64,000 nt of DNA from Alphaproteobacteria bacterium (GTDB lineage Bacteria; Pseudomonadota; Alphaproteobacteria; GCA-2731375), in NCBI GenBank assembly GCA_040223615.1, contig JAVKFY010000027.1, forward strand, positions 1,220-65,219, read 5' to 3'. The notes under the pieces were generated by a model. That model worked only from the letters and a program-made list of their open reading frames with translations. It was not told the origin of the DNA and did no database searches. The number at the start of each line of letters is the position of its first letter. The stretch's first letter is position 1. The translations under genes and the position numbers were made by a program. Shown piece by piece: positions 1 to 64,000 of the stretch.

Positions 1-234
1 AATCCTCGGAAACAACCCGTGCAGCGCACCCGGACGCCGGTTGCCACGCTCTTCATCCCGCAAGGTGATGGCTGGACGCCTCTTTGGAACTACGTCAACC
101 CGCTGACGGTCTCCTTCAATCGACCGAGAGGAGATGTGCCGTCACCGGGCGAACAAGCACTCGACCGGGTTTGGCTGCGAAATGTGACAATCGGCTTCGA
201 CCGCCTCGTCAACAGCCTCGAAGATGCGCGCTAG
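1..234 (+). CDS. C-terminal fragment of a hypothetical protein (frame open from window edge)
   Basis: Frame 1 has no stop from nt 1 (NPRKQPVQRTRTPVATLF...SLEDAR*). Stop codon at 232-234. No recognisable motif. Confidence 0.3.
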   Translation, partial: NPRKQPVQRTRTPVATLFIPQGDGWTPLWNYVNPLTVSFNRPRGDVPSPGEQALDRVWLRNVTIGFDRLVNSLEDAR

Positions 235-303
235 ATTGGCGCGCTCATTGCGGCTGGGCATGTGTCACGCGTAGCCCCGTAAACACACCTCCAGAAACGA
301 GAA

Positions 304-330
304 CGGCCCGGCCGAAGGCCGGGCCGTTTT
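304..330 (+). terminator. Putative rho-independent terminator
   Basis: GC hairpin cggcccggcc-gaag-gccgggccg followed by tttt, downstream of the partial CDS. Confidence 0.4.
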
Positions 331-342
331 ATGATCGGGCGA

Positions 343-2064
343 TCAGCTACACGCCGCGCTCTCGCCCGCATCCTCTTTCACCGCCGGAAAGCGCATCGAG
401 TCGGGCAGCCAGTCGCGGCCCTTGATGTCGTCGCCGGACGCATCGTCGCCAAGCTCGGCACAGCGCTTGAAGTGCCGGACCAACCCGGCCACCAGTGCGG
501 TCTTGCTGGTGTCCTTGAAGCTGCCCAGCCGGGAGGTACCACCGCTTTCCGCAGCGATGTCGGCCAATTGGTCCTTGCGGCGACCGGACAGGAACACGGT
601 ATCGGGTCGCCAGCACGTCTTCATGTCCACTGCCAGATCGACGGCAACCCGGTTGAACAGGCTCTCGCGGGTGTCCAGCACGTCGATGTCGTTTTGCCCG
701 AAGGTCAGGACCGTCAACAGCAGGTGCAGCCGCTCCAGATCGTCATCGGACAGGGCCGAAACGGCCTGATAGAGACCGACAGACGAGCCATGCTGGCGGG
801 ACAGCCTCGACCAGGCGCAGTCCTCGTCGTCTACCTCCGGCACCAGCAGCGTCAGCAGGTGACGGGCCTCGGCCTCCACGGCAGCGTAGGATGCTGACGG
901 TTCCTCCATCTCGGCACTGAGCGAAAGCGCCGAATGGGCATCTGTCCGGATGCGCGATGAGAAGTCATAGCCGCCCAGCATCTGCACCACGGCGATCTCC
1001 CGTGCCTTGCGCGGATTGGCCAGTAGTGCCGCCTGCACGGCCATCGTCTTGTGGGCGGCGATGTAGCGCAGCATCGGCTTTGAGTATTCAGGCTTCGGCT
1101 TGGGCGCGGCAGGCGCTTCGGCGGTTTCCGCCGCAACTTTCTCGGAGACGGTCGGCTCGGCCAACCCCTCCCTGACCTCGACACGTCCGCTCGGGCAGAA
1201 GTGAATGACCACCCCGGCCTCGTCGTCGTCCTCGGCCTCGTCGTACTGCCACCACGGCACGTGACCCGCCTGCACGACTTCAACCCATGCCGCGCTTTCC
1301 CGGTGTCGGGCGGCGAGCGCCTCGACGGCTTCGGCCTGCAACCGCAGGAACTGCTCTGCGTCATCGAAGAAGGTACTTTCCTCGCTGCCGAACAGGTCGG
1401 TGGAGAAGGTGCCGTCGTAGCGCTCAAGATCGAAGATCGCCAGCGCCACGCTCGGCTTTTCCCCGGTGAGGAGGTCGCGGATGTTCTCGGCGTCGTAGTG
1501 CCAGCCTTCCTCCAGCCGTGCGATCACGCCGCGCTGCTGTTCGTGCGTCCCCAGCGTCATCGCCTCGGCTACGGCAAGACTAAGGTCGCCGCTGCGCACC
1601 ATCTCCCTCGCCTCGGCACACAGCCCTGCGAGCGCCAGCCGCCGCTTGACGGTCAGCGCGCTCATCCCGGCCTTGGCCGCGATGTCCTCGATGTCGCCGC
1701 CGCCGTTCATCAACCCGGCGAATGCCTCGGCTTCATCCATCGCGTTCAGCGGTTCACGCTGGACGTTCTCGACGGTGGCGAGCCGCAGCGCGTCCCCGTT
1801 GTTCAAGCCCTTGCGGACTTCCACGGCGACCGGGAAGTCAGCGGCGATGTCGCCGCTCCCCGCCAGTAGCTGCATCGCCCGATAACGGCGCTCGCCGGAC
1901 ACGATCTCCCACTTGCGGCCCTTGCGCCGCACGACAAGGTTCTGCAACAGGCCGTCGGCCCTGATGGAAGCGGCCAGCCCTTCGATGGCGGCCACGTCCG
2001 CCGCCTTACGGGGATTGGCCTTCGGCGGCAGTAGCTGCCCCAGCTTTACGGTCTCTAACGTCAT
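343..2064 (-). CDS. ParB/Srx-like nuclease domain protein (573 aa), island-type
   Basis: N-terminal ParB/sulfiredoxin-like motifs (…NLVVRRKGRKWEIVSGERRYRA…) with a long C-terminal extension. GGAG 8 nt upstream of the ATG at 2062-2064. Confidence 0.7.
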   Translation of the reverse strand: MTLETVKLGQLLPPKANPRKAADVAAIEGLAASIRADGLLQNLVVRRKGRKWEIVSGERRYRAMQLLAGSGDIAADFPVAVEVRKGLNNGDALRLATVENVQREPLNAMDEAEAFAGLMNGGGDIEDIAAKAGMSALTVKRRLALAGLCAEAREMVRSGDLSLAVAEAMTLGTHEQQRGVIARLEEGWHYDAENIRDLLTGEKPSVALAIFDLERYDGTFSTDLFGSEESTFFDDAEQFLRLQAEAVEALAARHRESAAWVEVVQAGHVPWWQYDEAEDDDEAGVVIHFCPSGRVEVREGLAEPTVSEKVAAETAEAPAAPKPKPEYSKPMLRYIAAHKTMAVQAALLANPRKAREIAVVQMLGGYDFSSRIRTDAHSALSLSAEMEEPSASYAAVEAEARHLLTLLVPEVDDEDCAWSRLSRQHGSSVGLYQAVSALSDDDLERLHLLLTVLTFGQNDIDVLDTRESLFNRVAVDLAVDMKTCWRPDTVFLSGRRKDQLADIAAESGGTSRLGSFKDTSKTALVAGLVRHFKRCAELGDDASGDDIKGRDWLPDSMRFPAVKEDAGESAACS

Positions 2065-2619
2065 GGTCTTGCTCCTTTGGTCAGTTGGCGATGCTCAACG
2101 GCCCCATGTCCCCAACGGACACACGCCCGCGCATCAACCTCTGCCCAGCGGCGAGCGACCCCAGACCTTCAAACTGCGACCGCAGGGAGCACCTTCAGCG
2201 GGGTCGCGCCGACCCCCGGCAGGCGACAAGGAAGCCGCCCGCAGGGGTATTCGCCCCAACACGGGAGGCCGCCGCAGGCGGCCGAATGGAGCGGGCCGGG
2301 GCGAACGGCGACCTTGGCTTAGCCCTGCCGGAGTCGGCATAAGCTGTGGCCAGAGGGAACAGCGCGGTAGCGCGCCTCAACCGCAGCCCGAAGGGCCGAC
2401 CGTACCGGGGCGTTGCGGGGTGTCCCCGCTCGAAGGGGGTGTGTCGAAGACCCCGGGCTGAGACCAGGGGGAAGACTTTCCCCTCACAGATATCGACCGA
2501 AAGGAACTCGATCACGACAATACATGCAGTCATCGATAGGGATTGGGCCGATTGCCGGAACCGTCTCATCGAAGCACCGCGACGGTGCCGCCGTGGATGG
2601 ACAAGACGGCGGACATTGC

Positions 2620-2689
2620 TTCGTTCAAATGTGCTTTAGATGATCATCGATTTGATATATAAGACTTGGTAGATTCAGAAAGATGCTAA
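2620..2689 (+). promoter_or_regulatory. AT-rich putative promoter region upstream of the Qat operon
   Basis: Abrupt drop to ~35-40% GC (tgatcatcgatttgatatataagacttggtagattcagaaagatgctaaa) immediately before the qatA ATG at 2690, in an otherwise ~68% GC genome. Confidence 0.3.
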
Positions 2690-4555
2690 ATGTGGTCGGA
2701 TAACGAAACAAATAGAGATTTCCTGAACTTCCGTACCGTAGCCGTCACGGCTGCGGAAATGATAAGTCAGGCTAACGGTCAGCCCCTGTCGCTCGGGGTC
2801 TCGGGTAATTGGGGTGTTGGAAAGTCGTCAATGATTCGCTTGATTCGGGACGAACTGGAGTCCCGCAGCGATAAGACGTTCCTCACGGTCGAGTTCAATG
2901 CTTGGCTGTACCAAGGATTCGACGACGCACGCGCCGCGCTAATGGAAACCATTGCCAATGCACTACTGGCACACGCAAAGGACAACCAGACTGCCGTCGA
3001 CAAAGCGACAGAGTTCCTGAAGCGGGTGAACTGGGTGCGAGCAGCCGGTCTGGCGGTTGGGTCCGGCATGTCCATGGCTTTCGGACTACCACCGACCGGA
3101 CTTCTTGGAGAAGCGGTGCGCACCTACCAGGGGCTTGCCGATGGAGAGGTGACGCAGGAGGACTTGGATGCGGCAAAGGCAACGGGTTCCAATGCTGGCA
3201 AAGCCGGATCGTCACTGATCAAGCAAGCGCCTCAGACAACGCCGCCGCAAGAAATCCAGGACCTGCGTCGCCACTTTAGCGACACCCTCAAGGATATGGA
3301 CATTACTTTGGTAGTGTTCATTGATGACCTGGACCGCTGCCTACCAAATACGGCCATCGCTACTCTCGAAGCAATTCGGCTGTTCCTGTTCCTGGAGCAC
3401 ACTGCATTCATTATTGCAGCCGATGACAAGATGATTAGGCGCGCTGTACGGGCGCATTTCCAGTCCGTCGACCTCGACGATGAACTGGTGACCAATTATT
3501 TCGATAAGTTGATCCAGGTTCCACTTCGAGTCCCGCCCCTGGGTACCCAGGATGTACGCGCCTATCTGATGCTATTATTCATTGAGAATAGCGAACTTTC
3601 GCAGGAGAAGAGAGACTCCTTGCGCGAGGATATCTGCACGCAACTGGGTCAGACGTGGCTCGGCAAGAGAGTGGATCGGGCCTTCGTCGCGGGGTTGATC
3701 AAAGAGTGCCCGGAGCAACTGTCGCATCAGCTTGATCTTGCCGATCGGCTCGCGCCGATCATGACAACCTCTCCGCAGATTTCAGGTAACCCTCGGCTAA
3801 TCAAGCGGTTCTTGAACACCCTGTCGATTCGCATGTCGATCGCCCGAAGTCAGAATGTCCCTGCCGATGAAGCCGCTCTGGCCAAGATGCTGCTATTTGA
3901 GCGCTGTGGCAGCGAGGCCGCCTATGCAGATTTGGTGCGAGCCATCAACGAACATGACAAGGGCAAGCCACTGTTCCTCGGCCCGTGGGAGGAGGCTGTG
4001 GCGTCGGGCGGCGAACTACCCGAGACGATGCCGCAAGCATGGCAAGACGAATTCGTGAAGGACTGGTTGGCGCTCTCACCACCTTTCGCAGACCTGGACC
4101 TGCGGGCCGTCGCCTACGTCAGCCGCGAGCACCTGCCGATCATTGCCGCGGCAGACCAACTCAGCCCGGAGGGCGCTGATCTGCTCGGCGCTCTGTATGC
4201 AGTGAAAGAGCAGCCCAGCAAGGCGCTTGCAGTCAAGCTCAAGACGCTGAGCAAGCGCGAGATCACGTTCATCATGGCACGCCTGCTGGACCGGGCGCGC
4301 ACCGTCGATACCTGGGGTAGGCCGCCTATTCTGAATGCCTGCCTGACGGTGATTGAGGCAGACGACGGCCAGGCTGAACCCCTCGCAAATTTCCTCCGTC
4401 GTGATATTCCACTGGCTCGGCTCGAACCGTCGATCGTCGTCCTGCTTGCACACAAGACATGGGCGAAGGCCGTGCTGACGCATTGGGCTAACCAAAGCGA
4501 AACACCCGGTCCGGTGAAGAAGGCGATAGCCAGCGAAGCGAAGGGCAAGAAGTAG
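2690..4555 (+). CDS. qatA: QatA-like KAP-family P-loop NTPase
   Basis: Walker A GVSGNWGVGKSS near the N-terminus. 621 aa. First gene of four translationally coupled ORFs. Low GC relative to the host. Confidence 0.8.
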   Translation: MWSDNETNRDFLNFRTVAVTAAEMISQANGQPLSLGVSGNWGVGKSSMIRLIRDELESRSDKTFLTVEFNAWLYQGFDDARAALMETIANALLAHAKDNQTAVDKATEFLKRVNWVRAAGLAVGSGMSMAFGLPPTGLLGEAVRTYQGLADGEVTQEDLDAAKATGSNAGKAGSSLIKQAPQTTPPQEIQDLRRHFSDTLKDMDITLVVFIDDLDRCLPNTAIATLEAIRLFLFLEHTAFIIAADDKMIRRAVRAHFQSVDLDDELVTNYFDKLIQVPLRVPPLGTQDVRAYLMLLFIENSELSQEKRDSLREDICTQLGQTWLGKRVDRAFVAGLIKECPEQLSHQLDLADRLAPIMTTSPQISGNPRLIKRFLNTLSIRMSIARSQNVPADEAALAKMLLFERCGSEAAYADLVRAINEHDKGKPLFLGPWEEAVASGGELPETMPQAWQDEFVKDWLALSPPFADLDLRAVAYVSREHLPIIAAADQLSPEGADLLGALYAVKEQPSKALAVKLKTLSKREITFIMARLLDRARTVDTWGRPPILNACLTVIEADDGQAEPLANFLRRDIPLARLEPSIVVLLAHKTWAKAVLTHWANQSETPGPVKKAIASEAKGKK

Positions 4556-5466
4556 TGGGTACGTCGTCTTCCAGCAAAGGACCGGGAGGTGGCGTACCTC
4601 TGATACCGCCCTGGGTTCCGCCTGCTCCGCCGCAGAACCCGCCCGCGCCACCGCAGCAGCCTGCGCCAGCGCCCGGAGGCCCGCCGTCTCAGCCGAAGCC
4701 ATCTACGCCGCCGTCTCAGCCTGCACCGGGCCAGCCCGCACAGGTCGCAGCGCCACAACCCGCACCGGCAAGACCACCGGCGGGACCCAAGGCACCACCT
4801 CGCCGCTTTGCGGGCGCACGACAAAGCCTTGGCAGGTTTGCGAAGACTGGTTCGCAGGGTGATCTCGGCAGAGCACTAGGCCACTACACACGGACCGGCC
4901 TCGGCGGCGCTGGCCGCGCGGCAGGCCGTATGAACCGGACGGCGCAGCGCGCCGGACAACTCTACGGTGTCCTCGACGCACTGCGGACAGGCACGCCGAC
5001 ACCGGTCGATCTGGGCGTCAGCGTCGCAACGCTTACCGGCCTTCCTGCCCGCGACGTGGCCGATCGCGTCGCCAACGCACTGCATCCACCGGATGGAACG
5101 CAGGATGCGGAAGCTGGGCGAGATGCCATGGCACGCGCGTTGGCAGACGTGCAGAACGCCGCACCGGCCGCCGATCTGACCTCCCCCACGCCGGAACAGA
5201 TCGGCGTCATCATTGAACGCTACGTTGCCTACGACCTCTGCAATCGCATCGAGTTGGATATCGGCCAAGCTGTGCTGGACAAAGCGCCGAGCTATGCCGA
5301 GGGCATGCGACGCCTTGAGCAGATTGAGCGCTATGTGCGCGAGAAAGTGTCGGCACAGTTCAGAAGCAGGGAGGACCAGGGTCAGCGGCTGACCAGGCAG
5401 AGCGCCGAAGGTCTATCCCGAGGAGTGATCGAGGACACATTTGAAGTCTTCGAGGAGTACGTGTGA
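4555..5466 (+). CDS. qatB: QatB-like protein with Pro-rich N-terminal region
   Basis: GTG start overlaps the qatA stop (TAGTG). N-terminus MGTSSSSKGPGGG followed by PPxPP low-complexity sequence, then a globular C-terminal half. Position between the KAP ATPase and QueC-like genes matches Qat organisation. Confidence 0.65.
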   Translation: MGTSSSSKGPGGGVPLIPPWVPPAPPQNPPAPPQQPAPAPGGPPSQPKPSTPPSQPAPGQPAQVAAPQPAPARPPAGPKAPPRRFAGARQSLGRFAKTGSQGDLGRALGHYTRTGLGGAGRAAGRMNRTAQRAGQLYGVLDALRTGTPTPVDLGVSVATLTGLPARDVADRVANALHPPDGTQDAEAGRDAMARALADVQNAAPAADLTSPTPEQIGVIIERYVAYDLCNRIELDIGQAVLDKAPSYAEGMRRLEQIERYVREKVSAQFRSREDQGQRLTRQSAEGLSRGVIEDTFEVFEEYV

Positions 5467-6734
5467 TGCGCGTTCACTGTGCTCCGGCGGGAATCAAGAC
5501 GAAGCGATCGGACCTGCGGTACGTGCTCTACGAGCACTCCACCGATCCCGCGGTCGGCTCGATTGGCCCATCCATCATTTCCAGCGTCCGGAAATTCGGC
5601 CTGGCACCCTCAGCGAGGGCATGGGACTTCCTCTCAATCGCGCTCTCGGTCATCGGTGCCGATGAGGGCTGCACGCGAGCTACCAGTCCGGATGGATGGA
5701 CACGGGAAATCGAGCTGACCGTTTCTGTTGCCGATCCGAAGTTCTGGACATCGCAAACAGATCTGCTTGCCGCAGCGCTCTGCTTCCTGACCGGCGATAT
5801 CTGGTATCTGACGTTCGTGGCCGATGGCCTTTCGCCAACGCCACCGAAACACGCAGAGCCAAGGCAGGAGGACGCCGTCTGTCTATTGTCCGGCGGCATG
5901 GACAGCTTGATTGGCGCTCTGGATCTTCGGGCCGCTGGCAAAAGCCTCCTGTTCGTCAGCCAAGTGGCCAAAGGCGACAAGAAGACGCAGAGTTTCTTGG
6001 CGCAGGCGGTCGGTGGCAACCACGGACACCTGCAACTCAACCATCTGGTGCATCCGCCCGGTCCGTCCGAGCGCTCACAACGTGCACGCTCGCTGATCTT
6101 TCTAGGTTTCGGTGTCCTCGCAGCCACCAGCCTTCAGACCTATACCGGCGGCGCACCCGCCGACCTGTACATGCCGGAGAACGGGTTCATCAGTATCAAT
6201 GTAGCGCTGACACCGTTGCGCCTGGGTAGCTTGAGCACGCGCACAACGCACCCCTACTTCATCGGCCTGATCCAACAACTGTTGGGCAACGCAGGCATAA
6301 ACGTGCGTATCGTCAACCCGTATCAGTTCAAGACCAAGGGTGAGATGCTTGTTGGCTGCCAGAATCAGGCGTTCTTGAAAAAGCACATCGGCATCACCAC
6401 AAGCTGCGGCCGTTACGCCCGCAGTGGCTTCATGCATTGCGGTCGCTGCGTCCCCTGCTTGGTTAGACGCTCAGCCTTTCACCGTTGGGGTACCGACCCG
6501 ACAGCCGCTTACAAGTTCGATGACCTGTCAAAGCCCGACCACAGGCATCGTGACTTCGACGATGTACGCTCCGTCGGCATGGCCATCGAGATGGTACGCA
6601 AACGGGGTTTCGATCGCTGGGCGGGCGGCGCGATCAATGCAGCCCAGCTTGGCGACACCGCGCCGTATCGGGCGGTGGTGCAAAGGGGCCTGAAGGAAAT
6701 GAGCACCTACCTGAAGGCTGTCGGTGCCCTGTGA
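5463..6734 (+). CDS. qatC: QatC-like QueC-family PP-loop ATPase
   Basis: PP-loop motif LLSGGMDSLIGA. C-terminal Cys cluster CGRYARSGFMHCGRCVPC resembles the QueC zinc site. Start overlaps the qatB stop (GTGTGATG). Confidence 0.85.
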   Translation: MMRVHCAPAGIKTKRSDLRYVLYEHSTDPAVGSIGPSIISSVRKFGLAPSARAWDFLSIALSVIGADEGCTRATSPDGWTREIELTVSVADPKFWTSQTDLLAAALCFLTGDIWYLTFVADGLSPTPPKHAEPRQEDAVCLLSGGMDSLIGALDLRAAGKSLLFVSQVAKGDKKTQSFLAQAVGGNHGHLQLNHLVHPPGPSERSQRARSLIFLGFGVLAATSLQTYTGGAPADLYMPENGFISINVALTPLRLGSLSTRTTHPYFIGLIQQLLGNAGINVRIVNPYQFKTKGEMLVGCQNQAFLKKHIGITTSCGRYARSGFMHCGRCVPCLVRRSAFHRWGTDPTAAYKFDDLSKPDHRHRDFDDVRSVGMAIEMVRKRGFDRWAGGAINAAQLGDTAPYRAVVQRGLKEMSTYLKAVGAL

Positions 6735-7504
6735 TCGATTTCCACTGCCATGTCGATCTCTTCCCTGACCCCAAGGCCGTGCTGGCGGAGATCGAGGCGC
6801 GCGGCATGTATGTCCTTGTGGTCACGACGACCCCAAAGGCGTGGAAAGGAACGTCGCAGTTGGTGGCCGGGCACAAGCGGGTACGGGTGTCTCCGGGCCT
6901 GCATCCTGAGCTGGTGGCCGAGCGGCACACAGAGATGCCGCTGCTGTGCCATCTTGTCGGACAGTCGCCCTATGTGGGCGAAGTTGGCCTGGATGGAAGC
7001 CCCCAGCACAAGGGCAGCTACAAGCGCCAGGAAGAGGTGCTGGCACGAGTGCTTGGGGAGTGCAGAACACTGGGGGGCCGCATCCTCAGTATACATTCAC
7101 GCGCCGCAGCGAGCGGCGTCCTCGACCTAATTGAGGAACACTCGGGACTAGGCGTTCCTGTCCTGCACTGGTTTTCGGGCCGACCACGGGAACTGGACCG
7201 TGCAATTTCTCTTGGGTGCTGGTTCAGTGTGGGTCCGGCGATGACCCGCACGAAGAAAGGTCGCGCACTGGTCGAAGCGATGCCTGCTGACAGAGTACTT
7301 ACGGAAACCGATGGTCCGTTTGCACTGGCACAGAACAAATCCGGCAGCCTTATGCCTTGGGATGTGAGCCAAGCAGAGCGTGATCTGGCAGACTGCTGGC
7401 GGCAGGAAGAAGCTGAGGCTCGGGACACATTGATGTCTAACCTGCGCCGCCTTACGGACATTGCTAATGGAATCCCGCTGAAGCCTCGGACTGTCACTTT
7501 GTGA
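6731..7504 (+). CDS. qatD: QatD-like TatD-family metal-dependent DNase
   Basis: N-terminus MIDFHCHVDLF is the TatD signature. GTG start overlaps the qatC stop (GTGA). Confidence 0.85.
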   Translation: MIDFHCHVDLFPDPKAVLAEIEARGMYVLVVTTTPKAWKGTSQLVAGHKRVRVSPGLHPELVAERHTEMPLLCHLVGQSPYVGEVGLDGSPQHKGSYKRQEEVLARVLGECRTLGGRILSIHSRAAASGVLDLIEEHSGLGVPVLHWFSGRPRELDRAISLGCWFSVGPAMTRTKKGRALVEAMPADRVLTETDGPFALAQNKSGSLMPWDVSQAERDLADCWRQEEAEARDTLMSNLRRLTDIANGIPLKPRTVTL

Positions 7505-7617
7505 GAAGCGCACCCGTTTGCAGGTGCAAGCTCACCAAACTGGGTTGCTGATCATTCTGGAATCACGTCGCGCCTTCGACTATGTTTCCGCCACCCAATA
7601 GGAATCGGAGTCCCCGC

Positions 7618-7911
7618 ATGCCTCGCCGAAAATCCGTCGCCATCGATGAGAAGAACCTGAAAAAGGGTGAACTGCGCAAGCTCAACGCACTGCGCAAGTC
7701 GCTTGGCCCCGATATCGCCGAAAGAGCGTTCTCCGAATGGTATTCGGCCAGGCCGGAGCTTAGTGAAGACATTCCGGACCGCGGCGCAGAGATGATCGCC
7801 GAAGCGGTCTACAAGCTGGTAGATGGCAAGAACCTCCAAATTCCACGTGGAGGCTATTTGGTGCGTCGTGGCCGCGGGCGGGTTATTGTCGAAAGATTGA
7901 ACTCAGACTAA
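7618..7911 (+). CDS. Small basic hypothetical protein (97 aa; alternative upstream start at 7582)
   Basis: GGAG 8 nt upstream of the ATG at 7618. Lys/Arg-rich N-terminus (PRRKSVAIDEKNLKKGELRKLNALRK). Low GC. Lies immediately upstream of the DUF3800-like gene. Confidence 0.45.
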   Translation: MPRRKSVAIDEKNLKKGELRKLNALRKSLGPDIAERAFSEWYSARPELSEDIPDRGAEMIAEAVYKLVDGKNLQIPRGGYLVRRGRGRVIVERLNSD

Positions 7912-7973
7912 CCTATACTCTTGCGGCCGTTCCTCGACCGCGCGATGGCAGGAACGTTGGTTTCTAAAGAAGT

Positions 7974-9050
7974 ATGACAACTATCTATCTGGACGAGACT
8001 GGATTCACAGGCGAGGACCTGCTTGCAAAAGACCAGCCTGTTTTCGTCCAGGCAACAATGAACTACAATCAAGAAGAAGCTCGCGATCTAATCTCAACCT
8101 ACTTCCCTGCCTTGAAGGCAGATGAACTTAAATACTCTCGATTGCGCAGGAATCCCAAGCACAGAGAGAGTGTCATAAGACTAATTGAGCGGGTATCTTC
8201 GGATTCCGACCGATCGGCCACGTGGATTGCGCATAAGGAGTTCGCTCTTGTAACGCTCCTTGTCGACTGGTGGGTTGAGCCACTCGCACACGAGAGCGGC
8301 TTCAATCTGTACGAGGATGGCGCAAATCTGGCGATGGCTAATCTGTTCTTCTACTGTATGGAAGGCTTCTGGCATCGGGGGTTTCGTACGAAGCTCTTGT
8401 TCCAGTTTCAAAGAATGATGCGAACCAGAAACCCGCAATACTTCCGGGAGTGTCGGGCTTTCATCAACCGAGAACGGGGGCGAACCGATGACAACCGAGA
8501 AGAGATCATACGATACCTCTGGCCCTCATTCGAACTACTCGGATTCTCTCATGTGAGAGGGTTGCCGAACCAAGTGTTGGATATCGCACTACCTGGTTTG
8601 GTCGCTCTCGGGCAAACGTGGCGATCACGCGACGAAGGTCACTGGTCGGTTGTGCATGATCAGTCGTCCAATATGGCGAAGCAGAAATGGCTATGGGACG
8701 CTCTGTCTTCGCCGGAAGTGGCTGCCGCGCGATTTGACGGCCCTGCTGGCCCTCAGCATTTCCCCATGAATGTTACCGAGACCCGGTTCGCCGACTCGAA
8801 GAGCGAAATCCAGCTTCAACTCTGCGACGTTCTCGCCGGAGCTACAGCGACATACCTAAGGCGCTCCGTGGAACAAGTCGATGATGTGGGCTATGCGGAG
8901 ACATTGGCGCGGGCAGGAATCGACAACCTAATCATAGGCGGCCTCTGGCCAAGGCCCGAGGTGTCGCCGGATGAGCTGGGCATGCGGGGCTGGGATGGCA
9001 ACAAGGCCATTGAATGGATCAGTGATCAGATAGCGAGAAGCAGAAGGTAG
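7974..9050 (+). CDS. DUF3800-like protein (358 aa)
   Basis: Starts MTTIYLDETGFTG (DUF3800-type Y-x-D-E-T-G). C-terminal IQLQLCDVLAGA motif. ~45% GC, strongly atypical for this genome. Confidence 0.65.
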   Translation: MTTIYLDETGFTGEDLLAKDQPVFVQATMNYNQEEARDLISTYFPALKADELKYSRLRRNPKHRESVIRLIERVSSDSDRSATWIAHKEFALVTLLVDWWVEPLAHESGFNLYEDGANLAMANLFFYCMEGFWHRGFRTKLLFQFQRMMRTRNPQYFRECRAFINRERGRTDDNREEIIRYLWPSFELLGFSHVRGLPNQVLDIALPGLVALGQTWRSRDEGHWSVVHDQSSNMAKQKWLWDALSSPEVAAARFDGPAGPQHFPMNVTETRFADSKSEIQLQLCDVLAGATATYLRRSVEQVDDVGYAETLARAGIDNLIIGGLWPRPEVSPDELGMRGWDGNKAIEWISDQIARSRR

Positions 9051-9099
9051 CAGGGACTCACGCGAGCTTCCGTCAGGAGCACGAAAACGCCGATCAGGA

Positions 9100-9179
9100 T
9101 GGTGCGGGCGGGGGGACTCGAACCCCCACGGGCGCATGCCCTACGGATTTTCGTACCGACTACGGCTTTCGCCGCCCGC
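9100..9179 (-). tRNA. tRNA-like element (possible tRNA pseudogene or att-site remnant) lacking a canonical anticodon arm
   Basis: Minus strand reads GCGGGCG...GGGGGTTCGAGTCCCCC-CGCCCGC-A-CCA. That is a perfect 7-bp acceptor stem, a canonical T-arm/T-loop and an encoded CCA. No 5-bp/7-nt anticodon stem-loop or D-arm can be drawn in the 45 nt between them. Confidence 0.35.
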
Positions 9180-9372
9180 CAGCCTAGGCGGTTTGCGGTC
9201 TGGACTATCCCTTCACCGTATCCGGGCTTCCGCCCGGATGTAGGTGCTGCCCGTCTAGTCTCTACACCTTCCCGGCCGCTGGCCGGGCTTGGCTCGGGAT
9301 TGCCATTTCACAGGTTCCCCCGAGTTTGAGCAGTTCTACTCCTGCGGTTTCCCGCAAGGCACTCAAGCGTCT

Positions 9373-9410
9373 CAAGTCCGTTGCGTCTGCCAGTTCCGCC
9401 ACGCCCGCAC
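9373..9410. repeat. Direct repeat copy A (att-like) flanking the integrase
   Basis: caagtccgttgcgtctgccagttccgccacgcccgcac. 33/39 identity with copy B at 10783-10820, same orientation. Confidence 0.55.
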
Positions 9411-9451
9411 ACCTTCTGTATAAAGGCGGCTCCGGCGACCTGCAAAACCTA

Positions 9452-10660
9452 TTAGGGCTGCGCTGCGCCTGCCCCCGTCTCGCCTTCACCCACGGCCTGT
9501 TTAGTCTTCGGCCGCTCCCGGCGGACGTTGATGGCGGCAACATCAAGGGCCGTCCGCAGATGAACGGCGTAGTACTTTTCGATCATCTCCACGCTGGTGC
9601 GGCAGTTCTTGGCGATCTGGTAGATGTCCGCACCCTCCATGAGCCGAAGGCATATGTAGGTGTGGCGCAGGCTGTAGGCGGTCCTCCGGTTGCCCTCCCG
9701 ATCGAACTTCAACGCCTCCTCAGCCAGCACCGCATTGAGCATCTCGCGGTGGTGGATCGGGAACAGCCGCGCCGTCATCGTCTCGGGCGCATTCCGCTTC
9801 AGGATGCGCCGATAGGGCGTCACGGCCCCCGGCATGCTCATGCAGTAGCCGACGCCTCGCTTGCCCCGAACGACGATCTCCAGGATTTCCTCGTCGCTGT
9901 CATCGACGACCTTGACGTCCCGGAACTCCAGTCTGGAAGCCTCGTCAGGGCGCAAGCCCGTGTTGGCCATGAACAGCACGTAGTCGTGTAGCTGCTCCGC
10001 GTGCCATTGCCAGCGCTTGCCCTTGGCCTCCCTCGCCCGCTTGCGCGTCGCGGTGTAGAGCTGCCGATACTCGTCGGGCGAGAACCAAGCCCGATGCGAG
10101 ACCTTGCCGGAGCTGCGGTACGGCTCCGACAGATCCGGCAGGTGTTGCAGCCAGCCGTGGCGCAAGGCGGTCTTGAGGACCTGGCGCAGGCAGACGATTT
10201 CCTGATGCATGGTGTTCCGGGCGGGCGGCTTGCCGTAAAGCTCCATTGCCTTTTGACGGCGGTGAATGCGGTACTCCTGCACCTGACCGGGCGATATCTC
10301 TGAAAGCCCCATGCTGCCGAAGAACGGGATCAGGTGAAGCTTCAGGCGGCGCTTGTGCCCGGCCACATACTGGGCGTTGCGCTCCCCCTCGGTGATGATC
10401 TCGTACTCGCGCTCGAACTGTACCGCCGCGTCCTTGAAGGTCTTCTCGGTCTTGATCTCGCCGCTGCGCAGCTTGCCACGCAGATCAAGGTACCAGTCCT
10501 CCGCTACCTCCTTCGCCCGCGCCAGGCTTTGCTCCTTGGTGGTCGCCCGCCTGTTCTTGCCCGCCTCGTAGGCCGAACACTGCCAGAAGCGGCTGCCCGG
10601 CCGCTTGTATACGTGCAGCCGACCGCCCATCAGAGAGAAGGTTCCGGCGCTCTCGCTCAT
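9452..10660 (-). CDS. int: Tyrosine-type site-specific recombinase / phage integrase
   Basis: 402 aa. C-terminal catalytic residues in the LRHTYICL…Y context (R..H..RH..Y). AT-rich promoter region upstream at 10661-10780. Confidence 0.9.
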   Translation of the reverse strand: MSESAGTFSLMGGRLHVYKRPGSRFWQCSAYEAGKNRRATTKEQSLARAKEVAEDWYLDLRGKLRSGEIKTEKTFKDAAVQFEREYEIITEGERNAQYVAGHKRRLKLHLIPFFGSMGLSEISPGQVQEYRIHRRQKAMELYGKPPARNTMHQEIVCLRQVLKTALRHGWLQHLPDLSEPYRSSGKVSHRAWFSPDEYRQLYTATRKRAREAKGKRWQWHAEQLHDYVLFMANTGLRPDEASRLEFRDVKVVDDSDEEILEIVVRGKRGVGYCMSMPGAVTPYRRILKRNAPETMTARLFPIHHREMLNAVLAEEALKFDREGNRRTAYSLRHTYICLRLMEGADIYQIAKNCRTSVEMIEKYYAVHLRTALDVAAINVRRERPKTKQAVGEGETGAGAAQP

Positions 10661-10782
10661 GCCGCTGCTCCGGGCAGAAATATGTGTAAGCTTTGTGGAA
10701 GCCTATCGGAGACCCTAATATTTTGTCAAGACATTGATTTATATGACTTTCTTCACGACATCTAGTGCGTAAAGCGCGATTT

Positions 10783-10820
10783 TAAGTCCCTTGCGTCTAC
10801 CAATTCCGCCAAGCCCGGAC
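10783..10820. repeat. Direct repeat copy B (att-like) at the island/core junction
   Basis: taagtcccttgcgtctaccaattccgccaagcccggac. Abuts the 3' end of the esterase gene (stop at 10832-10834). Confidence 0.55.
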
Positions 10821-10831
10821 GGTGGCGCAGT

Positions 10832-11644
10832 CTAGGCCAACGCCTGGCCCAGCGCGAAGTCGCGGATGCGGCGCTTGGCGTCGGCGGCGGCGTCGCTGTC
10901 GGGGTTGGCGCTGATGAAGGTGTGCGGCTGGCCGTCGTACTTCACCACTTCGATATGGCCGCCGGCGGCGCGGTAGGCGTCGGCGAACAGGTCGGCGCGG
11001 TGGTGCTCGACGTTGGAGTCCTCGGTGCCCTGCAGCACCAGCATCGGCGGCTTGTGCGTCGCCTCGCCGCGCGTTAGCAACAGGTGCGGACTGCCGGCTG
11101 CCATCGCCGCCTCGTCGGCGAAGTAGGCGTGATGCGCGGCCTGGATGCGCTCGTTGCCGCTGGCCTGCACGAAGCGGTAGCGCGCCAGGGGATCGAGGAT
11201 CGGCCAGCCGAGCGCCACGAAATCCACGCTGGCGTCGACGCCGGCCAGCGCCGGGTCGTCGTTGGTGTAGGCCGCACCGGCCGGGCACAACGCCACCAGG
11301 CCGAGCTGCTGGCCGCCACTGGAGAAGCCGAGGCCGCCGACCTTGCTGGCCTTCACGCCGAGCTGGTCGAGATTGGCCTTGAACCAGCGGATGCCGTGGC
11401 TGACGTCGGCCACCGGCGCCGGGTACTTCGCCTGCGTGGAGAGCCGGAAATCGAGCGCGAAGACGCCGACACCGCCGGCCGCCAGGTCCTCGTGCAGCGC
11501 CTTGTTCGACAGCCGGTCCTGCATCTGCCAGGCGCCGCCGTGGACCTCGACTAGGTAGGGCGCCGGGCCGTCGCCGGCCGGGCGGTACAGCTCGCCGGCC
11601 AGCTCCAGGCCGTCGACGCGAGTGTGGATATGGGTCTCGCTCAT
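10832..11644 (-). CDS. Alpha/beta hydrolase fold-3 esterase/lipase
   Basis: HGGAW oxyanion motif and GFSSGG (GxSxG) nucleophile elbow. Start chosen at MSETHIHTRVDG, in frame with the longer ORF-track call. Confidence 0.8.
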   Translation of the reverse strand: MSETHIHTRVDGLELAGELYRPAGDGPAPYLVEVHGGAWQMQDRLSNKALHEDLAAGGVGVFALDFRLSTQAKYPAPVADVSHGIRWFKANLDQLGVKASKVGGLGFSSGGQQLGLVALCPAGAAYTNDDPALAGVDASVDFVALGWPILDPLARYRFVQASGNERIQAAHHAYFADEAAMAAGSPHLLLTRGEATHKPPMLVLQGTEDSNVEHHRADLFADAYRAAGGHIEVVKYDGQPHTFISANPDSDAAADAKRRIRDFALGQALA

Positions 11645-11654
11645 GGCCGCAACT

Positions 11655-12428
11655 CTACGCCACCTCGGCGCGCGACGGCAGGGTCGAGATCGCGTCGGCG
11701 TAGGTGCGCAGTGCCTCGCGGCCGCGCGGGCTGGGGGCGTAGACGCCGCGCCTGACACGCTCGAACCAGCCATAGACGTCGCGCTGCAGGATGCCGGCGG
11801 CGCGGCCGACCCCGGTCTGCGCCCGCAGCATCGCCAGCGACAGCTCACCGGCGCGATCCAGCGCGGCCAGGCAGCGCAGCGCGTCCTGGCGGTAGGCGGT
11901 CATGACTTTCACCCGGTTGGCCCCGCCGGTGTTGGGGTCGCCGACGCGGTGCGCGAACTCCTTCAGCAGCCGCCGGCGGCGGCGCGGATTGCCGCGCGGC
12001 ACGTAGGGCACGGGGTCGAGGATCGCGCGCGCTTCGCCATGCTCGACCAGCAGGATCCCGAGCCCGATGCGCCGGCACAGCGCCTTGATGTCGCGCCAGC
12101 GCCGACCGAGCCGGGGCACCGCGATGTAGACCGCGTCGGTGAGCTTGAGCCGGTTCACGCCCTGCAGCAGCAGGTCGAGGTTGAAGCGCACCTTGAGCTC
12201 GACCACGACGACCGCGCCGTCGCGCACCGCGACCACGTCGCAGCCCTCGACCTCCGCCTTCACGTCATAGCCCTGGCCGGCCAGGAACGCCTTCACCGGC
12301 GCGTAGAGTTCGGCCTCGCGCAACCGCCTCGCCTCCGAATCTCCCGCGATGGTAGCCGGACCGGCACGCAATTTGCTCCTGATCGCCAGGGCGCGCCGGT
12401 ATCGCGCGTCGGCGGAGGGCAAACGCAT
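11655..12428 (-). CDS. Conserved hypothetical protein with PD-(D/E)xK-like motif
   Basis: …CDVVAV…VVVELKV… resembles a restriction-endonuclease-like core, with a C-terminal Arg-rich region. Its start codon overlaps the divergent EF-hand gene start (gcATGa read on both strands). Confidence 0.5.
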   Translation of the reverse strand: MRLPSADARYRRALAIRSKLRAGPATIAGDSEARRLREAELYAPVKAFLAGQGYDVKAEVEGCDVVAVRDGAVVVVELKVRFNLDLLLQGVNRLKLTDAVYIAVPRLGRRWRDIKALCRRIGLGILLVEHGEARAILDPVPYVPRGNPRRRRRLLKEFAHRVGDPNTGGANRVKVMTAYRQDALRCLAALDRAGELSLAMLRAQTGVGRAAGILQRDVYGWFERVRRGVYAPSPRGREALRTYADAISTLPSRAEVA

Positions 12429-13449
12429 GACGATTCACGGTATCGGCCACGGTCACGGTCACCATTTCCACGGACTCGGGCGGCACAGCTTCGGCCGGGC
12501 GGACGGCGACGACGACGGCAAGCTCAGCCGCGAGGAGCTCGAAACTGCCGGGCAAGATTTGCCGGGCGGCAAGAAACGCCTGGCGCGGCTGGAGGCGCGG
12601 TTCGACAAGATCGACTCGGACGGCGACGGGGCGCTGACCCGCACGGAGATTCGCGACGGCATCCGCGCCGACATGCGCGACCTGCTGTTGCGCAGCCAGG
12701 AGGCGCGCGACACGCGCCGCGCGGAACGGCTGATGGACAAGGCCGACGGCGACGACGACGGCCTGCTGAGCGCCGACGAGCTCGACGCATTCGCCGAGAA
12801 CGTGCGGCCCGGCAGCCGCATGGCGGCACGGGTCGAGCTGCTGCAACGTTTCTTCGATGCCGCCGACGGCGACGAGAATGGCGGGCTCAGCACCAGGGAG
12901 ATCGCCGGCTTCCTGGGCGAGGTGCGCCAGGCGTATGGCGATTTTGTCGACGGCCTGCGCGCCGACGACGCCTTCGGCCAGTTCCTGGCCGAGCGGTTCG
13001 GCCCCAAGGCGACGACCGACGAGGACGGCGCGGCGCCCGACAGCACGGTCACGACGACGACCACGACTGTCACCACGACGACCGAGCCGGCCAGCGAGCC
13101 CGACGAGACCACGGCACCGGCACCGATCCCGTTCCACGGCAAGCGCTACGGCTTCTTCGGCGAGCGCGGCGACCTGTTGCTGCGCTACTTCGACCAGGCC
13201 GATGGCGACGACGATGGCGGCCTGACCAAGGACGAGATCAATGGCTTCTTCAAGGAACTGAAGGGCGCGTTCCGCGATTTCGTCTCCGGCTTGCGCGAGC
13301 AGGACGCCTTCGGTCAGTTCCTCGACGCCCGCTTCGCCGCCCCGGCGGAGAGCGACGAAGCGCCGGAGGAAGCGGGCGACGACGGCGAGATCACGACCAC
13401 CGTCACCACCACGACAACGACCACCACCACCACGGTGACGACCGGTTAG
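12427..13449 (+). CDS. EF-hand calcium-binding repeat protein with Thr-rich tracts
   Basis: Five canonical EF loops (DGDDDGKLSREE, DSDGDGALTRTE, DGDDDGLLSADE, DGDENGGLSTRE, DGDDDGGLTKDE). Internal duplication. TTTTTVTTTTE and TTTVTTTTTTTTTTVTTG tracts. Confidence 0.8.
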   Translation: MTIHGIGHGHGHHFHGLGRHSFGRADGDDDGKLSREELETAGQDLPGGKKRLARLEARFDKIDSDGDGALTRTEIRDGIRADMRDLLLRSQEARDTRRAERLMDKADGDDDGLLSADELDAFAENVRPGSRMAARVELLQRFFDAADGDENGGLSTREIAGFLGEVRQAYGDFVDGLRADDAFGQFLAERFGPKATTDEDGAAPDSTVTTTTTTVTTTTEPASEPDETTAPAPIPFHGKRYGFFGERGDLLLRYFDQADGDDDGGLTKDEINGFFKELKGAFRDFVSGLREQDAFGQFLDARFAAPAESDEAPEEAGDDGEITTTVTTTTTTTTTTVTTG

Positions 13450-13468
13450 ATTTCGTAGCCCGGTAGGG

Positions 13469-13954
13469 CTACAGCCGCCAATCGGTTTGGTAGAGCACCA
13501 GCGCGAAGGACTGGCAGTCGACCCCGTCACGGCGGCTGTGGTGTTGCGGCGCGCCGTCCGGGTCGTCGACGAAGCCGAAACGGGCGTAGAGCCGGCGGGC
13601 GCGGTGATTGTCCTCGAACACGCGCAGCTTGTAGCGGGCGATGCCGGTGGCGAAGGCAGCGTCGATGAGCCGGCGCAGGAAGTCACTGCCGGTGCCGCGC
13701 GCGGCACCGGTCACGGCGATGCGGCGCAGCAGCAGCGCGCCGGGCATCGACACGTAGCCCTCGGTCAGCGCGTAGCCGACCGGCGCGCCGGCGTCTTCGG
13801 CGATGACTTGCGAGAAATCCGGATCGGCCAGGAAGCGACGATGCTCATCCAGGTCCGAGCCGCCGATGAAAGCCAGCATGTCCGGCCGATGTTCAAGCGC
13901 CACGATCCAGGGCAGGTCGGCCGCGACCGCCGCACGCAGGCGAAGGGCCGTCAA
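13469..13954 (-). CDS. GNAT family N-acetyltransferase
   Basis: Acetyl-CoA binding region …RRIAVTGAARGTGSDFLRRL… Probable TTG start overlapping the upstream GNAT stop (TTGA). Confidence 0.7.
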   Translation of the reverse strand: MTALRLRAAVAADLPWIVALEHRPDMLAFIGGSDLDEHRRFLADPDFSQVIAEDAGAPVGYALTEGYVSMPGALLLRRIAVTGAARGTGSDFLRRLIDAAFATGIARYKLRVFEDNHRARRLYARFGFVDDPDGAPQHHSRRDGVDCQSFALVLYQTDWRL

Positions 13955-14538
13955 GCGGTCAGCATCCCCGGCAGGTCGATGCCGCTGAGCTCTGCTGCGG
14001 CTTCCTCCAGCCAGGCGACGTCGTCCCACAGATAGCGCACGACAGCCAACGGCGCGCCGGCGACGGATACTGTCTTCTCGCCGTCGAGCTCGCCGTGCAG
14101 GACGTCGTAAAATTGCCGCGCCGGGTTGTCGCGCAGCACCCAGATGCAGACCCGCTTGATGCCGTCGGCCATCATCTGCGCCGCGCTCTCGGCCAGCAGC
14201 CGGCGGCCGAGGCCCTGGCGCTGCGCGTCGGCCAGCAGGTAGATGGTGTAGACCTCGCCGAGCCGCTCGTCGTCGACGCCCTCGCGGCAGCGGCCGCAGG
14301 TGGCGAAACCGACGACCTGGCCGCGTCGCTCGGCGACCAGTGCGTGACGGCCCGGCGGCGGCCGGCGCAGCGCGTCGCGCCAGTAGGTGGTCTCGTGCGG
14401 CACCGACAGCGCGCTCAGCACCGAGCGCGGCACGATGCCGCCGTAGGACGACCGCCAGCTGCGCACATAGACCCGTGCCATCGGACTGGCGTCGGCCAGG
14501 GTGGCGGGTCGGATCAAGGTATCGCTCGCGGCGGACAT
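13951..14538 (-). CDS. GNAT family N-acetyltransferase
   Basis: …QVVGFATCG… and Q/RxxGxG/A motif (AQRQGLGRRLL). Confidence 0.8.
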   Translation of the reverse strand: MSAASDTLIRPATLADASPMARVYVRSWRSSYGGIVPRSVLSALSVPHETTYWRDALRRPPPGRHALVAERRGQVVGFATCGRCREGVDDERLGEVYTIYLLADAQRQGLGRRLLAESAAQMMADGIKRVCIWVLRDNPARQFYDVLHGELDGEKTVSVAGAPLAVVRYLWDDVAWLEEAAAELSGIDLPGMLTA

Positions 14539-14588
14539 GGTCGGAAGCCTAGACCGAGTCTCCGCCGCCTTCGCAAGCCCAAATCGCG

Positions 14589-15362
14589 TCAGCCGGGATC
14601 GTTGGTGTCTTCGATGGTCTCGCCGCCGAGCGCGGTCAGCATGGCGCGCAGCTCGTCCAGCGCCGCAGTGAGCCGCGCCGGGTCCTGGCAGCGGATCACC
14701 AGCGAGGTGCCGAAGCGGCCCTGGCGGTGGAACGGGTAGGAGCCGATGTCGGTGTCGGGGTACTTGTCCTGCAACGCGCCGAGCTGCTTGGCCACCGTGC
14801 CCTCGGCCAGGAACACCGCGATGGAGCGGCTCTGGACCGGGGCGCCGCCGACCAGCTTGTGCTTCAGGCTTTCGAACATGGCGTGGGCGACGACCGGGAT
14901 GCCGGCCAGCACGAAGACGTTCTCGATCTGGAAGCCCGGCGCCTTGGAAATCGGGTTCTCCACCATCGTCGCGCCGAACGGCAGCCGAGCCATGCGCAGG
15001 CGCGCCTCGTTCAGCTCCGCGCCGGTCTTGGCGTAGTGCGCCTCCATAAGCGCGCGGGCCTCGGGGTCGACGTCGATGCCGACGCCGAACGCCTTGGCGA
15101 CGGAATCGGCGGTGATGTCGTCGTGCGTCGGGCCGATGCCGCCGGTGGTAAAGACGTAATCGTACTTCGCCCGGGTTTCGTTCACCGCGGCGACGATCTC
15201 GTCCGTGACGTCGGAAACCACCCGGGCCTCGCGTACCTGAATGCCCAACGCGTTCAGGTTCTCGGCCAGGAAGGGCAGGTTGGCGTCCTTGGTGCGCCCC
15301 GACAGGATCTCGTTGCCGATGATCAGCACGGCGGCGGTGACGGTCTTTGGAGCTTCGGCCAT
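14589..15362 (-). CDS. CinA/MoaB-like molybdopterin-binding domain protein
   Basis: …LIIGNEILSGRTKDANLPFL… and …TTGGIGPTHDDIT… motifs of the MoCF-binding (CinA N-terminal) fold. Start at MAEAPKTV. Confidence 0.75.
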   Translation of the reverse strand: MAEAPKTVTAAVLIIGNEILSGRTKDANLPFLAENLNALGIQVREARVVSDVTDEIVAAVNETRAKYDYVFTTGGIGPTHDDITADSVAKAFGVGIDVDPEARALMEAHYAKTGAELNEARLRMARLPFGATMVENPISKAPGFQIENVFVLAGIPVVAHAMFESLKHKLVGGAPVQSRSIAVFLAEGTVAKQLGALQDKYPDTDIGSYPFHRQGRFGTSLVIRCQDPARLTAALDELRAMLTALGGETIEDTNDPG

Positions 15363-15441
15363 GGCTTGTCTTGTGAGCGATAACGGTTCGCGGTTATAGC
15401 ACCCGCACGGCGGGCGCGACATCGGGACGGGAGCCGAAGCA

Positions 15442-16467
15442 ATGCTGAAGCAAGTACAACTCGGACGTAGCGGGCTGCGGGTGTCGCGGCTGTGCCTGGG
15501 CACGATGAATTTCGGCGAACCGGGCGCCATGCACGGCGACTGGATGCTATCGATCGAGGAGGCGCGGCCAATCTTCAAGGCCGCCATCGAGCATGGGCTG
15601 ACCTATTTCGACTGCGCCAACGTCTACGGCGGCGGCAGTTGTGAGCGCACCGTCGGCGCGCTGCTGCGCGAACTGCTGCCGCGACACGACTACGTCCTCA
15701 CCACGAAGGTCGCGGCCCCGGTCGGCAAGGGCGCGAATAGCGGCGGCCTGTCGCGCAAGCACATCATGGAGAGCATCGACGCCAGCCTGAAGCGGCTCGG
15801 CCTGGACTATGTCGACCAGCTCGTCATTCACCGCCACCCGCATGGCTTCGCCGGTGTCACGCAGGCCCCGGTGGAGGAAGCCATGGAGGCGCTGCACGAC
15901 GTGGTGAAGGCCGGCAAAGCGCTCTACATCGGCGGCTCGTCGATGTTCGCGTGGCAGTTCGTCGAACTGCAGATGACGGCCGAGCGCAACGGCTGGACCA
16001 AGTTCATCTCGATGCAGAACCACTACAACCTGATCTACCGCGAGGAAGAACGGGAGATGAACCCGTACTGCGCCGGCACCGGGATCGGCCTGACTCCGTG
16101 GTCGCCGCTGGCGCGCGGCATCCTGGCCGGCGCTTACCAGGGCGGATTCGGCGGCGGCTCGACGGCGCGCTCCAAGGGCTCCGACCGGGAACGCGCGGAA
16201 AGCCTGTATCGCGGCGAGATGGATTTCGAGATCGCCGGCCGCGTGTTCGAAGTGGCGGAGAAGCTCGGCCACACCCCGGCGCAGGTCGCCATCGCCTGGC
16301 TGCTGTCGAAGCCGGAGGTGACGGCGCCGGTGGTCGGCGTCTCCAAGATCAGCCAGCTCGACCAACTCGTCGCCGCCACCGAGATCGAGCTTTCGGCGGA
16401 CGACGTCGCCTACCTGGAAGAGCTGTACCGGCCAGTGGAGAACCTGCTGACACTGGGCCATTCGTAG
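15442..16467 (+). CDS. Aldo/keto reductase
   Basis: N-terminal …LGRSGLRVSRLCLGTMNFG… typical of AKR family oxidoreductases. Confidence 0.85.
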   Translation: MLKQVQLGRSGLRVSRLCLGTMNFGEPGAMHGDWMLSIEEARPIFKAAIEHGLTYFDCANVYGGGSCERTVGALLRELLPRHDYVLTTKVAAPVGKGANSGGLSRKHIMESIDASLKRLGLDYVDQLVIHRHPHGFAGVTQAPVEEAMEALHDVVKAGKALYIGGSSMFAWQFVELQMTAERNGWTKFISMQNHYNLIYREEEREMNPYCAGTGIGLTPWSPLARGILAGAYQGGFGGGSTARSKGSDRERAESLYRGEMDFEIAGRVFEVAEKLGHTPAQVAIAWLLSKPEVTAPVVGVSKISQLDQLVAATEIELSADDVAYLEELYRPVENLLTLGHS

Positions 16468-16517
16468 CCGCCGCGCCCCGCCCCGGCCTAAGCTGGCGTG
16501 ACAATGCGGCGACAGGG

Positions 16518-16730
16518 ATGACGACGATGACCGACGACGGTATGGAGGCATTGCGGCGGCGCGTTCTGGCCGCAACGGGGCGCGACGTGCCGGCGGCGGA
16601 GATCGCCGCCTATCGTGAACGCTTCCAGCGCATGGTCGCCTTTGCCGAGCGTCTCGCCGTACTCGAGCCGGAACTGGACCTGATCGAGCCGGCCACGGTC
16701 AACGCCACCCTGGGCGGGCGGCAGCCATGA
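16518..16730 (+). CDS. Small GatC/AtzG-like protein (70 aa) coupled to the amidase
   Basis: ATG at 16518. Stop overlaps the amidase start (ATGA at 16727-16730). Size and genomic position resemble a GatC-like small subunit. Confidence 0.5.
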   Translation: MTTMTDDGMEALRRRVLAATGRDVPAAEIAAYRERFQRMVAFAERLAVLEPELDLIEPATVNATLGGRQP

Positions 16731-18121
16731 GCCTGCCCGCGGACATCCACTACCGCTCGCTGGCCGAGGTCGCCGGGCTGCTGCGTCAGGGCGAGATCGG
16801 CTCGGTGGCGCTGACCGAGGCGCTGCTGGCGCGCATCGCCGAACGCGAGCCGGTGCTGCACGCCTTCATTCGCGTCACCGGCGACCTGGCGCTGGAGCAA
16901 GCGCGCCGGGCCGACGCGGCACTCGCCGAGGGCAAGGTGCTCGGCCCCCTGCACGGCGTTCCGGTGGCGATCAAGGACCTGCTGGTCACCAACGGCATCC
17001 CCACCACCTTCGCCTCGCGCGCCTACGAGGACTACGTCACCGACTACGACGCCACCGTGGTGACGCGGCTGGCCGAGGCCGGCGCGGTGATCGTCGGCAA
17101 GACCAACCTGTCGGAAGGCGCGGCCTGTTCCAGCAGCCAGTCGTCGGCCTTCGGCGGCCCGGCCAACCCGTGGAACCCGGCCTACATCACCGGCGGCTCG
17201 TCGGGCGGCTCGGCGGCGGCGGTGGCGGCCGGCCTGGCCTATGGCGCGATCGGCTCCGACACCGCGATGTCAATCCGCCAGCCTGCCGCCGTGTGCGGCA
17301 TCGTCGGGCTGAAGCCGACCTACGGGCTGGTGCCGAAGTATGGCGCGATGTCGCTGTCCTTCTCGCTCGACCACCTCGGCCCGATGACCCGCGATGTGCG
17401 CGACGCGGCGCTGATGCTGCAGGTGCTGGCCGGCGCCGACCCGAAGGACCCAACCAGCGTCGCCGCGCCGGAAACCGACTATGCCGGCCGGCTCGGCCAC
17501 GACATCCGCGGCGCCCGGCTGGCGGTGATGCGCGACGCGCACTTCGCGACCGCCGATCCACAATGGGCGACGGCGGCAGAGCGCGCGCTGGACGCCCTGC
17601 GCGACCAGGGCGCCACGGTCGAGGAGGTGGTGCTGCCGCACCTGGACGACCTGATGCTGGTCGCCTCGACGATCATCGCCGTGGAGGGCGCGTCGTTCCA
17701 TGCCGCCCGCTACAAGGCCGCTCCGGACACGTTCGGGCCGACGCTGCACGGACTGGTCGAGGTCGGCCAGAGCTTCTCCGGCGTGCAGTTCGTCCAGGCG
17801 CAGCGAGCGCGGCGCATGCTGACCGACGGGTTCCTGGCTGCCTTTGCCGGCTATGACGCGCTGGTGCTGCCGACCACGCGGCCGGCGACCAACCGCATCG
17901 CCGATGAGACGCCGGGCATGATCACCGAACGCCTGCCCAACACCCTGCCGTTCAACGCGCTGGGGCTGCCGGCGATCACGGTGCCGGCCGGCTTGGACGA
18001 CAACGGCCTGCCGATCGGCGTGCAGTTCGTCGGCCAGGCCTTCGCCGAAGCCCGCATCCTGCAACTCGCGCACGCCTACGAACGCGCCAGCGGCAACCAG
18101 GGCCGGCATCCGGACATATGA
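16727..18121 (+). CDS. Amidase signature (AS) family amidase (GatA/AtzE-like)
   Basis: Gly/Ser-rich AS motif GGSSGGSAAAVAAGLAYGAIGSDTAMSIRQPAAVCGIVGLKPTYG. Confidence 0.85.
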   Translation: MSLPADIHYRSLAEVAGLLRQGEIGSVALTEALLARIAEREPVLHAFIRVTGDLALEQARRADAALAEGKVLGPLHGVPVAIKDLLVTNGIPTTFASRAYEDYVTDYDATVVTRLAEAGAVIVGKTNLSEGAACSSSQSSAFGGPANPWNPAYITGGSSGGSAAAVAAGLAYGAIGSDTAMSIRQPAAVCGIVGLKPTYGLVPKYGAMSLSFSLDHLGPMTRDVRDAALMLQVLAGADPKDPTSVAAPETDYAGRLGHDIRGARLAVMRDAHFATADPQWATAAERALDALRDQGATVEEVVLPHLDDLMLVASTIIAVEGASFHAARYKAAPDTFGPTLHGLVEVGQSFSGVQFVQAQRARRMLTDGFLAAFAGYDALVLPTTRPATNRIADETPGMITERLPNTLPFNALGLPAITVPAGLDDNGLPIGVQFVGQAFAEARILQLAHAYERASGNQGRHPDI

Positions 18122-18819
18122 CCTTCGAGCCGTCGCTGGTCCCGGCCCGCTTGCGGCGCCGCTACAAGCGCTTCTTCGCCGACATGACCCTGGACGACGG
18201 CCGCGAGGTCGTCGCGCACTGCCCCAATCCCGGCGCCATGCTGGGGCTGCTGAACGAGGGCGCGCGCTGCTGGCTCAGCCCGTCGACCAACCCGAAGCGC
18301 AAGCTCGCCTGGACCTGGGAGCTGGTCGACGCCGACGGCGGCCTGGTCGGGCTCAATACCGGGCGACCGAACGCGCTCGTCGCCGACGCGATCCGGGACG
18401 GCACGATGCCTGAACTGGCCGGCTACGGCGAGCTGCGGCGCGAGGTGAAGTACGGCAAGAACTCGCGCATCGACATCCTGTTGCGGGAACCGGGCCGGCC
18501 GGATTGCTATGTCGAGGTGAAGAACGTGCATCTCAGGCGCGAGGCCGGATTGGCCGAGTTCCCCGACTCGGTGACCGCGCGCGGGGCCAAGCATCTGGCC
18601 GAACTGGCGGACATGGTGACCGCCGGGCATCGCGCCGTGATGTGCTTTCTGATACAACGCGCCGATTGCGATCGACTGGCGCTGGCTGGCGACATCGACC
18701 CGGCCTATGCCCGCGCTTTCGCCGCCGCCACGGCGGCTGGCGTTGAGACGGTCGCCTACGGTTGCCATATTACGCATGAGGCGATCGCCGTGGATCGTCG
18801 GATGAGCTTCGCGGGCTAG
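18118..18819 (+). CDS. sfsA: Sugar fermentation stimulation protein SfsA homologue
   Basis: …YKRFFADM…AHCPNPGAM… N-terminal pattern of SfsA. ATGA overlap with the amidase stop. Confidence 0.85.
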   Translation: MTFEPSLVPARLRRRYKRFFADMTLDDGREVVAHCPNPGAMLGLLNEGARCWLSPSTNPKRKLAWTWELVDADGGLVGLNTGRPNALVADAIRDGTMPELAGYGELRREVKYGKNSRIDILLREPGRPDCYVEVKNVHLRREAGLAEFPDSVTARGAKHLAELADMVTAGHRAVMCFLIQRADCDRLALAGDIDPAYARAFAAATAAGVETVAYGCHITHEAIAVDRRMSFAG

Positions 18820-18826
18820 AGGGCAA

Positions 18827-19657
18827 ATGGATCGCAACTACGTCAGCGCCGACGAGGCGCCGAGCAGCAATACCGGGCACATCAAGCTGCACGGGGCCGA
18901 AGCCTTCGAGGGCATGCGCAAGGCCGGCCGGCTGGGCGCCGAGACGCTGGATTTCATCACCCCGCAGGTGCAGCCTGGCGTGACCACCGAACAGCTCGAC
19001 AAGCTGTGCCACGACTTCATCTGCGACCATGGCGCGGTGCCGGCACCGCTGAATTACCGCGGCTACCCGAAGTCGATCTGCACCTCGATCAACCACGTCG
19101 TCTGTCACGGCATCCCCGGCGAGCGCACCTTGCGCGACGGCGACATGATGAACATCGACGTCACCGTGATCGTCGACGGCTGGCACGGCGATACCAGCCG
19201 GATGTTCCACGTCGGCGCGCCGAAGATCAAAGCCAAGCGGCTGGTGGAAGTCACCTACGAGGCGATGATGCGCGGCATCGCGGTGATCAAGCCGGGCGCG
19301 ACGCTGGGCGACATCGGCGAGGCGATCCAGCGCTACGCGGAAGGCGAGCGCTGTTCGGTGGTGCGCGACTTCTGCGGCCACGGGCTGGGCCGGGTGTTCC
19401 ACGACGCGCCGAACATCCTGCACTACGGCCGCGCCGGCGCCGGGCTGGCGCTGCGCGAGGGCATGTTCTTCACCGTGGAGCCGATGATCAATCTCGGCCG
19501 CTTCGACGTGAAGCTGCTTGGTGACGGCTGGACCGCGGTGACCAAGGACCGTTCGCTGTCGGCCCAGTTCGAGCATTCCGTGGGCGTCACCGCCGACGGC
19601 GTGGAAATCTTCACCACCTCCCCGGCCGGCCTGCACTGCCCGCCCTATAACGTCTGA
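18827..19657 (+). CDS. map: Type I methionine aminopeptidase
   Basis: Metal-ligand regions …VVCHGIPG…[14 protein letters not shown]…HGLG… conserved. Confidence 0.9.
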
Positions 19658-19667
19658 GGCCGGCGGC

Positions 19668-20354
19668 ATGGCGGCGGCGGACAAACCGGACCACGCCGGA
19701 CACCGCGCCCGCCTCCGGCAACGCTTTCTCGACGCCGGACCGGCCAGCCTGGCCGACTACGAACTGCTGGAGATGATTTTGTTCGGCGCCAACCCACGCG
19801 GCGACACCAAGCCGCTGGCCAAGGCGCTGCTGGCGCGCTTCGGCGACTTCAACGGCGTGGTCACCGCCGAGCCGGCGCGGCTGCGCGAAGTGAGCGGCGT
19901 CGGCGACACCGTGGTCGCGACCCTGAAGGGCGTGCATGCCGCCTCGCTGCGGCTGCTGCGCGGCCAGGTGCTGAACCGGCCGGCGATCTCGTCCTGGGAT
20001 GCGCTGATCGACTACTGCCAGGCGTCGATGGGCTACGCCACGGTGGAGGAGTTCCGGGTGCTGTTCCTGGACCGCAAGAACCAGCTCATCGCCGACGAGG
20101 TGCAGCAGCGCGGCACCGTCGACCATGCCCCGGTCTATCCACGCGAAGTGGTCAAGCGCGCGCTGGACCTGGCGGCCACGGCGGTGATCCTGGTGCACAA
20201 TCACCCCTCCGGCGACCCGACGCCGAGCCGGGCCGACGTGGAGATGACCAACCAGGTGGTGGCGGCCGCCAAGCCGCTCGGCATAACCGTGCACGACCAC
20301 CTGGTGATCGGGCGCGAGCGCCACGCCAGCTTCAAGTCGCTGGGCCTGCTTTGA
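19668..20354 (+). CDS. radC: RadC-like JAB-domain protein (UPF0758)
   Basis: [22 protein letters not shown]-type motif and helix-hairpin-helix N-terminal region. Confidence 0.85.
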
Positions 20355-21235
20355 ACCAATTCTCCTTGAATGCCGACGCGCTGCGCGGCATCGGCTTCAT
20401 GCTGCTCGGCTGCACGATCTTTCCGGTGCTGAACGCCTGCGCCAAGGCGCTGGGCAACGACTATCCGATCACCGAGGTGGTGTGGGCGCGCTATGCCGGA
20501 CACCTGGCGGTAATCCTGATCGCGTTCATGCCCCGGCACGGCTGGCGGCTGTTCGCGGCGCGCCGGCCGGGCATGCAGGCGATCCGCTCGGTGCTGCTGT
20601 TCTGCTCCACGTCGTTTTATTTCACCGCCCTGCACTTCCTGCCGATGGCGACGGCCGCGTCGATCAGCTTCACCTCGCCGTTCCTGGTGATGGCGCTGTC
20701 GGTGCCGCTGCTGGGCGAGAAGGTCGGCCCGCACCGGATCGCCGCCGCGCTGATCGGTTTCGCCGGCGCGCTGGTCATCATCCGGCCCGGGCTGGAGGGC
20801 ACGCACTGGGCGACCCTGCTGGTGGTCGGCAGCGCGTCGTGCTTCGCGCTCTACTCGGTGCTGACCCGCAAGGTCTCGGGCATCGACAGCTCGGAGACCA
20901 TGGTCGCCTATACCGCGCTGGTCGGCGTGGTGGTGGCGACCTGCGCGATGCCGTTCATCGAGTGGGAATGGCCGCACAACTGGCTCGACGTGGCGATGTT
21001 CGCCGCCATGGGCGTGTGCGGCGGCACCGGGCATTTCTTCGTCATCAAGGCGTTCAGCTACGGCCAGGCCTCGATGATCGCGCCGTTCAACTATGTCCAG
21101 CTCATCGGCGCCACCGCGCTGGGCTACTGGATCTTCGGGAATTTCCCGGACTCCTGGACATGGGCCGGCGCCGCGCTGATCGTGGCGGGCGGCATGTACA
21201 TGGCCTATCGCGAGGGCCTTAGGAGGACGACATGA
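20351..21235 (+). CDS. DMT-superfamily (EamA-like) transporter
   Basis: ~10 predicted TM helices in two EamA-type repeats. TTG start overlaps the radC stop. Confidence 0.8.
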
Positions 21236-21675
21236 GCCATCCGATCCTGGTCGACATCGGCGAGACCGCCAGCTTCACCAAGACCGTGGCCGAGAGCGAC
21301 ATCTACGGCTTCGCCGGCATCACCGGCGACTTCGCCTGGCCGCATACCAACGAAGCCTTCATGAAGACCTCGCGCTACGGCCAGCGCGTCGCGCACGGCG
21401 CGCTGCTGGTCGGCTTCATGTCGACCGCCTCGGCGCAGCTTGCCATGAAGATGATGCAGTCGATCGACGGCCTGACGGCGATGTCGGTGGGCTACGACCG
21501 CATCCGCTTCACCGGTCCGGTGCTGATCGGCGACACCATCACGGTGGACTACAAGGTCGCCGAACTGGTGCCGGAGAAGGCCCGCACCATCGCCGATCTC
21601 ACCGCCACCAACCAGCGCGGTGAGACCGTCGGCGTCGGCCGCCACATCATGGCCTGGTTGCGCGACGACGCCTGA
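21232..21675 (+). CDS. MaoC-like (R)-hydratase / dehydratase
   Basis: Hot-dog fold motif …FAGITGDFAWPHTNEAF…RVAHGALL… AGGAGG RBS upstream. Confidence 0.8.
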   Translation: MSHPILVDIGETASFTKTVAESDIYGFAGITGDFAWPHTNEAFMKTSRYGQRVAHGALLVGFMSTASAQLAMKMMQSIDGLTAMSVGYDRIRFTGPVLIGDTITVDYKVAELVPEKARTIADLTATNQRGETVGVGRHIMAWLRDDA

Positions 21676-22369
21676 GTGCCATTCCGCCCAGCCCGGCCAG
21701 CAACAGCGCCAAGGTGCCAGGCGCCGGCACGTCGCCGGTCGACTCATCCGACGACGTGGTTTCGCCGGTGAAGGCGATCGACGGGACCAGGCTGGCATTT
21801 TCCACGGTGGTGAACGTCATGACGTTGCCGAAGGAGTTGTCGAGTTCACTCACGAACGTCCAGACGATCGGATCGAGACCCGAGACCGAATGGTCGCCAC
21901 GCACCAGGTCACGATTCGCGACCGCCGTCAGGAGTTGGACGGACGGGTCGGAGAAGGAAACGAGCAAATCGAACGAGAAGTCACTCATGCGGGTGCTGCC
22001 GATGGCGAACTGGCTCTGCGCAGCGGCCAGAATGGTCCCGTCCGATTGAATGTCGATGTTCAGAAGGCCGGACGAGGAGCTGAACAGGCCAGTCCCGGAG
22101 AGAGCGACGACGAACTCGACGCCACCGCCGACCGTCGCGGTGTTGGCACCGCTGATCGAGGCCGAGAAAGCGCCGAACGGTGCGTCCTGAAAGCAATCCC
22201 CGACATTGCATTCCCTGCCATTGTCCGTGACGACCGCGCTGAGCATCACATCGAGCCCGTCGAAGTTCGCGATCGGGGTCGCCAGTGCCGCCGGCGCGCC
22301 GACGATCAGGGAAAGGGCGGCTGCGCCGGCGAAGCCAGCCATTCTGTAGCGGTAAAGCGGTCGGGTCAT
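21647..22369 (-). CDS. PEP-CTERM-anchored secreted protein
   Basis: N-terminal signal peptide. C-terminus VPAPGTLALLLAGLGGMALRRRR has a VPxP-TM-Arg cluster, a PEP-CTERM sorting-signal architecture. GGAGA RBS. Confidence 0.7.
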   Translation of the reverse strand: MTRPLYRYRMAGFAGAAALSLIVGAPAALATPIANFDGLDVMLSAVVTDNGRECNVGDCFQDAPFGAFSASISGANTATVGGGVEFVVALSGTGLFSSSSGLLNIDIQSDGTILAAAQSQFAIGSTRMSDFSFDLLVSFSDPSVQLLTAVANRDLVRGDHSVSGLDPIVWTFVSELDNSFGNVMTFTTVENASLVPSIAFTGETTSSDESTGDVPAPGTLALLLAGLGGMALRRRRATRP

Positions 22370-22631
22370 CTCAGGTCTCCTGGCTATAAACTGATGTGAG
22401 CTGGAGCCCTTGTTGCGGGCCCTTCGAGCGCTTTCCCGCCGGGTCATCAGCAGAATCCGTGCCAAGGCAAGAGAATCATTAATTTCAATGTGTTAGCGGG
22501 ACATCGCCCGACCCGTTGTCAGCTCGTTCGACATCGGCGTTGTCCCCCGTAAGGGGGACGCGGCGGGCGATCGGCGGTGTGCGACAACGACTTGCGAAGC
22601 GCCGCGCGCAGCGGACGACCTGTCGGGAGGG

Positions 22632-23744
22632 TTAACGGGTGAGCTGGATGACTTGACGCACCAGGTCGGCCTGCCGGCGCGCACCGGTCTTGCGCATGGC
22701 GCGCTTCAGCAGCGTGCGGGCGGTTTCCCGACCGATGCCGGCGCGCTCGGCATAGCCCGCGAGGCGCTCGCCCTCGGCCAAGGCCTTGGCCAACCGGGAT
22801 TCCGCCGGGCTCAGGCCCAGGTGCCTGCGGAGCAGCGTCTCGGACGCTGTCGGCTGGGCGCCGACTTCGGCGACGGTGACCAGCGCGATGTGCTGGCTAA
22901 CCGGCAGCGCCCCGGCACGCTGGACGAACGGTTCGATGGTGACATGCAGCGGCGGCGCGTTATCGCGCGGCAAGCTCAAGGTTGCCGCCGGTGGGTGGCC
23001 AGAGGCCGGCCGCGCCGCCACACGCAATGCGCGACCGAGCCGGCGGTGCCCGAGCAGCGAGCGGCAGACCAATCTGTCGCCGCGCCCAGCGTACAGCGGT
23101 CCCTCCTCCGGCAGCAGGCGCTCGGCGGCGGCGTTGCGCCAGACGACACGCCCATCGGCCGTGACCAGCAGAACGGCGTTGGCCTGTCTTTCCAGGGCTG
23201 CCAACGCCACGTCGCGCTGCAACGCGATGCGATCGAACCGTTCGGCCAGCATTGTCGCCTGGCGCAGGTGCGGTCGCAGGCGGGCGATCAGTTCGAGTGC
23301 CGTCGGGTCGAACGGTCCGGCGTCCCGGTTGCGCAAGGTGCTGAACATCGTCACCCGGCCGCCGTCGTGCACCAACTTGCAGGCCGCCATGTACCGCAGA
23401 TCCTGCGGCGCCAGCCACAGGCGGTAGTAGTCGCTCGCCTCCAAATCCTCAGGGTCGTGGTGGGGCGAAGCGAGGACGCCACGCACCACGCCCGGCGCGG
23501 ACAGATTGGCAGCCATCCACGGGTTGTCGCCGACAAAGCGCGGGTCGTAGCTGTCGCGGAAATGCCGGTCGATCCCGACGATGCCGTAGGCAAAGGCATC
23601 GCCGGCGTCGAAATCCTCGGTCGAGACTTCGACGGTCTGCGCGCCCAGTGCCGCGCACAACTCGGCCAGGAACGGCTGCCAGCCGGGTTCGGCGGTCAGG
23701 CCGTCGTAGAGCGATTCGATCAACCGGTCGTGGCCCTGCGTCAC
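22632..23744 (-). CDS. LuxR-family transcriptional regulator (start uncertain: GTG 23744 or TTG 23810)
   Basis: C-terminal LuxR-type HTH (…LGLSPAESRLAKALAEGERLAGYAERAGIGRETARTLLKRAMRKTG…). N-terminal sensory domain unassigned. Confidence 0.7.
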   Translation of the reverse strand: MTQGHDRLIESLYDGLTAEPGWQPFLAELCAALGAQTVEVSTEDFDAGDAFAYGIVGIDRHFRDSYDPRFVGDNPWMAANLSAPGVVRGVLASPHHDPEDLEASDYYRLWLAPQDLRYMAACKLVHDGGRVTMFSTLRNRDAGPFDPTALELIARLRPHLRQATMLAERFDRIALQRDVALAALERQANAVLLVTADGRVVWRNAAAERLLPEEGPLYAGRGDRLVCRSLLGHRRLGRALRVAARPASGHPPAATLSLPRDNAPPLHVTIEPFVQRAGALPVSQHIALVTVAEVGAQPTASETLLRRHLGLSPAESRLAKALAEGERLAGYAERAGIGRETARTLLKRAMRKTGARRQADLVRQVIQLTR

Positions 23745-23868
23745 GTCGCCACCTTTCCGTAACTGCCTGATATTACGAAGCCAGCGGCGAAGAAGATCAA
23801 CCCGGCGCAAACACTTGCCACGGACCGCGCCGGATCGGCTAGAAAGAGCGCGAAACAGAGGAGCTGCG

Positions 23869-25188
23869 ATGATCCCGCGTTACACCCGACCCGAGATGGC
23901 CGCGATCTGGGAACCGGAGAGCAAGTTCCAGATCTGGTTCGAGATCGAGGCGCATGCCTGCGACGCCATGGTCGCGCTCGGCCTGGTGCCGGCCGAGGCG
24001 GCAAGGGAAATCTGGGACAAGGGCAAGTTCGAGGTCGCCCGGGTCGACGAGATCGAGGCCGAGGTCAAGCACGACGTCATCGCCTTCCTGACCAACGTGG
24101 CCGAGCATGTCGGGCCGTCGGCGCGCTTCCTGCACATGGGGCTGACCAGTTCGGACATCCTGGATACCTGCTTTTCGGTCCAGCTCACGCGCGCGGCCGA
24201 CATCCTACTGGCCGACCTGGACGCGCTGCTGGCGGTCCTGAAGCGCCGTGCGGTGGAGCACAAGGACACGGTCTGCGTCGGGCGCAGCCACGGCATCCAC
24301 GCCGAGCCGACGACGTTCGGTCTGAAACTCGCGCAGGCCTACGCCGAGTTCGACCGCGCCCGGCGGCGGCTGGTGGCGGCACGCGAAGAGGTCGCGACCT
24401 GCGCGATCTCCGGCTCGGTCGGCAGCTTCGCCAATGTCGACCCGTCGGTGGAGGCGCACGTCGCGGCCAAGATGGGCCTGGGCATCGAGCCGATCTCGAC
24501 CCAGGTGATCCCGCGCGACCGGCATGCCCAGTTCTTCGCCACGCTGGGGGTGATCGCCTCGTCGATGGAGCGGCTGTCGACCGAGGTGCGCCACCTGCAA
24601 CGCACCGAGGTGCTCGAGGCGGAGGAAGAATTCACCGCCGGCCAGAAGGGCTCCTCGTCGATGCCGCACAAGCGCAATCCGGTCCTGACCGAAAACTTGA
24701 CCGGGTTGGCGCGGCTGGTGCGCGGCATGGTCACGCCGGCGCTGGAGAACGTGGCGCTGTGGCACGAGCGCGACATCTCGCATTCGTCGGTGGAGCGCGG
24801 CATCGGGCCGGACGCGACGGTGACGCTGGACTTCGCACTGGCCCGGCTGACCCGGGTGATGGACCGGCTGGTGGTCTACCCGGAGAACATGGCAGCCAAC
24901 CTGAACAAGCTCGGCGGCCTGATCCATTCGCAGCGGGTGCTGATCGCGCTGGCCCAGGCCGGCATGAGCCGCGAGGACGCCTACCGGCTGGTCCAAACCC
25001 ACGCGATGTCGGTATGGCGCGAGGGCGGCCAGCTGCTCGACCGGCTGCAAGGCGACGGCGAGGTCACCGCCAAGCTGTCCAAGGACCAACTCGCCGACCT
25101 GTTCGATCTCGGCTACCACACCAAGCACGTCGACACGATCTTCGCCCGCGTCTTCGGCCCCGACGCGGCGCGCGCGGCGGCGGAGTAG
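23869..25188 (+). CDS. purB: Adenylosuccinate lyase
   Basis: N-terminus MIPRYTRPEMAAIW… and fumarate-lyase signature GSSSMPHKRNP. Confidence 0.9.
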   Translation: MIPRYTRPEMAAIWEPESKFQIWFEIEAHACDAMVALGLVPAEAAREIWDKGKFEVARVDEIEAEVKHDVIAFLTNVAEHVGPSARFLHMGLTSSDILDTCFSVQLTRAADILLADLDALLAVLKRRAVEHKDTVCVGRSHGIHAEPTTFGLKLAQAYAEFDRARRRLVAAREEVATCAISGSVGSFANVDPSVEAHVAAKMGLGIEPISTQVIPRDRHAQFFATLGVIASSMERLSTEVRHLQRTEVLEAEEEFTAGQKGSSSMPHKRNPVLTENLTGLARLVRGMVTPALENVALWHERDISHSSVERGIGPDATVTLDFALARLTRVMDRLVVYPENMAANLNKLGGLIHSQRVLIALAQAGMSREDAYRLVQTHAMSVWREGGQLLDRLQGDGEVTAKLSKDQLADLFDLGYHTKHVDTIFARVFGPDAARAAAE

Positions 25189-25272
25189 TTTCGATGCCGT
25201 AGCCCGCACATGGCGGCGTGCGGTCCGGGGCCGGAACCTACGTTCATCACAAGAACAACAGGGAGCACGATC

Positions 25273-26205
25273 ATGAGATCAGTCGTCGCCACGCCCGGCG
25301 CGCAGGGCAGCCTCTCCATCGGCGAGGCGCCGGAGCCGAACCCGGATTCCAACGAAGCCGTCATCAAGGTCGCCTGCTTCTCGCTGAACCGCGGCGAGCT
25401 GCGCCGCGCCGAGGCGGCGCCGGCCGGCACCCAGATCGGCTGGGACCATGTCGGCGTGATCGACCAGCCTGCGCGCGACGGCTCCGGGCCGAAGGCCGGC
25501 ACCCGCGTGGTCGGCTTCTCGCGCCGGATGCAGGGCTGGGCGGAAAAAGTCGCGATCCCGACCGCCGACATGGCCGCTATTCCCGACGCGGTGAGCGACG
25601 CGGACGCCGCCACCCTGCCGGTCGCCGGCCTGACCGCGCTGTACAGCCTGGAGCGCTGCGAGCGGCTACTGGCCAGCCGGGTGCTGATCACCGGCGCCAC
25701 CGGCGGCGTCGGCTACTTCGCCTGCCAGCTCGCCAAGGCGATGGGCGCGCACGTCTCCGCGCTGGCCCGGCGCGAGGACCAGAGCGCGTTCCTGAAGGAT
25801 CTCGGCGTCGACGAGGTGATCGTCTCGGCCGACGGCGGCGGGCTGGACCAGTACGGCCTGTTCCGCGGCATCATCGACGGCGTCGGCGGGCCGGTGCTGG
25901 GCAAGCTGATCCAGCGCCTCGACGTCAGCGGCCGGGTGGTGCTCTATGGCGTCAGCGCCGGGCCGGAGACACCGCTGGCGATCCGCGACCTGTTCGTCTC
26001 CGACGGCCGGGTGGAGGGCCTGTTCCTGTACCGGGAGACCGACCGCGAGTCGGCGTCGAAGGGCCTGGCGCGGTTGCTGGCGCTGCTCGCCGACGGGCGG
26101 CTGAAGACCCACGTCGACATCGACGATAGCTGGGAAACGATCGGCGCCACCGCGGCGAAGCTGATCGACCGCAGCTTCCCCGGCAAGGCGGTGTTGCGGC
26201 TGTAA
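25273..26205 (+). CDS. Zinc-type (MDR) quinone oxidoreductase-like protein
   Basis: Rossmann GxGxxG region ITGATGGVGYFACQLAKAMGA. GGGAG RBS. Confidence 0.8.
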   Translation: MRSVVATPGAQGSLSIGEAPEPNPDSNEAVIKVACFSLNRGELRRAEAAPAGTQIGWDHVGVIDQPARDGSGPKAGTRVVGFSRRMQGWAEKVAIPTADMAAIPDAVSDADAATLPVAGLTALYSLERCERLLASRVLITGATGGVGYFACQLAKAMGAHVSALARREDQSAFLKDLGVDEVIVSADGGGLDQYGLFRGIIDGVGGPVLGKLIQRLDVSGRVVLYGVSAGPETPLAIRDLFVSDGRVEGLFLYRETDRESASKGLARLLALLADGRLKTHVDIDDSWETIGATAAKLIDRSFPGKAVLRL

Positions 26206-26240
26206 CGGAACGGTGCGCCACCGCCGGCGTTACGACGTCG

Positions 26241-27176
26241 ATGACGACGACGCCGGACAGAAACAGCTCACCGCTGACTTACGCCCAGTTGCTGCTCGGC
26301 ATGGCCACGTTCGGCTCGGCGACGCCGGTGTCCAAGATCGTCACCGACGCCATGCCGGTCTTCGTTGGCTCCACGCTGCGGGTTTCCCTGGGTGCGGCGG
26401 TGCTGGCGCCGTTGGCGTGGCGGCAGCGCGCGGCGATCCGCGACATCGAACGCGGCGACTGGTTGCGTATCGGCATCGTCTCGCTGTTCGGCATGGTCGG
26501 CTTCTCGGCTTTCATGCTGTACGGCATGGGCATGGTCTCCGGCGTCGTCGGCGCGATCGTGATGAGCACGACACCGGCAGTGACAGCGGCCGCCTCGATG
26601 CTATGGCTGCGCGACGACCCGACCTGGCGCAAACTCACCGCCATCGCGCTGGCGGTGGCCGGCGTGCTGATCTTGCACCTGGGCGGGACAGACGCGGCGT
26701 CGGGCGACGAGGGCTCCCTGCTCTTGGGGACCGGCCTGGTCTTCGCCGCCGTCTGCTGCGAGGCGGTCTACACCCTTGTCGGCAAGACGCTGACGGAGCG
26801 GGTCGACCCGGTGCTGGTGGCCTTCCTGGCGGCGGCGATGGCGGTACCGCTGTTCGCGCCACTGCTGGTCTGGCAATGGCCGCGGTTCGAGGTCGCGAGC
26901 GTGGATACGCGCACCTGGCTGGCCGTGGGCTGGTACGGCGCCGGCACGCTGGCACTGGGTAGCTGGCTTTGGTACGCCGGCATCGCCAAGGCCGAGGGCA
27001 CGGTGGCCGCTGCATTCATGGGCGTCATGCCGGTCTCGGCGCTGCTGCTGTCATACCTGCTGTTGGGCGAGCCGTTCCGCTGGGTACACCTTGTCGGGTT
27101 CGCGACAGTGTTCGGCGGCGTCGTGCTGATGAGCTGGGAGCACGCGCGGATGAGCCGCAAGGATAGTGGCGACTAA
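26241..27176 (+). CDS. DMT-superfamily (EamA-like) transporter
   Basis: Ten hydrophobic segments in two EamA-like halves. Confidence 0.8.
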   Translation: MTTTPDRNSSPLTYAQLLLGMATFGSATPVSKIVTDAMPVFVGSTLRVSLGAAVLAPLAWRQRAAIRDIERGDWLRIGIVSLFGMVGFSAFMLYGMGMVSGVVGAIVMSTTPAVTAAASMLWLRDDPTWRKLTAIALAVAGVLILHLGGTDAASGDEGSLLLGTGLVFAAVCCEAVYTLVGKTLTERVDPVLVAFLAAAMAVPLFAPLLVWQWPRFEVASVDTRTWLAVGWYGAGTLALGSWLWYAGIAKAEGTVAAAFMGVMPVSALLLSYLLLGEPFRWVHLVGFATVFGGVVLMSWEHARMSRKDSGD

Positions 27177-27309
27177 CGGTGCACCGCTGGCGCCGGCGGC
27201 GGTTTGCTCGCTGCGCTGCGACATATCTTAGTCATTTGAATTACAACAGATTTCCCACACCTTTTCCCGTCTCCATGACATATATGCTGCGAGTGCGAAG
27301 TGACTCTTC

Positions 27310-27705
27310 GTGACGATGTCGCAAGTATTGGAGGCGGCTGTGGTGCATCTCCGGCCCGGCATTTGGGCGATCGGATTGCTGGTGGCGACGGCGGGCGCGG
27401 CGAACGCCGCCATCGTGATCGAGCGGGACGCGTGGCCGATCATGGCGGCGCCGGACGAGGTGTCCGAGATGGCTGACCCGGAGCCGGCGACGATGGCGGT
27501 CAGCCTGGTGTTCGACGCCACGGTGCTGGGACCGAGTCGCTCCGGCTCGGTGGAGCTGACGCTGGCGGAGGAGCGCGCCGCGTCGACGTGGCTGGCGGAC
27601 GAAGATATGGCCGACGGTCTGCCGACCGACCTGGCACAGGCCCTGGCCAGGCTGAAGCAGATCGAGCTGACCGAATTCGACGGCTGGTACCTGCTGAGCC
27701 GCTGA
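27310..27705 (+). CDS. Hypothetical exported protein
   Basis: Signal-peptide-like N-terminus (…GIWAIGLLVATAGAANAA) and acidic body. No recognisable domain. Confidence 0.4.
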   Translation: MTMSQVLEAAVVHLRPGIWAIGLLVATAGAANAAIVIERDAWPIMAAPDEVSEMADPEPATMAVSLVFDATVLGPSRSGSVELTLAEERAASTWLADEDMADGLPTDLAQALARLKQIELTEFDGWYLLSR

Positions 27706-27715
27706 CGCCGCGCGG

Positions 27716-28177
27716 TCAGCTGCCGACGGTCGGTGGCTTCGCCGGTCGACGTTCGATGCCGCGCGGCGCGCCTTCGTAGATCTCGCCCCGCGCCGACAGG
27801 TCGCCGGCCGGGGTGTAGGTCCTGAAATCGCGGCCCTCCAACGTCACCCACTCGCAGGTCGCCTTGCGGCCGCGCACCCGTTCATACCGTGTGCACAGCC
27901 GGTCCCACTGCACCCACCAGCGGCCGCGATCCTGGAACGGAATGCCCGCGCTGCCCTCGCCGCGGATGTAGACCACGCCATCGGTGTGGAAGAACACCTC
28001 GATCGGCGCGCCCGAGGTGGTCTCGCCGGCGAAGGTCCGGTTGCTCACCTGCCGCTCGATATCGCCGCTGCGCAGCACCGCCTGGCCGATCCTGGCCCCG
28101 GGCCCGAAGCCGCACGCCGACACGAGCAACACCGCGCCGAGCAGGGCGGCGCCCAGGGGGACGGCGCGGCCGATCAC
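27716..28177 (-). CDS. Hypothetical lipoprotein
   Basis: Signal peptide with lipobox LLVSACG. No recognisable domain. Confidence 0.5.
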   Translation of the reverse strand: MIGRAVPLGAALLGAVLLVSACGFGPGARIGQAVLRSGDIERQVSNRTFAGETTSGAPIEVFFHTDGVVYIRGEGSAGIPFQDRGRWWVQWDRLCTRYERVRGRKATCEWVTLEGRDFRTYTPAGDLSARGEIYEGAPRGIERRPAKPPTVGS

Positions 28178-28180
28178 AGG

Positions 28181-28507
28181 TCAGGTCTCGCTGGTCACCT
28201 GCTGGCGGGCGGTGTCGAGCAGTTCCGCCATCTGACGGCGGAGCCGGTGCTCGGAGATGTCGACCTTCTTGGCCTCGAAGTCGGCGTGAACCTTGCGGTA
28301 GACGTCCTCGTCGCCGGTCTCCTCGAAATCGGCGACGACCACGGCGCGGGCATAGGCCTCCGCTTCCGGACCGGCCAGGCCGAGCTGCTCGGCAGCCCAC
28401 AGTCCCAGCAGCTTGTTGCGTCGCGCCATGATCTTGAAGTTGGTCTCCTCATCGTGCGCGTACTTCGCCTCGTAGCTCTTCTCGCGGTCCTTGAACCCGT
28501 TGCTCAT
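28181..28507 (-). CDS. DUF1476-type protein, homologue of the alphaproteobacterial F1Fo-ATPase inhibitor zeta subunit
   Basis: …KDREKSYEAKYAHDEETNFKIMARRNKLLGLWAAEQLG…DEDVYRKV… closely parallels the Paracoccus zeta subunit pattern. Start at MSNGFKDRE. Confidence 0.7.
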   Translation of the reverse strand: MSNGFKDREKSYEAKYAHDEETNFKIMARRNKLLGLWAAEQLGLAGPEAEAYARAVVVADFEETGDEDVYRKVHADFEAKKVDISEHRLRRQMAELLDTARQQVTSET

Positions 28508-28730
28508 CCGCCTGCCTGCTCCCGATTCCATGGCCTCGCGCCAGCGGCGCGCTCTGGGCCTCGCCTTCCGATAGCCTTGTCCGGTGACCCTTGCAACCTC
28601 ATATATGGTCGCAGCGCGCGCAATTCAGGCCCGAAACCGAAACACGCGGCCGCCACCCGGCGGCCGTCGTTGTTTCGCCCCCGGCCTTGGTCTATTGTCG
28701 CGCCGCCCACGGTGGAGCATCGGCAGGATC

Positions 28731-29495
28731 ATGGCTAGACGCAGGAAAGTCTACGAAGGCAAGGCCAAGATCCTGTTCGAGGGACCGGAGCCGGGCACGC
28801 TCGTCCAGTATTTCAAGGACGATGCCACCGCCTTCAACAACAAGAAGCACGACATCATCACCGGCAAGGGGGTGCTCAACAACCGCATCTCCGAGCACAT
28901 CATGACCCGGCTGGGAGAGGTCGGCATTCCAACGCACTTCGTGCGTCGCCTTAACATGCGCGAGCAACTCATTCGCGAAGTTGAGATAATTCCGCTTGAG
29001 GTGGTGGTTCGGAACGTCGCCGCCGGTTCGCTGGCGACGCGCCTTGGCCTCAACGAAGGCACCGCGCTGCCACGCTCGATCGTCGAGTACTACTACAAGT
29101 CCGACGAGCTCAACGACCCGCTGGTGACCGAGGAGCACATCACCTGCTTCGGCTGGTCGACGCCGCAGGAGCTGGACGAGCTGATGTCGCTGGCGCTGCG
29201 GGTCAACGACGTGCTGTTCGGCCTGTTCGTCGGCATCGGCATCCGCCTGGTCGACTTCAAGCTGGAGTTCGGGCGGCTGTACCAGGGCGACGACATGCGC
29301 ATCGTGCTGGCCGACGAGATCAGCCCGGATTCGTGCCGGCTGTGGGACATGCAGAGCAACGAGAAGCTGGACAAGGACCGGTTCCGGCGCGACCTCGGCG
29401 GCGTCGCCGAGGCCTACCAGGAGGTGGCCCGGCGCCTGGGCATCCTGCCCGAGGGCGGACCGCGCGACCTCAAGGGTCCGGCGATCATGCAATAG
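28731..29495 (+). CDS. purC: SAICAR synthetase
   Basis: …[11 protein letters not shown]…DIITGKG… conserved PurC N-terminal motifs. Confidence 0.9.
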
Positions 29496-29505
29496 GCGGC
29501 GTCAG

Positions 29506-29748
29506 GTGAAGGCGCGCGTCCATATCTCACTGAAGAACGGGGTGCTCGACCCGCAGGGCAAGGCCATCGCCAATGCCCTGGACTCGCTCGGCTTCGGCGG
29601 CGTCAACGACGTCCGCCAGGGCAAGCTCATCGAGCTGGAACTCGACGCCACCGACAGCGAGAGCGCGCGCAAGCAGGTCGCCGAGATGTGCGAGCGCCTG
29701 CTGGCCAACACAGTGATCGAGAACTACGCGATTGAGATTGATGGCTAG
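29506..29748 (+). CDS. purS: FGAM synthase PurS subunit
   Basis: 80 aa. MKARVHISLKNGVLDPQGKAI… Canonical purS position before purQ. Confidence 0.9.
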   Translation: MKARVHISLKNGVLDPQGKAIANALDSLGFGGVNDVRQGKLIELELDATDSESARKQVAEMCERLLANTVIENYAIEIDG

Positions 29749-29766
29749 GTGCCAACGGGCTCATGA

Positions 29767-29850
29767 GATGCCCGGGTCAAGCGCGGGCATGGCGAGTTCC
29801 TTGAGTATCACTTCACGCTCGTCATACCCGGGCTTGACCGGGGTATCTCG
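29767..29850. repeat. Two REP-like palindromic elements between purS and purQ
   Basis: gatgcccgggtcaagcgcgggcatggcg and cgtcatacccgggcttgaccggggtatctcg, imperfect hairpins of the family seen elsewhere in the window. Confidence 0.55.
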
Positions 29851-29880
29851 CCGACACTGCCAAACCCGCGGGAGGCGCCG

Positions 29881-30566
29881 TTGAAAGCCGCCGTCGTCGT
29901 GTTTCCCGGCTCCAACTGCGACCGCGATACCGCGGTGGCGCTGCGTCAGGCCGGAGCTGACGTCACCATGGTCTGGCACGCCGACAGCGACTTGCCGCAG
30001 GTCGATCTGGTGGTGCTGCCGGGCGGCTTCGCCTATGGCGACTACCTGCGTTCCGGCGCGATGGCGGCCGTCACCAGGATCATGCGGCCGGTGGTCGAAC
30101 ATGCCGAGGCCGGCCGGCTGGTGCTGGGCATCTGCAACGGCTTCCAGGTGCTGACCGAGGCGCGGCTGCTGGACGGCACCATGCTGCCCAACGCCAGCCT
30201 GAAATTCATCTGCCGCGACGTGCACCTGAAGGTGGAGCGCGACGATCTGCCGTTCACCCGCGGCTATGCCAAGGGGCAATCGATCCGGGTTCCGCTGGCC
30301 AATCACGACGGCCAGTATTTCGCCGAGACCGAGACGCTGAACCGCCTGGAGGGCGAGGGCCAGGTGGTGTTCCGCTACGCCGAGGGCGAGAGCTTTGGGC
30401 CGCACAACCCGAACGGGTCGGTCAACGACATCGCCGGGGTGTGCAACGCCGCCGGCAACGTGATGGGAATGATGCCGCACCCCGAACGCGTCGCCGACGC
30501 CCGCCACGGCGGCACCGACGGCAAGGCGCTGTTCACCGGCCTGGTCGACCTGATGGCGAGCGCCGC

Positions 30567-30570
<4 letters not shown>
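29881..30570 (+). CDS. purQ: FGAM synthase glutaminase subunit
   Basis: …[11 protein letters not shown]… class-I amidotransferase with conserved Cys. TTG start with GGGAGG RBS. Confidence 0.9.
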
Positions 30571-32753
<2,183 letters not shown>

Positions 32754-32770
32754 GCGAAAGGACCGAACAC

Positions 32771-33007
32771 ATGCCGATGGACGCCGGAGAGATCGAACGC
32801 CTGATCCGCGAATCCCTCCCCGACGCGGAGGTGACGATCCAGGATTTGCGCGGCGACGGCGACCACTATGCCGCGCTGGTGGTGTCCGGCGCGTTCAAGG
32901 GAAAGTCGCGGGTGCAGCAGCACCAGATGGTTTATCAGGCGCTGCAGGGACGGATGGGTGGCGAATTGCACGCCCTGGCATTGCAGACCTCGGTGCCGGA
33001 CGCTTAG
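32771..33007 (+). CDS. bolA: BolA-family protein
   Basis: 78 aa. …DLRGDGDHYAALVVSGAFKGKSRVQQHQMVY… BolA fold signature. Lies inside a longer out-of-context ORF call. Confidence 0.8.
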   Translation: MPMDAGEIERLIRESLPDAEVTIQDLRGDGDHYAALVVSGAFKGKSRVQQHQMVYQALQGRMGGELHALALQTSVPDA

Positions 33008-33028
33008 ACGCCGGCGAAGGAGAGACCG

Positions 33029-33367
33029 ATGAACGACGAGAATGTAGCCGAGCGCATCCGCCAGGATGTGACCGAGAACGACGTGGTGCTGTTCATGAAG
33101 GGCACGCCGGTATTCCCGCAGTGCGGCTTCTCCGCCATGGTGGTCCAGGTGCTGAGCCACATGGGCGTGAAGTTCAAGGGCATCAACGTCCTTGAAGACC
33201 CGAGCCTGCGCCAGGGCATCAAGGAATTCTCGTCCTGGCCGACGATCCCGCAGCTCTACGTGAAGGGCGAGTTCGTCGGCGGCTGCGACATCGTGCGCGA
33301 GATGTTCGAGGCCGGCGAGCTGGAAGGCATGCTCAACGAAAAGGGCGTCGCCACGGTGGATGCCTGA
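33029..33367 (+). CDS. grxD: Monothiol glutaredoxin (Grx4 type)
   Basis: CGFS active site (…[13 protein letters not shown]…). AAGGAGAG RBS. Confidence 0.9.
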
Positions 33368-33725
33368 TCCGATGGCCGACGCGTCGACCATCGAGAGCTA
33401 CCACGCGCACGTGTATTTCGACGCGGACGAGCGCGACCCGGCCAAGCGCCTGCGCGATGCGGTCGAGGCCAAATTCGACGTGGAGATGGGCCGCTGGCAC
33501 GAGAAGCCGGTCGGCCCGCACCCGCGCTGGAGCTATCAGATCAAGTTCGATCCGGACTTGTTTGACACCATCGTGCCGTGGCTGATGCTGAACCGCGAGG
33601 GCCTGCAGATTTTCCTGCACCCGAACACCGGCGACGACCTGGCCGACCACTCCAAGCACGTGAGCTGGCTCGGCGACAGCGCCGAGCTGGACCTGTCGAT
33701 CTTCACCAAGAAGCAGGCGTCTTAG
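33360..33725 (+). CDS. DOPA-dioxygenase-like (YgiD family) small protein
   Basis: …SYHAHVYFD… His motif typical of the ~110-aa DOPA 4,5-dioxygenase-like family. Confidence 0.55.
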
Positions 33726-33726
33726 C

Positions 33727-34450
33727 GTAGATGCCCGGGTCAGGCCCGGGCATGGCGATGTTCTGTACGCGTCATGGCCGGGCTTGAGCCATGGGTGTCC
33801 GGTTAAGCTTGCGGTGATCGTCGATTCCCTATTGCCGCTCAGGCGGTTGCGCTGCTTCGGGCGGCACCGGGCAGAAGAACCGCGACCGATTGATCCAGCT
33901 TCTGGACGTGGATGCCCCGAACAAGTCGGGGCATGACGATCTTATTGAAAAACATAGAAACCCGTCATGGCCCGGCTTGTCAGGGCCATCCACGTCGCTG
34001 CGCTTGCGAAGACGTTGACGGGTGGGCACAGGACCGGAAGGACTTAAACCGGACAATCGTGGGCTTGATCCACGGGTGTCCGGTTAAGCTCTTGCGGGAC
34101 CCACAACACGCGTCATGCCAGCGCAGGCTGGCATCCAGGCAACGCCGATATAGGCACGCGGAGACGCGGAGAACGCGGAGTTGCTGGGATCGGCACTCCG
34201 CGACTCCCTTGCCGAGCAAGGCGACCTAAAGGGCACCTTGGCGGGTTCCGCGAACCCGCATCGGCAAGCTCCGCGTCAAACCGCAACAGCAGCCTCGTCA
34301 TTCCTGCCTTCGCAGGAATGACGAGGCTGCTGTGAATGCGCTGTCCACCGCGGAGGTGGGACAGCGCAACCGATTGATTTACAAACGAACTTGGCCGCTT
34401 AGCCGGACACCCGTGAGCTTGACCCGGCCATCCCGCTTGACCGTCCGCCC
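33727..34450. repeat. Dense cluster of REP-like palindromic elements (non-coding ~750-bp gap)
   Basis: Copies include gatgcccgggtcaggcccgggcatggcg, cgtcatggccgggcttgagccatggg, 3x gggtgtccggttaagc, cgtcatgccagcgcaggctggcatccagg and cgtcattcctgccttcgcaggaatgacg. No credible ORF. Confidence 0.6.
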
Positions 34451-34474
34451 CCGCCCCTGTCTGCTTAGCTGACC

Positions 34475-35398
34475 ATGCCGATCAACATTCCAGACGATCT
34501 GCCGGCCCGCGAGGTTCTCGAAGGCGAGGGCATCAAGGTGATGGGCGAAGCCGACGCGGTGCGCCAGGACATCCGTCCGATGCGCATCCTGCTGCTCAAC
34601 CTGATGCCGAAGAAGATCGAGACCGAGGTGCAGATCGCCCGCGTGCTGAGCCACACGCCGTTGCAGATCGAGCTCACGTTGATGACGACGGCGAGCTACA
34701 CGCCGTCCAACACCTCGCAGCTCCACCTCAAGGCGTTCTACAAGACGCTGGACCAGATTCGCGACGAGCGTTTCGACGGCCTGATCGTCACTGGCGCGCC
34801 GGTGGAGCGGTTGCCGTTCGAGGACGTCGACTACTGGCCGGAGCTCTGTGACGTGTTCGCCTGGGCCGACCGCAACGTGTTCCGGCGCTTCCACATCTGC
34901 TGGGGCGCTCAGGCTGCGCTGTTCCGCCGTTTCGGCATCGCCAAGCACGACATGGGCACCAAGCTGTCCGGCGTGTTCGAGCAAAAGGTGCTGGCGCCGA
35001 ACAACCGCATGCTGGGCGGGTTCCCGGCCGCTTTCCCCTGTCCGGTCTCGCGCTACACGACGATCGACGCCAAGGACATCGAGGCGCAGGACCGGCTGGA
35101 GCTGCTGGCGGTGTCGGCGGAGTCGGGCCCGTGTTTCGCGGTCGATCGCGCCACCGGCGACGCCTACAGCTTCAACCACCCGGAATATGACGCCGACACG
35201 CTGCTGAACGAGTATCGGCGCGACGTCGAAGCGGAGCCCGACGTGAAAGTGCCGGCGAACTACTTTCCCGACGACGACCCGTCGGCGACACCGATCAATG
35301 CCTGGCGGCCGTACGGCTATCTGCTGTTCGGCAACTGGTTGAGCGAGCTCTACCAGGACACGCCGTTCGACCTGAACGAACTGGGGAGGAAGCGATGA
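34475..35398 (+). CDS. metA: Homoserine O-acyltransferase (MetA type)
   Basis: MPINIPDDLPAREVLEGEGI…RILLLNLMPKKIETE…HICWGAQAAL – MetA signature with catalytic Cys. Confidence 0.9.
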   Translation: MPINIPDDLPAREVLEGEGIKVMGEADAVRQDIRPMRILLLNLMPKKIETEVQIARVLSHTPLQIELTLMTTASYTPSNTSQLHLKAFYKTLDQIRDERFDGLIVTGAPVERLPFEDVDYWPELCDVFAWADRNVFRRFHICWGAQAALFRRFGIAKHDMGTKLSGVFEQKVLAPNNRMLGGFPAAFPCPVSRYTTIDAKDIEAQDRLELLAVSAESGPCFAVDRATGDAYSFNHPEYDADTLLNEYRRDVEAEPDVKVPANYFPDDDPSATPINAWRPYGYLLFGNWLSELYQDTPFDLNELGRKR

Positions 35399-36450
35399 AC
35401 CCGCAACTGGCGATGCTGACCGGCATGGCGGCGATCCGGACGCCGGCGCCGATGGCCAGGCTCTACCTGGAGATGGGTGAGCGGCGCGAGACCTCAGGCG
35501 ATCGGGTGATGGACCCGAAGGCGCAGCTCGTCGGCGAGCTGATCAACATGGTGCGTGTGCCGGGCTACATCCCGACACCAGCCGAGGCGCGCGCGCAGAT
35601 GGCGAAGATGCGTGCGCTGGTCGACGCGCCGGCACCGCCGCTGCCGCGCAAAGACGACCTGACGGTGCCCGGGCCGGCCGGCGACATCCCGGTGCGTGTC
35701 TACGGGCCCCGACCGCTGGACGACGACGAGAAACTCCCGGTGTTGTGCTACTTCCACGGCGGCGGCTTCGTGCAGGGCGACCTCGACACCCACGACACCG
35801 CCTGCGCCAAGCTGGCGACGTGGGGCGATTTCATGGTAGTCGCGGTGGACTACCGACTGGCCCCGGAGCACCCCTTCCCGGCCGGCCCGGAGGACTGCTA
35901 CGAGGCCTACGTGTGGCTGGTCGAGCATGTCGCCGAGCTGGGCGGCGATCCGGCCCGCATCGCGGTCGGCGGCGACAGCGCCGGCGGCAACCTGTCGGCC
36001 GTGGTCAGCCAGATGGCGGCCAAGGCCGGTGTCCAGTTGCCGGTGGCGCAGGCGCTGATCTACCCGGTGGTCGACGCGCACCACCGGGCCGACTCGTACA
36101 AGGAGTTCGAGCAGGGCTACGTGATCCCGGCCGACCGCATCGCCTGGTACGACGAGATGTACTATCAGGCCGCCGGCGACAAAGACGACCTGCGGGCCTC
36201 GCCGATCCTGGCCAACGACCTGGCCGGCCAGCCGCCGGCCTTCGTCATCACCTGCGGTTTCGATCCGCTGCGCGACGAGGGCGGCAGCTACGCCGACCGG
36301 CTGAAAGCCGCTGGCGTGCCGGTGTCGTTCAAGGAATTTCGCGGCCAGATCCACGGCTTCATCTCGATGAGCGCGGCGATCCCGCAGGCCGACGAGTGCC
36401 TGCGCGACATCGCCGATTACTTGAGAGATCGATTCGGAAAGGCCGCGTAA
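35395..36450 (+). CDS. Alpha/beta hydrolase fold-3 esterase/lipase with ~80-aa N-terminal extension
   Basis: HGGGF oxyanion motif and GDSAGG nucleophile elbow. ATGA overlap with the metA stop. Confidence 0.8.
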   Translation: MNPQLAMLTGMAAIRTPAPMARLYLEMGERRETSGDRVMDPKAQLVGELINMVRVPGYIPTPAEARAQMAKMRALVDAPAPPLPRKDDLTVPGPAGDIPVRVYGPRPLDDDEKLPVLCYFHGGGFVQGDLDTHDTACAKLATWGDFMVVAVDYRLAPEHPFPAGPEDCYEAYVWLVEHVAELGGDPARIAVGGDSAGGNLSAVVSQMAAKAGVQLPVAQALIYPVVDAHHRADSYKEFEQGYVIPADRIAWYDEMYYQAAGDKDDLRASPILANDLAGQPPAFVITCGFDPLRDEGGSYADRLKAAGVPVSFKEFRGQIHGFISMSAAIPQADECLRDIADYLRDRFGKAA

Positions 36451-36490
36451 CCTTCTGTTTCGTCACGCCCGGGCTTGTCCGGAGCATGGT
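36451..36490. repeat. REP-like element copy
   Basis: cgtcacgcccgggcttgtccggagcatggtgag. Confidence 0.4.
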
Positions 36491-36546
36491 GAGATAAACT
36501 TTAGTCTTTTCAGGCGCTTGCGATGATTCTCTCATCAAAAACACGA

Positions 36547-36590
36547 AAGCCGCCCAGGTTGCCCCTGGGCGGCTTCGGTTTTCGGTATGC
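36547..36590. terminator. Bidirectional rho-independent terminator (esterase / rpsD)
   Basis: gccgcccagg-ttgcc-cctgggcggc hairpin with T-runs on both strands (…cggttttcgg on plus; tttcgtgttttt on minus). Confidence 0.55.
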
Positions 36591-36598
36591 GACCTAGG

Positions 36599-37216
36599 TT
36601 AGCGCGAGTAGTACTCGACCACCAGGTTCGGTTCCATGTGAACCGGGTAGGGTACGTCGGCGAAGCTCGGAATGCGCACGAAGGTGCCGGTCATCTTGTT
36701 GTGGTCGACGTCGATGTAGTCGGGCACGTCGCGCTCGGCCAGGCCGACCGCCTCCAGCACGATGGCGAGCTGCTTTGAGCGCTCCTTCACCGAAACCACG
36801 TCGCCCGGCTTGCACATGAAGCTGGGGATGTTCACCCGGCGGCCGTTCACCTCGACATGGCCGTGATTGATGAACTGGCGCGAGGCGAACACGGTCGGCA
36901 CGAACTTCATGCGATAGACCACGGCGTCGAGCCGGCATTCCAGCAGGCCGACCAGATGCTCCGAGGTGTCGCCACGACGGCGCGAGGCCTCGTCGTAGAC
37001 GCGACGGAACTGCTTCTCGGTGATGTTGCCGTAGTAGCCGCGCAGCTTCTGCTTGGCCGCGAGCTGAACGCCGAAGTCCGACAACTTCCGCTTGCGGGCC
37101 TGGCCGTGCTGGCCGGGGCCGTAGTCACGCCGGTTCACCGGGCTCTTCGGCCGGCCCCACAGGTTCTCACCCAGGCGGCGGTTCAGCTTGTACTTCGACT
37201 GCAGGCGTTTCGTCAT
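36599..37216 (-). CDS. rpsD: 30S ribosomal protein S4
   Basis: Unmistakable S4 sequence ([26 protein letters not shown]…). Confidence 0.95.
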
Positions 37217-37303
37217 CGAGTGGCTACGTCCAACGGCATGGAAATGGGTTACGCCGGCACGGGGCCGGCGAGTGGGCGGACTATACGCATCGAAATCGTC
37301 AAG

Positions 37304-38203
37304 TCAACGGGCCAGGAACGCCCTGATCCAGGTATTTACCTGGGCCGAAGCGTGATGCGTGACCCAATGGTCGACATCCGGCAGGCGATGGACCGTGAGG
37401 TCGTCGACAAAGCGGTCCAGGCCCTCGATCAGAACCGGCAGCAGCGCGTGGTCGTCCATGCCCCAGATCACCATCGTCGGCACCTTGACGCGGAACGCTT
37501 CGACGTCGATCTGCGGCGGTCCGTCGGCGCCGTCCGGGCTCGGCGGGCGCATCGGCGTGGCGCGGTACCAGTTCAGCCCGCCGGTCAGCGCGCCGGGCTG
37601 GCCCCAGGCCTCCAGGTAGGCCGCCTTGAAGGCGTCGTCGACCACGCCCTTCTCATGCAACGCCTGGAACGTGCGCTCCCACAGCATCGCGAAGTTGTTG
37701 GCCGACAGCGCCGCCTCGGCGCCTTCGTCGCGGAAGAAGCGCATGTACTGGCTGGCCTGCTGCTGGCCCCTGTCGGTCTGCAGCGCCTCCACGAAGCGGC
37801 CGGGGTGCGGCGCGTTCAGGATCACCAGGCCGTTCAGGCGATCCGGGTGGGCGATGGCGAAGCCCCAGGCGATGGCCCCGCCCCAGTCGTGCGCCACCAG
37901 GGTGAACTTCCGCGCCGGCGCGTAGTGGTCGGCCAGCGCCAGGATGTCGCCGATCAGCTTGTCGGCGCGGTAGTCGGCGACGTCCTGGGGCTTGTCCGAC
38001 AGGTTGTAGCCGCGCTGGTCCGGCGCCACGGCGAGGTGGTCCTGGCCGAATTCCAGGAGCTGGTTCCGCCAGGTGCGCCAGAATTCCGGGAAGCCATGCA
38101 GGAACAGGATCAGCTCGCCGGAGTCGTTCTCCGGCCCGGCCTTGGCGACGTGCAGGCGGATGCCGCCCAGGTCGACGTCCTCGTGGCTGATCTCGACGCT
38201 CAT
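37304..38203 (-). CDS. Alpha/beta hydrolase (epoxide-hydrolase/haloalkane-dehalogenase-like)
   Basis: HGFPE oxyanion motif and nucleophile elbow AHDWGG. Start at MSVEISHED. Confidence 0.8.
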   Translation of the reverse strand: MSVEISHEDVDLGGIRLHVAKAGPENDSGELILFLHGFPEFWRTWRNQLLEFGQDHLAVAPDQRGYNLSDKPQDVADYRADKLIGDILALADHYAPARKFTLVAHDWGGAIAWGFAIAHPDRLNGLVILNAPHPGRFVEALQTDRGQQQASQYMRFFRDEGAEAALSANNFAMLWERTFQALHEKGVVDDAFKAAYLEAWGQPGALTGGLNWYRATPMRPPSPDGADGPPQIDVEAFRVKVPTMVIWGMDDHALLPVLIEGLDRFVDDLTVHRLPDVDHWVTHHASAQVNTWIRAFLAR

Positions 38204-38955
38204 TTCGGGCGCTCCCCCAGTTTCATCAGTGCCGACAGGATGCCATGCAGGGCCGACACTTCGTGTGTCGTCAGGCGGCCGCGCTGAAAGATGTTGCGGA
38301 TGTTGCGCACCATGGTCGGGCGCTTCTCCGGCGGGAACAGGAAGCCGGATTCGTCCAGTGCCGGCTCCAGGCGGGCGAAGAAGTTGGCCAGTTCCGCCGC
38401 GGTGGCGGGCGGCTGCGCGTCGGCCTCCGGCGCGGCCGGGTCGGCGACGAACCATTCGTAGCCGAACAACAAGACCGCCTGGGCCAGGTTCAGCGAGGCG
38501 AAGGCCGGGTTCGCCGGCACCGCGACGATGGCGTGCGCGCGCACCACGTCGTCATTGTCGAGCCCGGCCCGCTCCGCGCCGAACAGCACCCCGACCTTTT
38601 CCCCGTTGGCGATCGCCTGGCGGCAGGCGGCGGCGGCCTCGCGCGGCGTCATCACCGGCTTGACCATGTCGCGGCCGCGCGCGGTGGTGGCCAGCACCAG
38701 GTTGAGGTCGGCGACGGCCGCCTCGGTGGTCTGGTGCAGGGCGGCATTGTCGAGCACCTCGTCGGCGCGGCTGGCCATGGCACGGGCCTTGTCCTGCGGC
38801 CAGCCGTCGCGCGGCGCCACCAGCCGCATCTCGTCGAGGCCGAAGTTCAGCATGGCGCGCGCGCAGGCGCCGATATTCTCCGCCAGCTGCGGCCGCACCA
38901 GCACCACGGCCGGCCCGCCGCGCACGCCCGGCTTGCTGAAGTCAGTGCCGGCCAT
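38200..38955 (-). CDS. SpoU/TrmH-class RNA 2'-O-methyltransferase
   Basis: SPOUT motifs …LVRPQLAENIGACARAM…VLFGAERAGL… Stop overlaps the hydrolase start (ATGA). Confidence 0.75.
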   Translation of the reverse strand: MAGTDFSKPGVRGGPAVVLVRPQLAENIGACARAMLNFGLDEMRLVAPRDGWPQDKARAMASRADEVLDNAALHQTTEAAVADLNLVLATTARGRDMVKPVMTPREAAAACRQAIANGEKVGVLFGAERAGLDNDDVVRAHAIVAVPANPAFASLNLAQAVLLFGYEWFVADPAAPEADAQPPATAAELANFFARLEPALDESGFLFPPEKRPTMVRNIRNIFQRGRLTTHEVSALHGILSALMKLGERPK

Positions 38956-39129
38956 GACCAGGTCCGGGGCCGGCTCTGACGCTATTCCCCCACCTCTTAC
39001 CAACCCTCTCCGTCCCCAGGGGCAGAGCGGGAGTCACGAAGCCGACGAAACCGCGTCCCTCTCCGCCGTTCAGCGGGGAGAGGACAGGTGAGGCGGGATT
39101 GGTTGCCGGAAACATTCGCAACGTCGAGG

Positions 39130-40758
39130 TTAGCCCTTGCGGTCGACCAGCGCGGTGACCTTGCTGGCGCTCGCGCCCTGACGGTAGAGCTTGTAGACGA
39201 TGGAGTCGTGCAGCGCCTGGAACGAGGCGTCGACGATGTTCGGCGACACGCCGACGGTGAACCAGCGGTTGCCCTCGCCGTCGGCGCTCTCCACCAGCAC
39301 GCGGGTGATGGCGCCGGTGCCGCCGTCGAGAATGCGCACCTTGAAGTCGACCAGCCGCAGATCCTCGATCAACGGGGCGAAGCGGCCCAGGTCCTTGCGC
39401 AACGCCTGGTCGAGCGCGTTCACCGGGCCGTTGCCTTCCGCCACCGACAGATAGGTCTCGCCGTCGACCGTGGTCTTCACCGTGGCCTCGGAGACCGTGA
39501 CCAGCTCGCCAACCGCATTGAAGCGGCGCTCGACCATCACGCGGAAGCTCTCGATGCGGAAATAGTCCGGCACCTGGCCCAGGATGCGGCGCGCCATCAG
39601 CTCGAAGCTGGCCTCCGCGCCGTCATAGGCGTAGCCCTGGAACTCGCGCTCCTTCACCTCCGACAGCAGGCGGTCGATGCGGCGGTCCTTGGGGTCGACC
39701 TCGATGCCGACCTCGGCCAGGCGGGAGAGGATGTTGGAGCGGCCGGCCTGGTCGGAGACCAGCACCATGCGCCGGTTGCCGACGACCTCGGGCTCGATGT
39801 GCTCGTAGGTCTTCGGGTCCTTCATCACCGCGGAGACGTGCAGGCCGCCCTTGTGCGCGAAGGCCGAGGCGCCGACGTAGGCCGCATGCCGGTTCGGCGC
39901 CCGGTTCAGCAGTTCGTCGAGCAGGCGGGAGACCTGCGTCAGGTGCGCCAGACGCTCCTCGGTAATGCCGGTCTCGAAACGCTCCGCGAAGCCGGGCTTC
40001 AGCATCAGCGAGGGGATGATCGAGATCAGGTCGGCGTTGCCGCAGCGCTCGCCGAGGCCGTTGATCGTGCCCTGCACCTGGCGCACGCCGGCCTGCACAG
40101 CGATCAGCGAGTTGGCGACCGCGTTGCCGGTGTCGTTGTGGGTGTGGATGCCGAGGTGATCCCCCGGGATGACCTTGGCGACGTCGGCGACGATGCCGCC
40201 AATCTCGTGCGGCAGGGTGCCGCCGTTGGTGTCGCACAGCACCACCCAGCGGGCACCGTTGTCGATCGCCGCCTTCAGGCAGTCGAGCGCGAAGCCGGGG
40301 TTGGCCTTGTAGCCGTCGAAGAAATGTTCGGCGTCGAACATCGGCTCGCGGCCGAGCTCGGCGACGCGCCTTATCGAGTCGGCAACCATGGCGACGTTCT
40401 CGGCATGCTCGATCTCCAGCGCCACGTCGACGTGGAAGTCCCAGGTCTTGCCGACCAGGCACGCGGCCTCGGCCTTGCCGTCCAGCACCGCCGACAGGCC
40501 GGGATCGTTGGAGACCGACCGGCCGGGCCGGCGGGTCATGCCGAAGGCGGTGAGCTTGGCGGTCTTCAGCATCGGCGGGGCGTCGAAGAACGCCGTGTCG
40601 GTCGGGTTGGCGCCGGGCCAGCCGCCCTCGACATAGTCGACGCCGAGCTGATCCAGGGCGACGGCGATGTGCCGCTTGTCCTCGACCGAGAAGTCGACGC
40701 CCGAGGTCTGCGCGCCGTCGCGCAGCGTGGTGTCGAACAGGTAGATACGCTCTTTCAT
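39130..40758 (-). CDS. cimA: Citramalate synthase / LeuA-family (type 2) synthase
   Basis: …LFDTTLRDGAQ… HMGL-like motif and C-terminal LeuA-dimer-like region. ATGA overlap with the cysS stop. Confidence 0.8.
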   Translation of the reverse strand: MKERIYLFDTTLRDGAQTSGVDFSVEDKRHIAVALDQLGVDYVEGGWPGANPTDTAFFDAPPMLKTAKLTAFGMTRRPGRSVSNDPGLSAVLDGKAEAACLVGKTWDFHVDVALEIEHAENVAMVADSIRRVAELGREPMFDAEHFFDGYKANPGFALDCLKAAIDNGARWVVLCDTNGGTLPHEIGGIVADVAKVIPGDHLGIHTHNDTGNAVANSLIAVQAGVRQVQGTINGLGERCGNADLISIIPSLMLKPGFAERFETGITEERLAHLTQVSRLLDELLNRAPNRHAAYVGASAFAHKGGLHVSAVMKDPKTYEHIEPEVVGNRRMVLVSDQAGRSNILSRLAEVGIEVDPKDRRIDRLLSEVKEREFQGYAYDGAEASFELMARRILGQVPDYFRIESFRVMVERRFNAVGELVTVSEATVKTTVDGETYLSVAEGNGPVNALDQALRKDLGRFAPLIEDLRLVDFKVRILDGGTGAITRVLVESADGEGNRWFTVGVSPNIVDASFQALHDSIVYKLYRQGASASKVTALVDRKG

Positions 40759-42095
40759 CAGTTCGCCCGCCGCCAGGTCGTGCCCTGCGGTCCGTCTTCC
40801 AGAATGATGCCGCTGGCGGCCAGTTCGTCGCGGATGCGGTCGGCCTCGGCGAATTCCTTCGCCTTGCGCGCGGCGATGCGCCGGGCGATGGCGTCCTCGA
40901 TCTCCGAGGCATCGCCGTCACCGCCCTGGAACCAGCTCGCGGCCGGCTGTTGCAGCACGCCCAGCAGGTCCCCCGCGGCCCGCAGCGACGACGCGGCGGC
41001 CTTGTCACCGGCCAGCGCCTTGTCGGCCAGAGCGTGCAGCGACGGCAGCGCGGCCGGCACGTTCAGGTCGTCCTGCAAGGCAGCCATCAGGCCGTCGGGC
41101 AGGTCGCCGGCCGGTTCGGCGTCATCGGCGGCGCGGTACCAGCGGTCGAGCGTCGCCTTGGCCTGGCGCAAGCTCTCGCGGGTGAAGTCCAGCGGCTGGC
41201 GGTAGTGCGCCGACAGCAGCGCCAGGCGGATTGCCTCGCCCGGGAACTCGCTGAGCAGGTCGTGCAGCACGATGAAGTTGCCGAGCGACTTCGACATCTT
41301 CTCGCCCTCGACCATCAGCCAGCCGTTGTGCATCCAATACTTTGCCATCGGCGCGTGGTGCGCGCATTCCGACTGCGCCACCTCGTTCTGGTGGTGCGGG
41401 AAGATCAGGTCGAGGCCGCCGCCGTGAATGTCGAAGGTCTCGCCGAGATGCGCCTTGGACATCGCCGAGCACTCGATGTGCCAGCCCGGCCGGCCCCAGC
41501 CCCACGGGCTGTCCCAGCCCGGCTGGTCGGCGTCCGACGGTTTCCACAGCACGAAGTCCATCGGGTTTTTCTTGTAGGGCGCGACCTCGATGCGGGCACC
41601 GGCCTGCAACTCATCCTGGCTGACCCGCGCGAAATCGCCGTAGCTCGCCATCGTGGGCACGTTGAACAGCACGTGGCCTTCCGCCTCATAGGCATTGCCG
41701 TTGGCGATCAGGGTCTCGATGATCGCGATCATCTCGGCGATGTGCCGCGTCGCGCGCGGCTCCACGTCCGGCGGCAACGCGTTCAGCGCCGCGAAGTCGG
41801 CGTGCATCTCCTCGATCACCGGCTCGGTGACCTCGTCGATGGAGATGCCGCGCTCCTTGGCCCGCGCGTTGATCTTGTCCTCCACGTCGGTGATGTTGCG
41901 GACGTAGGTGACGCGCGGATAGAGCCGGCGCAGCAGGCGGGCCAGCAGGTCGAACACCACCACCGGGCGGGCATTGCCGATATGCGGCTGGTCGTACACC
42001 GTCGGTCCACACACGTAGAGCCGCACGTGCGCAGGGTCGAGCGGCGCGAACCGCTCCTTGCTCCGTGTGGCCGTGTTGTAGACGACAAGCGACAT
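40758..42095 (-). CDS. cysS: Cysteinyl-tRNA synthetase
   Basis: HIGH (HIGN) and KMSKS motifs. Start at MSLVVYNTATRS. Confidence 0.9.
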   Translation of the reverse strand: MSLVVYNTATRSKERFAPLDPAHVRLYVCGPTVYDQPHIGNARPVVVFDLLARLLRRLYPRVTYVRNITDVEDKINARAKERGISIDEVTEPVIEEMHADFAALNALPPDVEPRATRHIAEMIAIIETLIANGNAYEAEGHVLFNVPTMASYGDFARVSQDELQAGARIEVAPYKKNPMDFVLWKPSDADQPGWDSPWGWGRPGWHIECSAMSKAHLGETFDIHGGGLDLIFPHHQNEVAQSECAHHAPMAKYWMHNGWLMVEGEKMSKSLGNFIVLHDLLSEFPGEAIRLALLSAHYRQPLDFTRESLRQAKATLDRWYRAADDAEPAGDLPDGLMAALQDDLNVPAALPSLHALADKALAGDKAAASSLRAAGDLLGVLQQPAASWFQGGDGDASEIEDAIARRIAARKAKEFAEADRIRDELAASGIILEDGPQGTTWRRAN

Positions 42096-42285
42096 GGGGG
42101 GCCTCGTCCCGGACTCTTGGTTCTCGAACGTAGGGTTTGGACGCGCCTTGCGCGGGCGATTGTGTAGTTCGGATGCGGTCTCAGGGCAAGCCGACAGCCG
42201 GCGGCGGTTGCGACGTCGGGCAATTGTCCGCACCATTGGCCGCCAGAGATGCCCTGCTGCCTGACTCGCCGAGGACCAGCGCCGC

Positions 42286-43737
42286 ATGACAGCACCGTCG
42301 GCTCCGGCGCGCGCCAGCCTCCGTCCCACGCCCGCTCTCCTGTTCGCCGCCGGTGCGCTGGTCTACCTGGTGATCCTCTACCCCGGCTTCATGAGCAACG
42401 ACTCCGTCGGCCAGCTCCTGCAAGCCCGGGACGGCGTCTATAGCGACTGGCATCCGCCGGTCATGGCTTTCATCTGGTCGTTCGTCGATCGGCTGTGGCC
42501 CGGGCCGACCGGCATGCTGGTGCTGCAAACCGCGCTGATCTGGATCGGTGCCTATCTGACCTGGCGGTTCGGGCTTGGCAACGGGCCGCCCTGGCTCGGC
42601 GCGCTGTTGCTGTTCGCCGCGCTGTTCACGCCGCAAGTCTTCGGCATCGCCGGCGCAATCTGGAAAGACAACCTGATGTGGGGCGCGTTGTTCGTCGCCA
42701 TCGGGAGCATACTGGCGCTCCAACGGCATGGCACGCGCGCCGACGCCGCGACCGTGCTCGCCGTCGCTGTCGGCCTGGTCGCGCTGTTCGCCAGCACGAG
42801 CCTGCGCGTCAACGCCATCTTCGCGGTCTATCCGCTGCTGGCGTGGGCCATCCATGTCGCGCTGCGGCGCGGGCTGGTGACGTCGTCGCTGATGGCGGTG
42901 CCGCTGGCCGGGGCAATCCTGCTCGCGGGCATGGTGGTGAACCGTTCGCTGACCGACATACCCAAGCATCCCTGGATCTCGGTGGCGCTCTTCGACATCG
43001 CCGGGGTCGTCGCCAATAGCGACGATGCCGCGACCCGCCAATCGTTGGTCGAGTCGATCCCGGCACGCTATCGCGCCGGGGCGCAGGTCGCGGACGTGGC
43101 AGCGGCGTACACGCCGCGCAACTGGCTCCGCCTGCTGGATCGGTCGGGCGGCCCGCTGAGCTGGCCAACCAGCGATGCTCCCACCGGCGACGATGCGGCG
43201 GTGCGGATGCTGCCCAGCGCGTGGCTCGCCGCGATACGCGCCGACCCGACGGCCTGGCTGCGCCACCGCTGGCAGGTCTTCCGGCATGTCATCGGGCTGA
43301 CCGAGGCCCGGACCTGGACGTTCGCGATGATGCAACCGAACGCCTTCACGCCAAGATACGGGAAGGACTACGGCTCCAATCCCGGCCCCTTCTGGCACCA
43401 TCGAGTCCTGGAACGACGGCTGCAGCGGCTGTCGCGGCTGCCAGTGTTCCGCCCCTGGGCGCACCTGCTGCTGCTCGCGGCGATGACCGCCTGGCTGGCC
43501 TGGCGACGCCGTACCGATCTGCTGCTGCTGGCGGCCAGCGGCCTGCTGTACGAAAGCGCGCTGTTCGTCCTGGCGCCGTCGGCCGACTATCGCTATTCGC
43601 ACTACATGGTATTCGTGACGCTGCTGGTCGGCGTCTTCTGTCTCACGCCGTCTGGCCGCGCAAGCGCGCCTCGGCACGGCGACGGCCGATCAGCGGCAGC
43701 AGCGCAGCCATTTCCGGTCCGTGGTCGCGGCCGGTGA
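42286..43737 (+). CDS. Polytopic membrane protein, possible GT-C-type glycosyltransferase (function uncertain)
   Basis: ≥10 TM helices. N-terminal …[15 protein letters not shown]…DWHPPV… loop. 3' end overlaps gltX by ~95 nt on the opposite strand. Confidence 0.5.
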
Positions 43738-44962
43738 GCGCCAACCGCAGCGGCCGGAACAACGCCCGGCCCTTGCGCCCGGTCTTCTGCTTCAGCGCAC
43801 CGGTCCATGCCGACCAGTCCAGGTCCTCCGGCAACAGGTCGGCAGCCTCGTCCAGGAACGCCAGTTCCTCGCGCAGCGGCTCGACCGGCCCGATGCAGAT
43901 CCGGGCCCAGTCGCGCGCCTCGTCCAGCTTCGACAAGTTGCCGCGCACCGCGTCCCACAATGCCGGCCCGTCGACGCCGAGATCGCCCAGACGTGCGGCC
44001 ACTTGCGCGTAGTCGGTGGCGTGCAGGACCTTCGGGTTCAGGTCGTCCAACAATTCGGTGCCGAAGCGCGCCGGATTGCGGCCCAGGCGGCCGAGGTCGA
44101 AGCTGGCGACGAGCTGGTCCAGCGACGTGAACGGCTCGATCGGATCGGCCGAGCCGATGCGGGCCAGCACGCTGTTCACCGTCATCGGCTCGTAGCCGGC
44201 TTCGCGGAGCTGGCGGAGCGACAGCGAGCCGATCCGCTTCGACAATTTCTCCCCGTCCGCGCCGGCCAGCAGGCTGTGGTGCGCGAAAGCCGGAGGCTCA
44301 GCGCCGAGCGCCCGGAACAGCTGGATCTGCGTGGCGGTGTTGCTGACATGGTCGTCGCCGCGGATCACCGTGTCGATGCCGAGCTCGATGTCGTCGACCA
44401 CCGAGGTCAGGGTGTAGAGCGCGTAGCCGTCCTCGCGGATCAGCACCGGGTCGGACAGGTTCTCGGCCTCGAAATGCTGGGCCCCGTGTACCCGGTCGTC
44501 CCACTCGATGGCCTCGGCCCGCAGCAGGAAACGCCAGTGCGGTCGTCGCCCCTCGCCCTCCAGCGTGGCCTTGTCGACATCGGTGAGGTTCAGGGCGGCG
44601 CGGTCGTAGATCGGCGGCCGACCGGCCTGGCGCAGCGCGGCGCGCTTCAGGGACAGTTCCTCCGGCGTCTCGTAGCAGGCGTAGAGCCGCCCGGCGGCCT
44701 TCAACGTGGCGATGGCGTCGTCGTAGCGCGCCTGGCGCCCGGACTGTCGCTCCAGCCGATCCCAGTCCAGCCCGAGCCAGCGCATGTCCTGCTGGATGGC
44801 GTCGGCGTAGCGTTCCTCGGAGCGCTCCCGGTCGGTATCGTCGAGGCGCAGCAGGAACGACCCGCCACTGGCCCGCGCGACCAGCCAGTTGATCAGCGCG
44901 GTGCGGGCGTTGCCGACGTGCAGCAGGCCGGTGGGGCTCGGCGCGAAACGCGTCGCGCTCAT
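43643..44962 (-). CDS. gltX: Glutamyl-tRNA synthetase
   Basis: …[15 protein letters not shown]… HIGH-region of class I GluRS. ~439 aa. Confidence 0.9.
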
Positions 44963-44977
44963 GGCCGCGCTCTCCAC

Positions 44978-45100
44978 AACCCGTCATCCCGGCCGACCGA
45001 AGGGAGAGCCGGGATCAACGGCCAGCGGCTTGCGTGTCGCTGCCCGTTGATCCCGGGTCGCCCCCGGCCCAAGGCCGGGGTTGCCCGGGATGACGACAGG
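44978..45100. repeat. REP-like palindromic elements (two hairpins)
   Basis: cccgtcatcccggc…gccgggatcaacgg and ccgttgatcccgggtcgcccccggcccaaggccggggttgcccgggatgacg. Confidence 0.55.
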
Positions 45101-45107
45101 AATTTCA

Positions 45108-46769
45108 TTAGCGGGCGTCGCGGAAGGCGTTGGTGATCGGGTAGCGGCGGTCGCGGCCGAAATTCTTCTGCGTGATCTTCACGCCCGGCGGGGCCTGACG
45201 GCGCTTGTACTCGGCAATGTAGAGCAGGTGCTCGATGCGGCTGACCACGGCGGCGTCGTGACCGCGGCCGACGATCTCCTCGAACGCCATCTCCTTCTCG
45301 ATCAGGCAGTGCAGGATGTCGTCCAGCGCGTCGTAGGGCGGCAGCGAGTCCTCGTCCTTCTGGTCCGGGCGCAGCTCGGCCGACGGCGGCTTGGTGATGA
45401 TCGCTTCCGGGATCACCCGCCCCTGCGGGCCAAGGCAACCGGCCGGCCGGTTCTGGTTGCGCCAGTTGCAGAGCGCGAAGACGGTGGTCTTGTAGACGTC
45501 CTTCAGCACCGAGTAGCCGCCGGCCATGTCGCCGTAGATGGTCGCGTAGCCGACCGACATTTCCGACTTGTTGCCGGTGGTCAGCACCATGTGGCCGAAC
45601 TTGTTGGAGATCGCCATCAGCGCCAGGCCGCGGCTGCGCGACTGGATGTTCTCCTCGGTGATGTCGGGCTGCTTGTCGGCGAACACCTCGCCCAGCATGG
45701 CCTCGAAGGCCTCCACGGCCGGTTCGATGCCGACGGTGTCGGAGCGCGCGCCGAGCAGCTTGGCGCACTCCTCGGCGTCGGTCAGGCTGCCCTCCGACGA
45801 GTATTTCGACGGCAAGCGCACGCACCAGACCCGGTCCGGCCCCAGGGCGTCGACGGCGACGGCGGCCGACAGCGCGCTGTCGATGCCGCCCGACATGCCG
45901 AGCACGACACCGGGGAAGCGGTTCTTGTTCACGTAGTCGCGCAGGCCCAGCACCATGGTCCGGTAGACCGACTCCATGCCCTCGGCCTGGGTCGCCTGGG
46001 CTTCGGAAGCGCAGACCCAGCCGTCGGCCTCGCGGGTCCAGGTGGTCACCGCCAGGTCCTCAACGAACGACGGCATGCTCGCGGCGAGCTTGCAGTCGGC
46101 GTTCATCACCAGCGAGTTGCCGTCGAACACCAGCTCGTCCTGGCCGCCGACCAGGTTGAGGTAGACCAGCGGCAGGCCGCTCTCGGTGACGCGCGCGACG
46201 ATGTGGTTCAGCCGGCTGTCGGTCTTCTCGACGTCGAACGGCGAACCATTGGGGACGATCAGCAGCTCCGCGCCGGTCTCGGCCAGGCACTCGACCACGT
46301 CCTCGAACCAGATGTCCTCGCAGATCGGCACGCCCAGCCGCACGCCCCGGAAGTTGATCGGGCCCGGAAGCGGCCCCTGGGCGAAGACCCGCATCTCGTC
46401 GAAGACGTCGTAGTTCGGCAGGTGATACTTCAGCCGCACGGCGGCGATCTTGCCGTCGTCGAGCAGCGCCACGGCATTGTAGAGCTTGCCGTCCTGGCGC
46501 CACGGCGTGCCGACCAGCAGCGCCGGACCCGGCTTGGCGGTGTCCATCGCCAGCGCCTCCAGCGCCTCGATCGCGTCGTCGACGAAGGCCGGCTTGAGCA
46601 CCAGGTCCTCCGGCGGATAGCCGATCAGGAACAGCTCGCCGGCGACGACGAGGTCGCAGCCCTTGTCCGCCGCCGCGGCGCGCGCGGTGCGCAACTTGGC
46701 GGCATTGCCGGGAATATCGCCAACGGTCGGGTTCAACTGCGCCAGCGCGATGGTCAGCTTATCTGTCAT
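45108..46769 (-). CDS. nadE: Glutamine-dependent NAD+ synthetase
   Basis: N-terminal CN-hydrolase domain plus C-terminal PP-loop SGGIDSAL. Confidence 0.9.
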   Translation of the reverse strand: MTDKLTIALAQLNPTVGDIPGNAAKLRTARAAAADKGCDLVVAGELFLIGYPPEDLVLKPAFVDDAIEALEALAMDTAKPGPALLVGTPWRQDGKLYNAVALLDDGKIAAVRLKYHLPNYDVFDEMRVFAQGPLPGPINFRGVRLGVPICEDIWFEDVVECLAETGAELLIVPNGSPFDVEKTDSRLNHIVARVTESGLPLVYLNLVGGQDELVFDGNSLVMNADCKLAASMPSFVEDLAVTTWTREADGWVCASEAQATQAEGMESVYRTMVLGLRDYVNKNRFPGVVLGMSGGIDSALSAAVAVDALGPDRVWCVRLPSKYSSEGSLTDAEECAKLLGARSDTVGIEPAVEAFEAMLGEVFADKQPDITEENIQSRSRGLALMAISNKFGHMVLTTGNKSEMSVGYATIYGDMAGGYSVLKDVYKTTVFALCNWRNQNRPAGCLGPQGRVIPEAIITKPPSAELRPDQKDEDSLPPYDALDDILHCLIEKEMAFEEIVGRGHDAAVVSRIEHLLYIAEYKRRQAPPGVKITQKNFGRDRRYPITNAFRDAR

Positions 46770-46813
46770 GCTCGATTTCTAGGGCCAAGCGGCGAGCGCG
46801 GCAATATCGGCGG

Positions 46814-47215
46814 CTAGCGCCAGTTCTCGCAGCGCAGCCCTTTCACGCGGTGGAACTCGCGCGTGTTGGCGGTCACCAGCGTTGCATCTGCACGCAACGC
46901 CTGCGCCGCGATCATGATGTCGTAGGGGCCTATCAACCTTCCATCCGACGCAAGATCGGCACGGATTTCGGCCGCGCAATCCGCCTCATCGACACCGAAG
47001 TGCAAGACGTCGACCGGGCCGGCCAGGAAGGCACGGAGCAGCTCAGCATGCCTGTCTTGGTTGCCGCTTCGCACCACGCCGTACCAAAGCTCGAACCGCA
47101 CGATCGACGAAATGGCGACCCCATCCGACATCGCCGCTCGAAGCCGACGCTGCACCGGCCCGCTCCCTTGGCGCAATGCATCGACCACGACATTCGTGTC
47201 GAGCTGATAGCTCAA
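46814..47215 (-). CDS. vapC: PIN-domain toxin VapC
   Basis: MSYQLDTNVVVD… with conserved acidic residues of the PIN fold. Confidence 0.85.
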   Translation of the reverse strand: MSYQLDTNVVVDALRQGSGPVQRRLRAAMSDGVAISSIVRFELWYGVVRSGNQDRHAELLRAFLAGPVDVLHFGVDEADCAAEIRADLASDGRLIGPYDIMIAAQALRADATLVTANTREFHRVKGLRCENWR

Positions 47216-47469
47216 TCGAAGCTGTCCTCGGGGTCGGGCTCCGGCATCGGCGGCTGCTCGCGGCCTTTCTCCATGAACGAGGGGTCAGCCAGCCGGTCGA
47301 GCGCCGCGAACCATTCGTCGATGTCGGTGTACATCGGCTCCAGCAGGATGCCGCCGCCTTCGACGCGCTTCACGCGCACCTTGTCGCACGACAGGCGGAA
47401 CTCCTTGGGCAGACGCACCGCCTGACTGCGGCCGTGCATGAACACCTTCGCGGTTCCGGCTTTCGACAC
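47212..47469 (-). CDS. vapB: AbrB/SpoVT-type antitoxin VapB (start uncertain)
   Basis: …AKVFMHGRSQAVRLPKEFRL… swapped-hairpin motif. Stop overlaps the vapC start. Confidence 0.7.
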   Translation of the reverse strand: MSKAGTAKVFMHGRSQAVRLPKEFRLSCDKVRVKRVEGGGILLEPMYTDIDEWFAALDRLADPSFMEKGREQPPMPEPDPEDSFD

Positions 47470-47573
47470 GATGGCCTCCAAATGATATCTACCAAAGATA
47501 GATATCAACAAGCTCTGGCACAAGCGCATATACGCGCTATGGTCGCGGCAAATCTCAATCGAACGAGGGTGAC

Positions 47574-48593
47574 ATGACGGCGACCAACAAGCAGATCCTT
47601 TTGAAGTCCCGGCCCAAGGGCTGGGTGACCCCGGACAATTTCGAGCTGGCGGAGAGTCCGGTGCCGGCGCCGGGCGACGGCGACGTGGTGGTGCGCAACC
47701 TGTTCCTGTCGGTCGACCCGTACATGCGCGGACGGATGAATGACCGGAAGTCCTACGTGCCGCCGTTCCAGATCGGCCAGCCGTTGATGGGCGGCGCGGT
47801 CGGCCAGGTTGCGACCTCCGAGAACCAGAACTTCAAGGCCGGGCAGATCGTCTCCGGCATGCTCGGCTGGGAGCAGTACACGCTGGTCAAGGACGGCGCC
47901 GGGCTGATGGCGATTCCGCCGGCCGACGTGCCGCTATCCTGGTTCCTGGGCGTGCTCGGCATGCCGGGGATGACCGCCTATGTCGGCTTGCTCGACATCG
48001 GCAAGCCGAAGTCGGGCGAGACGGTCTACGTCTCCGCCGCCTCCGGCGCGGTCGGCCAGATCGTCGGCCAGATCGCCAAGCTGAAGGGCTGCCACGTGGT
48101 CGGCTCGGCCGGCGACGACGCCAAGGTCGACTGGCTGACCAAGGAGGCCGGCTATGACAGCGCCTTCAACTACAAGACCGTGGGCTCGCTCGACGACGCG
48201 CTGGCCGAGCGCTGCCCCAAGGGTGTCGACATCTACTTCGAGAATGTCGGCGGCGCGATGCTCGACGCGGCGCTGAACGCGATGAACCCGAAGGGCCGCA
48301 TCGTCACCTGCGGCATGATCTCGCAGTACAACCTGGAGCAGCCCGAGGGCGTGAAGAACCTGTTCCACATCATCGGCAAGCGCCTGACGATGCAGGGCTA
48401 CATCGTGTCCGACCATTTCGACCGGCTGCCGGCTTTCATCCAGGAGATGAGCGGCTGGCTGGCCGAGGGCAAGGTCCGCTACCGCGAGGACGTGTCCGAC
48501 GGCATCGAAACCGCGCCGGCGGCCTTCATCGGCATGCTGAAGGGCGAGAATTTCGGCAAGCAGGTGGTGAAGATCGCCGAGCGCGAGGGCTGA
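47574..48593 (+). CDS. NADP-dependent MDR-family oxidoreductase (YncB / leukotriene-B4 dehydrogenase-like), copy 1
   Basis: …LSVDPYMRGRMN… and AASGAVGQIVGQIAK Rossmann motif. Confidence 0.85.
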   Translation: MTATNKQILLKSRPKGWVTPDNFELAESPVPAPGDGDVVVRNLFLSVDPYMRGRMNDRKSYVPPFQIGQPLMGGAVGQVATSENQNFKAGQIVSGMLGWEQYTLVKDGAGLMAIPPADVPLSWFLGVLGMPGMTAYVGLLDIGKPKSGETVYVSAASGAVGQIVGQIAKLKGCHVVGSAGDDAKVDWLTKEAGYDSAFNYKTVGSLDDALAERCPKGVDIYFENVGGAMLDAALNAMNPKGRIVTCGMISQYNLEQPEGVKNLFHIIGKRLTMQGYIVSDHFDRLPAFIQEMSGWLAEGKVRYREDVSDGIETAPAAFIGMLKGENFGKQVVKIAEREG

Positions 48594-48595
48594 GC

Positions 48596-49600
48596 ATGGC
48601 CGAGACCAACCGCCAGGTGCATCTCGCCAGCCGGCCGAAAGGCTGGGTCAGCGAGGAGAATTTCACGCTGGTCGAGGCGGCGGTGCCGGAACCGGCCGAG
48701 GGCCAGGTGCTGATCCGCAACCACTACGCCTCGGTCGACCCCTACATGCGCGGTGGCATGAACGACGTCGCTTCCTACCGCCAGCCCTTCGCGCTGAACG
48801 CGACCATGCCGGGACGCACGGTCGGCGAGGTCGTGGCCTCCAGGCTGGACGGCTACCGGGAGGGCGACTTCGTCTTCGCGATGACCGGGTGGGCCGACTA
48901 CGGCCTGGCATCCGACGACGGCCAGCTGCGCAGAATCGACCCGGCGCAGGCGCCGATTTCCTACCACCTGGGCGTTCTCGGCATGCCGGGGATGACCGCC
49001 TATGTCGGCACCTACGATCTCGGCGAGCCGAAGGCGGGCGAGCAGTTCTACGTGTCGGCGGCGGCCGGCGCGGTCGGCCAAGTCGCGGGCCAGCTCGCCC
49101 GCATCCGCGGCTGCCGCGTGATCGGCTCCGCTGGCGGGCCGGAGAAAATCGCGTGGTTGACCGGCGAGCTGGGCTTCGACGGCGCCTTCGATCACCACGC
49201 GGAAGACTACACCGAAGCGCTCGACCGGCTGATGCCGGATGGCATCGACGTCTATTTCGACAATGTCGGCGGCGCCGCGCTGGACGCGGTGCTGGCGCGG
49301 GTCAACATGAACGCGCGGCTGGTCGAATGCGGCATGGTCAGCCAGTACAACCTGACCACGCCCGACGGAATCCACAACATCGCGAACATCACGCGCAACC
49401 GCGTGCGCATCCAGGGTTTCATCGTCTCCGACCACGCAGACCGGCTCGACGCCTTTCTGGACGAGGTCTCCGGCTACCTGCGCGACGGCCAGATGCACTA
49501 CGCGGAGGACGTCGTCGACGGCCTGGAGAACACCCCGGCCGCCTTCATCGGCATGCTGAAGGGCGAGAACACCGGCAAGCGCGTGGTGAAGTACGTGTAG
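48596..49600 (+). CDS. NADP-dependent MDR-family oxidoreductase, tandem paralogue copy 2
   Basis: Same architecture and motifs as copy 1 (…ASVDPYMRGGMN…AAAGAVGQVAGQLAR…). Starts 3 nt after the copy 1 stop. Confidence 0.85.
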   Translation: MAETNRQVHLASRPKGWVSEENFTLVEAAVPEPAEGQVLIRNHYASVDPYMRGGMNDVASYRQPFALNATMPGRTVGEVVASRLDGYREGDFVFAMTGWADYGLASDDGQLRRIDPAQAPISYHLGVLGMPGMTAYVGTYDLGEPKAGEQFYVSAAAGAVGQVAGQLARIRGCRVIGSAGGPEKIAWLTGELGFDGAFDHHAEDYTEALDRLMPDGIDVYFDNVGGAALDAVLARVNMNARLVECGMVSQYNLTTPDGIHNIANITRNRVRIQGFIVSDHADRLDAFLDEVSGYLRDGQMHYAEDVVDGLENTPAAFIGMLKGENTGKRVVKYV

Positions 49601-49666
49601 CACCCGGCATGCGATAGCCGGGTCAAGGCCGGCTGAGACAAGAAGAACACGTCATGGCCGGATACG
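49601..49666. repeat. REP-like element copy
   Basis: cacccggcatgcgatagccgggtcaaggccgg … cgtcatggccggatacg. Confidence 0.4.
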
Positions 49667-49679
49667 ATTCGGGTGTCTC

Positions 49680-50192
49680 TCAACCTCGCCGCCGGTACAG
49701 CACGTGCGGCAGGTCAGCGTAGGTGATGTCGCGCTCGTAGGTGAAACCGCAGGCCTGCATGACCTTCTGCGAGCCGGTGTTGCGGGGGAGCGTCCAGGCG
49801 GCGATCTCGCGGACGCCAAGCCGGGTCTCGCCGTCGGCGATCAGGGCGCCGGCCATCTCGGTGGCGTGGCCCTGGCGATGGAAGGCAGGCGCCACGCCGT
49901 AGAGCAGTTCGACCACCGGTTCGCCCTCCAAGAGGGTTAGCCGCAGGCCGCAATAGCCGACCAGCGCGCCGGCCTGATCGCGGAACACATAGCTGCCGAA
50001 ACCGTAGAGCGTCCAGTGCGCCCACGCGCGCTCCAGGAACAAGCCGATGCGTTGCTCCGGCCACGGTGCGCCGTCGGCCGACATGGTGGCGGCGAAGTCG
50101 GGATGCTGGAACATCGCCCGCAGGTCCGGCAGGTCGGAGTCGGCCGGCGGCTCGCCGACCAGCCGGGCGGTTCGCAGGGGTGCCTGATCCAT
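49680..50192 (-). CDS. GNAT family N-acetyltransferase
   Basis: …YCGLR…QGHATEMAGALIAD… acetyl-CoA binding pattern. Confidence 0.75.
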   Translation of the reverse strand: MDQAPLRTARLVGEPPADSDLPDLRAMFQHPDFAATMSADGAPWPEQRIGLFLERAWAHWTLYGFGSYVFRDQAGALVGYCGLRLTLLEGEPVVELLYGVAPAFHRQGHATEMAGALIADGETRLGVREIAAWTLPRNTGSQKVMQACGFTYERDITYADLPHVLYRRRG

Positions 50193-50272
50193 CGTCGCTC
50201 TCCGGGCACTTCGCCAAACGGCAACGGGCCCCGCCCTTGCGAGCGAGGCCCGTCGGACTTGCCGAGCGGCGT

Positions 50273-51640
50273 CTAGATCTTGTCGACCGCCGCCTTGAAG
50301 TTCTGCAAGGCCGAGCGATACGCCGCCGGCCGGTACGATTCGTCGTTCTCCACCGCCTTGAAGGCGGCATCGAGCGAGGCGTTCAGCTCGTTGAACTGGG
50401 CCTCGCCGAGTCCGCCGATCTTGCGCCAGGTGGCGAGCAGCGAGCCCACCGCCATGGTCGCCTGCTCGGCGGCGGCGTAGTCGACATACTCGCCGGACAG
50501 ACCGTTCTGCACCACGCCGTCCAACAGCTTCTTGACGTCGTCGCCGGAGAAGCTGCGGCCGGCGAAAGTGCCCGCCAGCGCATCGGCGGTCGCCTTCACC
50601 GCCTTGGCGGCGCTGACCGTCGCCTCAGGCCCGGTGACCGACGCCTGGTGCAGGGCCAGGGTCTGCTCACGCAGCTTCTTGCCCTGATCCGGCGCCACCG
50701 CGTCGGCGATGATGCGCAGCATCAGCAGGTTGGAGTCGTTGATCCGCGGAATGCCCGGCTGCAGCCCGGTCGAAGCACGCGGCTCCCACCGCAGGTTGCT
50801 CATCGGGTGGTGACAGGCGTGGCAGTCGAACAGCACCAGCTCCGGGAAAATACCGTCGCGGCCCATCTTCGGATCGGCCATCGCCTCCATCAGCTCGGAG
50901 ACCTGGATCGCCTGACCGATGGCCCAGGTCTGCACGCCGCTGGCGACCTGCTTGCGCTTGACGTAGTCCTCGTCGACTTCGTAGTGCGCCGGCTGGATCG
51001 CGGTGAAGGTGTCGAGCTCGAAGCTGACCCGCGGATGGCCGGCGCCCATGATCCGGTGCGTCAGCCACTTGCGCTGCTCGCCGAAGTGGCAGGACAGGCA
51101 GAGCTTGGCCCGCGCCACCGGATCCTCGGTCGGATAGAGGCCGTTCTCGACGTTCTGAGCATGGTCGGCCAGGCCCGAGACGTGGATACCGAGCCAGCGC
51201 ACGGCACCGCCGTGGCAGGCTTCGCAGCCGACGCCGTCGGAAATCTGGAACTGCGTGCCCCGCTGCGCCGTCGGATTGTCGGCATGACAATCCAGGCACA
51301 TCTTGGCGGTATGCGCCGCCTCCAGGCCCAGATTGCGCGCGATGCGCTTTGACCTGTCGTTCAACAGCACCTTGTAGGCATTGGCGTGCTTATCCTGCCG
51401 CTGCCAGGTGATGTACTCGGTCTGCAGCACGGTGGCCTTCGCCGCCGGCTGTACCGCGCCGTGACAGGTACTGCCGGCGCAGGACGCGACACCAACGTGT
51501 GCGTCCTCCGCGAAATTCGGCAGTTCCTGCGCCTGCGCGGCGGAAATCGTCAGGGCGCCGGCCACCATCGCACCAACCAAGGTGCAGATAGCGACTGCGA
51601 CGCCACGAGCTCTGCGGCCCGCTAGCCCGCTCCAGAGCAT
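50273..51640 (-). CDS. Secreted multihaem c-type cytochrome (5 CxxCH)
   Basis: Signal peptide plus CAGSTCHG, CLDCHAD, CEACHGG, CLSCHFG, CHACHHP. Confidence 0.75.
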   Translation of the reverse strand: MLWSGLAGRRARGVAVAICTLVGAMVAGALTISAAQAQELPNFAEDAHVGVASCAGSTCHGAVQPAAKATVLQTEYITWQRQDKHANAYKVLLNDRSKRIARNLGLEAAHTAKMCLDCHADNPTAQRGTQFQISDGVGCEACHGGAVRWLGIHVSGLADHAQNVENGLYPTEDPVARAKLCLSCHFGEQRKWLTHRIMGAGHPRVSFELDTFTAIQPAHYEVDEDYVKRKQVASGVQTWAIGQAIQVSELMEAMADPKMGRDGIFPELVLFDCHACHHPMSNLRWEPRASTGLQPGIPRINDSNLLMLRIIADAVAPDQGKKLREQTLALHQASVTGPEATVSAAKAVKATADALAGTFAGRSFSGDDVKKLLDGVVQNGLSGEYVDYAAAEQATMAVGSLLATWRKIGGLGEAQFNELNASLDAAFKAVENDESYRPAAYRSALQNFKAAVDKI

Positions 51641-51738
51641 CGACTTGTCCCTCCCCGTTGCCGTGACCTGTCGGATGTCTGGGTCGAATTATGGGCGGCA
51701 GTGCCGGGTGTGGCAAACGCTTTGGCGGAAAAGTCGTG

Positions 51739-52161
51739 TTATTGCGCTGGTTTGTCGTCCGCCGGTTGCTCATGAGCCCGGCTTTCGCGGGCCTTTTCCT
51801 CAAGCTGCAACAGGGCGCCGCGCACTTCCGGATCACTTGGCAACAATTGCGCGGCACGGCTGTAGGCGGTAACCGCGTCGCCGAAACGGCCGAGCGACAT
51901 CATCGAGCGGCCCAGCATCTTCCAGCCCTCGCCGTCGTCCGGATCGGCGACCAGGCGCTCGCGCAGCGCCTCCACGCGGGCCACAATCGTCGCCTGGTCG
52001 GGCCGTTGACCGGTCGTGGACGGTGCACCCGGTGACATCGGCGGCGCCCCGGGCGCCATCATCGCCGGCGCCTCGGGCCGGGTCAGCAGCGCCGCGAAGG
52101 CCAGCGAGCCGGTGACCGACACCACGGCCAGCAGTGCGATCAGGAAATGTATCGGGTTCAT
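51739..52161 (-). CDS. Membrane-anchored TPR-like protein
   Basis: N-terminal TM helix, Pro/Ala-rich linker, then a TPR-like helical pair (…GWKMLGRSMMSLGRFGDAVTAYSRAAQLLP…). Confidence 0.45.
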   Translation of the reverse strand: MNPIHFLIALLAVVSVTGSLAFAALLTRPEAPAMMAPGAPPMSPGAPSTTGQRPDQATIVARVEALRERLVADPDDGEGWKMLGRSMMSLGRFGDAVTAYSRAAQLLPSDPEVRGALLQLEEKARESRAHEQPADDKPAQ

Positions 52162-52243
52162 CTGCTATACGCTTGCCATCGGCCAGGATTCGCGGCGCGC
52201 ACTATCGGAAACGCTGGATGGCGGGGCAAGGCTTGCGGACATC

Positions 52244-53005
52244 GTGACCACACCGGAGTGGCTGTACTGGACCGCCGGCGCGGTGCCGGCGCTGCTGCTG
52301 GCGCCGGCTTCGGGCAGCTTCGGCGGGCTGCTGGCGATGCGACTGCCGGCCGGGCGGCCGGTCGGCATGGTGCGTTCCGAGTGCCCGATCTGCGGCACCA
52401 CGCTGGATGCCATCGACCTGACCCCGATTCTGACCTGGGTGGCCACGCGCGGCCGCTGCCGGCACTGCGCGGCGCCGATTCCGCCGGTCTATCCGCTGAT
52501 CGAGGTCGCGGCGCTGGTACTGACGGCCTGGGCGATCTGGGTGCTGCCGCACCGGCTGGAGCTGCTGTGGGCGAGCTGCGTGCTGGGCTGGGTGCTGCTG
52601 GCGCTGAGCCTGGCCGACTGGGAGGCGAGAATCCTGCCCGACGGCCTGACCTGGCCGCTGGCGGCGGCCGGCTTCGGCTATGCGGTCTACGACGGGCGCT
52701 GGCTCGATTCGGCGATCGGCGCGGTGGTCGGGGCCGGCGCCTTCTGGGCATTGCGCTGGGCCTACCTGCGATTTCGCGGCCAGGACGGGCTGGGCGGCGG
52801 CGATGTGAAGCTGGCGCTGGCGGCCGGCGCCTGGGTCGGCTGGGCCGCCCTGCCCTCGGTGGTGCTGGTGGCCGCGGTGGCGGCGCTCGTCGTGGCCGTG
52901 CCGGGCCGCCTGATGGGACGGCTGGCCAAGGCGGAGGAAATTCCCTTCGGGCCGTTCCTGGCCGCCGGTTTGTGGCTGGTTTGGCTCTACGGGCCAGTGC
53001 TTTAG
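52244..53005 (+). CDS. gspO: Prepilin (type IV leader) peptidase, A24 family
   Basis: Zn-finger CPICG…CRHC between TM1 and TM2. Conserved Asp-containing TM segments. GTG start in frame with the longer ORF call. Confidence 0.8.
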   Translation: MTTPEWLYWTAGAVPALLLAPASGSFGGLLAMRLPAGRPVGMVRSECPICGTTLDAIDLTPILTWVATRGRCRHCAAPIPPVYPLIEVAALVLTAWAIWVLPHRLELLWASCVLGWVLLALSLADWEARILPDGLTWPLAAAGFGYAVYDGRWLDSAIGAVVGAGAFWALRWAYLRFRGQDGLGGGDVKLALAAGAWVGWAALPSVVLVAAVAALVVAVPGRLMGRLAKAEEIPFGPFLAAGLWLVWLYGPVL

Positions 53006-53022
53006 CGTTATGATCTCGGCCA

Positions 53023-54651
53023 ATGGCTGATCTCGGCGACATCCTGATCGAACGCGGCCAGCTCGACCGGCGCGGGCTGGAGCGCGCGCGCGACCTGAGC
53101 CGCGCCAGCGGCCAGCGCCTCGACCAGGTGCTGAGCCGGATGGCGATGGTCGCCGACGACGAAATGGCCGGCGCGCTGGCCGCCGCGCTCGACCTGCCGC
53201 TGGCCGCGGATTTTCCCGACCGGCCACTGCTGGGCGAACGGGTGACGCCGCAATTCCTGCGCAACGCCCGGGTGCTGCCGCTGGCCGAGCGCGACGACGG
53301 CCTCGATCTGGCCATGGCCGACCCGCAGGACGACTACACGCGCGACGCCATGCGCCTGCTGGTCGGCAAGCCGGTGCGCCCGTTCGTCGCCGCGCCCGCG
53401 ACCATCGCCGCGGCGATCGACCGGCTCTACGGCACCGCGGCCGGACCCAGCCTGTCGCCGGCCGCGACCCAGGTGGCCAGCGCCGACATCGAACGCCTGG
53501 CCGACCACGCCAGCGACGCGCCGGTGATCCGGCTGGTCGACCGGCTGATCGCGGAGGCCCTGGCCGAACGCGCCAGCGACATCCACCTGGAGCCGGCCGC
53601 CGACGGCCTGCGCCTGCGGCTGCGCGTCGACGGCGTGCTGCGGCCGCGCGAGGCGCCGCCGGCCTCGCTGCACCCGGCCCTGGTCAGCCGCATCAAGGTC
53701 ATGGCCGGCCTCGACATCGCCGAGCGCCGGCTGCCGCAAGACGGCCGCACCTCGGCCACCGTGCAGGGCCGCGACATCGACGTGCGCGTCTCCACCCTGC
53801 CCACCGTGCACGGCGAGTCGGTGGTGCTGCGGCTGCTCGACCGGGAACAGGCGCCGCTCGACCTGCACGATCTCGGTTTCGCGGCGGATTTGCGCGATGG
53901 GCTGGACGGCGTGTTGCAGGCGAGCAGCGGCATCGTGCTGGTGACCGGGCCGACCGGGTCGGGCAAGACCACCACGCTCTACGCCGCGCTGAACCGGATC
54001 GACACCGGCGCGGCCAACGTCGTCACCGTCGAGGACCCGGTGGAATACCGCCTGCCGGGCATCAACCAGATCCAGGTGCGCCCGCGCATCGGACTGGACT
54101 TCGCCACCGTCCTGCGCTCGGTGCTGCGGCACGACCCGGACGTGGTGCTGATCGGCGAGATCCGCGACGGCGAGACCGCGCGCATCGCCGTGCAGGCGGC
54201 GCTGACCGGCCACCTCGTGCTCTCCACCCTGCACACCAACGACGCCGCCAGCGCGGTCACCCGCCTGACCGACATGGGTGTGGAGCCCTACCTGATCACG
54301 TCCACGCTGCGAGCCGTCCTGGCGCAACGGCTGGTGCGGCGCCTGTGCGCGAGCTGCGCGAGGCAGGTTCCGGCCGGCGAACTGGGCCAGCCGGGCGACG
54401 GCACGCTGGGCGTCGCGGCGGGCTGCGCGGCGTGCGGCGACGGCTATCGCGGTCGTGCCGCCATCGGCGAACTGCTGACCGTGGACGACGAACTGCGCCG
54501 GCTGGTGCTGACCGGGGCCGACAGCGCCGAACTGCGCCGCCACGCGCTGGGCGCCGGCATGCGCTCGCTGCGCGACGACGGCATGCGCAAGGCATCCGCC
54601 GGCGAGACCAGCCTGGAGGAGGTCTTGCGCGTGACCCAGGCGGGCAGCTGA
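53023..54651 (+). CDS. gspE: Type II secretion ATPase GspE
   Basis: Walker A GPTGSGKTT. Tetracysteine CASC…CAAC zinc motif. Confidence 0.9.
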   Translation: MADLGDILIERGQLDRRGLERARDLSRASGQRLDQVLSRMAMVADDEMAGALAAALDLPLAADFPDRPLLGERVTPQFLRNARVLPLAERDDGLDLAMADPQDDYTRDAMRLLVGKPVRPFVAAPATIAAAIDRLYGTAAGPSLSPAATQVASADIERLADHASDAPVIRLVDRLIAEALAERASDIHLEPAADGLRLRLRVDGVLRPREAPPASLHPALVSRIKVMAGLDIAERRLPQDGRTSATVQGRDIDVRVSTLPTVHGESVVLRLLDREQAPLDLHDLGFAADLRDGLDGVLQASSGIVLVTGPTGSGKTTTLYAALNRIDTGAANVVTVEDPVEYRLPGINQIQVRPRIGLDFATVLRSVLRHDPDVVLIGEIRDGETARIAVQAALTGHLVLSTLHTNDAASAVTRLTDMGVEPYLITSTLRAVLAQRLVRRLCASCARQVPAGELGQPGDGTLGVAAGCAACGDGYRGRAAIGELLTVDDELRRLVLTGADSAELRRHALGAGMRSLRDDGMRKASAGETSLEEVLRVTQAGS

Positions 54652-54653
54652 GC

Positions 54654-55877
54654 ATGCCGGTGTTCGAATACCGCGCGGTGGCGCCGGACGGCGAGGTCAC
54701 CGACGGCGAGATGGAGGCCAGCGACCGCGCCGAGGTGATCCAGCGCCTGCAGGCCAGCGACTACCTGCCGATCCGGGCCGACCCAAAGGGCGCCGCGCCG
54801 GCGCGCGCGAGCGGCCTGTGGGCGATGCTGACGCAGCCCATCGGGCAACGCCACGGGCTGGGCGGCCGGCCGCTGGCCCGGTTCGCGCGCCAGCTCGCCG
54901 GACTGCTGGACGCCGGCCTCACCGTCGAACAGGCGTTGACCGTGCTGCGCGGCGCGGAGGACGCCCGGCTGGCCGCGACCGCCGAACGTCTGCTCGGCCA
55001 GGTGCGCGGCGGGCAGGCGTTGTCGCAGGCCGCCGAACGCGCCGGATTCCCTGCCCTGTTCGTGGCGTTGCTGCGCGCCGGTGAGACCGGCGGCGACCTG
55101 GCTGGCGCAACGGACCGTATCGCGCGCTACCTCGAACGTGCCCGCGCCGCCGTCGAGCAGGTGCAGTCGGCGCTGATCTATCCGGTCATCCTGGTCGTGG
55201 TGGCGGCGCTGTCGGTCGCGGTGCTGATGGTCGCGGTGATCCCCGAGTTCGAGCAGATGTTCCGCCAGGCCGGCCAGGCACTGCCGTGGCCGACCGCGGT
55301 GCTGGTCGCCATCGCCGATGCAGTCGACGCCGCCGGCTGGCTGCTGCCGATCGTGCTGCTGGGCGGCTGGCTGGCCTTGCGCATGGCGCTGACCAAGCCG
55401 GGCCCGCGCCGGTCGTTGCACGCGGCATGGCTGCGGTTGCCGGTGATCGGGCGCCTGGCGCGTTGGATCGCGGCCGAACGATTCGCGCGGGCGCTGGGCG
55501 CTCTGTTGGGCGGCGGGGTGCCGCTGCCGCGCGCGGTCGAGCTGGGAGCCGAGGCCGCCGGAAACCAGGCCGTCGCCGATCACCTGGACAACGCCGCCCG
55601 CGCCCTGCGCCAGGGCGAGACGCTGGCCGACGCGGCCGGTGGCGATCTGCTGCCGCGTTCCATGGTCGACCTGCTGCGTGTCGGCGAGGCCACCGGCCGG
55701 CTCGGCCCGCTGGCGGAACAGGCCGCCGACATGCAGGCAGCCGAGATAGATGCCGCGGTGCGCCGGCTGATCGCCGTGCTGGTGCCGGCGCTGACGCTGG
55801 CGCTGGGTGCACTGGTCGGCGGCATCATCCTGTCGGTCCTGGCCGCCGTCCTCGGCCTGAACGAGCTGGTGCTGTGA
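54654..55877 (+). CDS. gspF: Type II secretion inner-membrane platform protein GspF
   Basis: Duplicated GspF/PilC domains (…LSQAAERAGFPALFVALLRAGE…). Confidence 0.9.
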   Translation: MPVFEYRAVAPDGEVTDGEMEASDRAEVIQRLQASDYLPIRADPKGAAPARASGLWAMLTQPIGQRHGLGGRPLARFARQLAGLLDAGLTVEQALTVLRGAEDARLAATAERLLGQVRGGQALSQAAERAGFPALFVALLRAGETGGDLAGATDRIARYLERARAAVEQVQSALIYPVILVVVAALSVAVLMVAVIPEFEQMFRQAGQALPWPTAVLVAIADAVDAAGWLLPIVLLGGWLALRMALTKPGPRRSLHAAWLRLPVIGRLARWIAAERFARALGALLGGGVPLPRAVELGAEAAGNQAVADHLDNAARALRQGETLADAAGGDLLPRSMVDLLRVGEATGRLGPLAEQAADMQAAEIDAAVRRLIAVLVPALTLALGALVGGIILSVLAAVLGLNELVL

Positions 55878-56299
55878 GAGAAGACAACAGAGACGAGCAG
55901 GGGTTTACGCTGCTGGAGATGCTGGTGGTGCTGGCCCTGCTGGCGCTGGTCGCCGGCTTCGCGGCGCCGCGCGTCATCGGGCTGTTCGCCAAGGCCAAGG
56001 GCGACGTGGCGCTGGTCCAGGTGGAGATGCTGGCCGGCGCGCTGGACCACTACCGGCTCGACGTCGGCACCTACCCCAGCGACGAACAGGGGCTTGCGGC
56101 GCTGGTCGCCAAGCCAGGCGACGCGCCGCGCTGGAACGGCCCCTACCTGCAGGGCAGCGAGGTGCCGATGGACCCCTGGGGCCGGCCATATCGCTACCGC
56201 GTGGTGGACGAGCCCGGCCGCGGCTTCGAGATCGTCTCGCTCGGCGCCGACGGCGCGGAAGGCGGCGATGGCGACGACGCCGACATACGTAGCAAGTAA
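55874..56299 (+). CDS. gspG: Major pseudopilin GspG
   Basis: Prepilin leader …QGFTLLEMLVVLALL. …DPWGRPYRY… G-pseudopilin signature. GTG start overlaps the gspF stop. Confidence 0.85.
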   Translation: MREDNRDEQGFTLLEMLVVLALLALVAGFAAPRVIGLFAKAKGDVALVQVEMLAGALDHYRLDVGTYPSDEQGLAALVAKPGDAPRWNGPYLQGSEVPMDPWGRPYRYRVVDEPGRGFEIVSLGADGAEGGDGDDADIRSK

Positions 56300-56302
56300 G
56301 TG

Positions 56303-56400
56303 TCTCCCGTCATGCCAGCGAAGGCTGGCATCCAGGGGCCATGGGGCGACGTCCTCGCCCGGCGGGACCGCTGCCTGGATTCCTGCCTTCGCCGGCATGA
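56303..56400. repeat. REP-like double palindrome between gspG and gspH
   Basis: cgtcatgccagcgaaggctggcatccagg … cctggattcctgccttcgccggcATGacgg. The last hairpin contains the gspH start codon. Confidence 0.55.
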
Positions 56401-56849
56401 CGGTTTTGGGTTGGTCGCGTCCTGTTGGGCGCTCCCAGGCCGGCTTCACCCTGCTCGAACTGCTCGTCGTCCTGGCGATGCTGGCGCTGGTCTACGCGGT
56501 GGCGATCCCGACGCGGCCGGCGGCGTGGCGCGGCGGCGACGTGGCCGGGGCGGCCCGGACCCTGGCGCAGGACCTGCGCGCCGCCCGCGCCACCGCCATC
56601 GCCCAGCGCCGCGAAGTCGCGGTCGCGGTCGATCCGGTGGCGCTGACATACCGTGTCGACCGCATTGAAACCGCGCTGCCGGCGCGCGACGTGGAAACGC
56701 TGACGGTGTCGCTGGCACCGGGCGAACGGACAGTGAGGTTTTTGCCCGACGGCAGCGCGTCGGGCGCCAGCCTCACCCTGCGCCACGGCGACGCCGCGAC
56801 CACCGTCAACGTCGACTGGCTCACCGGCCGGGTCGAGGTCGCGCGATGA
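56397..56849 (+). CDS. gspH: Minor pseudopilin GspH
   Basis: Leader …QAGFTLLELLVVLAML…. Confidence 0.7.
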   Translation: MTVLGWSRPVGRSQAGFTLLELLVVLAMLALVYAVAIPTRPAAWRGGDVAGAARTLAQDLRAARATAIAQRREVAVAVDPVALTYRVDRIETALPARDVETLTVSLAPGERTVRFLPDGSASGASLTLRHGDAATTVNVDWLTGRVEVAR

Positions 56850-57208
56850 AAGGTGACGCGACAAACCGGGGCTTCACCTTGCTGGAGGTGCTGGTCGCCT
56901 TCGCCATCGCCGCGCTTGGTCTGGGCGTGGCGTTGCAGGCGATGGGCGGCGGGCTGGCCGCCGGGGAGGCCGCCGCGAACCGGGGCGATGCCCTGCTGCT
57001 GGCGCAATCGCGACTGGCCGAGGCCACGGTCCTGCCGCCCGAGGCCCGTACCGGACGCGATGCCGGCCTGGACTGGCGCAGCGCTGCCGAACCGCTGGGC
57101 CCGGCCAGCGACGGCGGCCTGCGGCTCTACCGCTACGAGGCCGTGGTGACCGGCGCCGACGGCGTCGACGTCCGCCTGGTCACCGTGCGGCTGAGGGCCG
57201 AGCCATGA
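56846..57208 (+). CDS. gspI: Minor pseudopilin GspI
   Basis: Leader …NRGFTLLEVLVAFAI… ~120 aa. Confidence 0.7.
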   Translation: MKGDATNRGFTLLEVLVAFAIAALGLGVALQAMGGGLAAGEAAANRGDALLLAQSRLAEATVLPPEARTGRDAGLDWRSAAEPLGPASDGGLRLYRYEAVVTGADGVDVRLVTVRLRAEP

Positions 57209-57759
57209 GTCGCGGATTTACGTTGCTGGAACTGCTCGTCGGCTTGGCGCTGATGGCGTTGCTGGCCGGATTGCTGTTCGGGTCGCTGCGGCTCGGCGCC
57301 GGGACGCTGGCGCGGGTCGACGCCACCGCCGAGGCGCTGGAGGACCGGCGCGTCGTCGCCAGCTTCCTGCGCGGCCGGCTGGCGCAGGCCGAGCCGCTGA
57401 ACGATGCGACCGACACCGGCCACAGCGTCGCCTTCACCGGCGCGCCGGACCGGCTGGAACTGGTCACCGAGATGCCGCCGGCGGCCGGCGGCGGGCGCCA
57501 TCGCGTGGTGCTGGACAACGCGCCCGGCGGCTTGCGTCTGGCCTGGCGGCCGCTGCCGGGCGACGGCGCCGCGCACCAGCGCCTGCTCGACGTCGGCCCC
57601 GCGCGCTTCGCCTATTACGGCCGGCACGCGGGTGAAGCCGACCCGTCCTGGCACGACACCTGGACCGGCGAACTGGCGCTTCCCGAGTTGGTCCGCCTGA
57701 CACTTTCCGGCATGGCGCCGCTGATCGTCGCCCTGCCCCGCGACCTGGCCAGCCGATGA
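57205..57759 (+). CDS. gspJ: Minor pseudopilin GspJ
   Basis: Leader MSRGFTLLELLVGLALMALL. ~184 aa. Confidence 0.7.
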   Translation: MSRGFTLLELLVGLALMALLAGLLFGSLRLGAGTLARVDATAEALEDRRVVASFLRGRLAQAEPLNDATDTGHSVAFTGAPDRLELVTEMPPAAGGGRHRVVLDNAPGGLRLAWRPLPGDGAAHQRLLDVGPARFAYYGRHAGEADPSWHDTWTGELALPELVRLTLSGMAPLIVALPRDLASR

Positions 57760-58658
57760 AACAAAGAGGATTCGCGCTCGTCCTCGTGCTGTGGGCACTG
57801 GTGGCACTGGCGGCAATCGCGGTGACGGCGGGCGCGACCGGACGCACCGAGGCGCGGCTGGCCGCCAACGCCACCGAAGCGGCCCGTGCCGAACAGCTCG
57901 CCGATGCCGGCATCCACTTCGCCCTGAACGATCTGCTGGCGAGCCCGCCGGCGGCAGACGAGGACGGCGTGTTGCGCCTCGACTACGACCTCGATGGTCA
58001 GGCCATCGCGGTCGAGGTCCGCGACGAGACCGGCAAGGTCGACCTCAACCTGGCGCCCGAACCGCTGCTGATCGCGGCGCTGAACGCGGCGGGCATCGAC
58101 GGGCTGGACGCGGAGCGAGCCGCCGCGGCGGTTCTGGACTGGCGCGACCTTGACGACGACCGCCGGCCGCTTGGCGCCGAGGCCTTCGCCTATCGCGCCG
58201 CCGGCCGCGAGGACGGCCCGGCCAACGCCGACTTCACCAGTCTGTCGGAGTTGCGCCGCGTGCTCAGCATCGATGCCGACATGTTCAACCGGCTGGCGCC
58301 GTATGTGACCGCGCACGGCGGCGCCGCGACCCTGGACCCGGCGCGGGCCGACCTGGCGCTGCTGGAACAGGTCAAGGGTCTGGACGGGCTGACACTGGAC
58401 CGCTGGCGTCAGGCGCGCGCGGCCGGCGAGGCGCCGCCGCCCCCGCCGCCGGCACTGGCGCGGCTGTTCGCGCCGAGCCACAAGCTGGCGCACACCATCG
58501 CGGCCACGGTCGAGCTTGCCGGCGGCATCCGGTTCCGGCGCGAGGCGCTGGTCTGGCTGGCGCGGCAGGTCGACCGGCCGTACCTGATCCTGGACTGGCG
58601 AGCGCCCACGATCGGGAGCAGTGGCCCACGCCGGTTGTCGGCCCGGGCGCCCGGGTGA
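57756..58658 (+). CDS. gspK: Minor pseudopilin GspK
   Basis: MKQRGFALVLVLWAL… ~300 aa with GspK-like body. Confidence 0.75.
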   Translation: MKQRGFALVLVLWALVALAAIAVTAGATGRTEARLAANATEAARAEQLADAGIHFALNDLLASPPAADEDGVLRLDYDLDGQAIAVEVRDETGKVDLNLAPEPLLIAALNAAGIDGLDAERAAAAVLDWRDLDDDRRPLGAEAFAYRAAGREDGPANADFTSLSELRRVLSIDADMFNRLAPYVTAHGGAATLDPARADLALLEQVKGLDGLTLDRWRQARAAGEAPPPPPPALARLFAPSHKLAHTIAATVELAGGIRFRREALVWLARQVDRPYLILDWRAPTIGSSGPRRLSARAPG

Positions 58659-58671
58659 TATCGGTCCCCGC

Positions 58672-59688
58672 ATGACCGCCCTCGACACAGCGCCGCCGCG
58701 CGGCGCCGTCACCCGCTTCCTGGACTGGTGGCTGACCACGCTGGCCAGCCTGCTGCCGGCCGGCTGGCGCGGCGGCGGCGACGGCCTGGAAGCGCGCGTG
58801 GATGGCGAGACGCTGGTGCTGGGCCGCCGGCGCGGCGGCAAGTGGCGCGAGCTGCGTCGGCTGGCGCCGGACGACAACACGCTGGCCGCCGATATCGACC
58901 AGCCGGTCACGCTGCGGCTGGCGCGGGCGCAGGCGTTGCGCCAGGAACTGACCCTGCCGCAGGCCGCCGGCAGCGAGCTGGCCGAGGTGATCGGCTTCGA
59001 GATCGACCGCCGCACGCCGTTCCGCGCCGCGCAGGTTTACGCCGACTGGCGCGTGACCGGCCGGGACCGGGCCGCGCGCACCCTCGCGGTGGCGCTGACC
59101 GTGGTGCCGAAGACGGCGGTCGACGGACTGCGTCGGCGTTTGGAGAACGCCGGCGCGCGCGTCGCGCGGGTGGTGCTGGACGACGGCCGCGTGCTGCCGG
59201 TGCCGGGCCTCGCCGTGGCCGAAGGCGGCATGGGCGCGCTCAACGGCGTGCTGCTGGCGGTGCTGGTGCTGGCGGCCGTCGCCGTCCTGTTGGCGCCGTC
59301 GTGGCGCACGTCGCGCGAACTGGCGACCCTGAGGGCCGAGATCGCCACGTTGAAGCCAGAGGTCGAGGCGCGGCTGGGACAGCGGTCGAGCGCCTGGTCG
59401 CAACAGGCCGCCACGCGCGCCGCCCTGCAGGCCAAACTCTCCGCGCCGTCGCCGGTGACGCTGCTGGAGGAGATCACCCGCACCCTGCCCGACGATACCT
59501 GGATCAGCCAGTTCAACCTGGTCGACGGCCGCGTCGAGATCGAGGGCAGCACGGCGTCGGCCGCCGCCTTGGTCGGACTACTGGAGGGCTCGCCGATGAT
59601 CGCGTCGGTCGACTTCCAGGCGCCGGTCACCGCCGACCCGGTGACCAAACGAGAGCACTTCCAGTTTCGCATCGAGCTGGCGAGATGA
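58672..59688 (+). CDS. gspL: GspL-like inner-membrane component
   Basis: Cytoplasmic domain, single TM (LNGVLLAVLVLAAVAVLL) and periplasmic domain. Order after gspK. Confidence 0.6.
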   Translation: MTALDTAPPRGAVTRFLDWWLTTLASLLPAGWRGGGDGLEARVDGETLVLGRRRGGKWRELRRLAPDDNTLAADIDQPVTLRLARAQALRQELTLPQAAGSELAEVIGFEIDRRTPFRAAQVYADWRVTGRDRAARTLAVALTVVPKTAVDGLRRRLENAGARVARVVLDDGRVLPVPGLAVAEGGMGALNGVLLAVLVLAAVAVLLAPSWRTSRELATLRAEIATLKPEVEARLGQRSSAWSQQAATRAALQAKLSAPSPVTLLEEITRTLPDDTWISQFNLVDGRVEIEGSTASAAALVGLLEGSPMIASVDFQAPVTADPVTKREHFQFRIELAR

Positions 59689-60206
59689 TGGGACTATCGC
59701 CGCCGTTCCAGAAAATCGTCGCCGTGCTGCTGCTGGCGCTCCTGGTGTTGCTGGTCGACGCGGCTCTGGAGCCGCTGCGGCTGAGCCAGGCGCAGGGCGC
59801 GCGCGAGCTGGCGCAGGCACGGGCAACACTGGCCCGTTATCGCGCCGTCGCCGACGACGAGACCGCCCCGGCCGCCACCACCGATGCGCTGCTGGTGGGC
59901 GCCAGCACCAGCCAGGCCGCCGCGGCGCTGCAGGCGCAGATCAAGGAAGCGGCGATCGCGGCGGGTGCCCGGCTGGACAGCGTCGAGGCGCTAACCGCGA
60001 CGGAAGACGGCCGGCTGGTGCTGCGCGCGCGGCTGACCGCCGACACGCGCAGCCTGCAAGCGATGTTGCACCGGCTGGAGGCGGCGCGGCCGGTGCTGCT
60101 GATCGACGAGCTCTACGTGCGGGCGCGAACCGGCCGCGCGGAAGGCGCCGGGCTGCACCTGGACGTGCGTTTCGACGTCATCGGCTTCCCGGAGCCGGCG
60201 GCATGA
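59685..60206 (+). CDS. gspM: GspM-like component
   Basis: N-terminal TM (IVAVLLLALLVLLV) plus periplasmic ~140 aa. ATGATG start overlaps the gspL stop. Confidence 0.6.
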   Translation: MMGLSPPFQKIVAVLLLALLVLLVDAALEPLRLSQAQGARELAQARATLARYRAVADDETAPAATTDALLVGASTSQAAAALQAQIKEAAIAAGARLDSVEALTATEDGRLVLRARLTADTRSLQAMLHRLEAARPVLLIDELYVRARTGRAEGAGLHLDVRFDVIGFPEPAA

Positions 60207-60667
60207 GCCGGAGCGGTCGCCGCCGGGTCACGATCACGCTGTTGATCGGCATCGCGCTGCTGCTGCTGGTCGGGGCGGCGGTGCTGCTGCGCCCGGCGCC
60301 GCCCTTGCCGGCAAGCGGCGGCGGCCAGGCCGGGCCGCTGCCCGAGGTGGCGCCGATGCCGCCTCTGGCGAGCTTCGACGAGACCACCGCGCGGCCGCTA
60401 TTCCTGGCGACGCGCAGCCAGACCCCCGCCGAGGCCGGGCCGGCGACCGGCAACAAGGACCTGATTCTCGGCCGTTATGCCTTCGTCGGCGCGGTCGCGG
60501 CGCCGGGTCGCTCGGTGCTGCTGCTGGCGCCAGCGGCCGGCGGGCCGACGCTGCGGGTGCGCGAGGGCGAGGCGCTGGATGGCTGGAAGGTACTGGAGAT
60601 CGGGGCCGACTACCTGCGCCTGGCGCGCGATGGCGAGGAAACCACGGTGCCGCTGGTGAAACCCTGA
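60203..60667 (+). CDS. gspC: Short GspC/GspN-like protein (TM + PilP-like HR domain, no PDZ)
   Basis: TM helix then …GRYAFVGAVAAPGRSVLLLAPAAGGPTLRVREGEALDGWKVLEIGADYLRLARDGEETTVPL, which resembles the secretin-binding HR domain. Confidence 0.5.
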   Translation: MSRSGRRRVTITLLIGIALLLLVGAAVLLRPAPPLPASGGGQAGPLPEVAPMPPLASFDETTARPLFLATRSQTPAEAGPATGNKDLILGRYAFVGAVAAPGRSVLLLAPAAGGPTLRVREGEALDGWKVLEIGADYLRLARDGEETTVPLVKP

Positions 60668-60705
60668 ATGGCCTTTGATAGCGCGATTCAATTCCTCGGC
60701 TTAAG

Positions 60706-62892
60706 ATGCTGACAGACAACAAGCTGGAGCATTTCCGGGCGATGCGATGTGGGCTGATGACAGCGCTGCTGGCCGGGCTGGTCGCCGTCCTGGTGCTGGC
60801 CGGATGCGGCCGCGAGCCGCCGCGTCGGCCGCTGTCGGGCGCTGCGCCAGCCGCGTCGCTGAATCCGCCGACCATGCCGGCCCCGGCCGTGCGCGCCGAC
60901 CCGGCCCGGATATCGTCCACCACCCAGGCGAACACACCGGCACCGCGCAACCCGAAGATCGCGGAGGTCTATCGCGGCACCGGTAATACCGTGAACCGTG
61001 CCGGCGGCAGCCGCGCGCCGCGCGAGCGCCAGGGCGACATCACGTTGAACTTCACCGACACCGAGATCCGCGAGGTCGCCGGGGTGATCCTGCGCGACCT
61101 GCTGGGCGTGAACTACGTGATCGACCCGACGGTGCGCGGCACGGTGACGTTGCAGACCGGCGCGCCGCTGGCGCGGGCCGACCTGATCCCGGTGCTGGAG
61201 GCCGTGCTGGCGGCGAACAACGCGGTGCTGCTGCAACAGGGCGGCGTCTATCGCGTGGCGCCGGCCGGCAGCACCGGCGGCTCGATCGGCTTCGGCGCCG
61301 GGGCTGGGGCCAGCGGCTACCAGCTCGCGGTGCTGCCGCTGAACTATCTCGGCGCCGGCGAGATGGCGACGATCATGGAGCCGCTTTTCTCGCAGGGCAC
61401 GGTACGCGCCGACCCGGACCGCGGCCTGATCATCGTTGCCGGTACCGGCAGCCAGGTGCAGCTCGCGCGCGACACCATCGCGGTGTTCGACGTCGACCAG
61501 CTCGCCGGCAGCTCGGTGCTGCTGGAAAGCCTGGAGGTTGCCGACGCGCGTACCGTGGCGGTCGAGCTCGACAACATCTTCGGCGACCTGACCAAGGGGC
61601 CGCTGGCCGGCGCGGTGCGGATCATCCCGGTGGAGCGGCTGAACGCGTTGATCGTGATCGCGCAGCAGCCGCGCTATCTCGACGAGGCGCGCAACTGGAT
61701 CGCCCGGCTGGACCGCGGCCAGCGCCCGAACGAGCGCAAGCTCTACGTCTACTACGCGCAGAACGGCAAGGCCGCCGACCTCGCCGCCTCGTTGCAGGGC
61801 ATCCTGCAGGAAGGCGGCGGCATCCTGGCCGACCAGCCGCTGCCGCCGCCGGACCGCAACGTGCCGACCGCCGAGGCGACGCCGCCCGGCAGCACCGCCG
61901 GCGCGACCGAGACCGCCGCCGCGCCGCCAGCCACCGCATCGGGCACCCGGGTGATGGCGGATGCCGCCAACAACGCCGTGCTGGTGCTGGCCACGGCGTC
62001 GGAATACGCCGCGATCGAGGAAGTGCTGCTGAAGCTCGACCTGCGGCCGCTGCAGGTGCTGATCGAGGCCTCGATCATCGAGGTCTCGCTGCAGGACCAG
62101 TTGCGCTTCGGGGTGCAGTTCTTCCTCGACTCCGGCGGTCTGGGCATCGCCGACGACGGCACGACTTTCCTGACCGCCGGCCTGAACTCGCTGCTCGCGC
62201 CAACGCTGCCGGGCTTCGCCTTCACCTTGACCAGCAGTGGCGATCCGCGCGCGGTGGTCGACGCCCTGAGCCAGGTGACCGAGGTCAACATGATCTCCTC
62301 GCCGCAGCTGCTGGTGCTGGACAACCAGTCGGCGCAGCTCCAGGTCGGCGACCAGGTGCCGATCATTACGCAGCAGTCCACCGGCAACCTGGTCGGCGAT
62401 ACCCGCACCGTGAACTCGGTGGAGTATCGCGACACCGGCGTGACCTTGAGCATCACGCCGAGGGTGAACGCCAGCGGGCTGGTGACGCTGGAGATCGCGC
62501 AGGAGGTCTCCGACGTCACCCGGACCACCAGTTCCGACATCAACTCGCCGACCTTCCAGCAGCGCAAGATCATCTCCACGGTGGCGGTCAGCAGCGGCCA
62601 GACGCTGGCCCTGGGCGGCCTGATCCGCGAGACCACCAGCGACGGCCGCTCCGGACTGCCGGTGCTGTCCGACCTGCCATATGTCGGCGCGCTGTTCGGC
62701 ACCACCACCAACGACGTGCGGCGCACGGAACTGCTGGTGATGCTGAAGCCGCGCGTGGTGCGCACGCCGGAAGAGGCGACCGACGTCACCGCCGACCTGC
62801 GCCGGCAGTTCCAGTCGGTCCTCGACCTGGAGGCCGGCGGCGTCCGCAAGCCGCGCCGCTACCGGACCAGCTTCCCGAAACTGTTCAACTGA
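60706..62892 (+). CDS. gspD: Secretin GspD
   Basis: Lipoprotein-like signal (LAGCG). N0 domain (ITLNFTDTEIREV…VNYVIDP…). C-terminal secretin domain (…GLPVLSDLPYVGALFG…). Confidence 0.9.
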   Translation: MLTDNKLEHFRAMRCGLMTALLAGLVAVLVLAGCGREPPRRPLSGAAPAASLNPPTMPAPAVRADPARISSTTQANTPAPRNPKIAEVYRGTGNTVNRAGGSRAPRERQGDITLNFTDTEIREVAGVILRDLLGVNYVIDPTVRGTVTLQTGAPLARADLIPVLEAVLAANNAVLLQQGGVYRVAPAGSTGGSIGFGAGAGASGYQLAVLPLNYLGAGEMATIMEPLFSQGTVRADPDRGLIIVAGTGSQVQLARDTIAVFDVDQLAGSSVLLESLEVADARTVAVELDNIFGDLTKGPLAGAVRIIPVERLNALIVIAQQPRYLDEARNWIARLDRGQRPNERKLYVYYAQNGKAADLAASLQGILQEGGGILADQPLPPPDRNVPTAEATPPGSTAGATETAAAPPATASGTRVMADAANNAVLVLATASEYAAIEEVLLKLDLRPLQVLIEASIIEVSLQDQLRFGVQFFLDSGGLGIADDGTTFLTAGLNSLLAPTLPGFAFTLTSSGDPRAVVDALSQVTEVNMISSPQLLVLDNQSAQLQVGDQVPIITQQSTGNLVGDTRTVNSVEYRDTGVTLSITPRVNASGLVTLEIAQEVSDVTRTTSSDINSPTFQQRKIISTVAVSSGQTLALGGLIRETTSDGRSGLPVLSDLPYVGALFGTTTNDVRRTELLVMLKPRVVRTPEEATDVTADLRRQFQSVLDLEAGGVRKPRRYRTSFPKLFN

Positions 62893-63313
62893 CGTCGGTC
62901 CACGGGTTCAGCAGCGACACGCCAGTCGCCACGAAATCGGAAATGTTGCGAGTCACCAGCGTCAGGTCGTGCACAGCGGCGGTGGCGGCCAGGAACCCGT
63001 CCAGGATCGAGATCGGACGGCCCGTCGCGTAGGACGCCGCGACGACTTCGCCCCAGGTGTCCGCGACGGCCGTATCGACCGCGAGCAGGCGCCCGGCGAA
63101 GCGTTGCATCACCTGGTGCGTCAACCAGTCCTCGATCATGCGCCGGCGGCGACTGTCCGGCAGCCGCGCCGTGCCGAAACGCAATTCCGCGAGCGTGACC
63201 GCGCTGACGAAGACCCGATCCTCATCGGCTTCACGAAGCCACTGCGAGACACCCGGGTCGGGTCGCGGCTTGATCTCCTCGGAGACAACGTTCGTATCGA
63301 GCAGGAAGCTCAC
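62885..63313 (-). CDS. vapC: PIN-domain toxin (VapC-like)
   Basis: VSFLLDTNVVSE… PIN motif. GTG start overlaps the antitoxin stop (GTGA). Confidence 0.75.
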   Translation of the reverse strand: MSFLLDTNVVSEEIKPRPDPGVSQWLREADEDRVFVSAVTLAELRFGTARLPDSRRRRMIEDWLTHQVMQRFAGRLLAVDTAVADTWGEVVAASYATGRPISILDGFLAATAAVHDLTLVTRNISDFVATGVSLLNPWTDVS

Positions 63314-63570
63314 AGATCGACGTCTCTGGGGTACTCCTTGACCCGCTCCAGGTCGATGCCGGAGCCGCGTAGCGGCGAGTTCCGGAAGAAGTCGGCCAGC
63401 GTATCGGTTGGCTTGGTGCGCCGGTCCCACTCCTCGGCCGAGACCACGACGACGGCGTCCTTGCCGTGGCGGGTGATGGTCTGCGGGCCGTGGTGGCGCG
63501 CTTCCTCGATGACCTGGCTGAACTTGGCCTTGGCCTCGGCGACGGACCAGTTGGTCTTGCGCTCGTTCAC
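63310..63570 (-). CDS. Phd/YefM-type antitoxin
   Basis: 86 aa. …TITRHGKDAVVVVSAEEWD… typical Phd/YefM core. Confidence 0.7.
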   Translation of the reverse strand: MNERKTNWSVAEAKAKFSQVIEEARHHGPQTITRHGKDAVVVVSAEEWDRRTKPTDTLADFFRNSPLRGSGIDLERVKEYPRDVDL

Positions 63571-63633
63571 CGGCGCCCTCCACGAATTATGGTAATATAG
63601 GTCAATATAGTCATTTTGACCTATATGACCATA

Positions 63634-64000
63634 TCAGTAGCGCACGATCTCGTAACCCTCCGGGGTACGGCGCAGGTCGGCGCCGGCGGCATTGAGCTGC
63701 TGACGGAAGGCGACGATCAGTTCGGCGGCATCGACCGGGCGCTGCGGCGCCAGGGTGATCGGCAGGTTCAGGCCCGGCGCCACGGTGTACGGCCGGGCCA
63801 GCAGGCCACCGAACACGGCCGCCGCCGCGTCCTGCACGCTGGCACCGCGCAGATCGATGGTGAAGCGGCCGGCCGGCAGGTCGTCGCCCAGTGCCAGAGC
63901 CGGCGCCGCCGCGACGGAAGGCGTCGGCGGCCGCAGGCGTATGCCGCCGCTCGCCGGTGGCGACGGTACCACCCCGCCGTTCGCGCCAATCACCGTCGTA
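63634..64000 (-). CDS. 3' end of a gene (N-terminus outside window) whose product ends in a secretin-N0/STN-like domain
   Basis: Pro-rich linker then …RFTIDLRGASVQDAAAAVFGGLLARPYTVAPGLNLPITL…GYEIVRY*, which parallels the GspD N0 segment ITLNFTDTEIREVAGVILRDLLGVNYVIDPTVRGTVTL. Confidence 0.4.
   Translation of the reverse strand, partial: TTVIGANGGVVPSPPASGGIRLRPPTPSVAAAPALALGDDLPAGRFTIDLRGASVQDAAAAVFGGLLARPYTVAPGLNLPITLAPQRPVDAAELIVAFRQQLNAAGADLRRTPEGYEIVRY

Follow-up and report, generated by a model that had tools for sequence, protein, structure and literature searches.

The segment from 2690 to 7504 of the 64,000-nt window, the whole stretch of DNA analysed here, from a GenBank MAG of an uncultured alphaproteobacterium, carries, with a probability of about 95%, a canonical and intact anti-phage operon of the QatABCD type, present as cargo of a chromosomal island that was acquired horizontally. 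Four ORFs fill this segment in the same direction (Table 1), exactly at the coordinates given in an earlier, sequence-only reading that had proposed a QatABCD system. The PADLOC and HMM searches suggested in that reading returned matches to the four Qat models, to KAP_NTPase, QueC and TatD_DNase in Pfam and, together with the NCBIfam models for QatB, QatC and QatD and the matches to solved chains, uphold the proposal. Each of the four proteins aligns with its PADLOC Qat model over nearly the whole length, far beyond chance, and the curated equivalog cut-offs of NCBIfam are passed by QatB, QatC and QatD and missed by QatA. Every residue experimentally shown to matter in characterised homologues, at key positions defined in PMC13279940, PMC13639016, PMC13376578 and PMC13434339, is present at the locus.

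Table 1. Features of the Qat operon and its surroundings, in window coordinates.
Feature	Coordinates	Strand	Description
ParB-like protein	343..2064	-	573 aa, MEQ9640218.1; Pfam ParB_N (E 5e-14) and HTH_ParB
AT-rich leader	2560..2689	+	upstream of qatA; presumed promoter region
qatA	2690..4555	+	KAP-family P-loop NTPase, 621 aa; GenBank MEQ9640219.1
qatB	4555..5466	+	303 aa, GTG start; GenBank MEQ9640220.1
qatC	5466..6734 (5463 if GTG start)	+	QueC-like PP-loop ATPase, 422 aa (423 aa)
qatD	6731..7504	+	TatD-family (type II, HxH) metal-dependent nuclease, 257 aa
97-aa hypothetical protein	7618..7911	+	MEQ9640223.1; context, outside Qat
DUF3800 protein	7974..9050	+	358 aa; Pfam DUF3800 (E 9.5e-6), phrog_12991 (E 1.1e-43, full length)
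tRNA-Leu(UAA) gene	9100..9408	-	with 222-nt group I intron (9152-9373); ARAGORN, introns allowed
Tyrosine site-specific integrase	9452..10660	-	402 aa, MEQ9640225.1; phrog_1 integrase (E 4.6e-32)
Truncated intron-less tRNA-Leu(UAA) 5′ half	10778..10818	-	read directly; stops just past the anticodon loop

The locus was compared with 82 related Qat loci, with up to 8 kb of flanking DNA where the contig allows. The A-B-C-D gene order is found in every related locus with enough flank, save seven in which QatA-B-C are present with no detectable QatD. No related QatC was found that is more than 60% identical to the QatC encoded here, and QatA, QatC, QatD, the 97-aa ORF, the DUF3800 protein and the integrase are each the sole member of their own 90%-identity cluster. 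The Qat call is correct but ordinary, a textbook copy of a known system. Qat systems have been described since 2020 and had their structures dissected in 2026, the family already counts hundreds of operons, and QatB, QatC and QatD at this locus have already been named by GenBank's PGAP pipeline.

QatA aligns over residues 1-591 with positions 1-590 of the 593 in the PADLOC model PDLC02210 (E about 9.7e-158, 524 bits) and matches Pfam KAP_NTPase (E 1.6e-66), as anticipated when it was first described as a KAP P-loop NTPase. Walker A (G39NWGVGKS46) and Walker B (VVFIDDLDR, 208-216) motifs are present and, in an alignment of 43 homologues, G39, G44, K45, S46, D212, D213, D215 and R216 are near-invariant. 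The NCBIfam QatA model NF041923 matches residues 1-587 over positions 2-600 of 628 with 432.6 bits (E 2.9e-129), against a curated equivalog cut-off of 600 bits. We read this shortfall as a sign of a narrow NCBIfam model rather than of non-membership, because PDLC02210 fits over its full length and the 43 homologues, all from Qat operons, can be aligned and keep both Walker motifs. The generic GenBank name of MEQ9640219.1, 'P-loop NTPase fold protein' rather than QatA, follows from the sub-cut-off score, and the KAP NTPase can, in practice, be renamed QatA. Sequence comparison with solved structures found no relative of QatA.

QatB, the presumed protein substrate of QatC, matches the PADLOC QatB model over residues 1-300 (E 2.9e-43, 147 bits), the NCBIfam model with 141.7 bits (curated cut-off 100) and the solved chains 9zee_A (E 1.4e-15, residues 1-298) and 9vll_A (E 2.1e-16). 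Its N-terminus is MGTSSSSKGPGGGVPLIPPWVPP; the MGTS start recurs in 61 of 63 related loci, and all 61 compared have P18-x-W20. A disordered, Pro-rich N-terminal tail of ~94 aa is followed by an alpha-helical domain of ~209 aa, and the ~300-aa protein with a Pro-rich N-terminal half foreseen earlier is indeed encoded, with 303 residues and 32 prolines within the first 100 versus 9 within the other 203. Measured up to the conserved Phe95 column, the tail has 94 residues (family range 46-96) and ranks third in length and first in Pro fraction (0.34) among 61 proteins, and the C-terminal domain, at 209 aa, lies within the family range of 200-211. GenBank gives QatB an identical 303-aa start, whereas the Logan gene call shortens it to 178 aa with loss of the essential MGTS terminus; QatB start sites are prone to mis-calling.

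QatC, the signature enzyme of the Qat system (residues are numbered for the 423-aa protein initiated from the GTG at 5463), matches the PADLOC QatC model (E 1.9e-103, 345 bits), the NCBIfam model (342.6 bits, curated cut-off 280) and the solved chains 9zee_B (E 1.2e-63, residues 39-422, an alignment that takes in the N- and C-terminal extensions) and 9vlk_A (E 1.2e-62). Failure to align to QueC-family models, named beforehand as grounds for dismissing the assignment, is not observed, as Pfam QueC (PF06508) matches with 30.2 bits (cut-off 22), over residues 265-342 only. The SGGMDS motif and C-terminal Cys cluster noticed earlier are found as the PP-loop S143GGMDS148 and the four Zn cysteines, C326xxC329xxC332 plus C315. 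S143, G144, G145, D147, S148, R209, F213, R253, T261, C315, C326, C329 and C332 do not vary in any of 70 homologues, T259 is present in 67 of the 70, and the loop residues R253/L254 (R272/L273 in P. aeruginosa) are conserved. The basic patch of the P. aeruginosa QatB-QatC interface is not kept position for position but, as these columns vary across the family, the mismatch is uninformative.

Pfam QueC and TatD_DNase domains might also be encountered if genes of housekeeping 7-deazaguanine (queuosine) metabolism lay by chance next to those of an ATPase and a TatD repair nuclease with no link to them. Such an origin is exceedingly improbable, and the model scores and residue pattern already rule it out, with 30 bits for the partial QueC match versus 343-345 bits for QatC models over the full length, and with Thr259/Thr261 in place of the Tyr/Asp pair by which true QueC recognises CDG, as in all QatC. 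QatC-specific N- and C-terminal extensions are present, the locus encodes the Qat-operon-specific QatB and no other queuosine-pathway gene, and the genes are translationally coupled in an order kept in related loci with enough flank. A canonical QueC of queuosine biosynthesis was likewise rejected as the identity of QatC itself. Other forms of QueC-containing immunity, a type IV CBASS, in which Cap9/Cap10 accompany a CD-NTase, or a Dpd-type cluster for 7-deazaguanine modification of DNA, have in common with this locus a QueC-like enzyme and, by analogy with Cap9-CdnD, a Gly2-bearing protein partner. However, PADLOC, Pfam and NCBIfam gave no CD-NTase or TGT/Cap10 match for any protein encoded from 343 to 10660 and no DpdA match in the locus, and the partner here matches QatB, whose structure shows no relation to CD-NTases, leaving these systems a negligible probability.

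QatD matches the PADLOC model nearly end to end (E 6.5e-87, 289 bits), the NCBIfam model with 317.1 bits (curated cut-off 230), Pfam TatD_DNase (E 2.4e-44) and the solved chains 3gg7_A (E 3e-73) and 9xsn_A (E 6e-59), the last deposited as 'Hydrolase TatD' and linked to the published A. baumannii QatD by residue numbering. The MIDFHCHVDLF signature noted earlier is present, and the His/Asp ligand set, whose loss had been named as counter-evidence, is complete. The nine catalytic and metal-ligand residues, H5, H7, H58, E84, D88, H122, H146, E192 and D194, correspond in order to H8, H10, H60, E86, D90, H124, H148, E194 and D196 of A. baumannii QatD, and none of them varies among 64 homologues.

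As read directly from the sequence, qatA and qatB overlap by 1 nt (TAGTG) and qatC and qatD by 4 nt (GTGA). The qatB-qatC junction, GTGTGATG, gives a 4-nt overlap from the GTG at 5463, or 1 nt from the ATG at 5466, which lies 8 nt past a GAGGAG Shine-Dalgarno sequence (5452-5457) and is the start chosen by GenBank (422 aa). All three junctions are thus coupled, as had been proposed. They are also the modal overlaps of related Qat loci, and overlapping junctions are a trait of the whole Qat family, not peculiar to this locus. An Rfam scan of the leader gave no match and therefore no preQ1-type riboswitch, and a terminator scan identified none for the operon, including after qatD.

A scan of the leader for sigma-70 consensus sequences gave no promoter match, which, with a foreign codon usage that could limit expression, would be consistent with an inactive relic in which the frames are intact but expression or function is lost. 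The scan, however, addresses one promoter type and yields few matches even when the sequence is shuffled (on average 1.8 sites per shuffle). Decay would be expected to bring frameshifts or lost catalytic residues, whereas the four ORFs are full length relative to the models, the invariant family residues are all retained and the coupled junctions are intact; a relic is therefore very unlikely.

The island that holds the intact operon spans at least 12 kb, is lower in GC and has a mosaic composition. The GC content is 0.596 at 2501-10700 versus 0.69 at 11001-64000, and GC3 is 0.65-0.72 in the qat genes versus ~0.9 in host genes; the integrase and ParB-like genes have a GC3 of ~0.84, and a further 1.1 kb to the left of the window has a GC content of 0.50-0.56. 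The low-GC island of the sequence-only reading is thus confirmed but its adjacency to an integrase is not, as the integrase is 1.9 kb downstream, with two genes and a tRNA gene between it and qatD. It has weak matches to Pfam Phage_int_SAM_3 and Phage_integrase. The ParB-like protein also matches TIGR03734 PRTRC_parB (E 1e-27), below the model cut-off, and large ParB-like proteins are typical of integrative or conjugative elements. The atypical composition, together with the nearby integrase, tRNA gene and ParB-like gene, supports horizontal acquisition of the operon.

The tRNA-Leu(UAA) gene between the Qat cassette and the integrase is split by a group I intron, which hides it from default tRNA scans; it was missed by standard tRNA and Rfam scans. 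ARAGORN also supports the assignment on the spliced exons, and the intron matches Rfam Intron_gpI over the full model length (47.1 bits, E 2.4e-10). Across the integrase from this gene there is a second, truncated tRNA-Leu half, identical at 30 of 35 nt to the 5′ exon (9374-9408) and likely the scar of an integration event.

The 97-aa ORF and the DUF3800 gene follow qatD on the same strand after short spacers, of 113 nt from the stop of qatD to the ATG at 7618 and of 62 nt ahead of the DUF3800 gene, have similarly low GC3 (0.60-0.63), and no terminator is detected past qatD, an arrangement that would fit a six-gene Qat variant in which both products serve as functional accessories in this lineage. 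Neither protein has a homologue in the 82 related Qat loci with their flanks of up to 8 kb, and the DUF3800 family occurs alone in P2-like phages and also as a partner of retron type VII, so that it looks like independent cargo; a six-gene system is, on this evidence, very unlikely. The 97-aa protein has no match in Pfam, NCBIfam, PADLOC or PHROGs, and the DUF3800 protein, of an RNase-H2-like family and with no PADLOC match, is possibly the product of an independent defence gene. Likewise, there is little likelihood that lineage-specific features, the polyproline QatB tail or these two genes as an added effector, alter how Qat works here. The tail might serve as a stiff polyproline spacer or as a platform for binding instead of being just a flexible tether, but no observation requires either this or an added effector.

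For the four-gene QatABCD system, a working model can be drawn by homology from the systems characterised in P. aeruginosa, E. coli and A. baumannii. The genes present, their order and intactness and every key residue can be read from the locus itself; the homologues supply complex formation, the removal of Met, the finding that G2, the PP-loop and TxT are essential, the activities of QatD and the NDG modification of QatB at low level. The four genes would be translated as a coupled unit, because their stop and start codons overlap, and Met1 would be removed from QatB to expose Gly2. In characterised systems, the Gly2 N-terminus of QatB enters the active site of QatC, and defence is lost with G2D or when the tail is deleted (PMC13376578, PMC13639016). 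By analogy, QatC would bind ATP through the S143GGxDS148 PP-loop, adenylate a carboxylate substrate and pass it to the Gly2 amine of QatB in a deazaguanylation-like N-terminal modification. The substrate may be 7-carboxy-7-deazaguanine or a related molecule, a choice left wide because Thr259/Thr261 replace the Tyr/Asp recognition pair. Published work has not settled which reaction QatC performs: an NDG-modified QatB peptide was seen by one group, at low level, in a homologue (PMC13639016), and another did not reconstitute QatC activity and suspected a different substrate (PMC13279940). The QatBC pair would constitute the minimal defence module, with QatD predicted to be a QatB-binding, NTP-inhibited two-metal TatD nuclease with 3′-5′ exonuclease and AP endonuclease activities and QatA an oligomeric, DNA-binding KAP NTPase, each probably widening the range of phages restricted.

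The locus thus adds one more diverged alphaproteobacterial example of Qat, with little import beyond correct annotation, and no residue that is essential in the P. aeruginosa, E. coli or A. baumannii systems varies at its evolutionary distance. The same four genes, in the same order, make up QatABCD of P. aeruginosa, for which crystal structures of QatBC are available (9ZEE/9ZEF; Gao, Wassarman & Kranzusch 2026, PMC13279940). MGTS and Pro-x-Trp of QatB and SGGxDS and the four Zn cysteines of QatC are kept, and the adenine-binding R233/F237 and the T278/T280 of P. aeruginosa QatC correspond to R209/F213 and T259/T261. The sequences have, however, diverged: the QatB tail is unusually Pro-rich and has ~94 residues (to the Phe95 column) versus 65 aa reported in P. 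aeruginosa, measures that are not identical, and QatC is ~40 aa shorter overall, with R407/R410/R414 of the C-terminal basic patch not kept position for position. The Gly2 and tail features of the 9VLK/9VLL QatC and QatB-QatC pair (PMC13376578, PMC13639016) are all kept. QatD resembles A. baumannii QatD (9XSN by residue numbering; PMC13434339) and 3GG7 in HxH and in nine identical residues, and the NTP inhibition and dual exonuclease/AP-endonuclease activity of this homologue may extend to it. Cap9-CdnD deazaguanylation in type IV CBASS similarly pairs a QueC-like PP-loop enzyme with a partner protein that has its tail in the active site and its Gly2 N-terminus as the target, but here the partner is QatB rather than a CD-NTase, TGT/Cap10 is absent, and QatC differs from Cap9 in having Thr/Thr for the CDG-recognising Tyr/Asp and extra N- and C-terminal domains. 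With canonical QueC (7-cyano-7-deazaguanine synthase), QatC shares the SGGxDS PP-loop, the Zn Cys cluster and a Rossmann-like core, and is set apart by its partial Pfam match, its recognition pair, its protein partner and its operon context.

The four co-directional ORFs described in the sequence-only reading as a Qat-type operon are present at exactly the coordinates it gave (Table), and the junction strings and peptide motifs that it quoted are all found in the DNA and in the translated ORFs, respectively. In a PADLOC scan, QatA, QatB, QatC and QatD were matched over nearly the whole of both protein and model, with E values of 9.7e-158, 2.9e-43, 1.9e-103 and 6.5e-87, respectively. The view that this operon is the strongest immune candidate in the window was checked against the other genes of the island and sampled housekeeping neighbours. 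QatB, QatC and QatD also score above the curated cut-offs of NCBIfam equivalog models; QatA, at 432.6 bits, is below its cut-off of 600. Pfam recognizes KAP_NTPase (1.6e-66) and TatD_DNase (2.4e-44) domains, and a partial QueC match at residues 265-342 of QatC. Among solved structures, a sequence search picked up both deposited QatC chains for QatC (E 1e-63, 1e-62), a pair of QatB chains for QatB (E values near 1e-15) and, for QatD, 3gg7 (E 3e-73) and 9xsn (E 6e-59); it detected no relative of QatA. QatC aligns to QueC-family models and QatD keeps the metal-ligand His and Asp residues, the two points on which the earlier interpretation had been staked, and these results support that interpretation: the locus belongs, as a canonical example, to a defence system that has already been described and studied structurally. 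Its identity is already recognised in public annotation, the exact same proteins being annotated in GenBank on a 65,441-bp contig of the MAG 'Alphaproteobacteria bacterium', and its novelty is nil to minimal.

Features of the qat locus and its surroundings, with positions in the window
Feature	Position	Strand	Length	GenBank protein	Remarks
ParB-like gene	343-2064	-	573 aa	MEQ9640218	ParB family protein; context gene
GC-rich non-coding stretch	2065-2560		~500 nt		GC 0.66-0.70
qatA	2690-4555	+	621 aa	MEQ9640219	P-loop NTPase fold protein
qatB	4555-5466	+	303 aa	MEQ9640220	QatB
qatC	5463-6734	+	423 aa	MEQ9640221	QatC; 422 aa in GenBank
qatD	6731-7504	+	257 aa	MEQ9640222	QatD
97-aa ORF	7618-7911	+	97 aa	MEQ9640223	hypothetical; context gene
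DUF3800 gene	7974-9050	+	358 aa	MEQ9640224	DUF3800 protein; context gene
tRNA-Leu(UAA) with group I intron	9100-9408	-			5' exon 9408-9374, intron 9373-9152, 3' exon 9151-9100
Integrase gene				MEQ9640225	site-specific integrase; context gene
Truncated tRNA-Leu(UAA), 5' half	10778-10818	-			intron-less
EF-hand protein gene	12349-13449	+			just outside the island

The residues that matter in characterised homologues were taken from four 2026 papers (PMC13279940, PMC13639016, PMC13376578, PMC13434339). QatB requires an N-terminal MGTS, in which Gly2 is bared by removal of the Met, and a conserved Pro and Trp in its tail (PMC13279940, PMC13639016, PMC13376578); the QatB encoded here begins MGTSSSSKGPGGGVPLIPPWVPP and therefore has G2, P18 and W20. 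In the QatC of P. aeruginosa, the residues that are essential or invariant comprise S156, D160 and S161 of the PP-loop, the adenine contacts R233 and F237, T278 and T280, which stand in for the Tyr/Asp pair of QueC, and the Zn ligands C334, C354, C357 and C360 (PMC13279940). All have equivalents in the window protein, namely S143/D147/S148, R209/F213, T259/T261 and C315/C326/C329/C332. Similarly, H8, H10, H60, E86, D90, H124, H148, E194 and D196 of A. baumannii QatD (PMC13434339) correspond to H5, H7, H58, E84, D88, H122, H146, E192 and D194, and QatA retains Walker A (G39...G44 K45 S46) and Walker B (D212 D213) motifs. The key residues are invariant or nearly so across 70 QatC, 64 QatD and 43 QatA sequences; a position-by-position comparison found the columns of the QatBC basic patch to be variable across the family. 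That the genes are a decayed relic is disfavoured, as the ORFs are full length and the invariant residues are kept. A housekeeping role in queuosine metabolism is excluded by the model scores, the Thr/Thr pair and the presence of the Qat-specific partner QatB, and assignment to type IV CBASS or Dpd is excluded, as PADLOC, Pfam and NCBIfam gave no CD-NTase, TGT or DpdA match at the locus.

The three gene junctions overlap. At the A/B junction (TAGTG) one base is common to stop and start, and at the C/D junction (GTGA) the overlap is four bases. The B/C junction reads GTGTGATG, and here the overlap is probably one base (TGATG) rather than four, because the ATG at 5466 follows a GAGGAG Shine-Dalgarno sequence (5452-5457) at ideal spacing and is the start used in GenBank. 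A QatC-based scan of metagenome and viral contigs returned 82 related loci, the best 60% identical, and in a tblastn search with all island proteins the A-B-C-D order was found wherever the contig is long enough, with the exception of seven distant loci. Junction spacing is a trait of the Qat family, with modal values of -1 nt at A/B (30/57 loci), -4 or -1 nt at B/C (39/40) and -4 nt at C/D (63/73). MGTS opens QatB in 61 of the 63 loci where this could be assessed, and residues 18-20 are P-x-W in 61/61. The Pro-rich N-terminal part of QatB, noted from the sequence, is borne out by 32 Pro in residues 1-100 versus 9 in the other 203; the tail, at 94 aa, is the third longest in a family range of 46-96 and, at 34% Pro, has the highest content of 61 (median 20%). 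This tail is the sole quantitative peculiarity of the window copy and lies at the extreme end of normal variation. In the Logan gene call on identical DNA (contig L001, 6038-6574), QatB starts from an internal ATG at window position 4930 and is 178 aa long, which drops both the tail and the essential MGTS terminus. The GenBank PGAP call (303 aa, from the GTG at 4555) is correct, and the Logan call is a concrete case of the QatB start-site misannotation pointed out in PMC13279940. Rfam identified no riboswitch or other structured RNA in the 625 nt that precede qatA or in the spacers beyond qatD, and a promoter and terminator consensus scan of the locus gave nothing informative.

The low GC content that had been attributed to the island holds, at 0.596 for positions 2501-10700 versus 0.69 in the rest of the window, and GC3 is 0.65-0.72 in the qat genes versus ~0.9 in host genes. 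The foreign stretch is a mosaic in composition: GC is 0.50-0.56 in the 1.1 kb to the left of the window edge, as present in Logan contig L001, GC3 is ~0.84 in the ParB-like and integrase genes, and 0.60-0.72 in the block formed by qat, the 97-aa ORF and the DUF3800 gene. The left border of the island lies beyond the available sequence and the right border probably near 10.78-10.82 kb. The island ends were not fixed by an empty-site comparison because, in genome contigs with relatives of the esterase gene beside the tRNA scar, synteny is not conserved and the tRNA is absent. A generic repeat search for att sites gave only pairs at chance level, and the tRNA-half repeat has no 10-nt exact seed. 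The rest of the window is filled with chromosomal housekeeping genes (purB, purL, nadE, citramalate synthase, type II secretion), and one flanking host gene has its closest relative, at 84% identity, in an uncultured Rhodospirillales MAG. A plasmid origin was rejected on the basis of these genes and of an empty megablast of 2600-7600 against PLSDB. The ParB-like protein has ParB_N and HTH_ParB domains, also matches phrog_7783 and, in NCBIfam, is most similar to the PRTRC-system ParB, below the cut-off; these family matches suggest that the island represents an integrative mobile element, or a derivative of one, rather than a prophage. In some of the family scans, minus-strand genes were taken with the first codon cut off and the stop codon included (9452-10657 for the integrase, for instance), with no effect on the HMM results. 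One other Qat locus, L073, has a ParB-like gene nearby. The GC-rich stretch that separates the ParB-like gene from the AT-rich leader of qatA contains no convincing ORF and no Rfam match, and could be element-related non-coding DNA such as a ParB-binding or transfer-related site. The EF-hand calcium-binding protein encoded just beyond the island resembles XopAW-family type III effectors and lanmodulin at sub-threshold scores.

In up to 8 kb of flank, as far as each contig extends, none of the 82 Qat loci has a homologue of the 97-aa ORF product, the DUF3800 protein or the integrase (tblastn). With no such co-occurrence, the 97-aa ORF and the gene for DUF3800 were rejected as Qat accessories, and a six-gene system that takes them in is disfavoured relative to the four-gene operon. 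The DUF3800 protein has the N-terminal DE motif (YLDETG) and C-terminal QxxD (QLCD) of its family, aligns with phrog_12991 from end to end (E 1e-43) and, likewise end to end, shares 26% identity with a hypothetical protein encoded by Escherichia phage 899 and Yersinia phage GMG73, both of 33.8 kb. In phage 899 the neighbouring genes on its two sides are those for tail-fibre assembly and the tail sheath, which is where the Z/fun cargo hotspot of P2 is located. In type VII retrons, DUF3800 also occurs as the RNase-H2-like partner (PMC7736814). There is no reverse transcriptase near the DUF3800 gene and no PADLOC model matches its product; the region is possibly an independent, undescribed single- or two-gene defence candidate beside Qat.

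Downstream of the integrase gene, at a distance of 44 nt, a 222-nt group I intron splits a tRNA-Leu(UAA) gene at the classical site, between anticodon positions 34 and 35 (CUU/...g/AAAA). This gene was missed by ARAGORN in default mode and by Rfam at the gathering threshold, the full Intron_gpI model giving 47.1 bits versus a gathering score of 50 (E 2.4e-10). With introns allowed, ARAGORN reports tRNA-Leu(taa) and places a 222-nt intron at position 36; once spliced, the exons form a perfect class II tRNA fold. The 7-bp P1 hairpin of the intron contains a U(-1).G wobble; the intron ends in an omega-G and is of the classical 'Leu.3Ug' IC3 type, best known in cyanobacteria and plastids (bioRxiv 10.1101/2020.01.27.920355), here in an alphaproteobacterial MAG. 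A tmRNA 3' end at 9100-9180 was rejected: the Rfam tmRNA score is just 17.7 bits, and what lies there is the tRNA-Leu 3' exon. The truncated tRNA-Leu half is found immediately past the host esterase stop codon and ~120 nt upstream of where the integrase gene starts. It reads CCGGGCTTGGCGGAATTGGTAGACGCAAGGGACTTAAAATC, after which tRNA similarity ends. It agrees with the intact gene's 5' exon at 30 of 35 nt and is a remnant of a different allele, because its acceptor strand would not pair with the 3' strand of the intact gene. A tRNA-Leu 5' half thus stands on each side of the integrase. The displaced 3' half is not in the window, where the sole match is the T-arm of the intact gene. On one reading, an island that brought in the integrase together with an intron-containing tRNA-Leu of its own broke the resident gene within the anticodon loop and took its place; an empty site for such an insertion was not found in the esterase-gene relatives examined.

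The sequence prerequisites for the Qat mechanism are present at this locus. By homology with the systems described in PMC13279940, PMC13434339, PMC13639016 and PMC13376578, the helical domain of QatB would bind QatC 1:1 and, after Met removal, the QatB tail would bring Gly2 into the QatC active site, where ATP-driven adenylation of a carboxylate substrate would be followed by transfer to the Gly2 amine. QatBC by itself may guard against some phages, with the restricted range presumably widened by QatA, a predicted oligomeric DNA-binding NTPase, and by QatD, which would bind QatB and have two activities that NTPs inhibit, as a 3'-5' exonuclease (Mg-dependent) and as an AP endonuclease (Ca-dependent). 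Natural loci with only QatABC exist. In a distant clade of metagenome loci (L078, L079, L081, L083-L086), several members of which are from the human gut, QatC is 36-38% identical, QatA and QatB (MGTSASNKGNR...) are present and there is no detectable QatD. In L083 and L086, ~400 nt after qatC, there are convergent genes for a two-component regulator and a histidine kinase, with an FAD oxidoreductase gene beyond them. The seven operon forms listed in PMC13434339 do not include a natural QatABC form; such a form fits with QatD being dispensable against some phages (PMC13279940).

Follow-up and report, generated by a model that had tools for sequence, protein, structure and literature searches.

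DUF3800 is a widespread domain, and proteins that carry it recur in immune contexts, namely type VII retrons, Cas12a2/Cas12a3 loci and Cas13-CASK loci. Short DUF3800 proteins are also linked to the RNA motifs DUF3800-I to -XI and are thought to work with structured RNA. We know of no anti-phage phenotype on record for any DUF3800 protein. The RNase H-like fold is a mixed five-stranded sheet flanked by helices. Published predictions assign DUF3800 an RNase H- or RNase H2-like fold (PMC7736814, PMC10910872), and we use the DE and QxxD motifs of the domain as defined previously (PMC7736814).

Here we analyze a long-form DUF3800 gene and the small gene directly upstream of it in the window, the whole 64,000-nt stretch of alphaproteobacterial DNA to which all coordinates refer. 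An earlier note on this DNA had proposed that the two form a module of a nuclease and a small nucleic-acid-binding partner. We conclude that they are probably independent genes lying side by side, the one a DUF3800 cassette encoding a putative nuclease, the other a lone member of a small-protein family.

Gene content and boundaries of the locus

The QatABCD operon of the window, with the Pfam domains KAP_NTPase, QueC and TatD, represents a known defence system in complete form and serves here as context only. It is followed by the small gene and the DUF3800 gene (Table 1), each of which has hundreds of homologues, so both are real genes. Read from its first ATG, the small ORF covers 7582–7911 and encodes 109 residues. 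All 56 aligned homologues, however, start at the second ATG (MPRRK...), and we therefore place the start there, where a GGAG lies 8 nt upstream. The Lys/Arg-rich ORF with its own GGAG described in the earlier note is thus real, basic and provided with a ribosome-binding site, at a length of 97 residues and not 109. The DUF3800-type protein that the note placed about 60 nt farther downstream begins after 62 nt and passes the Pfam gathering score.

Table 1. Features of the window in and around the low-GC block
Feature	Position	Strand	Description
ParB_N/HTH_ParB protein	343..2064	-	573 aa; conjugative-element backbone
QatA-QatB-QatC-QatD operon	2690..7504	+	PADLOC QatA 1e-158, QatB 3e-43, QatC 2e-104, QatD 7e-87
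Small basic protein gene	7618..7911	+	97 aa; ORF call, start set by 57-sequence alignment
Long-form DUF3800 gene	7974..9050	+	358 aa; Pfam PF12686, phrog_12991
tRNA-Leu(UAA) gene with intron	9100..9408	-	Rfam, ARAGORN
Tyrosine integrase	9452..10660	-	402 aa; Pfam Phage_int_SAM_3 above cutoff, Phage_integrase below cutoff

The note had also called both genes very low in GC, which holds relative to the host only (55.8% for the small gene and 53.9% for the DUF3800 gene, vs ~69%). GC at third codon positions (GC3) is 0.63 for the small gene, 0.60 for the DUF3800 gene and 0.65–0.67 for the Qat genes, compared with 0.83–0.85 for the flanking ParB and integrase genes (integrase 0.85). Qat, the small gene and the DUF3800 gene form a cargo block of ~6.5 kb (about 2500–9050) with low GC that sits between the conjugative-element ParB gene and the tRNA-Leu/integrase junction. 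The Qat operon and the integrase on either side of the two genes, and with them the defence-island context, are as the note had them; the tRNA-Leu(UAA) gene next to the integrase had been missed. Its anticodon loop is interrupted by a 222-nt group I intron (9152–9373; Rfam Intron_gpI, 47.1 bits, E 2.5e-10, full-length model), ARAGORN calls tRNA-Leu(taa) both in the sequence with the intron removed and when introns are allowed, and the exon halves resemble other tRNA-Leu genes. Because 49 nt separate its 3' end from the stop codon of DUF3800, this tRNA gene marks an edge of the island. A direct (att) repeat of the tRNA 3' end was not found within the window, which puts the far border of the island beyond it. 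A candidate for an extra small-protein or DUF3800 gene downstream of ParB, at 1–342, was rejected.

Promoter and terminator scans and folding of the two intergenic regions gave nothing above shuffled sequences; with no predicted terminator in the 62-nt gap, the small gene and the DUF3800 gene (and Qat) may be co-transcribed at this one locus. It is nevertheless very unlikely that both genes, or DUF3800 alone, are accessory parts of an extended Qat operon. They share strand and low GC3 with Qat, follow it at gaps of 113 and 62 nt with no predicted terminator, and DUF3800-type genes occur near the QatD end at two other loci, in an Acetobacteraceae MAG (L023) and on an A. tumefaciens plasmid (L131). 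At the first of these, however, the DUF3800 gene is convergent with QatD, and at the second it belongs to another DUF3800 subfamily, is coupled to an integrase and is separated from QatD by an opposite-strand gene. Close Qat plasmids (L132, L133) lack both genes, and in the first-fetched part of our sample only one DUF3800 or small-protein locus (L023) has Qat. Qat is, moreover, defined and detected as four genes, and neither the small nor the DUF3800 protein matches the PADLOC Qat models.

The two families do not share loci

Co-occurrence was examined in a limited, pattern-seeded sample of loci (L numbers), 36 with DUF3800 relatives and 97 with relatives of the small protein; none holds both families. 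No homologue of the small protein lies within ±6 kb of the DUF3800 relatives at 23 genome loci (the HMM positive control scored 149 bits), and no DUF3800 gene was found at 90 small-protein loci, for 45 of which the sequence extends at least 1.2 kb downstream. The nearest relatives of the DUF3800 protein, at 61–62% identity (L001, L002, L126, L129), are all encoded without the small protein, and the nearest relatives of the small protein, at 71–76% (L024, L028, L029), are all encoded without DUF3800. The co-occurrence across genomes by which the earlier note proposed to check its module is therefore absent from the sampled loci, and the new two-component defence system that it proposed is refuted.

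The adjacency, common strand and similar composition of the two genes would also fit a lineage-specific pair, in which the small protein, basic and plausibly nucleic-acid-binding, regulates or partners the DUF3800 nuclease at this locus only. We regard such a pair as very unlikely, because each family is strongly conserved on its own, in unrelated contexts, because the 36 and 97 loci do not overlap, and because the closest relatives of either gene do without the other.

The small basic protein belongs to a large family of lone genes

The small protein has a pI of 9.9, with Lys and Arg making up 21 of its 97 residues. Its AlphaFold2 (AF2) model (pLDDT 75) shows three helices followed by a C-terminal Arg/Gly-rich β-hairpin (RGGYLVRRGRGRVIVER). 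The protein has no match in Pfam, NCBIfam, PHROG or the PDB, and searches with it and its 56 homologues against Pfam, PHROG, NCBIfam and PADLOC gave no credible family. Its top match in PADLOC-DB v2 is PtuA, at a non-significant E of 0.02, a profile search of PDB sequences returned noise only, and Foldseek of the model against the PDB and BFVD gave nothing significant. The family nevertheless exceeds 1,750 clusters at 90% identity and counts at least 457 at 50%, and a second copy is present in the same MAG. The rare longer members yielded two fusions, one with a pentapeptide repeat and one with E3_binding.

Most members are encoded as lone genes, no neighbour gene is conserved among their loci, and several settings are chromosomal (L025, L027, L029, L122). 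Settings on mobile elements are also frequent: at L028 the order is ArdC-DUF2958-ParB-small-DUF736-HTH_17-S26, the ParB directly upstream of the small gene being 27% identical to that of the window; at L124 the homologue lies beside ArdA; and recombinases are found nearby at L030–L033. A scan of viral contigs gave two relatives, and the family was not found among PLSDB plasmids. The 97-residue protein thus belongs to a very large family whose members are small, basic, strongly conserved and encoded as lone genes, and is not a dedicated partner of DUF3800. It may bind nucleic acid through the Arg/Gly-rich hairpin and the basic N-terminal helix, and might act as a small regulator or nucleoid-type protein of mobile elements.

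Sequence and predicted fold of the long-form DUF3800 protein

The DUF3800 ORF carries MTTIYLDETGFTG and IQLQLCDVLAGA and has 157 homologues in our searches. It matches Pfam DUF3800 with 26.8 bits (gathering score 21), residues 4–292 covering profile positions 2–147 of 149, and phrog_12991 over its full length (1e-43). With these families it shares a DE motif at the N terminus and QxxD at the C terminus; it exceeds the 149 positions of the Pfam profile by a helical insertion of about 110–140 residues (117–219) that interrupts the core and by a C-terminal extension of ~65 residues. Recognizable features are an N-terminal DETGFTGED, HKE at 87–89, E102, D229-x-S231 and QLQxCD at 280–285. The conserved acidic residues that the earlier note expected of an RNase H-like active site are present: D7, E8, E102, D203, D229 and D285 are invariant across 50 sequences, as is Q282.

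In the AF2 model (pLDDT 92.6, pTM 0.91), D7 and E8 end strand 1, E102 lies in the helix after strand 3, D229 ends strand 4 and D285 lies in the next helix. This order of strands and helices would place the invariant residues as in RNase H-like enzymes, in a DEDD-type carboxylate set. The RNase H-like fold suggested in the note comes from the published predictions; structure and profile comparison did not recover it: Foldseek of the model against the PDB and BFVD gave nothing significant, a profile search of PDB sequences gave no match, and an hhalign comparison of the DUF3800 alignment with E. coli RNase HII stayed below significance (probability 0.07). That non-significant alignment paired the DS...QxxD region of DUF3800 with the GDS...AASILA region of RNase HII. 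The likeness to RNase HII lies in the adjacent Asp-Glu followed by Gly on strand 1 (DExG), in the additional conserved Asp residues that follow a later strand and lie in the next helix, and in a compatible order of secondary structure; the large helical insertion and the lack of a significant profile or Foldseek match set the two apart.

From these features we infer a metal-dependent nuclease with an RNase H(II)-like core. Strand 1 would contribute D7-E8 to its active site, the segment after strand 4 D229, and the QxxD helix D285; the ~110-residue insertion and the C-terminal subdomain would regulate the activity or direct it to its target. Most probably, the gene encodes a nuclease that acts as a single protein.

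The DUF3800 gene is a one-gene cassette

No neighbour gene is conserved among the DUF3800 loci, and around the gene we found neither conserved non-coding flanks nor flanking or terminal inverted repeats. Its composition can stand apart from its surroundings, as at L129 (GC3 0.63 vs 0.79–0.94 for the neighbours) and L002 (0.58 vs 0.72). A tRNA-Leu gene lies 66 nt upstream at L001. The ParB gene of an integrative and conjugative element (ICE), its product 48% identical to the window ParB, lies directly upstream at L129/L130, and a ParB homologue lies ~1.1 kb upstream at L015, with Fic in between. At L126 a truncated integrase precedes a DUF3800 gene whose product is 61% identical to that of the window. 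A P2-like phage encodes a 26%-identical homologue between its tail-fibre-assembly and tail-sheath genes, and distant homologues are found on IncHI plasmids, among them R27; the viral contig scan gave no relatives. A raw listing of neighbours includes pAgo, LmuB, AbiEii, CapP, QatC, DUF4238, RmrA and PDC-M68, and about one third of the neighbour genes are housekeeping genes. A common mobile unit formed by a transposase gene upstream of the R27 homologue and a 461-residue gene upstream of the phage homologue was rejected, the proteins being unrelated. The DUF3800 gene is thus a self-contained cassette of one gene, with no conserved partner or flanking element, that moves among integrase-proximal, tRNA-proximal and ICE/prophage cargo slots.

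The recurrence of recombinases raises the alternative that DUF3800 is a recombination accessory, for instance a nuclease or strand-processing factor acting with the tyrosine integrase, rather than a defence gene or a mere passenger. Within ~2 kb of the long-form gene there are recombinase genes or fragments in the window and at L002, L019, L126–L128 and L129, and the L126 fragment shares 64% identity with the integrase of the window. A distant DUF3800 subfamily of ~390 residues shows translational coupling to a tyrosine integrase, the stop codon of one gene abutting or overlapping the start codon of the next, and lies beside an RHE_PE00001 gene in all four repABC plasmids examined (L131, L135, L136, L137). 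In this plasmid module DUF3800 adjoins the integrase, and Qat or other defence cargo lies at the opposite end, so that the order at L131 (Qat-RHE-DUF3800-int) recalls that of the window (Qat-small-DUF3800-tRNA-int). The window nevertheless has no RHE_PE00001 gene, its integrase belongs to an unrelated family and is convergent with DUF3800 instead of coupled to it, and the plasmid DUF3800 proteins form another subfamily, 29% identical to that of the window over the N-terminal 163 residues only. At least 20 of ~30 distinct long-form loci have no recombinase nearby, orientation and spacing relative to the integrase vary from case to case, with a tRNA gene intervening in the window, and the P2-like phage homologue occupies a cargo slot in the tail region with no integrase within the 11 kb examined. 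A recombination role is, on balance, rather doubtful.

Also unlikely is a role for DUF3800, and perhaps for the small protein, as a post-transfer establishment or anti-defence factor of the leading-region type. Such a role would suit the ICE locus L129, where the ParB-like gene directly upstream of DUF3800 is next to a T4CP gene, R27, where DUF3800 lies among a thermonuclease, a PLD protein and an orphan cytosine methyltransferase, and the small-protein homologues beside ArdA (L124) and ArdC/ParB (L028). Many loci, however, are chromosomal with no transfer genes in view, the neighbours of DUF3800 are typically defence and not anti-defence genes, and we found neither protein to resemble a known anti-defence protein.

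Finally, DUF3800 could work with an unrecognized structured RNA, possibly related to tRNA. Genes for DUF3800 proteins are associated with eleven RNA motifs (PMC5737381), such proteins are found with the tRNA-cleaving Cas12a3 system (PMC13594972) and with Cas13 CASK, which signals via a tRNA-derived messenger (bioRxiv 10.64898/2026.08.25.746378), and the DUF3800 genes of the window and L001 abut tRNA-Leu genes. This is quite improbable here. None of the Rfam DUF3800 motifs reaches the gathering score in the window or at 26 DUF3800 loci scanned, and at E ≤ 1 the region 7400–9600 has no match to DUF3800-I to -XI, drum or skipping-rope, only intron and tRNA-like matches. Nor is there a conserved non-coding flank at DUF3800 genes, and integration of islands at tRNA genes better explains the tRNA adjacency.

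Discussion

The preferred reading is that the long-form DUF3800 gene is a stand-alone cassette, and the likeliest of its possible roles, at somewhat less than even odds, is single-protein exclusion of invading nucleic acid, anti-phage or anti-plasmid. In its general form, that long-form DUF3800 proteins of ~360 residues are a family of single-protein nucleases hopping as cassettes among ICE, plasmid and P2-like prophage slots and conferring immunity alone, the proposal is possible but falls short of an even chance; the helical insertion would then be the sensor and the RNase HII-like DEDD centre the effector.

With the two-component system gone, the value left is modest. A DUF3800 protein that stands alone, is compact and confidently modelled and shows a clear catalytic signature offers biochemistry a good starting point, and the survey documents a long-form gene that moves by itself. 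The integrase-coupled sister subfamily beside a variable defence-cargo slot on repABC plasmids could help to explain how such slots are built. The 97-residue family is large, has no Pfam or NCBIfam annotation, and has mobile-element links worth pursuing.

The earlier view that no named system matches the locus agrees with the PADLOC searches (E of at least 0.02 for both proteins). The DUF3800 protein has no significant match in PADLOC-DB v2, the best being PDC-M04A (E 0.037) and PDC-S51 (E 0.057), weak and partial matches to candidate models that span ~30 residues around the QxxD motif. Among described systems, the type VII retron effector (cluster 2165) belongs to the same domain family, is predicted to be RNase H2-like and serves a defence-type system as its non-RT protein (Mestre et al., 2020, PMC7736814). 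In the retron proteins the Q of QxxD is missing; the window protein keeps Q282-x-x-D285, and no reverse transcriptase domain is found among the window neighbours and no msr/msd RNA nearby. Elsewhere in the sample an RVT_1 gene occurs at a single DUF3800 locus (L125), ~3 kb away. The CRISPR-linked proteins, TPR-DUF3800 of Cas12a2/Cas12a3 and Csx32 of Cas13 CASK, share the domain and the immune context (PMC10910872, PMC13594972, bioRxiv 10.64898/2026.08.25.746378). The window protein differs in standing alone, with DUF3800 its only Pfam domain and no TPR; the window has no array-like repeats, and no cas genes are found among the neighbours. DUF4238 of the P2 hot spot (Rousset et al., 2022, PMC9122126) is likewise a one-gene cassette with variable neighbours, and the two families meet in their settings: a DUF3800 homologue occupies a cargo slot of a P2-like phage, and DUF4238 lies directly upstream of DUF3800 at L014.

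The small gene and the DUF3800 gene do not form a module

The earlier note proposed that the gene for a small basic protein and the DUF3800 gene that follows it make up a two-gene defence module. It correctly described two ORFs, which lie on the plus strand, the second of them DUF3800 (Pfam DUF3800, 26.8 bits against a gathering score of 21), between a Qat operon, which PADLOC reports as a complete QatABCD, and a downstream tyrosine integrase. The two genes are not a pair. We fetched 23 genome loci (L001-L023) with DUF3800 relatives at 25-62% identity and scanned them, translated in all six frames, with an HMM from 120 small-protein homologues (positive control: window small protein, 149 bits); none of the 23 gave a match. 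Conversely, a DUF3800 relative is absent from all 90 small-protein loci (80 from metagenomes, ten from exact look-ups; 45 extending 1.2 kb or more downstream). With the closest metagenomic DUF3800 relatives (L125-L130, 61-62% identity) and annotated plasmid and phage loci added later, the final tally was 36 DUF3800 and 97 small-protein loci, none with both genes. The gene after the nearest small-protein relatives is DUF736 (L028, 76% identity) or etfB (L029, 71%), and L024 (75%) has no recognisable gene next downstream. All-against-all clustering of neighbours gave no conserved partner for either family. The earlier note had set beforehand, as its refuting condition, that the genes do not co-occur elsewhere, and in the other loci examined they never do; a true pair is highly improbable.

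Layout and composition of the window

The window is part of a contig from an alphaproteobacterial MAG. We place the start of the small gene at the second ATG because 56 of 56 aligned homologues begin there (MPRRK); a GGAG lies 8 nt upstream. The ORF and its GGAG stand as first described, with the length of 97-109 aa settled at 97. The product has a pI of 9.9. The DUF3800 protein has the N-terminus MTTIYLDETGFTG and also carries IQLQLCDVLAGA; its match to phrog_12991 (1e-43) spans the whole protein. The two genes have a GC content of 54-56% versus ~69% in the host, so that the 'very low GC' reported before is low only in relative terms. GC3 is 0.60-0.67 across the block of Qat, small gene and DUF3800, versus 0.83 for the flanking ParB gene and 0.85 for the integrase.

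The DUF3800 stop codon is separated by 49 nt from the 3' end of a tRNA-Leu(UAA) gene that the earlier note overlooked. Split by a group I intron, this tRNA gene was missed by default ARAGORN and by Rfam at gathering score (47.1 bits, cutoff 50). The intron sits between U34 and A35, exactly where the classic intron of tRNA-Leu in cyanobacteria and plastids is found. The complete tRNA gene has the integrase, host-like in GC3, on its 5' side and the low-GC foreign block on its 3' side, an order that differs from the usual tRNA-int-island arrangement. The tRNA 3' end is not repeated anywhere in the window. The block (Qat, a stray small-gene copy and the DUF3800 cassette) is most likely low-GC cargo at a tRNA-Leu/integrase hot spot, and its host element would be integrative and probably conjugative.

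Elsewhere in the window, a repeated 51-nt segment (direct-repeat family D1) encodes GFTLLE(L/M)LVV-type N-termini. They resemble those of prepilins and would point to several pseudopilin genes in a row, e.g. a cluster for type II secretion or type IV pili. A 366-aa ORF, picked up as direct-repeat family D3, has four acidic DGDDDG...ELD repeats, EF-hand-like in look, and poly-Thr tracts; the opposite strand contains long overlapping ORFs, typical of high-GC DNA.

Positions of features in the window, in comparison loci (L numbers) and in the DUF3800 protein model (residues)
Feature	Location	Position	Strand	Detail
ParB_N/HTH_ParB gene	window	343-2064	-	~573 aa
QatABCD operon	window	2690-7504		complete; E-values 3e-43 to 1e-158
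Small gene	window	7618-7911	+	97 aa; readable from 7582 as 109 aa
DUF3800 gene	window	7974-9050	+	358 aa; starts 62 nt past small gene
tRNA-Leu(UAA) gene	window	9100-9408	-	222-nt intron, 9152-9373
Tyrosine integrase	window	9452-10660	-	
366-aa ORF	window	12349-13449	+	
51-nt repeats	window	55767-59780		
ParB gene	L129	2165-3886		
ParB gene	L028	3091-4827		
Fic-DUF3800 neighbourhood	L015	5326-7068		Fic 36 nt from DUF3800
Fic-DUF3800 neighbourhood	L034	4871-7074		Fic overlaps DUF3800 start
Small-protein gene	L024	1706-1999		identical to P0125
DUF3800-type C-terminal fragment	L023	2-346	+	
QatD-QatC	L023	664-2743	-	
RHE_PE00001-DUF3800-integrase	L131	5625-7717		
RHE_PE00001-DUF3800-integrase	L135	4489-6860		
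RHE_PE00001-DUF3800-integrase	L136	4501-6848		
RHE_PE00001-DUF3800-integrase	L137	4480-6776		
Strand 1	model	2-9		ends in D7-E8
Strand 2	model	23-29		then helices
Strand 3	model	81-87		then long helix 88-107 with E102
Insertion	model	117-219		all-helical
Strand 4	model	224-229		ends in D229
Strand	model	267-273		then helix 279-299 with Q280-L-Q282-x-x-D285
C-terminal subdomain	model			small; last element

The DUF3800 gene behaves as a one-gene cassette

The same-strand upstream neighbour of DUF3800 varies by locus: Fic (L015, L034), DUF4238 (L014), trypsin-like peptidases (L005, L125), a purine-biosynthesis gene fragment (L012) and unknowns. The 135 neighbours include housekeeping genes and many defence proteins (pAgo, LmuB, AbiEii, CapP, RmrA, PDC-M68, QatC and a type II methyltransferase). 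Low GC3 is confined to the DUF3800 gene in L129 (0.63) and L002 (0.58), with neighbours at 0.72-0.94, and the gene has neither conserved non-coding sequence around it nor flanking inverted repeats. Because its neighbours vary, its GC3 differs from theirs in these two loci and its flanks lack conservation, the gene behaves as a one-gene cassette.

The cassette turns up time and again at similar kinds of site. It adjoins the tRNA-Leu 3' end in the window and L001. In L129 and L130 the gene just before it encodes an ICE ParB_N/HTH_ParB protein 48% identical to the window ParB, with a T4CP gene alongside; in L015 a 30%-identical ParB lies ~1.1 kb upstream, with the Fic gene in between. Tyrosine recombinases occur nearby in L002, L019, L129 and L126, the last one truncated and 64% identical to the window integrase. 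Distant homologues (26-32% identity) occur in a P2-like phage, flanked by its tail-fibre-assembly and tail-sheath genes; in P2, this is where the non-essential Z/fun cargo locus lies. Other distant homologues are carried by IncHI plasmids such as R27. A role of DUF3800 in establishment or anti-defence is quite unlikely.

The ~573-aa ParB protein belongs to conjugative-element backbones. Its gene is directly followed by DUF3800 in L129, and that of a 27%-identical relative by a small-protein homologue in L028, so the slot downstream may be a cargo site. The window ParB gene is 5.5 kb away on the opposite strand. In L015 and L034, which are unrelated, a Fic gene directly precedes DUF3800; this could reflect a subfamily-specific pairing.

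The small protein

The small-protein family comprises >1,750 clusters at 90% identity and at least 457 at 50%, nearly all members having 90-130 aa. L14, G17, R20-K21-L22, L25-R26-K27, G30, F38, W41, D54, P76, G79 and R84-G-R-G-R88 are invariant. The family has no match in Pfam, NCBIfam, PHROGs, PADLOC or PDB. An AF2 model (pLDDT 75, pTM 0.39) has three helices and, at the C-terminus, a hairpin rich in Arg and Gly; the model gave no structural match. The gene is typically lone. Chromosomal copies have ordinary neighbours and neighbour-like GC3 (L025, L027, L122, L029); others lie on mobile elements, in the order ArdC-DUF2958-ParB-small-DUF736-HTH_17-S26 peptidase (L028) or ArdA-x-small with a resolvase (L124), with a serine recombinase on one side and a tyrosine integrase on the other (L030-33), or beside AlpA and a transposase (L120). 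A second copy (P0125, 75% identity) is on another contig of the same MAG, and its identical counterpart in L024, a sequencing-run assembly contig, is preceded by a resolvase and two small ORFs. One member, P0307, is fused to pentapeptide repeats. Its putative role is nucleic-acid binding, either as a small regulator or as a protein of the nucleoid type, which mobile elements would often have recruited.

The DUF3800 protein is a putative nuclease

Across 50 full-length homologues, D7, E8, G10, T12-G13-E14-D15, E51, K88, E102, D203, D229, S275, Q282 and D285 are invariant. These include acidic residues (D7, E8, E102, D203, D229, D285), as the earlier note expected of an RNase-H-like active site, and the DE and QxxD motifs, which define DUF3800 (PMC7736814). 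The AlphaFold2 model is confident (pLDDT 92.6, pTM 0.91). The function to which we commit is that of a putative self-sufficient metal-dependent nuclease. The Rfam RNA motifs DUF3800-I to -XI (PMC5737381, PMC11701678) occur in neither the window nor 26 related loci, and an RNA-linked role is very unlikely.

Qat and DUF3800 probably have integrase-proximal slots in common

QatD was searched against plasmids to test the Qat link. A. tumefaciens plasmid pAt15-1187 has the order QatABCD, RHE_PE00001 (opposite strand), DUF3800 (393 aa), integrase; this DUF3800 belongs to another subfamily (29% identical across 163 N-terminal residues). We looked at four repABC plasmids, from Agrobacterium, Bradyrhizobium, Bosea and Ensifer. 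In all four, a DUF3800 gene of this subfamily (~390 aa) follows an opposite-strand RHE_PE00001, and its stop abuts or overlaps the start of a tyrosine integrase gene. The defence-like cargo on the far side of this module differs in each (Qat; S8 peptidase and ATPase; ImmA/IrrE and nucleotidyltransferase; DUF3732), and the module may be a cargo-capture hot spot. The pattern raises the real alternative that DUF3800 serves the recombination module as an integrase or recombination accessory, which we consider unlikely.

Two further plasmids with Qat carry an integrase of the same family but lack DUF3800. A second Qat-DUF3800 neighbourhood, on an Acetobacteraceae MAG contig (L023), is arranged differently, the DUF3800-type fragment being convergent with QatD-QatC. 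A Qat accessory is highly improbable; on our reading, Qat and DUF3800 have integrase-proximal cargo slots in common and DUF3800 is no Qat component. For the putative nuclease, a role in defence or exclusion is the likeliest of those weighed, if somewhat short of probable. The window DUF3800 is a newly found member of an already known, uncharacterised family.
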